Made by a program: the position numbers and the translations under genes
NCBI GenBank assembly: GCA_964566895.1
Contig: CAZMJP010000003.1
Coordinates: 1-43,206 of the forward strand
DNA: 43,206 nt
From: an uncultured Gammaproteobacteria bacterium
GTDB taxonomy: Bacteria; Patescibacteriota; Patescibacteriia; UBA2591; UBA6264
Direction of reading: 5' to 3'
Shown: positions 1-43,206 of the stretch, piece after piece
How positions within the stretch are numbered: position 1 is the first letter of the stretch
Layout of the letters: each line of letters begins with the position of its first letter
Notes under the pieces: model-generated
Databases searched by the model: none
The model's input: only the letters and a program-made list of their open reading frames with translations
Told to the model about the DNA's origin: nothing

Positions 1-1717
1 TTGTGGTCGGGGCTGTTCCTTGACAATTGTAAGTATTGACCACAATAACGCACCCGTTGCCCTCTTGACGATAACCTGTATTACACGTCCACTGACAACC
101 GCCGGCTGAACAAGTAGCCGTAGCATTCGGCGGAGCAGAACAAACATTACCGCAACTGCCGCAATTATTTAAATCAAATAATAAACTGACTTCGCACCCA
201 TTGGCCGAATTTGTGTCGCAATCAGCATAATTATCAGCACAACTTTCTATAACACATCCCCCAAAAGCGCTCCAAACCGGCGGATGAGTGTTTTGACAGA
301 CTCTAATTTGTTGACCAGCGCCATTAGCCACAGAACAACTTTGGATATCCTTATTGCCAATTTCACCCTCGGGATTAAGACAATGGTCTGGCTCGCAAGC
401 ATTGTCCCAGTCCCGATAACCATCGCCGCACTCCCAATCGCAAATGCCAAGAACGCAAAATGGCGTAGCGTTGGCCGGAACTCCTTCGCTCTCACTGCAA
501 ATATTGCCGCAAGCCCCACAATTATCTACGTCAGAACTTAAAGAGTGTTCGCATCCGTTATCCCAATTATAATCACAATTGCCATATGAACTATGACAAA
601 TCCAACCAAGACAAGCGGAATCGCAATCGGCATGAGTTCTGGATTCCTGATTTGTATCGCAAAATTCTCCGTAACCAAGAACATTGTCGCCACAATTAGA
701 CACCTCACCGGATGAAGTATAAGTATAAAGGTAATTATAAGGTCCGGCGTTGTCCGACTGCCCAGTAACTACGTCTTCAATTATCGTGTCTTCTACCCCC
801 TCTTCTCCGCTCGGAATAACCCCTCCCTTCCAAATAACCCCCCCCTCTCCATATTCCAAATTAACGGTTAAATTGTAATATAAACCCGTATAGGGCGGAT
901 CCTCTGGGACATAATATTGATAAATATGAGAACCGACAGGGTGCTCAAAAATAAAATTAGCCGGATTATAACAAGTATTGCTGCATTGGTAATTGGATTT
1001 ATTTGAATTGTTAGGACAACCGGCGCAAGGTCCCAAATCAGTATTAAATTTATTAATTGGATCAATCGGGAGAGATTTGCCTAAAGCCTTGGCTAAAGTA
1101 TTTTGCCAAGAAGGCCACTTACTGTTAGTCAACCCCGATATATATGTTCCCGCCCCTAAAACAGGGTATTTTTTATTTGTTTGATAATATTTCGCCAAAG
1201 CCGACGTTATCTCGTTTAAATCGTAAAAACGCAATAAATCCCGCCTCAACTCGTCTTTAACAGACTCGTCGCTAATATTGATATTAAATCGCCAACTGGC
1301 TAATAACTGATTATAAATTTTAATCGTTTCCGGCCGAGCTTTGTCATTGTAAGAAATAAGATAAATTCTGGCGTAAACTTCGGGGGAGGCGGTTTCTGGA
1401 TGTTGAACCTCTGTTGCTCCAACATAAACTGTCCGGCCCTCTTGAATAGCATAATATCCGTCAACGGTTAAATAAGTTGGGTTGCCCGGATTAGGCACAT
1501 TTTCCTTATACCAAACCAAAGGGCTTAAACGTCTCGGATTTTTGAGCACCTTTACTCCGATTGCATCTCCTAAATTACCAACTGGAAAAAGATACTCGAC
1601 AATCAAATCGTCCGTTGTCTGCGCCTTAATTTTTGAAATATCAAAAGGATTAAAAATTAAAAACGCAAAAATAGTCACTAAAATAACCAGGAATAACTTT
1701 TTTTTCAAATACGACAT
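1..1717 (-). CDS. Secreted cysteine-rich repeat protein. The 3' end lies beyond the window, so the gene is absent from the ORF track (no in-window stop).
   Basis: ATG at 1717..1715 gives MSYLKKKLFLVILVTIFAFLIFNPF.., which looks like a signal peptide. The frame stays open for 572 codons down to position 2. The C-terminal half carries repeated D-x-x-NCG-x-CGN-x-C and CGDN..EFCD motifs of bacterial Cys-rich disulfide repeats. It starts 7 nt after the stop of the giant gene. Confidence 0.8.
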   Translation of the reverse strand, partial: MSYLKKKLFLVILVTIFAFLIFNPFDISKIKAQTTDDLIVEYLFPVGNLGDAIGVKVLKNPRRLSPLVWYKENVPNPGNPTYLTVDGYYAIQEGRTVYVGATEVQHPETASPEVYARIYLISYNDKARPETIKIYNQLLASWRFNINISDESVKDELRRDLLRFYDLNEITSALAKYYQTNKKYPVLGAGTYISGLTNSKWPSWQNTLAKALGKSLPIDPINKFNTDLGPCAGCPNNSNKSNYQCSNTCYNPANFIFEHPVGSHIYQYYVPEDPPYTGLYYNLTVNLEYGEGGVIWKGGVIPSGEEGVEDTIIEDVVTGQSDNAGPYNYLYTYTSSGEVSNCGDNVLGYGEFCDTNQESRTHADCDSACLGWICHSSYGNCDYNWDNGCEHSLSSDVDNCGACGNICSESEGVPANATPFCVLGICDWECGDGYRDWDNACEPDHCLNPEGEIGNKDIQSCSVANGAGQQIRVCQNTHPPVWSAFGGCVIESCADNYADCDTNSANGCEVSLLFDLNNCGSCGNVCSAPPNATATCSAGGCQWTCNTGYRQEGNGCVIVVNTYNCQGTAPTT

Positions 1718-1724
1718 AATTAAC

Positions 1725-4700
1725 TTAGTAGGAATAATAATAATTATAATAATAAGGAGGAGAAATTTTCTCAAATGTTGTCGCCGAAGTTGTCTCAGAC
1801 CAATTAGAACAGCCTCCGCCATTACAGGCTCTAACACGATAATAATATTTTGTCTTAGGATATAATTTGGAAGTATCGTTATATAGTATAGTATCTCTAA
1901 CCGGGCTGGCTATTCCCTCCCAGTAATTTCTCTTTCTTTGTATTTCAAATTTTGTCTCATTATTGGAGTTGTCCGACCAAATTAAATCTATGCGATCGTA
2001 AGAAATTGCTGTGGCAAAAGCGTCAGACGGCGCGGCTGGCGGAAGCGGCTGTTCAATACAATAAAGACGATAATAATCAGAGCAAAAGGAATCACTTTTG
2101 TTAACTGCGCCTGAACTCAAATAAGAAGACCTGCCGTACTTGCCCTGTACTCCGCTGGCGGAGCTGGTCCATCCATTGCAATTATAATTTGGTACGTAGA
2201 CCCCGCTTGACTCAAATCCCGTCCAAACCATAAAATCATCAGGGCTAATCGTGTTATCCAGGTTAAAAGTAAACCAGGCCTTAGAATCAGTGGTATCAAT
2301 TAAGGTGGCGCCGTCGGCTCGATAATATTTTGTATAAGGCAGTAATATCGTTCCTATCCAATCTTGCCCATTTACTTGTCTTTGAAAAGTACCGATTAAC
2401 GCTCTCCATACTTTCCTCAAATCAGGATTATTGGCGTCGCTTTGGCACTTAGCGTCGGCTCCGCTCAATCCGCCTAAATTTCCGCTCCAAAAACTGCCAG
2501 TAACGAATATCCTTAAACCAGCTTCGATCTCGGCAACGCACTGATTACCTCTTTGATAAAACCCGGCATTGCAACCGGAAACAGCACAAACCCCCCAATC
2601 GCCCCAAGAGCCGTTGACTGAACAAGTTCTTACCCTTATCCCCGCTCCATTAGTTATTGAACACTCTTTAATCTCATTATCTCCGGGAGGACAAATAAAT
2701 GTTATTGTTGAACTTATCCGAGACCACTCAGAACAGCCAGTGACATTGCAAGATTTAAGTCGGTAGAAATATTCAATCCCGGAATTTAATCCTGTATCGC
2801 GGTAAGAAGTAATATTTTCCCCTACTCTAGCAACTTCACTCCAAGTAATCGTCCCGCCTCCGCCCGAAACAGCGGCAATATGGAAATCTTTGGAGGATTG
2901 CCCTGGAGATTCTTTAACGCCCCTTTCTATTATAAATTCTTCTTCAATATAAGAATTATCTATCCAGAAAATTTCCACTTGGTCGCCAGCCACAGCCGAA
3001 GCTTGAAGATTAGATGGGGACTGAATAATTCCCTTTCTAGGTAAATCCGGCAGCAATGGTTCGCCATCCCGACAATAGAAGAACATAAAATGGGTATCAA
3101 CGTCTTCATATTGCCAGGGGTTTTCACAAACAAAAACTTGAACTAGACCCTGGTTTGAATATTCTTTTCCAACGGTCCTCGGTTGGTTAATTCCATCAGT
3201 CGTTATTACGGCCGTTGCTTTAATTATTGACGAGCCGTTTTTATTTTGAGACTGGACTGAATTAATCTCCGAAGACTGGCTGTGACAGACGTTTTCAAGG
3301 CAATCCTGAGAAGCGCACTCATCGTCATTTTGGCAGCTCTCTCCGTCGTTTTTTCTGACTAATTTGGCTATCACCGAAACAGATGAATCCCACAACCATT
3401 CCCAATCATAAAGGCCAGCCAGTCCAATTATACTATTTCCATTTTTGTCCTGGCTCTCAGCCACGAAATCCGCCGTACTGTCTTTACGATAAAAAATGAC
3501 GGATTTCGGTGGGACAATGTCACTCGTTTCCGGATTAGATTCATTAGTCGCGGTTATTTTGACAGAGGACAACTGACAAACATCTTCCCCGGTAGTAAAA
3601 TTCCAATCAATGTCGCTCTCCGTGGGAATATTATATTTACTCTTAACTCCGTCTTCCCCCGCTTTTATTTTAACTCCATACTCCTGATTTTTCTCTAAGG
3701 CCTGCTTAGCCCATAATTCGACTCTCGTTTTATTCCCCTCATCAGGAGAGTCGCCTATTTCAATTTCCGTTATCTTTTCTAACCCCCTATATAATTCAAT
3801 TGTTTGATTATTAATGTTTTGGCTATCCATTTCTTGGTCAAAAACAGCGCTAATCAAGACATTACGGCAAACTTTGTCTTGTCCCCCGACCGGATTAACT
3901 TGAATCACTGTTGGTTTGGTTGCCACAATTAAATTTAAAAATCCGTTTGTTTGAGTATTGTCCGAAGAAGTGACTGTAGCCTGAATTTCTGTTTCACCCA
4001 AAGCCAAAGCTTTAGCCGCCACCTGGTCTGGTAAATCTATCTTGGGGACAATGACCGCAGCAAATTGGTTTGATGATTCCCAATCCCAAGTTATTCCGCC
4101 AACCAAAACCTGACAACTCGGCCCCATGGCCACAGCGTAGTAGTCTCGTGTTTTTGTCTCGGGATAAATTATTAAACCGACTTCCTCCCCTTTCGGCACA
4201 ACCTCATTGACCAGCACTCTTTCAGCCGAACAACTCCCTGCTTGTTCTCTGGTTTTAAAATACCATTGATAATCATCTATCGGAGAATCATCCCCTTGTC
4301 CATTTTTATTGCCGTCTAGTTGATAGCCATTTACATCTTTAATGCCCGTCTTCCCGCTTTTAAGAATCGCTTGATACCAATAATTCTGATCTAGAAGACT
4401 GTCGGGAGTAAATAAAAATCCGCGAGCTGTTATCGGTTTAGCCGGGTCAGTAGAAATCTCAATTAATGAAATCTTCCCTGAAATAACTACGCAGGACTCC
4501 GGATCAAAAATCTCATCCCCGGAGTTGCATTTTTCAATGATAATATTGGGGTGGTCCGACGAATCGTCTAAGTCAACCAAACTAATGGCGGCAATTTCTT
4601 TATCAAATCGGGCTGAAACACCGACGTTGGAACAAATATCTAAAGAACCGGGCCAAGGCGACGGACTTTGATAAGTTTCTAAACAAGTTTTATCTTCAAT

Positions 4701-7700
4701 CACCTGGGGCAATTTTATTAAATCCTCTGACTCGAGCAGAGAGGTGAAATACAAAGGATTGCTGACAACCCAATCCTGTTTGCAGGTTTGTCCCCAGTTG
4801 CCAAAACAATGACCGGCAAACAGAAATCCATCACAAGTCCGCTGGCAGCCGAGGGTAACCATTTTTTTCACAACTACATCTCCGCTAATTGTCTCCAAAG
4901 GCACAATAATATCATCAATTTCTCCATCGCTGTCCCAAGTTAAAGTTGTTGCTTCCTGATCTTTATTAAAAATGAGTTTTCTATCAGAGTCCCCTGCCCC
5001 GAGGTCAAATCTAATTCCCAAAATTGTCGCCGGAGAAAATCCTGGATATTCTTTTTCCGGGTTGATTGAACAAAGGGCCGGCGCCAGAGGATCCCGGTTA
5101 ACTTTCCAATTAAATAAATTGCTTAATACATTAGTTGCTGTTTTAAGATAGACCTGAATTTGATAATTGTCCCTGTCTTCGGGGACGGCCGGCAATTCTT
5201 CGGGAACCTCAACAATAACTTCAGTTTCGGTCCATTTTAAAGGGCAATAATCCGGTAAATCTCCGGCTAAATAATCAACAAGTCCGACCCTAAAATAAAC
5301 TTCGCCCGGTATTGAACCAAAATTTTTACCCCTGATTGTCACCCATGTTTTTTCCGCGCCCTTATCAGGACTAATACTAATAATAACCGGAGGTTTGTAA
5401 AACGAAACTAAATTGGAAGGTTTTAAAGGATTTCCAGTTTCAATCGGCGAGGGCACATAAACGGCTACTTCGGGTTTTGATTCTATCACCTCAGGCACAG
5501 TAATATTAATTTTGACATTAGACCAATTGTCTTCCTTTATTTCACTAATGGTTTGCGAGCCAAATCTAATATAACTATCTCCTTGAATATCTCCGAAATT
5601 CTCCCCAATAATGGAAACCGCTGTCCCTTTTTGGCCGTAATTTGGGCTAAGCTGACAAATGGCCGGATTAAAGGTATTATTAAGCCGAAAATCTAATTTA
5701 TTACTCTCCCCTTGAGACGGATCGATAATACTAACAGGATAATCGCTATACCCTAAAACCGGATCTACCCTCAATTTCTCGGGCACAATAGCCACAATTT
5801 CATTATTTGACCAGTTATCGCATCCTATTTCCGCCTGATAATCGCCGAATTTAACAAATTTGGATCCTGGGTAAGAACCAAAGTTCTGGCCACTAATGGT
5901 CACATAAGTGGGGATAAGGGGATCGTTCGTCCCTTGGTTCGGGCTAAGGTTAGTAATTATCGGCAAGTTGTATTCGCGAATAGTAAAGGGCACTCCATTG
6001 CTTGTGCCGACATCATTAATAACAACAACATTACCCGTTTGTGCTCCCGCGGGGACCAAGGCATCTTCTATTTTAGTTTCTGTCCAAGAACTATAATTGG
6101 CAACTTTCTCTGAATAAAATTTGACTTGATTGGACTCCGAACCGCTCCCCACAAATCTAATCCCTCTTAGATCTACCAACGTCTTCTTCGGAGAACCGAT
6201 ATTTGGGTTAAGAGAGAATAAACAAGGTCCGGTCGCCTCTCCATTACTATTAACAAAAAATTCCGCGGCTGAATTTGGCAAATCACTAGCCATCTCCCCC
6301 CCTGAACCACTATAAGTAATAGTCACCTGGGCTTGAGGTCGGTCTCCCTCTGAATAAGTTAAGGGGACCACGGTGGTGACATAATCTTTGGCATAACCAT
6401 TAATCTCCGCCTCAGTTGGATTTTCATTAAGAACGAACTCTAATTTAGACGGAAGAGCTGGTTGAAAAGACGTGCCGGTGAAACAAGATCCTTGAATGGT
6501 TATACATTCTCCCCTGCCTCCTTGTCCCGGCTCTAAAGAAGAAATCCAGGGAAGGCAAAGACAGTCTTCTAAACTTGAAGTAGTAAAATCCCAACTATGG
6601 CTTAACCTGGTTCCAATTCGGTCAATGATTAAATCAGTGCCGATGCTGATGCTATATTCAGCGTTATCCTGTAAATTATTTTCCGGGTTAAAGGAGAAAA
6701 CTCTAAAATCGTCGCTTTCTTCTCCCGGATCGACCACTCTAAAAACGCCTATTTTAGTTGATCCGTTCCAAATATCTATGACATATGGTCCGCCCATTAT
6801 AGCCGAAGGCCTCATTTTAATCTCAGGTGCGGGATTGAATCCAGGTCCGACAACAGTCATAGTCACCTCATAATTATACATAGAGGTATTAAAAACCAAA
6901 CTAATATCAGTATCAGAGCAAACGTCAACTCCTCTCGGGTTCCATGAACTAACTCCCGGAGCCCGATCATTAACCTGAAATTCCCATTCAACCGGACCGG
7001 CCATTTTATTCAGACAAAGGTCTTCAATATTCTCAATATGAACCCGATACCAAGTAAACGACTTTAGCAAATTATCGTCTTTCGGACTTAATCTAAAATC
7101 CTTATCCCCGTATATTACTTGCCAAAACTCGGGAGATAAAGTTTCAACTACTGCCCCATTCTCTCCGTCTAATTCCGCCAGCCAAACGTTTTCCGGAATC
7201 AAGTAGTCGCTTTCATTCATAATTGTAGTCGGATCAATTGGCTCGGAAAAACCAACCCTGATGCTCGGTTTGCGAGAAACATTTCTCTCCGGATAGTCTT
7301 CGTTTCCCGGATTAAAAATCGGACTGGTAGAAACAATTTCCGGCGGAACATTATCCACGGTTTCACCGGTGGTAAAATTCCAAACAAAATAGCTGGCTGT
7401 TTTTAAACAAGAGCCAGCTGCCTGACAATCTTGAAGCGTCCGGCCGCTTTTATCTAAAATTTGTTTGGGAAGATAAGCCGAATAAGAAGTGAAATTTTCG
7501 AAAAGTTCCGGATGTTTAAATATAACTACGTTATTTCTCGTCTGCCAGTTGCCGTCTAGTCTTTCGCTCAGGCAACTACCCCCGCCGGTTTGACATTCGG
7601 CTATTGTCACTCCTTCGCCGCCGGCCGGAGGATTGCATTTTTTCCCGTCAGCGGTTCCACCCAGGCAAACTTCGCTTTCAATTCTCAATTCATCGGCGTC

Positions 7701-8348
7701 GGCTAAATCTTGAATCTTATCGTTATTAACTCCTGAATTAAAAACCGGCTGGACGGCCGAACATAAATAAACGTCTCGGTGATAACTTTCCATTTCGCCG
7801 CCATGCGTGGTTTGAATTTTTGTAATCCTAAACTGATCAAACGAAGACGAACAGATAGTATCCGGGAGGCTACAGGTTTTATTTAGGCTACAACGCCAAC
7901 CTGGGGCGCAACATTGCCCGGCCGTGCATCCTCCCGGGCCCGGAGGAACCGGACCAACTATGCCGCCTAATTTGGAGATAATAAAACTAGCAATGGCGTA
8001 AGCGCTAACAACAATTAAAAGTCCGATTAAAGCATTAATAATAATTTTTTTTGCTTTATCTATCTTTTCAGGACTTCCGCCAGAAGTCATCCACATAAGC
8101 CCGCCGATAATAATAATAATAACGGCGATTAAGCCCAATAAACTTAGAATGATTCTGACAATTCTACCAATAATTTGCGGCAAACTCGCTTCTCCGTAGC
8201 CAGCCGTTGTCCTAAAATCCTCCAATAACCCGACGTCAAGCGTCTGCGCTTTGACTAAACTTAGATTGACAAAAAGACAAACAAATAGAGCAACAAAAAC
8301 AAAACCTAAAATGACAAAATAGATATTTTTTTTGTTTTTTGTAAACAT
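1725..8348 (-). CDS. Giant membrane-anchored multidomain surface protein (about 2207 aa from the ATG at 8348; the ORF track uses a TTG at 8363).
   Basis: The N-terminus has a signal/TM segment plus two TM helices resembling the TrbC/VirB2-type T4SS-pilin domain (..GGLMWMTSGGSPEKIDKAKKII..). It is followed by Cys-rich linkers and SbsA/Big-like Ig domains. At least 5 IPT/TIG repeats are present (e.g. IISISPDKGAEKTWVTIRGKNFG). The C-terminus has two FN3 domains (..IWSDNSNNETKFEIQRK..YYYRVRACN) flanking a DUF1554-like module (RIFVTGSFWSGNLGGLSGADAKCQ). Confidence 0.9.
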   Translation of the reverse strand: MFTKNKKNIYFVILGFVFVALFVCLFVNLSLVKAQTLDVGLLEDFRTTAGYGEASLPQIIGRIVRIILSLLGLIAVIIIIIGGLMWMTSGGSPEKIDKAKKIIINALIGLLIVVSAYAIASFIISKLGGIVGPVPPGPGGCTAGQCCAPGWRCSLNKTCSLPDTICSSSFDQFRITKIQTTHGGEMESYHRDVYLCSAVQPVFNSGVNNDKIQDLADADELRIESEVCLGGTADGKKCNPPAGGEGVTIAECQTGGGSCLSERLDGNWQTRNNVVIFKHPELFENFTSYSAYLPKQILDKSGRTLQDCQAAGSCLKTASYFVWNFTTGETVDNVPPEIVSTSPIFNPGNEDYPERNVSRKPSIRVGFSEPIDPTTIMNESDYLIPENVWLAELDGENGAVVETLSPEFWQVIYGDKDFRLSPKDDNLLKSFTWYRVHIENIEDLCLNKMAGPVEWEFQVNDRAPGVSSWNPRGVDVCSDTDISLVFNTSMYNYEVTMTVVGPGFNPAPEIKMRPSAIMGGPYVIDIWNGSTKIGVFRVVDPGEESDDFRVFSFNPENNLQDNAEYSISIGTDLIIDRIGTRLSHSWDFTTSSLEDCLCLPWISSLEPGQGGRGECITIQGSCFTGTSFQPALPSKLEFVLNENPTEAEINGYAKDYVTTVVPLTYSEGDRPQAQVTITYSGSGGEMASDLPNSAAEFFVNSNGEATGPCLFSLNPNIGSPKKTLVDLRGIRFVGSGSESNQVKFYSEKVANYSSWTETKIEDALVPAGAQTGNVVVINDVGTSNGVPFTIREYNLPIITNLSPNQGTNDPLIPTYVTISGQNFGSYPGSKFVKFGDYQAEIGCDNWSNNEIVAIVPEKLRVDPVLGYSDYPVSIIDPSQGESNKLDFRLNNTFNPAICQLSPNYGQKGTAVSIIGENFGDIQGDSYIRFGSQTISEIKEDNWSNVKINITVPEVIESKPEVAVYVPSPIETGNPLKPSNLVSFYKPPVIISISPDKGAEKTWVTIRGKNFGSIPGEVYFRVGLVDYLAGDLPDYCPLKWTETEVIVEVPEELPAVPEDRDNYQIQVYLKTATNVLSNLFNWKVNRDPLAPALCSINPEKEYPGFSPATILGIRFDLGAGDSDRKLIFNKDQEATTLTWDSDGEIDDIIVPLETISGDVVVKKMVTLGCQRTCDGFLFAGHCFGNWGQTCKQDWVVSNPLYFTSLLESEDLIKLPQVIEDKTCLETYQSPSPWPGSLDICSNVGVSARFDKEIAAISLVDLDDSSDHPNIIIEKCNSGDEIFDPESCVVISGKISLIEISTDPAKPITARGFLFTPDSLLDQNYWYQAILKSGKTGIKDVNGYQLDGNKNGQGDDSPIDDYQWYFKTREQAGSCSAERVLVNEVVPKGEEVGLIIYPETKTRDYYAVAMGPSCQVLVGGITWDWESSNQFAAVIVPKIDLPDQVAAKALALGETEIQATVTSSDNTQTNGFLNLIVATKPTVIQVNPVGGQDKVCRNVLISAVFDQEMDSQNINNQTIELYRGLEKITEIEIGDSPDEGNKTRVELWAKQALEKNQEYGVKIKAGEDGVKSKYNIPTESDIDWNFTTGEDVCQLSSVKITATNESNPETSDIVPPKSVIFYRKDSTADFVAESQDKNGNSIIGLAGLYDWEWLWDSSVSVIAKLVRKNDGESCQNDDECASQDCLENVCHSQSSEINSVQSQNKNGSSIIKATAVITTDGINQPRTVGKEYSNQGLVQVFVCENPWQYEDVDTHFMFFYCRDGEPLLPDLPRKGIIQSPSNLQASAVAGDQVEIFWIDNSYIEEEFIIERGVKESPGQSSKDFHIAAVSGGGGTITWSEVARVGENITSYRDTGLNSGIEYFYRLKSCNVTGCSEWSRISSTITFICPPGDNEIKECSITNGAGIRVRTCSVNGSWGDWGVCAVSGCNAGFYQRGNQCVAEIEAGLRIFVTGSFWSGNLGGLSGADAKCQSDANNPDLRKVWRALIGTFQRQVNGQDWIGTILLPYTKYYRADGATLIDTTDSKAWFTFNLDNTISPDDFMVWTGFESSGVYVPNYNCNGWTSSASGVQGKYGRSSYLSSGAVNKSDSFCSDYYRLYCIEQPLPPAAPSDAFATAISYDRIDLIWSDNSNNETKFEIQRKRNYWEGIASPVRDTILYNDTSKLYPKTKYYYRVRACNGGGCSNWSETTSATTFEKISPPYYYNYYYSY

Positions 8349-8359
8349 GGTTAAAATAT

Positions 8360-8815
8360 TCAATTGTTTAGCTCTTCTTGAACTATCTGATTGACTCGAT
8401 TTCCGTCCGCTCGTCCCTTAAGCCGACCCATCACCTGCCCCATAATTCGGCCTCTGTCTGGCGAACCCGATGTCTTGAGGTCTTTAATAACCTCAGAAAC
8501 TATTGTCCTTATTTTATCATCTGATAATTGTTCTGGCAAGTATTTTATCAACAACTCAAGTTCTTTTCTTTCCTTTTCTACTAAATCGGATCTTCCGCCC
8601 TTTTCGAACATTTCAACGGCTTCCCGGCGCTTTTTTACCTCTCTTTGAATCACCTCAACGGCTATCTCGTCGTTTAGCTCTTGTTTGCTGGGCCGCAATT
8701 CAATCTCTTTATTGTGAAGAGATGTTTTCAAAATACGCAAAACAGACAAAGATTCAACTCTTTTTTCCCGCAAAGCCTTTTTAAAATCTCTCTCTATTAT
8801 TTCCAAAATGCCCAT
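8360..8815 (-). CDS. yqeY: GatB/YqeY domain protein
   Basis: 151 aa with the typical YqeY pattern (..ALREKRVESLSVLRILKTSLHNKEIE.. ..MGRLKGRADGNRVNQIV..). It sits directly after rpsU, as in many bacteria. Confidence 0.8.
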   Translation of the reverse strand: MGILEIIERDFKKALREKRVESLSVLRILKTSLHNKEIELRPSKQELNDEIAVEVIQREVKKRREAVEMFEKGGRSDLVEKERKELELLIKYLPEQLSDDKIRTIVSEVIKDLKTSGSPDRGRIMGQVMGRLKGRADGNRVNQIVQEELNN

Positions 8816-8877
8816 ATTGCCTCGTTTCTCTGTTTTAATGACCCTCGCCTCATCGGCGAGTTCACCGCAGAGGCGGA

Positions 8878-9099
8878 TTATGATTTTACTTTGCCGATTT
8901 TTTTCAAATATATTAGCCTTTCTGAATGTTTTTTCCGTTCCAAAGCGTCCATTTTTTTCAACCCCCGGCTTTTTGGTTTAATATAAAATCTTGCCTTTTT
9001 ATATTGATTGACTATCCCTCTCCGTTTAACCTGCTCGGAAAACCTCCTTAAAAAGACATTTAAAGGCTCGTTTTGTTTTCTTTTTGCTTCAATAGCCAT
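8878..9099 (-). CDS. rpsU: 30S ribosomal protein S21
   Basis: The internal ATG at 9099 gives MAIEAKRKQNEPLNVFLRRFSEQVKRRGIVNQYKKARFYIKPKS.., which matches the S21 pattern (NEP..ALRRF..FYEKP). The track ORF begins 13 codons earlier at a less likely start. Confidence 0.85.
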   Translation of the reverse strand: MAIEAKRKQNEPLNVFLRRFSEQVKRRGIVNQYKKARFYIKPKSRGLKKMDALERKKHSERLIYLKKIGKVKS

Positions 9100-9154
9100 A
9101 GATGCTGATATTTTAACATAATAAAATAATTTTGACAATATCTCTGTCTACTTT

Positions 9155-10048
9155 CTACTTTTGCCGGATATTGCTGATTTTTTCTATTAATTCATCTAAT
9201 TCTTCGTCGCTGTAAACTTCAATAATAATTTTTGATTTTTTACCTCTCTTGATAATTTTTAATTTTGCGCCTAAAATTCCAGCCAAATCCCGTTCTTTTT
9301 CTAAAAGACGAGTGTCTATTTCAATGCTTTTCCGGACGCGCTTGCCCGAAATTATTTTTTCTGTTTCTTTGACTGTCAGACCAACGCCCAAAATCCTTTT
9401 AAGAAGGGCTTTTTGCTTTTCTTCATCCTGAACTGAGACTAAGGCTTTAGCATGTCCTTCGCTGATTCTTTCTTGTTCAATCGCTTGTTGAACTGCTTCT
9501 GGTAAAACTAAAAGTCGCAAGGTATTGGCAATACTCGACCTGGCTTTACCTAACTTCTGAGCCACTTGTTCCTGAGTCATATTAAATTCATCCATCAATT
9601 GCTGATAACCCCTGGCTCTTTCCATAGGATTAAGATCTTTTCTCTGAATGTTTTCTATTAATGAAATTTCCAGTTTCTGATTTTCTTTAACTGAACGGAT
9701 GACTGCCGGAACAGTTTTTAACTCTAAAAATTTAGCCGCCCGCCAGCGTCTTTCCCCGGTGATTATCTGATATTTGACACCCTCTCCGAATTCGGACTGC
9801 CCTGCCTCGAGCTTGCTCTGGTGCGGGGTCAGAATTAATGGCTGAATAATGCCGTACTCGCGAATAGAATTAATTAACTCTTCCATTTCTAAATGGGTAA
9901 AGCTTTTCCTGGGCTGATTTGGATTAGGTTCAATTTGTTCAGGCGGGATATTTAAAATTTGTTCGCCGGTTTTAACTAAACTGTCTTCAGTAATTTTTCC
10001 AATTATTTTTAAGGGAATTAAAGCACCTAAACCACGTCCTAAAGGCAT
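9155..10048 (-). CDS. parB: Chromosome partitioning protein ParB/Spo0J
   Basis: The protein carries GRGLGALIP, GERRWRAA (CTP-binding box) and ENIQRKDLNPMERA motifs plus an HTH segment. Confidence 0.93.
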   Translation of the reverse strand: MPLGRGLGALIPLKIIGKITEDSLVKTGEQILNIPPEQIEPNPNQPRKSFTHLEMEELINSIREYGIIQPLILTPHQSKLEAGQSEFGEGVKYQIITGERRWRAAKFLELKTVPAVIRSVKENQKLEISLIENIQRKDLNPMERARGYQQLMDEFNMTQEQVAQKLGKARSSIANTLRLLVLPEAVQQAIEQERISEGHAKALVSVQDEEKQKALLKRILGVGLTVKETEKIISGKRVRKSIEIDTRLLEKERDLAGILGAKLKIIKRGKKSKIIIEVYSDEELDELIEKISNIRQK

Positions 10049-10051
10049 ATA

Positions 10052-10093
10052 TTTAAACTTTAAACCTTAAACCTTAAACTTTAAACTATAAAC
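10052..10093. repeat. Six tandem 7-bp units (TTTAAAC TTTAAAC CTTAAAC CTTAAAC TTTAAAC TATAAAC)
   Basis: Read directly from the parA-parB spacer. The array ends 3 nt from the parB ATG. Confidence 0.9.
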
Positions 10094-10111
10094 TAACAAG
10101 TTGAATTTTTA

Positions 10112-10894
10112 TTACAACGATAAAAATTCCCTGGCTAATCTATGGTATGCTTTTGCTCCTTTTGAGTCGGGCGCGTATTCCAAAATCGTCTGACCGTAAC
10201 TCGGAGCTTCAGCTAACGATACATTTCTGGGAATCACGGTACGGAAAATCCGATGGGGAAAATGTTTATACAATTCATTCCAAACCTCTTCGGAAAGACG
10301 ACTGCGGGTGTCATACATTGTTAAAACCGCGCCTAAAATATCCAGACGAGGCTGCAAATTTTCTCTAACTAAACTAATGGTCTGTAAAAGTTGTCCCAAT
10401 CCTTCCAAAGCGTAGTATTCCGCTTGAACAGGGATCAAGGCGTAATCTGCGGCGACTAAACTGTTGACCGTGATCAAACCAAGAGAAGGTGGTGTATCAA
10501 TAAAAACAAAATCAAAATCTTCTTTTTTTTCTTTGCCCAAGTCGTAATTCAAAAGCGAACCAAGTTTTTTAGCTAAAATCGCCTCCCGACCTTCTAACCC
10601 AACCATTTCTACGTCGGCACCGGCCAGATTTTCATTGGAAGGAATAAGCCAAAAATCTTTCCGTGCGCCAATTAAACTTGAATGGGGAGAAATCTTCTCG
10701 CTTAAAACTTCGTAAATCCCCTGTTTTGTCTTTTCCACGCCCAATCCCGAGGTAGCGTTAGCTTGAGGGTCTAAATCAACTAAAAGCACTTTTTTGCCGA
10801 AATGAGCAAGATAAGCTCCCAAATTGACGGCGATATTCGTTTTTCCGGTTCCTCCTTTCCGGTTACAAATGGCGATAATCCGCGGACGATTCAT
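10112..10894 (-). CDS. parA: Chromosome partitioning ATPase ParA/Soj
   Basis: It has the deviant Walker A (NRKGGTGKTNIAVNL) and typical ParA motifs (DLDPQANAT, FIDTPPSLG). Confidence 0.93.
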   Translation of the reverse strand: MNRPRIIAICNRKGGTGKTNIAVNLGAYLAHFGKKVLLVDLDPQANATSGLGVEKTKQGIYEVLSEKISPHSSLIGARKDFWLIPSNENLAGADVEMVGLEGREAILAKKLGSLLNYDLGKEKKEDFDFVFIDTPPSLGLITVNSLVAADYALIPVQAEYYALEGLGQLLQTISLVRENLQPRLDILGAVLTMYDTRSRLSEEVWNELYKHFPHRIFRTVIPRNVSLAEAPSYGQTILEYAPDSKGAKAYHRLAREFLSL

Positions 10895-10904
10895 AGGTTA
10901 CCTT

Positions 10905-10933
10905 ATTATAACATTTAATATCATTTATGTAAA
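10905..10933 (-). promoter_or_regulatory. Sigma70-type promoter for parA
   Basis: On the minus strand it reads TTTACA-17 nt-TATAAT. The -10 box ends 10 nt before the parA ATG. Confidence 0.55.
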
Positions 10934-10961
10934 TAAAAAACCGCTCAATCCTATTTTGAGC
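10934..10961 (-). terminator. Intrinsic terminator after the response-regulator gene
   Basis: On the minus strand it reads GCTCAA-AATAGGA-TTGAGC followed by GGTTTTTTATTT. Confidence 0.55.
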
Positions 10962-10979
10962 TAGGCGCGACTTTAATCC

Positions 10980-11378
10980 TTATTCAGTCGGTTTCTTTTC
11001 TCCTGTGTACTTATCAATTTTGTCTAAGACCTCGGTCAAGTGAACGTCGGCTTTAATCAGATAATCCACTGCCCCTAAGGCTTTGCCTCTATTCACTTCT
11101 TTCTCTTGCCCTAAATTTGACAAGATAATCACGGGAATGTCCTGGGTTTTGGGATTATATTTCATTTTTTCCAAAACCTCAAAGCCGCTCAACTTAGGCA
11201 TCATAATATCAAGCAGAATTAAATCCAACTCTTCTTTGATAGCTAAATCTAAAGCTTCTTGCCCGTCCTCTGCTTCTAAAACACTATAGCCGGCACCCTC
11301 AACCATCCCTTTTAAAATAGCTCTCATATCCGGCTCATCCTCTGCAATGAGAATTTTTTTTACTTTCTCATTAGACAT
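10980..11378 (-). CDS. Stand-alone response-regulator receiver (CheY-like) protein
   Basis: ILIAEDEPDMR..DLILLDIMMPKLSGFEVL..K residues are typical of REC domains, and there is no output domain. The ATG at 11378 is preferred over the track's TTG at 11387. Confidence 0.88.
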   Translation of the reverse strand: MSNEKVKKILIAEDEPDMRAILKGMVEGAGYSVLEAEDGQEALDLAIKEELDLILLDIMMPKLSGFEVLEKMKYNPKTQDIPVIILSNLGQEKEVNRGKALGAVDYLIKADVHLTEVLDKIDKYTGEKKPTE

Positions 11379-11424
11379 AATAAACAAAGTTAGACTTATT
11401 ATTTATTAATATGTTTTAGCGTTT

Positions 11425-13938
11425 TTATGTCTTATACGGTAGGGTAAAGAAGAACGTTGTTCCTTTATTTTCTTCCGATTCAAACCAAATCTTCCCGTTA
11501 TGCGCTTCAACCAGTCCTTTGGCTAAATAAAGACCAAGTCCGGTTCCGGGTTTTTGACTGACATTTTCCGCCCGGAAAAAACGGGTAAAAATTTTTTCCT
11601 GTTGCTTTTGCGGTATGCCAACTCCCTGATCTTGGACAGAATAAACGATTTCCCCCTCCCGTTCTCCAAGCGTCAGTTTAATCTCTTTGCCTTCGGGAGA
11701 ATATTTAAGAGCGTTATCAAGTAAAATAATAATTACCTGGCGAATTTTCTCCGGATCAACCTCTATTTGAGGCAAAGGTTTTCTCGGTTTTTCAAAAACG
11801 AGTTTGGCTTTTTTCTTTTCTAAATACGGCTGGTATTCGTCAATTACTTTACCAACCAACTCTTCAAACTGCACTTTTTCTTTTTTAAAAACCAGCCGGC
11901 CAGATTCTAAACGGGAGACATTAAGTAGGTCATTAACTAATTCAATCATTCTATCGCTGCCGCGATAAATCCGTTCCATCTGCTCAAGCTCGCTCTTATT
12001 CATTTTCTTCTCCACTTGTTTAAGCAAGGCCTCCACTCCCCACTTAATAATGGTTACCGGAGTTCGCAACTGGTGCGAAGCCAAAGAAACAAACTCCGAT
12101 TTTATCCTGTCCATTTCCCTTTCTTTGGTAATGTCGCGAAAAACAACCACGCCGCCGATGGTCAGTCCCCTCTCGTTTTTAATGGCTGCGGCTGAACAAG
12201 CCACTGGCATCTCACTATTGTCTTTTCTGACCAAGAAAGTATGATTGGCCATCACTGAGAGCTGGCCGGTCTCTAACGCCTGCTCAATAAATCCGTTGTT
12301 TTCCTTTTTATCTTCCTCCCTTAGAAATTTAAAAACCTGATTATAAACCTTGTCTAAACAGTCATTCTGATTAAATCCGCTGATTCTCTCAACCGAAGGA
12401 TTCATTAAAATCAACTTTTTATCCAGACCGATAACAAACACCCCGTCGGCGATACTGACTAAAATCGCCTCGATTCTATTCTTCTCTTCCTCAATCCGAT
12501 TTTTAGCCAGGGCCAATTCTCGAGTTCTGTCTTTAACTTTCTGCTCCAAAGTGGCGTAATAAGCCCTAAGTTTGCGAGCCATTTCATTAAAACCTTCGGC
12601 TAATTGTTCCATCTCGTCCCTGGTTTTAATTTTGATTTGATAAGCCAAATTTCCCCGACTTATTTCCGCCGCCCCCTTGGTCAGTTCTTTAATTGGTTTG
12701 GTAACCAGTCGCGAACTGAATAAAATCAAAACAATCAAAATAAAAGTCACCCCTGTCAAAACAATAAAAATAAAACTTCTCGTTGTTAAAGCGCTAGCCA
12801 CAACTTCATTAACCGGGACGACTAAACCCAAACTCCAACCAGTATTTTCAATTGGCGAAAAAGCAACATATTTTTTTATTCCCCGAAAATTAACTGTTTT
12901 TAAACCATCTTCCCCCATAGTCATTATATCGATCGCTTGGAGTAGTTGAGGATTATCAGTATCCAGCAAACTATATCCTCTGACTAATGAAATGTTGGCA
13001 GTTTGTTTAGCCGCGGCGATTAAATCGGAAATTTCCACCGATTCTTCTCCTCCTAAATCAGGTTGAGCCCGAACCGGAGAACTGATTATTCTGCCCTGAT
13101 TATCTATCATAAAAGCGTAGCCTGTCTTCCATAATTGGATATCCAAAACCCTGTTGGTAATGTCTTGAAGTGTAAAATCAACGCCGGTTAAAGCGACCAT
13201 TTTGCCATTGTCGTAGACCGGTGACAAAGCGGAAACCATTAAACCATGACCGGTAACGTCAAGATAAGGCGGCGTCCATTTGGTCAGCCGCTCCGGATTG
13301 CGAGTTTCGTCTAAATCCTCCCAAAAAACCGGGTCAACTCCTTCTTTGTTAAGGTCAGGGGGTAAAACATCGGTGGCGAAACCGCCGCTCTTCTCCGGGT
13401 CGGGGTCCGAATTCGGATAAAAACGATACCAGCTGTATTTATCGCCGATAATATAAAGATTATCAATATCTGGATTTTCTTGTTTGATTGAAGGGAAAAC
13501 AAAATCCAAAGCCGCCGCCAAAGTTAATTCATATTTAACTTTTTCATTCAGGGGTTGCCAATTGAAAACAATCACCGAAGAAGCGTCGCTTGCTTTATTC
13601 CCCCATTGTCCTTCCGGACACTGAAATAATTTGTCAGTGGACCAATAGTCGGGATGGTAAAAATAATTTGGACCCCGATAAAATTCAGTGGCGTAGTCAG
13701 CCAAAATCTTGCTGCTGGAACTGATTTTGGATAAGACCAGATTAATCCTTTCCGCTTCCGCCCGGGAAAAACTTTCTAAACGACTAATAGCCTCGTTCTC
13801 CAATTCCCGGGTAGTTTTTGAAACCACAACTAATCCGACAAGAGAAATGGGCAGAAGTGAAAGTAGAATAAAAATTAAAACCAACTTAGTGTTTAACCCA
13901 AATCCTTTTTTGGGTTTTCGGTTTTCATTTTCTAACAT
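11425..13938 (-). CDS. Sensor histidine kinase (TM - Cache-like extracellular domain - TM - HAMP - PAS - HisKA - HATPase)
   Basis: The H-box is SLASHQLRTP, and the N and G boxes are LLDNALKYSP and GTGLGLYLAK. A HAMP-like segment follows the second TM helix. The extracellular region is about 330 aa. Confidence 0.9.
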   Translation of the reverse strand: MLENENRKPKKGFGLNTKLVLIFILLSLLPISLVGLVVVSKTTRELENEAISRLESFSRAEAERINLVLSKISSSSKILADYATEFYRGPNYFYHPDYWSTDKLFQCPEGQWGNKASDASSVIVFNWQPLNEKVKYELTLAAALDFVFPSIKQENPDIDNLYIIGDKYSWYRFYPNSDPDPEKSGGFATDVLPPDLNKEGVDPVFWEDLDETRNPERLTKWTPPYLDVTGHGLMVSALSPVYDNGKMVALTGVDFTLQDITNRVLDIQLWKTGYAFMIDNQGRIISSPVRAQPDLGGEESVEISDLIAAAKQTANISLVRGYSLLDTDNPQLLQAIDIMTMGEDGLKTVNFRGIKKYVAFSPIENTGWSLGLVVPVNEVVASALTTRSFIFIVLTGVTFILIVLILFSSRLVTKPIKELTKGAAEISRGNLAYQIKIKTRDEMEQLAEGFNEMARKLRAYYATLEQKVKDRTRELALAKNRIEEEKNRIEAILVSIADGVFVIGLDKKLILMNPSVERISGFNQNDCLDKVYNQVFKFLREEDKKENNGFIEQALETGQLSVMANHTFLVRKDNSEMPVACSAAAIKNERGLTIGGVVVFRDITKEREMDRIKSEFVSLASHQLRTPVTIIKWGVEALLKQVEKKMNKSELEQMERIYRGSDRMIELVNDLLNVSRLESGRLVFKKEKVQFEELVGKVIDEYQPYLEKKKAKLVFEKPRKPLPQIEVDPEKIRQVIIILLDNALKYSPEGKEIKLTLGEREGEIVYSVQDQGVGIPQKQQEKIFTRFFRAENVSQKPGTGLGLYLAKGLVEAHNGKIWFESEENKGTTFFFTLPYKT

Positions 13939-13971
13939 ATCCTTTGATTACTGATCATTAATTACCGACTA

Positions 13972-13980
13972 ATTATAGCA
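13972..13980 (-). promoter_or_regulatory. Possible extended -10 promoter for the kinase operon
   Basis: On the minus strand it reads TGCTATAAT, 34 nt upstream of the ATG at 13938. The -35 box is weak. Confidence 0.3.
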
Positions 13981-14074
13981 AATTTGAAAATAAACAAAAA
14001 GACCCGATTCCCTCGCTTTCAAGTGAACTGGGTCTATGTCCTTCAGCGCTCGGCGTATTTTTAATCTTTAATCT

Positions 14075-14260
14075 CTACTTACGGCTTATTGTTGCTCCCC
14101 AATAAATATAGACGAGGCAAGTGACGAGGAAAAATAATAGGCCAGGCAACGCCTTAATCTTAATTTTCCTCAGAGAGTTAAGGGAATTAACTAATCCCCA
14201 AAAACTCAACAGAAAACCTGCTATTGAAGCGCCCATCCATCCAAACATAAGAACCTCCAT
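14075..14260 (-). CDS. Small two-TM membrane protein (61 aa), hypothetical
   Basis: It has two hydrophobic helices. A consensus promoter lies upstream and the ATG start is clean. Confidence 0.55.
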   Translation of the reverse strand: MEVLMFGWMGASIAGFLLSFWGLVNSLNSLRKIKIKALPGLLFFLVTCLVYIYWGATISRK

Positions 14261-14299
14261 TAAATTACATTGTTTGAATTCATATCATTATTATTCGTA

Positions 14300-14328
14300 A
14301 ATATAACATATTTTTCTGCCTTTGTCAA
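14300..14328 (-). promoter_or_regulatory. Sigma70-type promoter
   Basis: On the minus strand it reads TTGACA-17 nt-TATATT, about 40 nt upstream of the 61-aa ORF. Confidence 0.6.
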
Positions 14329-14334
14329 CATTTA

Positions 14335-14367
14335 AAATTAATAAAAAGAGCGTTTTTCAGCGCTCTT
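14335..14367 (-). terminator. Intrinsic terminator after the SIMPL gene
   Basis: A 7-bp stem (AAGAGCG/CGCTCTT, 14346-14352 with 14361-14367) is followed on the minus strand by TTTATTAATTTT. Confidence 0.6.
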
Positions 14368-14389
14368 CTTATCAATTATAAAACCGATG

Positions 14390-15211
14390 TTAATTTATTT
14401 CATAAGTGATCGTTACCTGAACTTCTATTTTATTTTCTCCGGTTTGAATCTGAGGAATTCCTCCGCCCAGACCCGCGGCTTTGGGCGCCATAGCTTCTTC
14501 GCTAAAACTGAAACTGTCATAATACCGCAATCCTCCGCCTTCATTAAAACTGGTGATTCTGACTAAATTAACACCGAGTTGGGAGGCCAACTCTTTAGCT
14601 TTTTCTTTGGCTTCCTCAATTGCCTCCTCTCTGGCTTGTTTTTCCAACTCATCACGCTGGTCAATCATAAACTGCAAATCGCCGGCTTGGTTAGCTCCTT
14701 TTCCCGCCGCTCCCTGGATAAGATCGCCGATTTTATCCAAATCCCTGATTTTAACCTGTAAAGACTGGCTGACTTCATAACCGACCAAAGTTCTTTTCCC
14801 TTCGGGACAAGGAGGAACGCAATCCGCGCTCTTAAGCCATTCATACCGGGGATAAATGTAAAAATTAACAGTCTTCAAATCCTTATCATCAATCCCCTGT
14901 TCTTTCATAAAATCGACAATATCGTTCATTTTTTCCGTATTTTCCTCCATCGCTTCGCTGACGGTCTTTTTTTCAGTCAGGACCGTAAAACTGGCCAAAG
15001 CCAAATCCGGTTTGGCATAGATTTCGCCGGTAGCGGAAACGGTAATGCTATTCCGACTTTCAAATTCTTGTCCGATGTATCTCCCTTGCTTAATCTTGTT
15101 GCTGATGCCGACAATGACGTAAACGGTCAAAGAACAAAGAAAAACCAATAAAACCATCGCCGCAACAGCGATAAAAATTCTCTTTTCTCCGGTAAATCTT
15201 TCGTTAAACAT
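14390..15211 (-). CDS. SIMPL (DUF541/YggE-like) domain protein with an N-terminal TM anchor
   Basis: ITVSATGEIYAKPDLALASFTV.. and the C-terminal ..GENKIEVQVTITYEI are characteristic of SIMPL proteins. Confidence 0.75.
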   Translation of the reverse strand: MFNERFTGEKRIFIAVAAMVLLVFLCSLTVYVIVGISNKIKQGRYIGQEFESRNSITVSATGEIYAKPDLALASFTVLTEKKTVSEAMEENTEKMNDIVDFMKEQGIDDKDLKTVNFYIYPRYEWLKSADCVPPCPEGKRTLVGYEVSQSLQVKIRDLDKIGDLIQGAAGKGANQAGDLQFMIDQRDELEKQAREEAIEEAKEKAKELASQLGVNLVRITSFNEGGGLRYYDSFSFSEEAMAPKAAGLGGGIPQIQTGENKIEVQVTITYEIN

Positions 15212-15251
15212 AAGTTAATAATTAATCATATTATTTATTACTGCTGACTAA

Positions 15252-15280
15252 ATTATAAAAGAATTACTAAATATTGTAAA
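15252..15280 (-). promoter_or_regulatory. Sigma70-type promoter for the SIMPL gene
   Basis: On the minus strand it reads TTTACA-17 nt-TATAAT. Confidence 0.6.
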
Positions 15281-15287
15281 GAATCGC

Positions 15288-15320
15288 TAAGAAAAGGTCT
15301 ATCCGATTATTGGATAGACC
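15288..15320 (-). terminator. Intrinsic terminator overlapping the MFS stop codon
   Basis: A perfect 9-bp stem (GGTCTATCC/GGATAGACC) holds the TAA stop in its loop. It is followed on the minus strand by TTTTCTT. Confidence 0.75.
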
Positions 15321-16515
15321 CTTGACTGCGTAATTTCAACTTACTCAAAAACATAACTAAAGGTAAAAAAATAACTATTGCTGCGCCGGACAATATCCAG
15401 GCAGTCTGAATGCTCAAACTATTGGCAATCCAACCGCTCAAAAACAGACCTAAACCGGCAGCGCCGGCACTGGCCATTGAAACCGCGGAATCAATTATCG
15501 CTCGCTTGTCCGAAGGAATATTCTCCTGTAAAACGGCGTTCGTATAGGGTCGATAAACACCCCTGACCAGTTCATGAAGATAAAAACAACCCAGGGAAAC
15601 AACAAATGAAGAGGCAACGCCAGCAAAAATTATTAACCACCCCACTACACAGCCTATTGCTAGATAGACCCTTCCTATATTTGAAGCGCGCGTCTTGAAT
15701 TTTCCCGCCAATTCATTCCCCAGCATAATAAATAACGTTATTCCCACCCAGACAAAACCAAGATACTGGTTGCCGGGTAAAAACGGTCGGTAGCGCGGTT
15801 GCCAGTACATATTCAAAGCCTGAAATCCCAGAACAAGAATCACGGTTACAACCATAATCAAAAACACAACATAATTCTGCAGACTATAAACAATACCGCC
15901 CTGAATAATCTGTTTAAGATTGCCGGCAAAATTTTGATTTCTGTTTCTCTTTTGAAAATATTCCTCTCTCATTAACAAGTAGGACAGAAGCGCCAGCAGA
16001 CAAAATCCCGCTCCGGCTGTGACAAAAGGAATAGATAAATTCTTTATCCCCAGAAAAGCGCCGACTAGACCGCCAAATAAATTAGCCAAATTTGTGACTC
16101 GTCCTTCTAAACGGAACACCTTGAGTAATTTTCCATTCCAGTTGACAAAGTGCAAAGAATCCACCAGCCAGGCCCTTAAAGCGCCGGAGGCTAAAGCTAT
16201 GCCTAAAGCGATGATCAATTCGGCAAAAACAAAACCGAGAAAAGTAGTCGCGGCGCTGTAAAACAGGAAGCCAATCCCGTTAGCTAGACAAGATAGAACA
16301 AAAGACAGTTTCCGGCCGTAAAGATCAGCTACGGCGCCAGTCGGCACTTCAAGTAAAAATACGGCGAGCATAAAGCACAAATTCACCAAATTAACCTGCA
16401 ATAAATTCAGTCCTCCGCCCAATAAATAAGTCACGTAAACGGCCGAATGCAGAGCAAACAACAAGGTCGTCATCACGCTCACGGCAAGATAAATAGTGAT
16501 TGTTTTTCTAGCCAT
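15307..16515 (-). CDS. MFS transporter
   Basis: 402 aa with about 12 predicted TM helices. It has an MFS-like GAVADLYGRK loop motif, and AGGAGG lies 5 nt upstream of the ATG. Confidence 0.85.
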   Translation of the reverse strand: MARKTITIYLAVSVMTTLLFALHSAVYVTYLLGGGLNLLQVNLVNLCFMLAVFLLEVPTGAVADLYGRKLSFVLSCLANGIGFLFYSAATTFLGFVFAELIIALGIALASGALRAWLVDSLHFVNWNGKLLKVFRLEGRVTNLANLFGGLVGAFLGIKNLSIPFVTAGAGFCLLALLSYLLMREEYFQKRNRNQNFAGNLKQIIQGGIVYSLQNYVVFLIMVVTVILVLGFQALNMYWQPRYRPFLPGNQYLGFVWVGITLFIMLGNELAGKFKTRASNIGRVYLAIGCVVGWLIIFAGVASSFVVSLGCFYLHELVRGVYRPYTNAVLQENIPSDKRAIIDSAVSMASAGAAGLGLFLSGWIANSLSIQTAWILSGAAIVIFLPLVMFLSKLKLRSQGSIQ

Positions 16516-16552
16516 ACCTACCTCCTATTTATTAATTATTAATTATTGACGT

Positions 16553-16588
16553 TTATAAAAATCCCCTGAAGCTTTCTCTAATTCAGGG
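16553..16588 (-). terminator. Intrinsic terminator
   Basis: An 8-bp stem (CCCCTGAA/TTCAGGGG, 16562-16569 with 16581-16588) is followed on the minus strand by ATTTTTAT. Confidence 0.65.
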
Positions 16589-16621
16589 GAATTCCAAACG
16601 GAAAATAAGTTTAATCTTTAA

Positions 16622-16792
16622 TTAAGACTCAAATAACCAATAGTTGTTTCTTTTAAGTATACTAACCGCCTGAATTAGAGTTTTAATAGTAGAGAAATGA
16701 CAAATCTCCCAACTATCCATAGTAACGTGGGTAACACGACTATCTCTAACCGCCGGGCAGTAATTAAATTGCTTATTTTTGAAAAATTCCAT
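16622..16792 (-). CDS. Possible small protein (56 aa), hypothetical; below the ORF-track size cut-off
   Basis: The ATG at 16792 gives MEFFKNKQFNYCPAVRDSRVTHVTMDSWEICHFSTIKTLIQAVSILKRNNYWLFES. GAGGGAG lies upstream and the terminator at 16553-16588 lies downstream. I recognise no family. Confidence 0.3.
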   Translation of the reverse strand: MEFFKNKQFNYCPAVRDSRVTHVTMDSWEICHFSTIKTLIQAVSILKRNNYWLFES

Positions 16793-16924
16793 TTAAGTTT
16801 AATTAACTTTTCTCCCTCTTATAAATAAGACGAACTAGCCGGGCTCTCGTTACTTGTTTGTCGGATTTCAAAATAAAAAACCGGAGAAACTCAGTTTTTG
16901 GCTTAAATAATTAAAGTAGAAATT

Positions 16925-17335
16925 CTAACTGTTCCCGACTTCCGGGCTCACCTTAACCACTACTCTCCGGGTTCTCGGCCCGTCAAACTCGGCTAAAAAA
17001 ATCTGCTGCCAGGTTCCCCGAACCAATCGGTTGTCTTCGATAATCAAAACCCTTTCTTGGTTAACTAATCCGGAGAGAATATGAGAATCGGCATTATTGT
17101 CAATCCTATTGTGGGAAAAATTAATTCCGGAGACCAATCTCTCTAAAACCTTCAGCCAGTCTTGTCTCAATCCCGACTCATTTTCAGTCAAAATAATTCC
17201 GGCTGTCGAATGAGGAACGAAGACTACCGCCAATCCACCTTTAATCTTTCTTTGTTTGATTACTTGCTCTATCTGGTTAGTAATATCAATCAGTTGATAT
17301 CTATTTTTAGTTATCACCTTAAACTCTTCAATCAT
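16925..17335 (-). CDS. yjbQ: YjbQ/UPF0047 family protein (secondary thiamine-phosphate synthase-like)
   Basis: ..VFVPHSTAGIILTENES.. ..NADSHILSGL.. ..GTWQQIFLAEFDGPRTRRV match the family signature. Confidence 0.85.
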   Translation of the reverse strand: MIEEFKVITKNRYQLIDITNQIEQVIKQRKIKGGLAVVFVPHSTAGIILTENESGLRQDWLKVLERLVSGINFSHNRIDNNADSHILSGLVNQERVLIIEDNRLVRGTWQQIFLAEFDGPRTRRVVVKVSPEVGNS

Positions 17336-17385
17336 AATAGCCGCTGACTAAAACAACAATTTAAATTAACCTTTGGCGCCGGAAC

Positions 17386-17628
17386 CTACTCGTCGTCCAA
17401 TCCCGTGTCTTCTCCAATCTCCTTTTTCACTTCCTCAAATTCATTTTCAATCTCTTTCAGTCGCTCTTTGCTTGCTTTGATTAAGGCCATTCCTTCTTTG
17501 ACTTTTTCAAGTCCCGCCTCCACATCAACTTCCTCCTGACTGTCAAACCACTCAATGATTTTTTCAAGCTTTTTTAACGAATCTTTAAATTTATTTTTGT
17601 TTGTCCCGTTGGAAATTTCTTTTACCAT
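17386..17628 (-). CDS. xseB: Exodeoxyribonuclease VII small subunit
   Basis: An 80-aa helical protein (FKDSLKKLEKIIEWF..VDVEAGLEKVKEGMALIKASKERL) sits directly after xseA. Confidence 0.85.
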   Translation of the reverse strand: MVKEISNGTNKNKFKDSLKKLEKIIEWFDSQEEVDVEAGLEKVKEGMALIKASKERLKEIENEFEEVKKEIGEDTGLDDE

Positions 17629-17661
17629 ATTATTATAATTTTTATCTATCCGCCGATTAAA

Positions 17662-19167
17662 TTAAATGTTTTTTCCGCTAATGACATTTTTAATTTTAGA
17701 CCTTATTTCTCCGTCCCAAACTTGAGTGTCAATTTCTTCCCCCTGCCTGACTTGTCTCACGTTCTTTATTACCCTTCCCTTAATTGAAGTAATGCTATAA
17801 CCAAGTCTTAACTGACGCATCGGGTTAACGGTCCTTAGTTGTTTCTCAACTTCATCTAAATAATCATTCAACCAATCAACATTTTTTTGAAAATTAGCTA
17901 AAAGCAAATTTGGAAAACGACCCAGGGTTTTTTTAATGTCTTCCAAAATATAACCCAAGGATATTAACTTATTGTTTAACTGATATTTAGCCGCTTCAAA
18001 TCTTTTAAAGATAAAACTGGACTTTAACATCAATCCGCGGATCAACGCTTCTAATTGATATTTGCTCCCGCTCAATATCTGCTGATACTTATTAATGATG
18101 TCTCGCTCAAAAATTTGGACCTTAGCTAACGCCTTTTCCCACGACCTGTTCAAAAACATCGCGGCAGCAGTAGGGGTAGAGACCATCAAATCCGCCGCCA
18201 TTGAAGCAAGGGGAACATCTTTTTCATGACCAATTCCGCAAATAACCGGAACATTAGATTTAGTAATTCTCCTGACTAAGGCTTCATTATTAAACGCTTG
18301 AAGACTCTCTAAGCTTCCGCCACCTCTAATAATAACCAAAACGTCAATATTTTTATTATCAAGATAATTAATGGCTGAAATCAAATCTCGCACCGCAACT
18401 TGTCCCTCCACTCTTGAATTAACAAATTTAATCTGATATCCATATTTACCAAGATTATTTAAGAAATCGTGGATAACCGCGCCCGTCTCAGAAGTTATCA
18501 ATCCAATCTTTTGAGAAAATTCCGGTATCTGCCTTTTTCTCTCCGGCGCGAACAATCCTTCTTTTTCAAATCTCTTCTTTTGTTCGTCATACGCTTTTTT
18601 AAGAGCTCCTTCGCCGACCAGCTCTGCCGTAGATACTCTGAAGCTCAGTCGGCCGGTCGGTTTATAAATCTCAGGAAACCCCTCAACTATAATTTCTATC
18701 CCTTGTTCAAATAAAATTCCGCACAATTCACAGTCGCTTCCCCACATAAAACATTTAAGAACGCTTTCATTGTCTTTATCTTTCAGAGAAAAAAATAAAT
18801 AATTCTCTCTAGTGTCTAAACTACTGACTTCCCCCTGAACGCGCGCCTTTTGCTCTCTCAATTCAACATTGAGCAAGTTAAGATAATTGCTCACAGTATA
18901 CGGCTTTTTATCTCGGCTGTCGTTTTTATCAAGACTGACTTTCTTAAATTTAACGGGATTAACCAACCTCAATATATCATTGCCATACTTCTCAAGCTTC
19001 TTTTCTTTAATGCCTTTAATGGCTAAAAGTTCTTTTTTGTCGATTGGTTTTGCCAAAGCGATATTTTCAACTGTCTTATTGGGAAAAACGCGAAAGGGTT
19101 CAACGCCCTCATTTTGGGCAGTGGTATTTCTCCAGTTTTTTAATTTTTGTAAGAGATCTTTATCCAT
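17662..19167 (-). CDS. xseA: Exodeoxyribonuclease VII large subunit with an N-terminal HRDC-like domain
   Basis: The first ~70 residues (LKNWRNTTAQNEGVEPFRVFPNKTVENIALAKPIDKKELLAIKGIKEKKLEKYG) look like HRDC. The rest has the XseA OB-fold and catalytic core (..IGLITSETGAVIHDF.. ..RGGGSLESLQAFNNE..GHEKD). Confidence 0.88.
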   Translation of the reverse strand: MDKDLLQKLKNWRNTTAQNEGVEPFRVFPNKTVENIALAKPIDKKELLAIKGIKEKKLEKYGNDILRLVNPVKFKKVSLDKNDSRDKKPYTVSNYLNLLNVELREQKARVQGEVSSLDTRENYLFFSLKDKDNESVLKCFMWGSDCELCGILFEQGIEIIVEGFPEIYKPTGRLSFRVSTAELVGEGALKKAYDEQKKRFEKEGLFAPERKRQIPEFSQKIGLITSETGAVIHDFLNNLGKYGYQIKFVNSRVEGQVAVRDLISAINYLDNKNIDVLVIIRGGGSLESLQAFNNEALVRRITKSNVPVICGIGHEKDVPLASMAADLMVSTPTAAAMFLNRSWEKALAKVQIFERDIINKYQQILSGSKYQLEALIRGLMLKSSFIFKRFEAAKYQLNNKLISLGYILEDIKKTLGRFPNLLLANFQKNVDWLNDYLDEVEKQLRTVNPMRQLRLGYSITSIKGRVIKNVRQVRQGEEIDTQVWDGEIRSKIKNVISGKNI

Positions 19168-19215
19168 AAATTACCGCCTCAAGCAACAATTTGCCGGACT
19201 GAAGGCGAGAGTGAA

Positions 19216-20469
19216 TTATTCTAAATATCTTCTATTTTTTAATTCCTCGGGCAAATATTCTTGCTTTTCTTTATAATTATAATCTGGACTGTATTTATAT
19301 CCCTTCCCATAGCCGATTTCTTTCATTAATTTTGTCGGCGCGTTACGGATAGGCAAAGGCACCGGCAAATTGCCGTATTTTCTCACATCTTCAGCCGCTT
19401 TTTCGTAAGCCACGTATAAATCGTTTGATTTTTTACATTTAGCCATATAAACCACAACCTGAGCCAAAACTACGTTACACTCGGGCAAACCAATGAAGTG
19501 GCAGGCCTGATAAGCGGCCACTGCCTGCTCTAAAGCGCGAGAATTAGATAAACCAATGTCCTCGGAAGCAAAACGGATTAATCTCCGAGCAATATACAAT
19601 GGGTCTTCCCCCGCTTCAATCATTCTGGCTAACCAATAAAGCGCGGCGTTAAAGTCAGAACCGCGCATTGATTTATGCAGGGCGGAAATAATGTTGTAAT
19701 GCTCTTCTCCATTTTTATCATAAAAAAGATGAGTTTTTTGAAAAATTTGTTTAACTGTGTCTAAAGTAATTTCTAAAACGCCTCTGTCTTTTTTATTTCC
19801 GGTCTTGATGCCCTTATCCGGACTGGAAAAGACAGCATATTCCAAGGCGTTCAAAGCCATTCTAGCGTCGCCGTTGCTCATTTGAGCAATAGTTTCAATA
19901 ACTTTATCTTCAATCTTGATTTTTAATTCACCCAATCCCCTTTTTTTGTCCTTTAAAGCAGATTTAATAATTTGAATTAATTGATTTTTATCTAAAGCTT
20001 TTAGAACGAAAACTCGGCAACGGGAAAGTAATGAACCGACTACTTCAAAACTGGGATTTTCTGTGGTCGCGCCGATCAAAATAATAATCCCCTTCTCCAC
20101 ATAAGGCAATAAAGCGTCTTGTTGGGCTTTATTCCAGCGGTGGATTTCGTCAATAAAAAGAATAGTATTTTTATTCTTTCTTTTATTTTCTTCAGCTCTT
20201 TTAAGAATTTCTCTTAAATCTTTCAAACCACTATCAACGGCGCTAATCCTTTTAAACTCTGATTTAGTCTGTTTGGCAATTATAAAAGCCAGGGTTGTTT
20301 TGCCGCTTCCCGGCGGGCCCCAAAAAATTATTGAAGGAAGCTTATCGGACTCAATTGCCTGTTTTAAAAGGGTCTTTTCGCCGACAATCTCCTTTTGGCC
20401 TAAAAAATTTTTCAAAGACAAAGGCCTTATTCTATCTGCTAAAGGAGTGTTTTGAGACAAGTTAATCAT
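19216..20469 (-). CDS. rarA: Replication-associated recombination protein A (AAA+ ATPase RarA/MgsA)
   Basis: LADRIRP..L..F.GQ, Walker A GPPGSGKTTLA and FIDEIHRWNKAQQDALLP are present, along with the MgsA C-terminal domain (HYNIISALHKSMRGSD). Confidence 0.93.
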   Translation of the reverse strand: MINLSQNTPLADRIRPLSLKNFLGQKEIVGEKTLLKQAIESDKLPSIIFWGPPGSGKTTLAFIIAKQTKSEFKRISAVDSGLKDLREILKRAEENKRKNKNTILFIDEIHRWNKAQQDALLPYVEKGIIILIGATTENPSFEVVGSLLSRCRVFVLKALDKNQLIQIIKSALKDKKRGLGELKIKIEDKVIETIAQMSNGDARMALNALEYAVFSSPDKGIKTGNKKDRGVLEITLDTVKQIFQKTHLFYDKNGEEHYNIISALHKSMRGSDFNAALYWLARMIEAGEDPLYIARRLIRFASEDIGLSNSRALEQAVAAYQACHFIGLPECNVVLAQVVVYMAKCKKSNDLYVAYEKAAEDVRKYGNLPVPLPIRNAPTKLMKEIGYGKGYKYSPDYNYKEKQEYLPEELKNRRYLE

Positions 20470-20475
20470 AATTGG

Positions 20476-22194
20476 TTATTTATTTCTCAAGACTCTTAAA
20501 AGTTTCTCTAACGGCAAGGCGTTAACCACATCCTCTTTTTCTATCCAGCCGCGACGAGCTGTAGCCACACCGAATTGGAGCATTCCAAGTTGGTTGGCCC
20601 TATGGGCATCGGTTGAAATGGCTATCTTTACCCCCCTAATTTTGGCTAATCGGGACTGGTTGGCGTTTAAATCAAGCCTCGTCCAAAAAGAGTTTACTTC
20701 CATAATTGTGCCTGTATTTTTAGCTGTCTTCAAAATTTCTTCCATATCCACTTCATACGGTTCTCTTTTATTAATTAATCTGCCAGTCGGATGCGCCAAA
20801 ATATGCAAATAAGGATTCTTCAAAGCTTTAATAATTTTCTGTGTCATTTCATTTTTCGGCAGATGAAATCCGGAGTGAACGGCGCCTATAACCAAATCCA
20901 ACTTTTTTAAAATCTTGTCGGGCAGATATAATTGACCGTTTTTCTGAATATCAACTTCTGCTCCGGCTAAAATCCTGATTCCCTTCATCTTCTGGTTCAC
21001 TCGCTTAATATCCTTAATGTAATCCAAAATATTTTTTGAGTCTAATCCATTGGTCACTCCGATTGGCGAAGCATGATCGGTAATAGCAATATATTTGTAC
21101 CCCCTTTTCCTTGCCGCCTCGGCTATTTGTAAAATTGAATCAGTTCCGTCTGACCAATCAGTATGAATATGCAAATCGCCTTGAATCTGTTTTAGATTGA
21201 TCAATTTAGGCAACTTATCCTGTTTAGCCGCCTCAATTTCACCTTCGTCTTCCCTGATTTCCGGAGGAATCCAAGACAGTCCAACCGCTTTAAATACTTC
21301 CTCCTCTCTTCTCCCGCCAACTCTGATCAGACCTTTGACTTTATAGATTCCGTATTCATTGATTCTTAAGCCCTTTTCCATACCTAAACGTCGGATGCGG
21401 ATATTATGGGCTTTAGAACCGGTGAAATAATGCAAAGCGGCCCCTAAACTCTCTGGTTTGACCACCCTTAAATCTGCTTCTGGTCCGTCCTTGATAACCA
21501 CATTAGCTTTAGTTGGTCCTTTAGCCAAAACCTTTTGGACCATGGGTAATTGAGTAAAAAAATCAATTGCTTTTTGCGGAGTTTTAGAAGTGACTAAAAT
21601 ATCTAAATCACCAACAATTTCTTTAGCCCGACGGATTGAGCCGCAAACTTCAACCCAATCAACGAATTTTGATTGTTTTAATCTTTTTAAAATATCTTGA
21701 GATAAAAAATAAGCTTCGCCCAAGGTGAAGCGCCGACTAAACCGTTTATAAAGAGCAAGGCCGCGTAAAATGTTCTCTTCGCTCTTTTCTTTCCACCCTT
21801 TTAATTTCAAAAGCTTATGCGATTTAACCAATCTCCCTAATTGAGGAATTGTCTTAACTCCAAATTTCTGATAAAACAATTTTACTTTTTTGGGACCTAA
21901 TCCTTCAATTTTTAAGAATTCTAAAACGCTCAAGGGAATTCTCTTTTTCAATTTTTCGAGTTCTTTACATTTCCCAGTCTCAATTAAATCTTTGATTATA
22001 TCAGCAATCCCCTTGCCCACTCCGGGTATTTGCTCTAAAGCGTTTTGCTGATAAATTTGATTAATATCTTTAGATAAAGTTTCAATTACCTGAGATGACC
22101 GACGATAAGCAATTACTCTAAACTGGTTGGCGCCGGTAATTTCTAAAATATCGGCTATTTGGCTTAAAAAATGGGCAACTTCAATATTATTCAT
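20476..22194 (-). CDS. polX: Family X DNA polymerase with a C-terminal PHP domain (PolX)
   Basis: The N-terminus has HhH/8-kDa and nucleotidyltransferase motifs (GSIRRAKEIVGDLDILV). The C-terminal PHP domain shows LHIHTDWSDG and ITDHA. Confidence 0.9.
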   Translation of the reverse strand: MNNIEVAHFLSQIADILEITGANQFRVIAYRRSSQVIETLSKDINQIYQQNALEQIPGVGKGIADIIKDLIETGKCKELEKLKKRIPLSVLEFLKIEGLGPKKVKLFYQKFGVKTIPQLGRLVKSHKLLKLKGWKEKSEENILRGLALYKRFSRRFTLGEAYFLSQDILKRLKQSKFVDWVEVCGSIRRAKEIVGDLDILVTSKTPQKAIDFFTQLPMVQKVLAKGPTKANVVIKDGPEADLRVVKPESLGAALHYFTGSKAHNIRIRRLGMEKGLRINEYGIYKVKGLIRVGGRREEEVFKAVGLSWIPPEIREDEGEIEAAKQDKLPKLINLKQIQGDLHIHTDWSDGTDSILQIAEAARKRGYKYIAITDHASPIGVTNGLDSKNILDYIKDIKRVNQKMKGIRILAGAEVDIQKNGQLYLPDKILKKLDLVIGAVHSGFHLPKNEMTQKIIKALKNPYLHILAHPTGRLINKREPYEVDMEEILKTAKNTGTIMEVNSFWTRLDLNANQSRLAKIRGVKIAISTDAHRANQLGMLQFGVATARRGWIEKEDVVNALPLEKLLRVLRNK

Positions 22195-22345
22195 GAAATA
22201 CCGTTATATTTAATTCTATATAAAAAATCTGTCCTTGTAGATTAATCCCGTTTTGGGGAGTAAATTATAAACCTCTCCTCCTCTCAACGGAATTTATTTA
22301 AAAGGAAGTATTAAAAAAACGAAAAATTTTGGTCGTGAAGAGAGT

Positions 22346-22501
22346 TTAGACTTTGCCCATAATCCTGAACATCTTTGTGCCGCAAACCGGGCAAATGCCT
22401 TTGGCGGCTTTGCGCTTTGTCCCACCCTTGCCTTTCATAATGATTTCTTTCTCGTCCTGCATGTCTCTTTTCTCTTTACATTTTACGCAATAAGCTTGCA
22501 T
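22346..22501 (-). CDS. Small zinc-ribbon protein (51 aa, DUF5679-like); not in the ORF track
   Basis: MQAYCVKCKEKRDMQDEKEIIMKGKGGTKRKAAKGICPVCGTKMFRIMGKV has a CxxC..CxxC ribbon. Its own promoter lies upstream. Confidence 0.65.
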   Translation of the reverse strand: MQAYCVKCKEKRDMQDEKEIIMKGKGGTKRKAAKGICPVCGTKMFRIMGKV

Positions 22502-22537
22502 AGTAATAAATTGATTATTTTTTTATTTATAGACGTA

Positions 22538-22565
22538 ATTATAGCAAAAATTGTATTTTAAGCAA
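22538..22565 (-). promoter_or_regulatory. Sigma70-type promoter with an extended -10
   Basis: On the minus strand it reads TTGCTT-16 nt-(TGC)TATAAT, 36 nt upstream of the zinc-ribbon ORF. Confidence 0.5.
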
Positions 22566-22590
22566 GATAGATAGACATTGCTGTGGAAAA

Positions 22591-23865
22591 CTACTCTGCC
22601 TCTTGTTGGCTTAAAAATTCCAATAACGTCTGTTGATGAAATTCGAAATCCTCGCGATATAAATCTTTGATCGGTTCTGAACGTTCGAAATTTTGGGTCA
22701 AAGGATTAATCAGTTGGCTGTATTTCGTCATTGCATAATCTAAATGACAGCCGGTGGAAGTGCCGGTAATGCCGACAAAACCGACAATCTGCCCTTGGGT
22801 CACTCTTACTCCATATTTTATATCCTTACCATAAGCTGATAAATGAGAATAACGAGTGGTATAAACTCCATTATGACGAATTTCTACTGTTTTACCGTAA
22901 ACGTTATTTTTCCAACCGACAAATATAACTGTTCCGTCTCCAGCGGCGGAGACAGGCGTGCCGCACGCCGCAACATAATCAATGGCGCGATGGGTGGTAT
23001 AGATGTTCCAAACGGGATGAAGACGTTTTAAACTATAGCTAGAACTGATATAGCGATAATTAATCGGCGCCTTTAAAAATTGCCTTCTTAAACAATTCCC
23101 CTCTAAATCATAATAGTCCTCTCTCCCCTCGGGATCTTTATAATAAATCGCCCAATGGTTTTTATCTTGATTTTGATAACGAGCCGCTAAAATTCTCCCA
23201 GGGCTGACCTCCTCGCCGTTTAAAGATCTTTTTTCATACAGAAGTTCAAACTCGTCTCCTTCTCTAACTTCAAGCCCAAAATCAATATCCCAAGCAAATA
23301 TATCGGCCATTTCCATAATCGTCTTGTCTTTCAACCCCAGGTTTTGGCCGGTTAAATAAAGCGAATCTTTAACTATACCTGAATCTCGGGTTAACTCTAT
23401 ATCATATTTGTTTTTTATTTTTTGGGCGCTAATCCCATTTTCTGTTTTTTCAATAACTAAATAATTATCTTCATCAATGTTGTAAATCATTTTTTTAAAT
23501 TCATTGGTTTGCAAATCAAAAGAAGACTCAATCCTATTCCCGGCTCTGATTTGAGCTAAATCATAAACCCGTTCTGATGCTTGGATGATTTCCTGAACTT
23601 CCTTGTCGGTTAAACCCAAGCCGACCGCCAGATTGGAAAATACTTCGCCAGAACTTATTAGATGTTCTTTAACCTTAAATTTGCTCTCATCATTTAAAAA
23701 AACGCCATCTCCGGCTCCCGGGTTTCTGCGACCATTGGTTGTAATAATGGTTCCGCTGATAATAATCAGCGCAAAAATAATTATTGAGGCGGCAATAAAA
23801 ATAAACAAAGAACAACGCGGCAAATCGACGTTATCTTTGATTAATGATTGTCTTTGATTTCTCAT
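22591..23865 (-). CDS. M23 family peptidoglycan metalloendopeptidase, N-terminally membrane-anchored
   Basis: HRAIDY..GTPVSAAGDGTV.. ..GITGTSTGCHLDY are the M23 metal-binding motifs. A TM helix lies near residues 20-45. Confidence 0.88.
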   Translation of the reverse strand: MRNQRQSLIKDNVDLPRCSLFIFIAASIIIFALIIISGTIITTNGRRNPGAGDGVFLNDESKFKVKEHLISSGEVFSNLAVGLGLTDKEVQEIIQASERVYDLAQIRAGNRIESSFDLQTNEFKKMIYNIDEDNYLVIEKTENGISAQKIKNKYDIELTRDSGIVKDSLYLTGQNLGLKDKTIMEMADIFAWDIDFGLEVREGDEFELLYEKRSLNGEEVSPGRILAARYQNQDKNHWAIYYKDPEGREDYYDLEGNCLRRQFLKAPINYRYISSSYSLKRLHPVWNIYTTHRAIDYVAACGTPVSAAGDGTVIFVGWKNNVYGKTVEIRHNGVYTTRYSHLSAYGKDIKYGVRVTQGQIVGFVGITGTSTGCHLDYAMTKYSQLINPLTQNFERSEPIKDLYREDFEFHQQTLLEFLSQQEAE

Positions 23866-24271
23866 CTTATTCTAATTCTAACCTTTTAAGATTAATTTCG
23901 TCAAGACAAACCCGATTAAAATAAAAGCCCGCTCTTCAGTTTAAACTCGAGAGTGGACTTTTATTTTGATAGAACCGAGGTTCTTTACTTTTTACATCTA
24001 CCTTTGCGTGTTTTCTTTTTGGCAACTCGTCTCCTCGGTTGTTTCTTTTTTTTCTTTGCAGCCATAGGTGTTAATTTTAAAAAATTCTCTCAGATTAATT
24101 TTTCGACCTTTTCTAACAAATATATTATATATTATATAGTACTTTATAAAAAAATAAAACCCCACCTTGTCAAGTGAGAAGCCCTAAATGATTTTTTTCA
24201 GATTAAAAGAAAGGAAATATAACATCATATCTCCCGATTTCTCCCAAAATTATCTACTCTAAACCTTTTTA

Positions 24272-24306
24272 TCAAAAACCGCCGCTTAAAAAATTTTTAA
24301 CGACGG
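24272..24306 (-). terminator. Intrinsic terminator after the 140-aa gene
   Basis: On the minus strand, CCGTCG pairs with CGGCGG around a self-complementary AT-rich extension. The hairpin is followed by TTTTTG. Confidence 0.55.
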
Positions 24307-24308
24307 AT

Positions 24309-24731
24309 TCACTCCCGGCTTATTTGAATAACTTCTGCCGTATAGCTGCCGTCGGAGTTTTTTTCTCCGCTAACCGAAATTTGGTCGCCAATCTTAACGT
24401 CAGCCGGCGAACTTTTGACGAATTCCCTGATATCCGTAGCATTGGAAAAAAACACGATTCTTGACCCGCCATCGCCCAGTTTGAGGGTCAAAGAATTTTC
24501 GTCTTTATTTATGATTTCGCCGTTTAAAAACGCTGTCCCGGCCGTTGGCCTGAAATCACCGGCAAATTTTTTTTCACCACTCCGATTAACAAACTGCTGG
24601 CGCTGTTCCGAAGACAACCCTTGAAAATTTTGAAAAGGGTTCTTGCTCTCGCTGTACTTCATCCCGCCGTAAAACGATGCCCCGACCGCCGCTAAAATCA
24701 CAATAATAAAAATCGGTAATAATTTTTTCAT
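24309..24731 (-). CDS. Small secreted or anchored beta-rich protein, paralog of 28763..29332
   Basis: It has a signal/TM segment (MKKLLPIFIIVILAAVGASFYGG). The C-terminal module ..SLTLKLGDGGSRIVFFSNATDI..ADVKIGDQISVSGEKNSDGSYTAEVIQI aligns by eye with the 190-aa protein upstream of the exporter. Confidence 0.7.
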   Translation of the reverse strand: MKKLLPIFIIVILAAVGASFYGGMKYSESKNPFQNFQGLSSEQRQQFVNRSGEKKFAGDFRPTAGTAFLNGEIINKDENSLTLKLGDGGSRIVFFSNATDIREFVKSSPADVKIGDQISVSGEKNSDGSYTAEVIQISRE

Positions 24732-24790
24732 AACTTTAATAATTGAAAATTTAAAATTGGTTATTAAAAATTATCTATCCACCTTTGGTG

Positions 24791-24812
24791 GAAAAATTGA
24801 AAATTGAAAATT
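24791..24812. repeat. Three tandem copies of GAAAA(A)TT
   Basis: It reads GAAAAATT GAAAATT GAAAATT, read directly, and lies just 3' of the permease stop codon. Confidence 0.8.
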
Positions 24813-24816
24813 TTAA

Positions 24817-26040
24817 TTACTCGTATCTCAGGGCCTCAATCGGATTGAGATTAGCGGCTTTACGCGCCGGATAATAACCGAAAATAATGCCAATGGCCGC
24901 CGAAACCCCGAAAGCCAAAAAAATAGACCAGGTGGTCACGGAAGTAGTTGTCCCGCTGAATTTCGTCACCAAAACCGAAGCCCCCCAACCTAAAATAATT
25001 CCGACAAGACCGCCGACAAAGGTCAGGGTGACGGATTCGGCTAAAAATTGAAAAGTTATATCCTTATTTTTTGCGCCCAGTGATTTACGCAAACCGATTT
25101 CCCTGGTTCTCTCGGTTACCGTGGTCAACATCATATTCATTATCCCAATGCCGCCGACAACCAAAGAAATACCGGCAATCGCTCCTAAAAGCAGGGTTAA
25201 AGTTTTGGAAACGTCAGACATTGTTTCCATAATGTCCACCTGATTCATAATATTGAAATCCGCATTTAAGGGGTCGGCGATATTGTGTCTTTTCAACAAT
25301 AAACTCGTAATCTCCTCTTGCACCAAAGACATAAAATTTTCTTTTTCAACCTGAATATTAATATCGCTCACCGAATCGCTGCCGGTCAAATAACGTTGAG
25401 TTGTGCTAAGGGGTAGATAAACAAGGTCGTCGGAACTGCCAAAGCCCGTCCCTCCTTTGGATTTTGTCACCCCGATGATTGTAAATTCCATTTTTTCAAT
25501 TTTAACTTTTTGTCCGACCGGATTCGCGCTCTCGCCGAATAAATCATCTCTGGTTGTCGGACCCAAAACCGCGACCTTCGAATTCTTGTCCACATTTTGG
25601 GCAGAAATAAAATTTCCCGTTTCTATCTCAATATTTTTTACTCTGGCATAATCGGGCGTGACGCCGCGAATGCTCGTGTTCGTATTATTACTTTTGAAGA
25701 CGACCTGCTTTCTTACGGAAACTTCCGGCGCCACGACTTCCACATAAGCGATTTCTTTGGCAATCGCCTCGGCGTCGGCAACCACTAAGGTGGTGGCTGA
25801 CCCCATACCGCCACGAACCTGCGACCCGACGCCCCTTTGCGACCCGGGCATTACCACAAGCAAATTCGAACCCAAAGATTGAATGTTTTTTGAGATGTCG
25901 CTTGTCGCCCCCTGACCAATAGCAACCATTGTCACCACCGAGCCAATACCAATCACAATACCTAAAACGGTCAAACCGGACCGGGCTTTGTTCGCCAAAA
26001 CCGCAAAAAACGTCTCTTCAATTAAATCAACAAGTAACAT
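24817..26040 (-). CDS. MacB-type ABC transporter permease (MacB periplasmic domain plus FtsX fold)
   Basis: 407 aa with 4 TM helices and a large loop between TM1 and TM2. The C-terminal region shows the FtsX-like motif (..TERTREIGLRKSLGAKNKDI..). Confidence 0.9.
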   Translation of the reverse strand: MLLVDLIEETFFAVLANKARSGLTVLGIVIGIGSVVTMVAIGQGATSDISKNIQSLGSNLLVVMPGSQRGVGSQVRGGMGSATTLVVADAEAIAKEIAYVEVVAPEVSVRKQVVFKSNNTNTSIRGVTPDYARVKNIEIETGNFISAQNVDKNSKVAVLGPTTRDDLFGESANPVGQKVKIEKMEFTIIGVTKSKGGTGFGSSDDLVYLPLSTTQRYLTGSDSVSDINIQVEKENFMSLVQEEITSLLLKRHNIADPLNADFNIMNQVDIMETMSDVSKTLTLLLGAIAGISLVVGGIGIMNMMLTTVTERTREIGLRKSLGAKNKDITFQFLAESVTLTFVGGLVGIILGWGASVLVTKFSGTTTSVTTWSIFLAFGVSAAIGIIFGYYPARKAANLNPIEALRYE

Positions 26041-26061
26041 AAAAATCTACAATGAATTTTA

Positions 26062-26100
26062 GATTTAAGATTTAAAGTTTAAGGTTTAGAGTTTAAGGTT
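26062..26100. repeat. About five tandem 7-bp units (GATTTAA GATTTAA AGTTTAA GGTTTAG AGTTTAA GG..), the reverse complement of the heptad family at 10052..10093
   Basis: Read directly from the spacer between the ABC ATPase and permease genes. Confidence 0.85.
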
Positions 26101-26116
26101 TTTTAACCTCTTCCCT

Positions 26117-26848
26117 CTATTCCCTGATTTCTCTGACCGTTTTGGAATAACGATTGGACGTGTCTTCAACAATCTCGCCGTCTTTAAGAGTAATCACCCT
26201 ACCTGTATGTTCGGCGATATACCGTTCGTGGGTAATTAAAACGATGGTTCGACCTTCTTTATTTAATTTTTTAAAAGTCTCCAAAACAATTTCTCCAGTC
26301 TTGCTGTCCAGGTTCCCGGTCGGCTCATCGGCTAAAATAATGCTCGGATTATTGACCAAAGCCCGGGCAATCGCCACTCTTTGCATTTGTCCTCCGGATA
26401 ACTGATTTGAAAGATGCTCAAAATGGGACTCATCAAACCCTACATCTCTTAGGGCTTTCTCGGCTATTTTCTGCCGCTTACTTCTAATCGTCTCGGCATA
26501 AACCAAGGGTAGAGAAACATTCCTTAAAACGGTCGCCCGGGGCAAAAGATTAAACGACTGAAAAATAAAGCCGATTTTATTCTTGCGAATATCGGCCAGT
26601 TGGTTATCGTTGAATTTAGAAACGTCATCGCCGTCCAATAAATATTCGCCGCTAGTTGGTGTATCCAATGCTCCCAAAATATGCATCAAAGTCGACTTAC
26701 CCGAACCAGACGCGCCGATAATGGCGACGAACTCCCCGTCCGTTATAGAAAAAGAAACGTCCTTAAGCGCTTTTGTTTCTATCTCCCGGCCCGTAGCGTC
26801 TGAATAGCCGCTCTTATAAATTTTTTTAATTCTCCGGCACTCAATCAT
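26117..26848 (-). CDS. ABC transporter ATP-binding protein (MacB/LolD-like)
   Basis: Walker A is GASGSGKST, the signature is [15 protein letters not shown] and Walker B is [11 protein letters not shown]. The ATG at 26848 is preferred over the track's TTG at 26854. Confidence 0.93.
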
Positions 26849-26856
26849 ACCCAAAA

Positions 26857-28704
26857 TTAACGCATTATGCGCATAAATTCCATTCCTCCGCCCGACGGCA
26901 TACCGTTTCTCGAGCCGGAAGAAGATTTTCCCGACGATGAAGTTGACGAAGAAGAATTTTGTCCGGTAATGACCTGGGCGCCTTCTTCAATTCCGTCGAT
27001 TACTTCGCTAAATAAATCATTTGAAACGCCGACCCCAATCGGCTGACGTAAAACATTCCCCTCGTTCAAAATTTCCACGTATTGCATTTCGCCCTGCCCT
27101 TTAACGGCCGCATTGGGAACTAATAAAATATCCTGCCTGACATTGGTGATGACGCTCACTGAAGCGCTCATCCCGGGTTTTACTCTCTCATCTTGGGTAT
27201 CAAAAGCGACTTTAATATTATAGGTCACCACGCCCTGGGAAACCGCGCCGACAGTGTCAATTTCCACCACCTCTCCAGCAACGGTTAAATCCTCAGCTGC
27301 GTCAAAAGTTACGGTCGCTTTCTGTCCCACTTTAATCTGAGCCACATCAATCTCATTAAAAGAGGCCTTAACTATTTTTTGCGGCGTTATCAAAGTTAAA
27401 AGCGCCGTTCCCGAGGAAACCGAATCGTTTTCTTTCACCCCTATGTCGGCAACCACGCCGTCAAAAGAAGCCCTGATAAAATAATTGGCTAGATTTTTTT
27501 TCGCCTGCGCCAACGCATCTTCTTTTTGTTTAACGGTTATTTTTTGAGCGCGAATGTCAAGGTCGTCCGCTCCCGCCAATAAATCGGCCAATTTTTTTTC
27601 TTTTTCTTCCACGCTTCTCTCGGCCGCCGCCAAATCAAGCGGCTGTTCCTCCTGCATTTGCGTCAAATCTCTTTCGGCATTAATTAAAGCGTCTTGACTA
27701 TTTTTAATCGCTTGTTGGCGACTTAAAAGATTTGAATAATAAGTATTGATTTGAGTCAAATAACTGCTTAGACTTGATTGGTAAGCGCTGATAGTCGTCG
27801 GCGTTCTAAAGCCTTTTTTCTGAAGGTAATCAACCGCGTAGTCAATGACGTTTTTTTCACTCTTAATCGCCTGGGCAATCGCCTTTACTGTCTCTAAGGT
27901 CTCGCTTAAAAGAAGTTCAATTTCCGACTGGGAAGCATACCGACTTGTTTTTTTGTAACTCGCCAAATTTGGAGTGTATTTGGTTTCGGCGATTCCGTAA
28001 TCGTCTTTGGCGTCCTCAATTAAAGACGCCATCTGATCACTGCCGCTATAATCATAGCCTTCGTAAACGCCGACATTTAATTGATTTTTATTAATCGTAT
28101 CATCATAGAGGATTTCCCACAAAGCGGTCATCACGGTCGGGGCGTTAAAAAAAACGGTCTCCACGGTGTTAAAAGCGTCCTCATAACCACTAGTAACATC
28201 ATCAATGGCTTTTTGCTTTACTTGTAGAGCTTTTTGATAATTGTCTTTCTGATTGAGTTTCAATTTGGTCAAAGAATTCTTGGCTTGAGTCAGCGAATCT
28301 TCGGCTTGAAATACGGTTAATTCATCGGGTGGACTTAATAATTCTTCCAATTGAAGGTTTGCTGTTTCCAAACTTGTTTCGGCGTCGTCCATCGCTTTTT
28401 GGGCATCGGTGGTATCCAGGACAACAAGAATGTCGTTGGCTTTTACTGTTTGCCCCTGCTTTATTTCAATAGAGACAACATCTCCAGAAACCCCTTTTGG
28501 TTTGACGTCAATTTGGTTTAAGGCGTTAACCTGTCCGCTGCCGGAAACAGAAACAACCAACGTTCCCCTTCCAATTGTCGCGATTTCATAAGTGACCATT
28601 TCCTTATTTTTATTCTTAAGGGAACGATAAACAAAATAAGCGGCAACAACCAAAATAATAAAAATCAAAAAAACGATTTTTTTCTTTGATATTTTTTTAA
28701 GCAT
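26857..28704 (-). CDS. HlyD/MacA-type periplasmic adaptor with a long coiled-coil insert and a Ser/Gly-rich tail
   Basis: It has an N-terminal TM helix, lipoyl/barrel-sandwich halves (..GDVVSIEIKQGQTVKANDILVVLD.. and ..FDGVVADIGVKENDSV..), about 300 aa of heptad-rich helix, and beta-barrel/MP domains. The ATG at 28704 is preferred over the GTG at 28725. Confidence 0.85.
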   Translation of the reverse strand: MLKKISKKKIVFLIFIILVVAAYFVYRSLKNKNKEMVTYEIATIGRGTLVVSVSGSGQVNALNQIDVKPKGVSGDVVSIEIKQGQTVKANDILVVLDTTDAQKAMDDAETSLETANLQLEELLSPPDELTVFQAEDSLTQAKNSLTKLKLNQKDNYQKALQVKQKAIDDVTSGYEDAFNTVETVFFNAPTVMTALWEILYDDTINKNQLNVGVYEGYDYSGSDQMASLIEDAKDDYGIAETKYTPNLASYKKTSRYASQSEIELLLSETLETVKAIAQAIKSEKNVIDYAVDYLQKKGFRTPTTISAYQSSLSSYLTQINTYYSNLLSRQQAIKNSQDALINAERDLTQMQEEQPLDLAAAERSVEEKEKKLADLLAGADDLDIRAQKITVKQKEDALAQAKKNLANYFIRASFDGVVADIGVKENDSVSSGTALLTLITPQKIVKASFNEIDVAQIKVGQKATVTFDAAEDLTVAGEVVEIDTVGAVSQGVVTYNIKVAFDTQDERVKPGMSASVSVITNVRQDILLVPNAAVKGQGEMQYVEILNEGNVLRQPIGVGVSNDLFSEVIDGIEEGAQVITGQNSSSSTSSSGKSSSGSRNGMPSGGGMEFMRIMR

Positions 28705-28762
28705 AACGCAAATAATAAAATCCACTTAAATTAAAAGCCGGAACTCATCTCCTTTTCTGAAA

Positions 28763-29332
28763 TTAAAAAAACGGAATAAACGGTTTCGGAGCCGGGGCTG
28801 GAGGGACTGGAGGAATCGTCTTCTCTTCTCCGGGGTCAAAAAGACGAATAAGACGGGCTTCGATTTGCCCCTGTTCGTTCTGCGGACCAACAACAACGAC
28901 CTTGTTGTCAATTTTTAAATCAGCGGCTTTAATTTCTTTTCGGCCGGAAAGAATTTTTGTCGTCTCGGCTATTAAAACGATTCTTTCCATATCCCCCGCC
29001 CCCTTAACCACTAAACTGTCGCTGTTAATCTTAATAATTAAACCGAAAGTGCCGTGTCCGGAGATGAAACCTCCTTTGCCAAAATCGCGCCAATCTCCGA
29101 AGAATCCTCCTTTTGGTCCGGCAAAATTCCTGTGATAATTCTCGGCCCAACGGTAAGAAAATCCCGCCCTTTTTTCGCCGATAATTACGCCGATGCCGAA
29201 AATTAGAAAAACAACCGTGGCCGCCACTAAACCGACACCAACCCATTTAAAAACTTTGCACCAGACATCTCTTTGTTTTCTTTTTTCGGTCGTTCCGCCG
29301 TCCGACAATTTTTTTTCTTCATCTTTAACCAT
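28763..29332 (-). CDS. Membrane-anchored beta-rich protein with a Pro-rich tail, paralog of 24309..24731
   Basis: The ATG at 29332 gives MVKDEEKK... It has one TM helix (WVGVGLVAATVVFLIFGIGVII) and the module ..SLVVKGAGDMERIVLIAETTKI..ADLKIDNKVVVVGPQNEQGQIEARLIRL. The track start at 29401 is an unlikely upstream extension. Confidence 0.65.
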   Translation of the reverse strand: MVKDEEKKLSDGGTTEKRKQRDVWCKVFKWVGVGLVAATVVFLIFGIGVIIGEKRAGFSYRWAENYHRNFAGPKGGFFGDWRDFGKGGFISGHGTFGLIIKINSDSLVVKGAGDMERIVLIAETTKILSGRKEIKAADLKIDNKVVVVGPQNEQGQIEARLIRLFDPGEEKTIPPVPPAPAPKPFIPFF

Positions 29333-29421
29333 ATAATATAAAACAAAATTTAGCGGTTTGCCCCGTTCCGTTTCAGGACGCGGGACGGAGCAGACCGCCA
29401 CATAATAAACTTAAGATATTG

Positions 29422-29937
29422 TTATCTGTTTAAACCACTGAATTGTGCGGCCCTTTCTTGAAGTTTCGCCACCACATCAGCGTCATTTGAAGTAATTGTT
29501 ATCTGCACTCCGTTCGCCAGATTAACCACCTCGTAATCGGTTTTATCGACAAAACCTTCGGGTCCGAAACCGCGTCTTTTTTGTCCACCAATTCCCGGAA
29601 AAGAACCAACCCGCCCCCTACCGCCTTCCGGCATACTCGCCTTCATTTCTTCTATTTTCGTTTTTCTTTGCTCCGGCGTCATCGTCTCCCATTCTTCCAT
29701 CCGTGTTTTTTGTTCTTTTATTTTTGCCTCTATTTCGGCTTTACGCTGGTCTAATTTCGCCCGCCATTCGGGCGAATCTTTTTCCAATTCGCTTAAATCG
29801 CAGCCGCCCCTAAAAAACCCCTCTATCCGCGTCTTTCCAAATGCGTTAACTTGATGGGCGTTAAAGATAACCCCGCCGACGATAAACGAAACGATAATTA
29901 ATAAAATAACGCCCGTTTTCTTTTTGTTAGTAAACAT
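29422..29937 (-). CDS. Membrane-anchored or secreted helical protein, hypothetical
   Basis: The ATG at 29937 gives MFTNKKKTGVILLIIVSFIVGGV... A charged coiled-coil-like segment follows (RAKLDQRKAEIEAKIKEQKTRMEEWETMTPEQRKTKIEEMK). Confidence 0.6.
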   Translation of the reverse strand: MFTNKKKTGVILLIIVSFIVGGVIFNAHQVNAFGKTRIEGFFRGGCDLSELEKDSPEWRAKLDQRKAEIEAKIKEQKTRMEEWETMTPEQRKTKIEEMKASMPEGGRGRVGSFPGIGGQKRRGFGPEGFVDKTDYEVVNLANGVQITITSNDADVVAKLQERAAQFSGLNR

Positions 29938-30088
29938 ATATTTATAATCTTTAGCCCGCGTTCCCCCTGCGTAAATCAACATTTAGATTGGCGCCTATCG
30001 GCAGGCCTATGTGTCAATTTACGCCGACAAGACAAGATAGTATTATAATATTTCCAAACTTTCTCGACCTTTGATTTTAATCAATTAG

Positions 30089-30517
30089 CTAACCCCCGTA
30101 TTTATGCGCCAAACAGCCGAATAAAAATCTCTTTTTATATAAAAACAACCGAAGCGTAAAAAGAAAAATTGCCAAACTTAATAAGACGGCCGTTATGCCC
30201 CCGATAGGCAGCGAATCGACAATAACCAAACCGAAATCGCGCCAAAGAGCGAAAAAAACGGTCAAATCATTGACCGCGGCCGAAATAAAATAAACAATGC
30301 CGGAATCCCTCGCCTGATTTATAAACAATATCCAGGAAAAAGGCACTGAAATAAAAGAAATAATCAAAAGAAATAAAAGTTCCAAAACCAATTTTCTTCT
30401 ATAGCGACTTTTTTGTTTTCTAATTTCAAAAGTAATCTTATCAAAAAGACCTTCCGGAGGTTCCGCAAGTTCCAACTGCGAAAAAAATTCATCTATTTTC
30501 ACTTGACCCGTACCCAT
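30089..30517 (-). CDS. Polytopic membrane protein in the position of an anti-sigma factor
   Basis: It has a ~40-aa cytoplasmic N-terminus and then 3-4 TM helices. It lies immediately downstream of the ECF sigma gene, and no zinc-finger motif is visible. Confidence 0.5.
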   Translation of the reverse strand: MGTGQVKIDEFFSQLELAEPPEGLFDKITFEIRKQKSRYRRKLVLELLFLLIISFISVPFSWILFINQARDSGIVYFISAAVNDLTVFFALWRDFGLVIVDSLPIGGITAVLLSLAIFLFTLRLFLYKKRFLFGCLAHKYGG

Positions 30518-30580
30518 ATAATATTAATACGATTAAACAAGTTGTTTTGGTTCACCCCGACAAGGACTTTAGAGTAGGGT

Positions 30581-31153
30581 TCACTTATTTTGGAAAATTT
30601 TCTTTAAAACCTCTGTCCCCCGCCGATAACGGGTTTTAACTGTATCAATAGGTTCTTTTAAAATTTCGGCTATTTCGCAAAAAGTAAAAGAATACCTCTG
30701 CCGAAGAATCAAAACTAAACGATAAGGAGGTGGAAGTTTTTTTATTGCTTTACCTAACATCTCGGAGATATCCGCTCTCTCCGCCAATTCGTCGGGAAGC
30801 GGAGAAGGGTCAATTAACGTCTCGCTTAATATATTTTTACCTTCTTCGGTATCAAACATAGAAAAAACAATCGGTTTTTTCTTTTTTAACCAGTCGAAAC
30901 AAGTATTTTTGGCAATGGAAAAAATCCAGGTCTTAAAATTTCTATTCCGGTCAAATTTTCTAAAATTGCGCCAAATCTTTATAAAAACATCTTGGGTAAT
31001 ATCTTCCGTGTCTTGAGAATTGCTTACATATTGATAAACAAAATTGTAAATAGGTTTTAAATATCGTTTAATTAAAATCTCCAGCGACTTTTCCTCGCCC
31101 TTAAAATAGCTTTCTATAAGCTCTTGGTCGGATTGCTGATTAAAATAGTCCAT
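30581..31153 (-). CDS. ECF-type RNA polymerase sigma-70 family factor
   Basis: Region 2 is ..EDITQDVFIKIWRNFRKFDRNRNFKTWIFSIAKNTCFDWLKKKK. Region 4 is ..YRLVLILRQRYSFTFCEIAEILKEPIDTVKTRYRRG. The ATG at 31153 (MDYFNQ..) avoids overlap with the upstream gene. Confidence 0.9.
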   Translation of the reverse strand: MDYFNQQSDQELIESYFKGEEKSLEILIKRYLKPIYNFVYQYVSNSQDTEDITQDVFIKIWRNFRKFDRNRNFKTWIFSIAKNTCFDWLKKKKPIVFSMFDTEEGKNILSETLIDPSPLPDELAERADISEMLGKAIKKLPPPYRLVLILRQRYSFTFCEIAEILKEPIDTVKTRYRRGTEVLKKIFQNK

Positions 31154-31157
31154 AAAA

Positions 31158-32612
31158 TTATTTCTCCGAAGAAACAAACTCCTTTGTTTTTGGCCAGAAG
31201 ATTCTAACCAAACTTCGCGGATAATTCAATAAATATAAATTAAATTGTTTTTTGAATCGTGAATAACCGCGCCAAGATTTCGGGTCGCCCCTTCTCCAGA
31301 CGATGCCGAAATTCAAAAATCTGATTTTTTTCTCCAAACAATATTGATGCCAATAATCGATCAACCCGACGCCGACCGACGTTCTTCCCGCCTCGCGGTC
31401 AATAAAAGAAATCAAATGATTTGACTGGGAAATATCTTCATAATCAACCACGACTAAAGCGCCGATAATCTTTTTTGAATTCGTCTCTCGTCCGGCGAAA
31501 ATACTGATTTTATCCGGATGAAACTTAAAATGATGCTCCAAAATCTTTAAAAAACCTTGACGCAAAATCCACCCCAACGGCTTCACTTTCTGGTAAATCT
31601 CCTTAAATTCCGGATAGTCAATTTTCTCAATTCTATGATTTTGGTCCTTCAACCATTTTCTTCTGTGCCTTTGGGCGTGTCCATCCCAATCTTTAAAATA
31701 CTGCTGATTATTGTTTAAATAAATAATCCCGCTCTGACGAGGCTTGCCGACCAAATAATTTCTATGCCAACCCTTGGGTTTGCCCGTCTTGGTCAATGGC
31801 TGCCAACTGACAATCTTCAACCCGCTTATCTCTCCGGTTCTCGGTTCTTCGTCCCCAAAATAATTTTCAAAACAAATCGGGCCGATTCGACGCTTAACCG
31901 CGAAATTGCAGCCGCTAACAACAAATTGCTTTCGCTCCGGCTGATAAGCAATTGCCTTTAAATAATCTAATGATTGTTCCCTAAATAAAAATCCTTTGGG
32001 CAAGGGGTCGCCGACTTTACCCTGCCCAAAATGCCGATAAATCGCCATTTTGTTGGCCCAATATCGCAAGCCTAACTCTTGAAAAAAATAACGGCCAAAA
32101 ATCGGTCTTAATGTTTTCTCGTCTAAATAAAAATTAACCAATAAATACCCGTTTTTATTTAAAATCTTTTGGATGTCCTCAATGAAATCTTCTGATTTCA
32201 GAACCTCAGCCGGCGTTTTACCTTTAAAAAGGTCAACTAAGATAACGTCAAATTTCTGTTCCAGGCCGCCTATTACTTTAACTGCGTCTTCCAAAATTAT
32301 CTTTATTTTTTCTGTTTTTCTTAAATAAGTTTTTTTGGCTATCTCAACCATTACCGGGTCGTGTTCAATAGCAATAATCTCAACCTGACCAAAGCGCTTT
32401 CTGATTCCTTTAATTACTCCGCCGCCTCCCAAACCTAAAAGCAAAACGCTCTTAATTTTAATCCCGCCCGACACTCTTTTCAACACCTTGCGCCATAAGT
32501 TATTAACATAAACTCCGGATTGGTAACAACCGCCGGCTTTTATGGCATACCGCCCAAAAAATTTTTTGACCGTTATCGGTCCGTTCTTTTTTGAATTATA
32601 TATTTGTTTCAT
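31158..32612 (-). CDS. Fusion protein: spermidine-synthase-like class I SAM methyltransferase fold (N-terminal) plus a FemAB/GNAT-like acyltransferase fold (C-terminal)
   Basis: The N-terminus has VLLLGLGGGG (motif I), IIAIEHDP and DVILVDLF. The C-terminus has ..GALVVVDYEDISQSNHLISFIDREAGRTSVGVGLIDYWHQYCLEKKIRFLNFG..RFKKQF, which resembles FemAB/BioF2-like acetyltransferases. Confidence 0.55.
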   Translation of the reverse strand: MKQIYNSKKNGPITVKKFFGRYAIKAGGCYQSGVYVNNLWRKVLKRVSGGIKIKSVLLLGLGGGGVIKGIRKRFGQVEIIAIEHDPVMVEIAKKTYLRKTEKIKIILEDAVKVIGGLEQKFDVILVDLFKGKTPAEVLKSEDFIEDIQKILNKNGYLLVNFYLDEKTLRPIFGRYFFQELGLRYWANKMAIYRHFGQGKVGDPLPKGFLFREQSLDYLKAIAYQPERKQFVVSGCNFAVKRRIGPICFENYFGDEEPRTGEISGLKIVSWQPLTKTGKPKGWHRNYLVGKPRQSGIIYLNNNQQYFKDWDGHAQRHRRKWLKDQNHRIEKIDYPEFKEIYQKVKPLGWILRQGFLKILEHHFKFHPDKISIFAGRETNSKKIIGALVVVDYEDISQSNHLISFIDREAGRTSVGVGLIDYWHQYCLEKKIRFLNFGIVWRRGDPKSWRGYSRFKKQFNLYLLNYPRSLVRIFWPKTKEFVSSEK

Positions 32613-32680
32613 AATTTTCTCTTAAAGATAATCTTTAATAAAGATTACCAAAAAACATCTGAAAAATCAAGAAGACCGTC

Positions 32681-32709
32681 TTGACAAATTTTCACAAGTC
32701 TTAATAATA
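32681..32709 (+). promoter_or_regulatory. Sigma70-type promoter for aspartate kinase
   Basis: It reads TTGACA-17 nt-ATAATA, overlapping TAATAAT. GGAG lies 7 nt before the ATG. Confidence 0.55.
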
Positions 32710-32720
32710 GTCTTAATAAT
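32697..32720. repeat. Perfect tandem duplication of a 12-mer (AGTCTTAATAAT x2) over the -10 region
   Basis: Read directly: 32697-32708 is identical to 32709-32720. Confidence 0.9.
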
Positions 32721-32758
32721 AAAAGGCACATTACAACAAAACAAAAAAAAGGAGAAAA

Positions 32759-33979
32759 ATGAGAGAAAAAATTATCGTTGAGAAATTCGGGGGAACTTCA
32801 GTGGCAACCTCCGAGAAAATCAAAAAAATCGCCCTCTACGTTAAAAAACAACTATCAGGGGGAAAAATTAAGTCTATAATAGTTGTTTCGGCAATGGGAA
32901 AAGAAACCGACGAACTGCAACAACTTGCCTGGGAGGTATGTGAAAAATCCATTCCCACCCCTCGGGAATTTGACCTTCTTATGACAAGCGGAGAGAGAAA
33001 AACCTCCCCTTTAATGGCTTTAGCCCTTAACAGTATCGGGGTAAAAGCCATCTCAGTGAACAGTTTACAGATAGGCGTTGAAACCAATGAAAAATATGGC
33101 AACGCCAAAATTCTTTCCATTAAAAATATCGGAAAGATAAAAAAACTGTTTAAAGAATATCCGGTAATTGTGGTTCCCGGTTTTCAAGGAATTATCAAAG
33201 GAACAGACGAAGTCGTCGCCCTGGGAAGAGGAGGCTCTGACAAAACAGCTATTGCCTTAGCTTCCTCTTTAGGAAATAAATATTGTAAAATCCACACTGA
33301 TGTAGACGGCGTCTACGCGGTTGACCCCAGAATCGTCCCCGGAGCGAAGAAGTTCAAAGAAGTCGGATACGACCAGATGATTCGTCTTTCCAGCGCCGGC
33401 GCGGGCGTCTTAATGGACCAAGCAGTTAAAACAGCCGCAGACAAGGACGTCACTATAGAAGTCCGTTTAAGCCCGAGTCTGGGGGAATCTGACGGAGGAA
33501 CTTTAGTCGGTCGAATGAGGCATCCGCCCATAGAAACAATTTGGGGACAAGCCGGTTTGGCTATCCAACAACGGGTGATGTTGGTTAAAATACACTTCCC
33601 TTCCGCTTGCACCAGCGGAGAGATGCTCGCCTCGATTAAAGAAATCAATATCATTGACGCGGACATCCGCGAGCAAAACAAAGTTTCCCTGTTTTGCTCG
33701 CCGACCGACCTGAACTACGTTCTGGCTGACCTTGAAAAGCTAAAACAGCCGGAAATAAAAACGGAAATTAGGGAGGTAGCTGGACTAACCTTGGTCGACT
33801 CAATGATGAAAGAGCAACCTGGTTACGTCTATCGCGTCATTAAATCTCTGGAACAAGCGCAAATAAAATATGAATCGGTGACCTCATCGGGAACTTCCAT
33901 CCTGATAGTGGTAAGAAAAGACGAATGTGTCAGAACAGCGGAAGCGCTCGCCCGGGAATTCTCTCTCATTGAAAGTTAG
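32759..33979 (+). CDS. lysC: Aspartate kinase (monofunctional, with C-terminal ACT domains)
   Basis: VEKFGGTSV, VVVSAMGKETDEL, PGFQG and IHTDVDGVYAVDPRIV are classic aspartokinase motifs. This is the only plus-strand gene in the window. Confidence 0.9.
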   Translation: MREKIIVEKFGGTSVATSEKIKKIALYVKKQLSGGKIKSIIVVSAMGKETDELQQLAWEVCEKSIPTPREFDLLMTSGERKTSPLMALALNSIGVKAISVNSLQIGVETNEKYGNAKILSIKNIGKIKKLFKEYPVIVVPGFQGIIKGTDEVVALGRGGSDKTAIALASSLGNKYCKIHTDVDGVYAVDPRIVPGAKKFKEVGYDQMIRLSSAGAGVLMDQAVKTAADKDVTIEVRLSPSLGESDGGTLVGRMRHPPIETIWGQAGLAIQQRVMLVKIHFPSACTSGEMLASIKEINIIDADIREQNKVSLFCSPTDLNYVLADLEKLKQPEIKTEIREVAGLTLVDSMMKEQPGYVYRVIKSLEQAQIKYESVTSSGTSILIVVRKDECVRTAEALAREFSLIES

Positions 33980-33990
33980 TCAATATCAAG

Positions 33991-34028
33991 AACCCCGCGC
34001 CAAAAATGGATGCGGGGTTTAATTTTAA
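33991..34028 (+). terminator. Intrinsic terminator after aspartate kinase
   Basis: The stem is AACCCCGC/GCGGGGTT (33991-33998 with 34012-34019), followed by TAATTTT. Confidence 0.7.
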
Positions 34029-34031
34029 GAC

Positions 34032-34073
34032 AGAAAAACTAAAATCGCTTCCCCTGTTCGGAAAAGCGATTTT
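34032..34073 (-). terminator. Intrinsic terminator for the convergent 91-aa gene
   Basis: A perfect 10-bp stem (AAAATCGCTT/AAGCGATTTT, 34041-34050 with 34064-34073) is followed on the minus strand by AGTTTTTCTG. Confidence 0.65.
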
Positions 34074-34143
34074 AGCCGCCGATTGTCTGGTGACCGTTCG
34101 GCGATGGACCTTCTGGTGTCATAGTTGCAAAGACCAAAATGGT

Positions 34144-34419
34144 TTAAAAATCTTGGCCTGTTACTTCTTTGCTCTGTTTCCTCTCGTCATTGGCAAAATA
34201 AAGCGTGGCGAGCATTGTTCCCAGAGCGCAACCAAAAGCATACAAGAGAACCAAGCGCCAATTGTTAATATCTTTAACAATTGTCTCCAAAACATAGTAC
34301 CAAATCAGGATGTTAATCAAAGTAATCACCCCACTCGCTATAATCTTTGTTCTGGTTACCACCTTGGTCCAAGCGGTAACAATGACCATCTCCAAAAGAC
34401 CGATGAAGAATAAAATCAT
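34144..34419 (-). CDS. Small 3-TM membrane protein (91 aa), DUF5698/UPF0316 N-terminal-like
   Basis: MILFFIGLLEMVIVTAWTKVVTRTKIIASGVITLINILIWYYVL.. A perfect consensus promoter lies upstream and a terminator downstream. Confidence 0.6.
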   Translation of the reverse strand: MILFFIGLLEMVIVTAWTKVVTRTKIIASGVITLINILIWYYVLETIVKDINNWRLVLLYAFGCALGTMLATLYFANDERKQSKEVTGQDF

Positions 34420-34502
34420 AGGCGCACCTCTTTTCTGCTTTAGTTTGTTAAAGATCGACCTTGAACCAAAAAACTCCTTAGGGGGAGCTTTCTGATAATT
34501 AA

Positions 34503-34531
34503 ATTATAAAACAAAAATCAAAATCTGTCAA
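34503..34531 (-). promoter_or_regulatory. Perfect consensus sigma70 promoter
   Basis: On the minus strand it reads TTGACA-17 nt-TATAAT. An ~83-nt leader with AGAGGTG precedes the ATG at 34419. Confidence 0.7.
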
Positions 34532-34848
34532 GCAAGCAAGATAAAAATAAAAGTCCGACAATGCCGACTTTTAACTGTGTTTAACGGCGCGGATAAAATT
34601 TCGGCAATCTCTTTTAGCAATCTGGAAAAGCCAGGTTTTGAAATTCTTTTTTTGGTTAAATCTTCTCAAATGACGCCAGGCTTTGATAAAAGCTTCCTGG
34701 TAACGTCTTGGGTCTCTAAGGGGTTATTGACGTATTGGTAAACAAAATTATAAATCGGCTTGAGATATTTTTTAATTAAGATTTTCAATAAATTTTCTTC
34801 TCCTCTTTTTAAATAACTGATTACTAATTGCTGGTCGGAAGTGTTCAT
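34528..34848 (-). pseudogene. Decayed ECF sigma-factor paralog (frameshift plus internal deletion)
   Basis: Frame 1 gives MNTSDQQLVISYLKRGEENLLKILIKKYLKPIYNFVYQYVNNPLETQDV, which parallels the intact sigma at 30581..31153. Region 2 continues in another frame (QEAFIKAWRHLRRFNQKKNFKTWLFQIAK). It then jumps directly to a region-4.2 remnant in a third frame (LKEIAEILSAPLNTVKSRH). Confidence 0.8.
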
Positions 34849-34854
34849 AAAAGG

Positions 34855-35595
34855 TTATGTTTCAAAAATGACTTTCATAAAGAGAATTAATACAATGCCG
34901 ATAATAAAAGAAATAAAATGGATTACATTTCTCTTTAAATCATGGTGGTCCTTTATTTCCGGAACCAAATCAGAGGCAGCGATGTAAATGAAATTGCCGG
35001 CGGCAAAAGAAAGCAAAAATGTAATATCAATCTCATGAGAAACGAAATAAACTAAAAGTCCTCCGGGAATAATGGCCAGGGCGGAAATGAAATTAACCAG
35101 TAAAGCCCTATATTTTCCCCAACCTCCATGAACCAAGATGCCAAAATCTCCTATTTCTTGAGGAATTTCATGGGCTAAACAAATCAACCAAGTGACTATT
35201 CCCACTTTTACGTCAACTAAAAAAGAACCGGCGATAATTAATCCGTCAATAAAATTGTGGATGCCGTCAGATAAAAGTATTAAATAGGTAACGGGTTTTT
35301 TATGCTCGGAAGGAACCCGATGACAGTGATGCCAGTGTAAAAATTGCTCCATTAAAAAGAAAATTGAAAATCCAACCAAAACCCAAACAAAAACATTTAA
35401 AGACGTTTTTTTCTCCAGGGCTTCGGGAATTAAGTGTAAAAAAGCGCCGCCAATTAACGAACCGGCGGAAAAAGCCACTAAAGGAAGAAGTAATTTTTTA
35501 AGAATTTCTTCTTTAAAAATCAAAGTAATTGCTCCTGTCCAGGCGGCCAAGCTTACGACAAAAGCGGAAATGATAATCCAAATTAGAATATTCAT
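34855..35595 (-). CDS. zupT: ZIP family divalent-metal transporter (ZupT-like)
   Basis: HNFIDGLIIAGSF and HEIPQEIGDFGIL are signature helices. The protein has about 8 TM segments. Confidence 0.88.
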   Translation of the reverse strand: MNILIWIIISAFVVSLAAWTGAITLIFKEEILKKLLLPLVAFSAGSLIGGAFLHLIPEALEKKTSLNVFVWVLVGFSIFFLMEQFLHWHHCHRVPSEHKKPVTYLILLSDGIHNFIDGLIIAGSFLVDVKVGIVTWLICLAHEIPQEIGDFGILVHGGWGKYRALLVNFISALAIIPGGLLVYFVSHEIDITFLLSFAAGNFIYIAASDLVPEIKDHHDLKRNVIHFISFIIGIVLILFMKVIFET

Positions 35596-35603
35596 AAGGA
35601 ATA

Positions 35604-35632
35604 ATTATAACATAAATATACAAAATAACCAA
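35604..35632 (-). promoter_or_regulatory. Promoter for the ZIP gene, implying a (near-)leaderless mRNA
   Basis: On the minus strand it reads TTGGTT-17 nt-TATAAT. The -10 box ends only 8 nt before the ATG, and there is no SD sequence. Confidence 0.5.
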
Positions 35633-35639
35633 TAATCTC

Positions 35640-35668
35640 TTGACCTTTTATTTTAAAATTATTATACT
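35640..35668 (+). promoter_or_regulatory. Strong plus-strand sigma70 promoter driving the orphan RNA
   Basis: It reads TTGACC (35640-35645), 17 nt, TATACT (35663-35668). Confidence 0.65.
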
Positions 35669-35674
35669 GACGTT

Positions 35675-35827
35675 TAAGGAGGTTTAATCTGGCGCTAAGC
35701 AAAACAGACCGCCCGGTCTGTCTCCCTGAACACCCCCGTTCAGGCCACATAATATCCCTCATATCTCATAGATTGCTTGGCGCCAAAATACAAAGGGACT
35801 CTTACTTAAGAGCCCCTTTCTCTTTTT
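35675..35827 (+). ncRNA. Candidate structured small RNA (~150 nt), family not recognised
   Basis: A promoter lies upstream. A 12-bp long-range helix pairs 35691-35702 with 35773-35784 (one G-U pair). It encloses two hairpins, 35705-35720 (6 bp, GCCC loop) and 35725-35744 (7 bp). An intrinsic terminator closes the unit, and there is no canonical start codon. Confidence 0.55.
35794..35827. terminator. Bidirectional intrinsic terminator (ends the orphan RNA on + and the Trx-FTR gene on -)
   Basis: The stem pairs AGGGACTCTT with AAGAGCCCCT (one mismatch). T-tracts lie on both sides: TTTCTCTTTTT on the plus strand and TTTGTATTTT on the minus strand. Confidence 0.65.
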
Positions 35828-35901
35828 CAATAAATTTTTCAAATTAGTTAAATTTTTTGTTTCAATCGCCCACATCTCAAATGGCAATCTTTATGAAAAT
35901 A

Positions 35902-36501
35902 TTATTTATAAAATAATCCGCAAAAACAATGGCCGTCTTTTTCAATTTCTTCTTTGTGCCATTGGCAAGGACAAATTTTAGGTCTGTCTTCTTCTAAACC
36001 GCCGCTTACTCTTCGACAAGGACAATATCTGGCTCCGTATTTCTTTTCGTTCTCCAATAGTCCCTTAATTAATCTTTCTACGGCTTCCCTGTCAGGATTT
36101 AATTTAAACCCGTTTTTTTCAGCGTAATCTTGATAATTTTTTATCAACTCTACCATCTCGGCTGGGATTTCCGTCTTTAAACCGCCGCTCAGCGCTTCAT
36201 CTAAAAACTCTTTTATCACTGGTTCGGCTCTTACTCCGATGAATTCGCTGACCGGCTTTCCCTCTTTAAACAAAATAACGGTGGGAATTCTCTCAATCCC
36301 GTATTGTCGAGAGACTTGAGGAGCGACATCTAAATTGACCTTGGCAAGAGTAAATTTATCATTATATTCTTCAGCTACCTTTTCCAAAATCGGGCCCAAG
36401 ACAAAACAAGGCGCGCACCATTCCGCCCAAAAGTCAACCAAAACTGGTTTTTGGCTATTTTGAATAGTCTCCTCAAAATTTTGGTCAGTTAGTTCCAACA
36501 T
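35902..36501 (-). CDS. Thioredoxin fused to a ferredoxin:thioredoxin reductase catalytic-subunit-like domain
   Basis: The N-terminus is a Trx fold with a WCAPC active site. The C-terminus has ..YGARYCPCRRV..KICPCQWHKEEIEKDGHCFCGLF, the CPC..CPC..C-x-C cluster pattern of FTR catalytic chains. Confidence 0.8.
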   Translation of the reverse strand: MLELTDQNFEETIQNSQKPVLVDFWAEWCAPCFVLGPILEKVAEEYNDKFTLAKVNLDVAPQVSRQYGIERIPTVILFKEGKPVSEFIGVRAEPVIKEFLDEALSGGLKTEIPAEMVELIKNYQDYAEKNGFKLNPDREAVERLIKGLLENEKKYGARYCPCRRVSGGLEEDRPKICPCQWHKEEIEKDGHCFCGLFYK

Positions 36502-36510
36502 AACTTTAGT

Positions 36511-36539
36511 ATAATACCTTCTTCCTTATTTTAACCCAA
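36511..36539 (-). promoter_or_regulatory. Promoter for the Trx-FTR gene, implying a (near-)leaderless mRNA
   Basis: On the minus strand it reads TTGGGT-17 nt-TATTAT. The -10 box ends 9 nt before the ATG, and there is no SD sequence. Confidence 0.45.
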
Positions 36540-36633
36540 CCTAACTCATTTTCTTTAGGCTTTCCGTCAATAAATTCTTGCAAAGAGCGCCATTTTCTGG
36601 GGACAGTCCCCTTTTCAGTCCTTGTCACGTTTT

Positions 36634-36653
36634 GGGAATTTAGTTCCCAAACT
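36634..36653. repeat. Left copy of a 20-bp direct repeat flanking the Bro-N gene (GGGAATTTAGTTCCCAAACT)
   Basis: It matches 37533-37552 at 17 of 20 positions. It contains an internal inverted repeat, GGGAA..TTCCC. Confidence 0.8.
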
Positions 36654-36677
36654 CTACTAATAAAAACTTGGATATCC

Positions 36678-37499
36678 TTATTTCAATTTCTTTCGGTTTT
36701 CTGGTTTCTTTAGATAATTTTCTCTTGAAACAATTGAACGCCTTAGCCGTTTTTCTAAATTTTTTCTTGCGCCGCCGGCAATATCTCCGCCAGTTTTGGC
36801 ATCCGATCTTAATTTGGGCATGCCTTGTGAATCTTCATTGCGATGAATTTCAGTAGTAGCTCTTTCTCCTAACATAGTAAATATCAATTCCAGGTCATTC
36901 ATATGGTCGCGCAAATTTTCTCTTTTCAATCTCTTTAATTTCTTATATTCCAACGGTGTTATCCCAAAAGTAGCCTTTGAAATTTCCGCGGTTAAAATTT
37001 CATAATCCCTTTGCTCCTTTGCGCCTCTTTTTTGCCACTCATCCGTCAATTCTTCACGAATGGTAATTCCGCGCATTCTTTTTTCAATCCAATTATCAGA
37101 ATAACCTTTGAGTTTATAAAGAATTCTGGTTCGTTTAGTTGCTAATTCTGGATTTTCAATTTCCTGCACCCTCTCATAGCCAACCTTTGCCAACCAACGT
37201 TTAAATGGCTCAGCTTTGGGAGAAGGAATTGATTGAATTATGCGAAAAATACCCTCTGTATTAGCGCAAAGCATTTTTTGTTTTCCCCCTTCTGTCAACA
37301 CTTCAAGGGTATGTACAATTTGTACCCACCCTTTAGATAGCTCTGTATCCCGCTGTTTCATGCGCTGAATATACTGTTTAGGATCATTTGAATCAATCAA
37401 CGCCAAAACTACATCTTCTACCACAAACCACCATTCATTTTGGTAAATAATTTTTCTAATTTTTCTGCCTTTAAATAAGGCTATTTTTGTAGTTTGCAT
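36678..37499 (-). CDS. Bro-N domain protein with a DinD-like C-terminal region
   Basis: The N-terminus (..IRKIIYQNEWWFVVEDVVLALI.. ..GGKQKMLCANTEGIFRIIQSIPSPKAEPFKRWLAKV) fits the BRO-N pattern. The C-terminus (..RDHMNDLELIFTMLGERATTEI..) resembles DNA-damage-inducible protein D. Confidence 0.75.
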   Translation of the reverse strand: MQTTKIALFKGRKIRKIIYQNEWWFVVEDVVLALIDSNDPKQYIQRMKQRDTELSKGWVQIVHTLEVLTEGGKQKMLCANTEGIFRIIQSIPSPKAEPFKRWLAKVGYERVQEIENPELATKRTRILYKLKGYSDNWIEKRMRGITIREELTDEWQKRGAKEQRDYEILTAEISKATFGITPLEYKKLKRLKRENLRDHMNDLELIFTMLGERATTEIHRNEDSQGMPKLRSDAKTGGDIAGGARKNLEKRLRRSIVSRENYLKKPENRKKLK

Positions 37500-37532
37500 A
37501 TTTTTTACCTCATAAAAATTTTAAAAATATTT

Positions 37533-37552
37533 AGGAACTAAGTTCCCAAACT
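37533..37552. repeat. Right copy of the 20-bp direct repeat (AGGAACTAAGTTCCCAAACT)
   Basis: See 36634-36653. Its internal inverted repeat is GGAAC..GTTCC. Confidence 0.8.
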
Positions 37553-37606
37553 ATTTATTTGCAGGGGCCGACCCTGTCACATTCTGTCAATTCCGCCGCC
37601 GAATTT

Positions 37607-37629
37607 CGTGCCCCGCTTTGCGGGGCACG
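37607..37629 (-). terminator. GC-rich hairpin just after res (possible terminator or processing site)
   Basis: CGTGCCCCGC-TTT-GCGGGGCACG forms a 10-bp stem that starts 11 nt past the res stop codon. There is no clear U-tract on the minus strand. Confidence 0.4.
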
Positions 37630-37639
37630 CCGCAAATTT

Positions 37640-40243
37640 TTAACCAAGGATTTTACTTTCTAACGCTTCTTCAAATTCTCTCTTCAACTGTTCATTATAA
37701 AATGGCAATCCGATTAACTTAAAGTTCGTATTTTCTAATTTAAAATCTGTATCCGCTTTAGTTTCCAATTCCAGCAAAAACTTTTGCTTCCAACCCTCTT
37801 TAGAATCTTCAAACTTACCCTTTCTATCTTTAAATTGATTTCCTTTTGGTTCAATGAAAATTTGATAAATACTTACGACATGATTTCTTCTTTTCAAGAG
37901 CATAATAAAGTCCGGCTCAAAAACCCCTCCGTCTTCAAAGCCGAAAACCTGAAAAAATTTTTCGTTGCGCAATAAAGCGATATCTGAATATTTTTGTCTT
38001 AATTTTTCTATAAACCCGTCAATAAAACTGATGAAGTTTTGCTCTTCGTCGGTACCATAAAATTCTGTCTGTGCGTACCAATCTCTATCTGCCAAATTAA
38101 CATCTTCCAATTTTTTACTATCTACTTCATCCTTATCGATCTTAATTTTCTTGTCGTAAAAAACTTCTTTCAGCATTTTCGCCTTAAACAAATTAGTTCC
38201 CACAAAATCCGCTGTTTTCGTTCTTGCCTGTTCAGATATGGTTTTAATAACAAACAAAGCCGATTCGATTTTTTCTTGCGCCGTCAATCCATTAACTTTT
38301 CCTTTCGGTCCGGAAATCTCAATATCAATTCCGCCTAAGTATTCCAGCGATGTTATAAATTCACGTACCGATTTTATGTGTGGAAAATATTTTTTGAGAT
38401 TATCAAATTTAAAGAATTCAATTTTATCCAAAGCTCCTCTTAATATATTCTCTCCGAAATCAGAAAATTTAAATGTTTTCCTTACCGTTCCGTTTGTTTT
38501 GTTTTTTCCGCTGGCTTCGCCTTCGTCTAGAATGGCGATTTCCGTTAATTCCCCGGTTTTTAATCGCCATTTATAATTTGTCTCAATTTTGGCATTTGCC
38601 AAACTAAATATCTCTTCTCGCTGATTTTCCACCCGATCATTTATAAACACTACGCCCTTTTTCCAAAATTCGGTCTTTTTGAATTCCGGCTTGATGAACA
38701 AACTCACCTGAACGTGCTTTTCCGGTATAATTCCGAGTTCTGTTAGCGTACTCTTAATTTCCTCAATATATTTCGGATTGTGGGCACTATGATAATGCAG
38801 CGTTTCCACAATCCGAAGTTCGTTTTCAACGTCTTCGTCAAATTTTCTTTTGTATTTATCTTCTGCATCGTTCAGCCGAAAAGGAAAATATCGCGCTCCT
38901 CGACCAATAAGCTGGGCTTCGCCCATTGTGGTATTGCCGGGCTTATATTTTCCGCGAACCCAGCTGCCGTCTCGTGTATCATACAACCGGACAATATCAA
39001 ATAAGTTCAGCACGTCCCAGCCCTCATTTAACATATTCACGGCAAAAATCGCTCTTATTTCATTATTTTTATCTTCCAAGGAATTTAACTTTAATTGTCT
39101 TTCCTCATCAATGTTTTCAGAGTCCAAAAGCATGCATTTTTCTTCCGCAAAATCTTCTCGTAATTCTTGAATAAGATTTTCAAAACTTATGCCGGATTTC
39201 GCCAAATAAGCAAAAACTTTCTCGAGGGTTGTTCCTTTAGCTCTCGCGGCTATCGTTTCAAAATCGCGAGCTGATATGTTCTTTATCTTTTCCAAAAACG
39301 CGGAGTAATTTTCTCCCGACTCTTTAATTGTTTTTGATTTAAAAAGCAAAACCGGCTTTAGATGTAATTTATGCTTTTCCGCGATTTTGCGACGATATTG
39401 ACTTAAAACCGCTGCTTGCAGAGCGCGGTCCACCGGCTCCAAATCCGCTTCCAAAACTTCAATTTCCTTTGAATATTTATCTAGCCGGAAATGCTTTAAA
39501 TCATACTGATAAATAATTTTGTCTTCGTATTTTTTGCGGATATCTTCGTTGCCTAAATCTATCGTGGCGGTAAATTCCAGCAAAATATTTTTCGGATTTT
39601 TCCCGAAAATCTTTTTCAAAACCGTGTATTCCCAAGTCTTTTCCAATTCTTCCTCTTTTTTATTCTTTGTTATTGCTTGTACATGATGGGCTTCGTCTGA
39701 TATAAGAACAATATCTTTTCCTTCAAATTCTTCTTCGGTTAAAGCATTTTCTTTTGGATTGTTTATGCGGATATGCAAAAGTGATGTAGTAGCAAAAAGA
39801 ATGTTTATATCTTCCGTACTTGCCGCTTCAAAATTATTAACTTCTTTTACAAAAACTTCTTTTTCTCCAAATTTGATTTTGGGCGCGAATAAATATTTTT
39901 CCGAAAGCGGATTTAAAAAATTGTCTTTTGTTTTTTCAATAATGTTTGTGCTATTTACGAAAAAAATGAAATTCCGGTAGCCCTGCTTATAAAGTTGTAA
40001 AATGTTAGCGGCCATAATAAGAGTTTTGCCGCTACCGGTTGCCATATGAAAAAGCATCTGCGCCGGAAATTTTCTTTGTTGATAACCGCCAAAATAAAAA
40101 TCAAAGCGCCCAATCGCTTCCTTTTGGTATTCTCGCAACTCAAATTTTGGATTCAAATTTTGGACTACTTCGCCATCAAGCCGAGAAGTAAAAAAATCCT
40201 GTCCGAACGATTCTTTGTTGGCGTTAAAGGTTTTGTAAAGCAT
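37640..40243 (-). CDS. res: Type III restriction endonuclease Res subunit (SF2 helicase plus C-terminal PD-(D/E)xK nuclease)
   Basis: Motif I is MATGSGKTLIMA and motif II is LISDEAHHV. The C-terminal nuclease motif is ..FEPDFIMLL..IFIEPKG. The 867-aa length is typical of Res. Confidence 0.88.
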   Translation of the reverse strand: MLYKTFNANKESFGQDFFTSRLDGEVVQNLNPKFELREYQKEAIGRFDFYFGGYQQRKFPAQMLFHMATGSGKTLIMAANILQLYKQGYRNFIFFVNSTNIIEKTKDNFLNPLSEKYLFAPKIKFGEKEVFVKEVNNFEAASTEDINILFATTSLLHIRINNPKENALTEEEFEGKDIVLISDEAHHVQAITKNKKEEELEKTWEYTVLKKIFGKNPKNILLEFTATIDLGNEDIRKKYEDKIIYQYDLKHFRLDKYSKEIEVLEADLEPVDRALQAAVLSQYRRKIAEKHKLHLKPVLLFKSKTIKESGENYSAFLEKIKNISARDFETIAARAKGTTLEKVFAYLAKSGISFENLIQELREDFAEEKCMLLDSENIDEERQLKLNSLEDKNNEIRAIFAVNMLNEGWDVLNLFDIVRLYDTRDGSWVRGKYKPGNTTMGEAQLIGRGARYFPFRLNDAEDKYKRKFDEDVENELRIVETLHYHSAHNPKYIEEIKSTLTELGIIPEKHVQVSLFIKPEFKKTEFWKKGVVFINDRVENQREEIFSLANAKIETNYKWRLKTGELTEIAILDEGEASGKNKTNGTVRKTFKFSDFGENILRGALDKIEFFKFDNLKKYFPHIKSVREFITSLEYLGGIDIEISGPKGKVNGLTAQEKIESALFVIKTISEQARTKTADFVGTNLFKAKMLKEVFYDKKIKIDKDEVDSKKLEDVNLADRDWYAQTEFYGTDEEQNFISFIDGFIEKLRQKYSDIALLRNEKFFQVFGFEDGGVFEPDFIMLLKRRNHVVSIYQIFIEPKGNQFKDRKGKFEDSKEGWKQKFLLELETKADTDFKLENTNFKLIGLPFYNEQLKREFEEALESKILG

Positions 40244-40244
40244 A

Positions 40245-41000
40245 TCAGGTAATTTGCCTGTTTATCTCCGCTCCCAGCGCGCGTTGAAAATCGCGTATGA
40301 TTGCTTGTTGGTCGGCTGGTAGAAAGGCGCTGAGTTCGCCACGGAAATCGATAACTCTTGCATCTGCAATAATCATATCTTTTATTTCTTTCAACCGTTT
40401 TTTATGCTCGCCGGAGAGCATATTTTTGCGCATTATAAAGTATAAGTCATAAAAATCGCGCGGTTTTTTACGCTCTAAAAGCGCACCGAAGATTTTTTCT
40501 TCTACTAATTCGTTCTGCGGCAAATGTAAAAGGGTGTACGTCGGTACAAAATCGTTCGCCACACTATCCACCTCTTCCACTATTTTTCTGCCGTCTCTCG
40601 ACGAAATGTTTATCTCCATCCCGACAGGTTGAAAGTCTAAAATCGTAAAAGTTGCAACGCCGAAATAGCCACCGCTTGTCTGGTTGGATTTTTCACCAAC
40701 TTCCACTTTTATTCCCGTCCATTCAATTTCCGCGAGCACGCGCAGAAATAAATCTTCAACAAACTTTTTAATTTCACGATCATCAACTTTAAACGCCGAA
40801 AAATCAAGATCTTCAGAAAAACGCGGGCTGCCATAAATAATGCGCAACGCCGTGCCGCCCTTGAAAAGTAAATTATTAGCTGCGGGAAGTTTGTAAAGTT
40901 CGCTCAAAAACACGTGCTGAAAATACTCCCGCACGATATTGGGGAATATGCCGGTTTGATACCGTGTTGCCAATTTTTGCAATGTTTCTTTAGCAATCAT
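40245..41000 (-). CDS. abiEii: AbiEii/AbiGii-family nucleotidyltransferase toxin (type IV TA; DUF1814)
   Basis: LFKGGTALRIIYGSPRFSEDLDFS is the family's catalytic signature. The 4-nt ATGA overlap with the upstream antitoxin gene is typical. Confidence 0.88.
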   Translation of the reverse strand: MIAKETLQKLATRYQTGIFPNIVREYFQHVFLSELYKLPAANNLLFKGGTALRIIYGSPRFSEDLDFSAFKVDDREIKKFVEDLFLRVLAEIEWTGIKVEVGEKSNQTSGGYFGVATFTILDFQPVGMEINISSRDGRKIVEEVDSVANDFVPTYTLLHLPQNELVEEKIFGALLERKKPRDFYDLYFIMRKNMLSGEHKKRLKEIKDMIIADARVIDFRGELSAFLPADQQAIIRDFQRALGAEINRQIT

Positions 41001-41596
41001 TTGAGCGTAGTTTTTATGATGCTTGTTAATTTTTCATTGTGGAAAAGTGAAACGTAGCGTCCTGCTTTCGCTGGATTGATTTTTTCTTTATCAAACCGCG
41101 AAATTGGCTTAAGTCCGTCAAGGAGACGGAAATAATTGGTATCCACAAACGCCTTTTCGGCATCGGCAATTCTGAAACTTAAATTATCCTGTCGCGCCGT
41201 TTCATAACCGGTGAATGCCGCCTTTTTTATTTTTCGATACGAAAAAATTTTGCCGAGCTTTTCAAATCGCCGCGTGGCTTTGGGCGTCACGGAAGTTATT
41301 TCATATACCGTCTCCGGTATGACGCGGTGATACGAAAGCGCGAATTCACGGGAAACATATGACGGTTCGTAAAGTTTATTGGCTAAGAATAATTCCGACG
41401 GCTCAGTATCGGCTAAAGCGTAAAGACCGCGCTTAAGTCGGAGTATAAAATGTTGTTGCGCGTAGCGGTGAAGCAATTTTGAAACTGCCGTTTCCGAAAG
41501 CCCGAAAAGCGCCCGAACATCGCGCGCGGTAAAAACAGGGAGTTTTTTCTCCTTTATTCTAGCGGCGAATTTTGTCTGGTTCACTAATTTGACCAT
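40997..41596 (-). CDS. abiEi: AbiEi-family antitoxin/transcriptional regulator
   Basis: The N-terminal wHTH (..FTARDVRALFGLSETAVSKLLHRYAQQHFILRLKRGLYAL) is AbiEi_4-like. It is paired with abiEii. Confidence 0.85.
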   Translation of the reverse strand: MVKLVNQTKFAARIKEKKLPVFTARDVRALFGLSETAVSKLLHRYAQQHFILRLKRGLYALADTEPSELFLANKLYEPSYVSREFALSYHRVIPETVYEITSVTPKATRRFEKLGKIFSYRKIKKAAFTGYETARQDNLSFRIADAEKAFVDTNYFRLLDGLKPISRFDKEKINPAKAGRYVSLFHNEKLTSIIKTTLK

Positions 41597-41635
41597 ATTG
41601 TCATTTTACCGAATTAAAGTTAGGGTGTCAAATCT

Positions 41636-43206
41636 TCAGCCATAAAACGCCTTGTTCAGCGCCTTCTCTTCTTTGCTTATTCTATATTCCTCATCGTCAA
41701 TCTCGCTGTAATTGATGTAGAGATGGTTTTTGTTCAGCGCTTCAAGCAAGAATCTCTTTTGGTTTTCAAGCGATAAATCGGCAAAATCTTTAGCGACTTT
41801 ATCAAACACGGCGATATCAACTTTGTAGCTCAAGCGCGCTTTTTCTTTCATTGTCTCCCATAATTTCTGCAATTCTGCGGCGGTTTTTGCTTTCTTTACT
41901 TGCTCAACAAAATTTTCATTCCATTTCGCTAGCTCCATATATAGAAAATCGGTCTCAATTTTTTCATTTTTCAAAAATTTATAAATTCGCTCATTACAAT
42001 CTTTTACATGCTCACTGAGTTGCTCAATTAGGATAAATTTTCTATTTCCGCCATCTTCCTTGTTTAGTTCCAGTGTTGCATGCCCGGTTGTGCCCGAGCC
42101 AGCAAAAAAATCTAAAACTATATCATTCTTTTTCGTCATGATTTTTAATACATCAACTACCGTATAAAGAGATTTCGGGAAACTTACCCGTAATTTTCTC
42201 CCTAATAATTTCTCAACTAATCTTGTCCCGTAGAATGTGGCGTTATATTTTTTATCAAACCAATGCGTAATTAACATCTGCTGCTCTCTATACTTCTTAT
42301 AAATTTGAATGTTTTCGTTTTCGTCTTTTGCGGCAATATATTCTTCGCCACTATCCTCACTTGTTAAATTTTTCGCAAAAGTATCTTTCTTTAGTTGCCA
42401 GGCTTTTTCTTTCCCATTAACTACGGGTAAAACTTTTACATAATTTCTTTTTTGCTCCAAAGTAATTTCTTCCAAATCCGGACTTACGAAAATTGGATAG
42501 AAATAATTTTCTTTTTCGTTTCTTAGCTTCTCTTCGATATTGGCCAACCTTATGAAGTTTTCTAACCTGTATTTTCCTTGCTCGTCTTCAAGATTAAATG
42601 TTTGCTTCTTCTCGATATTGATTGCTACTTTATTAAAATTCGCATGTTCTTTGTTTTTGGCATAAACCAACATGAAATCAATCGTTACCGAAAAAAACTT
42701 AGTAAACTGCCTTCCTCGAGGATTCGTCAAAACGCAAACGACGCCCAATCGGTTATCTCTGCCAAATATCTCATCCGCTATTTCACCCAGATAGAATAAT
42801 TCATTATGGTCTATGGCAATAGCAATAAATCCGTCTTCCGCTAAAAGGCTCCTTGCGATTTCGAGGCGATTTTTTATAAATGTCAACCATGTAGAATGAT
42901 TGAACGCGTTGTTGTATGTAAATGTTTCCAAACTTCCGCCAGTATTATACGGTGGATCAATGTAAATCAGTTTTACTCTTCCGGCGAAGCGTTTTTTGAG
43001 AGAATGGAGAGCTAAAAGATTGTTACCTTTAATAATGAGATTGTCTTTAATGTCGCCATTCTCATCGATTTTAAACTTATCAAATTCATACTCACCAGTT
43101 TTATCAATTCTTTTTGCGTTGGTAAAAACCTTCGAGTCTAAAAGCCGGCTAATTTCATCCGGCGCTAAGGTTTCGTTCCAAAAAATCTCATCGCGCTTTT
43201 GGTCTT
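41636..43206 (-). CDS. mod: Type III R-M DNA methyltransferase Mod subunit; the 5' end lies beyond the window
   Basis: The frame is open from 43204 with no stop, and the track's 'M' at 42931 is a TTG inside the gene. Motif IV, IDPPYNTG, lies at about 42940-42963 and motif I, DFFAGSGTTGHA, lies downstream. This is the beta-class order typical of Mod. Confidence 0.88.
   Translation of the reverse strand, partial: DQKRDEIFWNETLAPDEISRLLDSKVFTNAKRIDKTGEYEFDKFKIDENGDIKDNLIIKGNNLLALHSLKKRFAGRVKLIYIDPPYNTGGSLETFTYNNAFNHSTWLTFIKNRLEIARSLLAEDGFIAIAIDHNELFYLGEIADEIFGRDNRLGVVCVLTNPRGRQFTKFFSVTIDFMLVYAKNKEHANFNKVAINIEKKQTFNLEDEQGKYRLENFIRLANIEEKLRNEKENYFYPIFVSPDLEEITLEQKRNYVKVLPVVNGKEKAWQLKKDTFAKNLTSEDSGEEYIAAKDENENIQIYKKYREQQMLITHWFDKKYNATFYGTRLVEKLLGRKLRVSFPKSLYTVVDVLKIMTKKNDIVLDFFAGSGTTGHATLELNKEDGGNRKFILIEQLSEHVKDCNERIYKFLKNEKIETDFLYMELAKWNENFVEQVKKAKTAAELQKLWETMKEKARLSYKVDIAVFDKVAKDFADLSLENQKRFLLEALNKNHLYINYSEIDDEEYRISKEEKALNKAFYG

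Follow-up and report, generated by a model that had tools for sequence, protein, structure and literature searches.

A type III restriction–modification operon carrying an abiE toxin–antitoxin cassette between mod and res

[quoted passage not shown] The question is raised by four co-directional ORFs (37640-43206) on the minus strand of the window, by which we mean the whole 43,206-nt stretch of DNA that was analysed, arranged in the order mod–abiEi–abiEii–res. In type III R-M systems Mod hemimethylates DNA, and ATP-dependent cleavage by the enzyme needs two inversely oriented unmethylated sites. A preliminary description of the locus had proposed an integrated two-layer defence module, with restriction as the first layer and abortive infection as backup, and had considered this wiring uncharacterized for type III systems. 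Our analysis favours a different answer: it seems probable that the locus is a horizontally mobile, HI_1054-like type III operon whose mod/res junction is a cargo slot, here holding an autonomous abiE cassette, and that AbiE and the R-M system are independent of each other. The features that bear on this argument are collected in Table 1.

Table 1. Features of the mod–abiEi–abiEii–res locus, with window coordinates and the basis for each assignment
Feature	Coordinates	Strand	Basis
mod, type III DNA methyltransferase	41636..43206	-	open frame of 522 codons up to the window end
P_abiE, predicted sigma-70-like promoter site	41603..41631	-	11/12 matches; inside the 39-nt mod–abiEi spacer
Inverted repeat ATGAC-N6-GTCAA over the abiEi start codon, candidate AbiEi operator	41589..41604	-	covarying arms
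abiEi, antitoxin and wHTH autorepressor, 199 aa	40997..41596	-	Pfam AbiEi_4, PADLOC AbiEi
abiEii, DUF1814 nucleotidyltransferase toxin, 251 aa	40245..41000	-	Pfam AbiEii, PADLOC AbiEii
res, type III restriction subunit, 867 aa	37640..40243	-	SF2 ATPase and C-terminal PD-ExK nuclease
Terminator-like hairpins 3′ of the res stop, operon end	37529..37636	-	folding
2,016-nt block, 100% identical to contig L005	39851..41866	-	sequence alignment

Profile searches with Pfam and PADLOC supported all four gene identities that had been proposed. Mod matched Pfam N6_N4_Mtase (8e-35) and PADLOC MTase_III (2.4e-107, profile positions 166-700 of 708), and both the DPPY (IYIDPPYNTG) and the FxGxG (DFFAGSGTTG) motifs are visible in its translation. 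The 3′ 522 codons of mod are inside the window and the N-terminus (about 125 aa) lies beyond its end; on contigs with 99.7-99.8% DNA identity to the window, Mod is complete at 645 aa. AbiEi matched PADLOC AbiEi (1.6e-39, residues 9-198) and Pfam AbiEi_4 (2.6e-06; 27.9 bits, with a cut-off of 25), and had no sequence match among solved structures. For AbiEii, matches to Pfam AbiEii (2.1e-25) and PADLOC AbiEii (3.2e-27) were accompanied by alignment of its GGTALR...SEDLDF and RDFYDL motifs with the DUF1814 structures 4o8s and 4ok0 and with AbiGII (9hlo). Res matched Pfam ResIII (6.5e-29) and PADLOC REase_III (2.4e-130, residues 30-865), and the elements M1-L2-Y3, ATGSGKT, DEAHH and EPDF...EPK are invariant across 17 homologues. 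All the genes are intact, with the catalytic motifs preserved in the predicted proteins. As in the canonical type III systems EcoP1I, EcoP15I and H. influenzae HI_1054-1056, a Mod of the N6_N4 methyltransferase type is encoded upstream of a Res that combines an SF2 ATPase with a PD-ExK nuclease, and the order and orientation of mod and res are kept. In contrast to canonical type III R-M, however, the mod stop and the res ATG are 1,390 nt apart, a distance filled by the abiE cassette, compared with 1-2 nt in cargo-free relatives of the family. The G+C content is 0.42-0.44 in abiE, 0.36 in mod and res and 0.40 in the window.

The ORF coordinates reproduce the gene order and the tight spacing reported in the preliminary description. 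The mod TGA (41638-41636) is followed by a 39-nt spacer up to the abiEi ATG at 41596, abiEi and abiEii overlap by ATGA (41000-40997), and only nucleotide 40244 lies between the abiEii TGA (40247-40245) and the res ATG at 40243. Folding detected no stable hairpin at the mod–abiEi or the abiEii–res junction (z +0.24 and +1.34), in line with the earlier statement that no terminator intervenes. The res stop is directly followed by a GC-rich hairpin (z -2.4; -25 kcal/mol), and a 10-bp hairpin with a T-run is located downstream of res at 37551-37529. No terminator was seen between abiE and res, and with a junction that consists of a stop, 1 nt and an ATG it is plausible that res is co-transcribed with abiEii and translationally coupled to it. 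A Shine-Dalgarno core is present in just 5 of the 29 window genes, so that its absence before res is uninformative on this coupling.

The accompanying statement that the genes are not separated by a promoter did not survive. A predicted promoter in the mod–abiEi spacer, composed of TTGACA (41631-41626) and TAAAAT (41608-41603) with 17 nt between them, has the top promoter-like score in a 6.8-kb region, and the consensus TTGAC-N17/18-TAaatT-gaCAAT-ATG is kept in 48 distinct abiE cassette copies on other contigs. Since the end of the -10 box lies 6 nt before the abiEi ATG, the abiEi transcript is predicted to be leaderless or near-leaderless. The arms of the candidate operator covary among cassette copies (TTGAC/GTCAA, n=20; TTAGC/GCTAA, n=6; TTGGC/GCCAA, n=1), with 24 arm mismatches observed compared with 53 +/- 4.9 after shuffling, a value reached in 0 of 5000 shuffles. 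With a conserved predicted promoter of its own, abiE does not appear to be simply a passenger of the mod transcript.

In its organization the pair resembles the AbiE type IV toxin–antitoxin systems of S. agalactiae and L. lactis (Dy et al., 2014; PMC3985639), with an overlapping bicistron in which the antitoxin gene comes first, a wHTH antitoxin, a DUF1814 nucleotidyltransferase toxin with conserved motifs and a promoter that overlaps inverted repeats. The S. agalactiae AbiEi binds inverted repeats spanning the -35, -10 and +1 positions (PMC3985639). Unlike those systems, the pair described here has an abiEi predicted to be leaderless and an inverted repeat that is short (5-N6-5) and covers the start codon, instead of a 23-3-23 arrangement; moreover, no terminator follows abiEii, which is abutted by res.

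The homology shared by copies of the cassette has exact limits, the -35 box at one end and the abiEii stop codon at the other, with similarity ending immediately 5′ of the -35 box, and such copies were found in many unrelated contexts. The abiEi–abiEii pair is present in 80 related loci, and the subfamily is CPR-specific, with 62-83% identity among relatives. In 78 of the 80 close AbiEii relatives no Res of the HI_1054-like family was found downstream, the query being one family's sequence, which a very divergent Res may escape. Those Res-less relatives that were inspected sit amid unrelated genes, the two viewed in detail being surrounded by housekeeping genes. As for the recurrence of the mod–abiEi–abiEii–res order, which the preliminary description had raised, the order was found in at least 10 samples but in a single lineage, that of the window. 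It was present on all 10 inspected contigs with an identical AbiEii, which come from 10 samples, and the embedded lineage carries three unrelated Mod specificity regions. With this distribution and with all its genes intact, the locus is not a dead one-off. Because the embedded order occurs in one lineage only, specific selection for it cannot be demonstrated; that every inspected exact-cassette copy is embedded leaves room for lineage-specific functional integration.

A survey of related type III loci, from a family that is widespread and cross-phylum, places the junction in a wider context. Cargo of 340-3,300 nt was found in the mod–res slot of 44 of 69 species-level loci, with 69 of 70 cargo ORFs co-directional. 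About 50 unrelated clusters or families make up the cargo, many of them without a Pfam or PADLOC match; known or candidate defence families predominate, and the cargo includes AbiJ/Abi_C, PD-Lambda-5, Shedu, Fic and Old/AriA-like ATPases as well as AIPR, RhuM/PDC-S05, PDC-S23 and MntA-HepT. AbiE occupied the slot in none of 80 species-level Res relatives. In the cargo-free relatives L028, L045, L046 and L094 the junction reads mod-TAA, 1-2 nt, ATG-res; this appears to be the ancestral junction, with cargo placed exactly there. At 31 of 42 distinct junctions the distance between the preceding stop and the res ATG is kept at -4 to +5 nt, irrespective of the ORF to which that stop belongs.

Evidence for how the cassette moves comes from the block that is shared with contig L005. 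Its arms are 231 nt from the 3′ end of mod and 393 nt from the 5′ end of res, with the spacer, abiEi and abiEii between them, and it contains zero mismatches. In the flanking res sequence identity drops to 94.3%, with 148 mismatches over 2,602 nt, while on the mod side there are 18 mismatches in 84 nt, beyond which mod becomes unalignable farther upstream. Since an identical 2,016-nt block lies between diverged flanks, the alignment indicates a cassette-carrying recombination tract that would have spread through homologous recombination. Res aligns uninterrupted and at full length in the diverged copies L005 (3% of residues differ) and L096 (1%).

These comparisons show that the abiE cassette begins with its own -35 box, ends at the abiEii stop and was inserted precisely at the junction of the mod stop with the res ATG. 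The occupant of the slot is probably a complete, autonomous cassette of a kind common in Patescibacteria (CPR). Transcription of res would then proceed by read-through from the mod promoter and also from the AbiEi-repressible P_abiE, and its translation would depend on termination–reinitiation from abiEii, replacing the ancestral coupling to mod. The two systems would act independently, with Mod and Res restricting unmethylated DNA and with the AbiEii toxin, restrained by AbiEi, serving in abortive infection and/or addiction. Selection favouring defence genes that are compact and that are transferred and expressed together would account for their co-location, not a dedicated molecular partnership between them.

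Viewed in this way, the locus exemplifies defence embedding, a known phenomenon for which the guilt-by-embedding study of Payne et al. (2024; bioRxiv 10.1101/2024.01.29.577857) surveyed type I R-M, BREX, DISARM and Hma, but not type III. As in those systems, the genes of a host system enclose a complete defence module that has their orientation, and the nested content is hypervariable among homologous hosts and consists mostly of known or candidate defence families. Unlike the hosts of Payne et al., the host here is a two-gene type III operon with a slot located exactly at the mod-stop/res-ATG junction. The general principle is not new: in addition to the formal treatment of embedding in 2024, passages of Makarova, Anantharaman, Aravind and Koonin (2012; PMC3506569), who noted toxin and Abi-like genes within R-M loci, already report toxin-like genes of the HEPN, Sir2, ParB or REase-fold types in many R-M systems of types I and III, and link AIPR proteins to type III R-M. 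AIPR, HEPN (Abi_C, HepT) and similar cargo likewise occurs in the slot described here. AbiE (COG5340-COG2253) is not among the type III families that the passages name, nor do they mention junction anatomy, cassette boundaries or recombination tracts.

The locus is one more example of defence systems nested in R-M operons, and an automated annotator would readily call both of its systems. The survey is a useful by-product: in about two thirds of the family loci the mod/res junction is the exact site of hypervariable cargo. There is direct evidence that cassettes are exchanged by homologous recombination, and the stop-to-start juxtaposition with res is usually kept. Type III operons thereby become a further anchor for the discovery of defence genes by embedding. 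A concrete, testable question also arises, namely whether Res dosage is controlled by embedded promoters together with translation of the upstream ORF.

The same observations could be taken further. The mod-stop/res-start junction might constitute a general type III cargo slot serviced by recombination, with res translation deliberately chained to the occupant and with embedded repressible promoters, such as AbiEi/P_abiE, tuning Res relative to Mod. We regard this extension as possible, and put it forward tentatively, with the balance somewhat against it. If true, the general slot would extend guilt-by-embedding to type III systems and yield new defence candidates, and the embedded repressible promoters would represent a previously unrecognized layer of res control.

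We also considered whether AbiE is functionally integrated with the type III enzyme and serves it as guard or backup. Failed or inhibited restriction would then release the toxin, in the manner of PrrC–EcoprrI, and AbiEi would control the Res:Mod ratio both via P_abiE and as a roadblock to transcription coming from mod. The position of res directly behind the toxin gene, across a 1-nt junction with no terminator, would suit such an arrangement, as would a candidate operator in the path of polymerase arriving from mod, but AbiE has its own antitoxin and promoter, and 78 of its 80 close relatives manage without this Res downstream. An embedded toxin under the guard of an R-M host does have a precedent in PrrC and EcoprrI (PMC12707154), and the embedded order holds in all 10 exact-cassette contigs inspected, from 10 samples; against this, about 50 unrelated cargo families in relatives make the slot position generic, the 80 Res relatives in other species include none with AbiE in the slot, and no fusion or interaction surface was seen that joins AbiE to Mod or Res. 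In contrast to the type Ic locus of PrrC–EcoprrI, nothing here points to a functional link between AbiE and R-M. We therefore consider the guard arrangement unlikely; no evidence points to a mutual dependence of AbiE and the restriction enzyme, and the integrated two-layer module finds no comparative support in these counts.

Alternatively, the abiE pair could be a selfish addiction module that stabilizes itself and, incidentally, the R-M system. It would use homologous recombination to hitch-hike from one related type III locus to another and would play no net anti-phage role in this host. The identical tract within diverged flanks, the precise promoter-to-stop boundaries of the cassette and its copies in many unrelated contexts are all consistent with this idea, and AbiE-type pairs are known to stabilize mobile elements, although AbiE systems have also been validated experimentally as abortive-infection defences (PMC3985639). 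This selfish reading is quite improbable in our view, given that the cargo found in the same slot belongs mostly to defence families and that defence and addiction are compatible roles. Finally, although inactivation of res is frequent in type III loci of the phasevarion type, it is very improbable that the insertion disrupted the operon to leave a decaying type III system in which res is silenced and mod survives as a methylase with an orphan or regulatory role, since the res ORF has its full length of 867 aa and its ATPase and nuclease motifs are invariant, the stop-ATG junction is kept, Res remains uninterrupted in both diverged copies, and full-length Mod is encoded on sister contigs.

[quoted passage not shown] Their identities, proposed in the preliminary description for checking by profile searches, were all backed by both Pfam and PADLOC; for mod the matches were N6_N4_Mtase (8e-35) and MTase_III (2.4e-107), respectively. 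The spacings given there were also exact: 39 nt separate the mod TGA from the abiEi ATG, abiEi and abiEii overlap by ATGA, and the abiEii-res junction reads TGA-T-ATG. Catalytic motifs are intact across the locus. Those of Res (Walker A ATGSGKT, DEAHH and a C-terminal nuclease EPDF...EPK) are invariant in 17 homologues, as is the M-L-Y N-terminus, which supports the assigned start codon, and the nucleotidyltransferase motifs of AbiEii align with solved DUF1814 structures. Full-length Mod (645 aa) is visible on three of 10 inspected contigs that carry an identical AbiEii.

Features of the window (window positions)
Feature	Position	Strand	Description
mod	41636-43206	-	open to window end; 522 stop-free codons; DPPY and FxGxG motifs
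P_abiE, sigma-70-like promoter	41631-41603	-	TTGACA-17 nt-TAAAAT; 11/12 matches; inside the 39-nt spacer
Inverted repeat, candidate AbiEi operator	41604-41589	-	ATGAC/GTCAA; straddles the abiEi start codon
abiEi	40997-41596	-	Pfam AbiEi_4 2.6e-06; PADLOC AbiEi 1.6e-39
abiEii	40245-41000	-	Pfam AbiEii 2.1e-25; PADLOC AbiEii 3.2e-27
res	37640-40243	-	Pfam ResIII 6.5e-29; PADLOC REase_III 2.4e-130
Bro-N protein gene, 273 aa	36678-37499	-	PADLOC candidate PDC-S13 2.6e-106; immediately downstream of res
199-aa ORF	35902-36501	-	thioredoxin domain fused to ferredoxin-thioredoxin reductase catalytic beta chain
2,212-aa ORF	1725-8363	-	N-terminal T4SS-pilin domain, then TIG, Big_5, DUF1554 and fn3 domains

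Comparison with relatives of Res revealed that the mod-res junction accepts a variety of genes. A Res relative with 97% identity has the same abiE arrangement. In relatives at 94% identity the genes before res are mod, the PD-Lambda-5 pair A and B, and a 254-aa gene; at 90% they are an HTH gene, mod, an Abi_C gene resembling AbiJ and, again, the 254-aa gene. We then surveyed 80 species-representative genomes with Res relatives 45-93% identical; in 69 of them the end of mod and the start of res could both be located. The junction was canonical in 25 of these loci (TAA-A-ATG, TAA-TT-ATG and TAA-T-ATG in inspected examples), and 340-3,300 nt separated the two genes in the other 44 (64%). All but one of 70 inserted ORFs were co-directional. 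They fall into about 50 unrelated clusters, including RhuM/PDC-S05, PDC-S23, Fic/DOC, AAA_15/21 and Old/AriA-like ATPases, AAA_13, AIPR, Shedu SduA, SLFN/AlbA_2, NYN, Bro-N, DUF6530 and a MntA-HepT toxin-antitoxin pair, and many clusters had no match at all. The MntA (NTP_transf_2) and HepT genes fill the slot in a marine metagenome-assembled genome (contig L091, 339-990) and are a second, unrelated toxin-antitoxin family at this position. AbiE itself was absent from the slot in the 80 species-level loci, as judged by tblastn with the AbiE pair and by an HMM built from 120 AbiEii homologues; nor did divergent AbiEii subfamilies appear among the 25 of 36 Pfam families listed, where a rare match could be missed.

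The preceding stop codon lay between -4 and +5 nt from the res ATG in 31 of 42 distinct junctions with an exact Res N-terminus, independently of whether mod or a cargo ORF came before. The family therefore conserves a close juxtaposition of stop and start, which is preserved when cargo is inserted; in the window the ORF preceding res is the toxin gene.

The closest Res relatives carry a family of 251-254-aa proteins encoded directly before res, 2 nt from the ATG (L006 4368-5132, L011 3367-4131, L014 3868-4632 and L021 2796-3551), either as the sole insert or alongside AbiJ-like or PD-Lambda-5 cargo. The idea that the 254-aa protein is a divergent AbiEii was dropped, as it gave no Pfam or PADLOC match. 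The family is a candidate for a new embedded defence gene or a type III accessory subunit.

The preliminary description saw no promoter between the genes of the window. However, the mod-abiEi spacer holds P_abiE, the top-scoring sigma-70-like site within 36400-43206, which has 6 nt between its -10 box and the abiEi ATG and is conserved among copies of the abiE cassette. When embedded copies were aligned against stand-alone ones, similarity extended exactly from the -35 box to the abiEii stop codon. Within this AbiE subfamily, 48 distinct upstream sequences gave the consensus TTGAC-N17/18-TAaatT-gaCAAT-ATG, with no conservation 5' of the -35 box. Since similarity begins at the -35 box and the consensus is shared, the cassette carries its own promoter. 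The abiEi mRNA made from it is probably leaderless, judging by the position of the -10 box. This would fit the genome, where a Shine-Dalgarno core precedes only five of the 29 window ORFs of at least 120 aa and several -10-like boxes lie near gene starts. TATAAT-like boxes stand no more than about 12 nt before the starts of several window genes, for example 34855-35595 and 10112-10894. Together these features suggest that leaderless or short-leader mRNAs are widespread in the source organism.

A generic inverted-repeat search around the promoter at seed 6 found nothing. A short 5-N6-5 repeat, TTGAC-N6-GTCAA over the start codon, emerged only through comparison of 46 cassette copies. Its arms covary, reading TTAGC/GCTAA in six copies and TTGGC/GCCAA in one, and showed 24 mismatches as against 53 +/- 4.9 in shuffles, a contrast inflated by the relatedness of the sequences. 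The AbiE operator of S. agalactiae spans the -35, -10 and +1 positions (PMC3985639), and by analogy it is plausible that the repeat is an AbiEi operator.

As the preliminary description had it, there is no terminator between the genes: stable RNA hairpins are absent at both junctions (z +0.24 and +1.34), and a -25 kcal/mol hairpin directly follows the res stop, with a second hairpin and its T-run farther on at 37551-37529. From this anatomy, transcription into res is predicted from the mod promoter as well as from P_abiE, making co-expression of mod, abiE and res plausible. In our model res would be co-transcribed from the two promoters and translated by reinitiation after abiEii, while AbiEi would repress P_abiE and may impede read-through from mod. 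The missing Shine-Dalgarno sequence was dropped as an argument for coupling, because with so few genes having the core, nothing follows from its lack before res and abiEii. Terminator-like sites are commoner than expected in 36400-43206 (18, against 6.9 +/- 2.9 in shuffles); most are weak 5-7-bp stems within coding sequence, on both strands.

The AbiEii subfamily is very abundant, and all of its taxon-labelled relatives are candidate-phyla (CPR) bacteria. Together with the genes encoded in the window, the relatives point to a CPR/Patescibacteria origin of this DNA. The closest relatives in two genomes (81% and 77% identical) belong to stand-alone abiEi-abiEii pairs among housekeeping genes. 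Among 80 metagenome loci with AbiEii 62-100% identical, Res lay downstream only in the two at 100% identity, and tblastn detected no downstream Res of this family in the other 78. In one of those 78 the cassette, 62-66% identical, precedes a type III mod by about 1.7 kb (L071 1773-3121, on the same contig as L164); there the mod-res slot holds a 422-aa ORF and a PD-Lambda-5 B methylase homologue, so that abiE is adjacent and not embedded.

AbiE might guard its R-M host in the manner of PrrC, the classic case of functional embedding, which lies in the EcoprrI locus (PMC12707154). We consider this unlikely, since AbiE comes with an antitoxin and a promoter of its own, this Res is missing downstream of almost all close relatives of the cassette, and the same slot accepts unrelated cargo. 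The same observations favour independence, with AbiE acting as a separate abortive-infection or addiction layer. Co-expression of the four genes, as envisaged in the preliminary description, stands as plausible, but the integrated two-layer defence module proposed there is not indicated, given the stand-alone relatives and the unrelated slot cargo.

Res family members 74-97% identical are found in Parcubacteria, Omnitrophota, Nitrospirota, Actinomycetota and further phyla, which marks the module as horizontally mobile. A foreign origin of abiE on the basis of G+C content was rejected, because abiE (0.42-0.44) is nearer the window mean (0.40) than are mod and res (0.36); if anything, it is mod and res that look more foreign. 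The G+C values fit the capture of a CPR-native cassette by an incoming R-M module.

Identical AbiEii was found on 13 contigs, and the 10 inspected, from 10 different samples, all have the order mod-abiEi-abiEii-res. Window positions 41866-39851 form a 2,016-nt block 100% identical to contig L005, running from the final 231 nt of mod through the spacer and both abiE genes into the initial 393 nt of res. Outside it the remainder of res is 94.3% identical, the adjoining 84 nt of mod contain 18 mismatches, and mod farther upstream is unalignable. With 5.7% divergence in the flank, 2 kb free of mismatches cannot be due to chance. In Mod, the window, L005 and contig L096 share an identical or near-identical C-terminal stretch, but the central part, responsible for target recognition, is unrelated among the three. 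The window and L005 cease to be homologous where res ends, and thus the module resides in different genomic contexts. The simplest reading of these alignments is a single capture of the cassette, followed by its transfer by homologous recombination at the conserved mod-3' and res-5' arms and/or by shuffling of mod specificity regions upstream of a fixed abiE-res unit. Variants of res occur on further contigs; on two with otherwise the same abiE cassette (L180 and L181, about 1772-1803), res has a 30-nt in-frame insertion at window position ~40094.

Embedding of defence genes is documented in Hma, BREX, DISARM and type I R-M systems, with co-orientation at 96.7% and co-regulation suggested as its role (bioRxiv 10.1101/2024.01.29.577857), and has been reviewed (PMC13223576). 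Makarova et al. (2012; PMC3506569) already noted toxin-like genes within many R-M systems of types I and III, and a link of AIPR proteins to type III R-M. For embedding specific to type III systems, our literature search returned only that general statement, and among the papers it covered there was no survey and no description of AbiE between mod and res. The principle is already known, and it is extended modestly by the slot statistics for the whole family and by the junction rule.

The Bro-N gene beside res makes the locus a small defence islet, Bro-N and RhuM being cargo elsewhere. Terminator-like hairpins part it from res, and both Bro-N and RhuM genes occupy the mod-res slot in other loci. 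Farther away, the window encodes the thioredoxin fusion protein and a 2,212-aa ORF of the giant surface protein kind that is typical of CPR bacteria.
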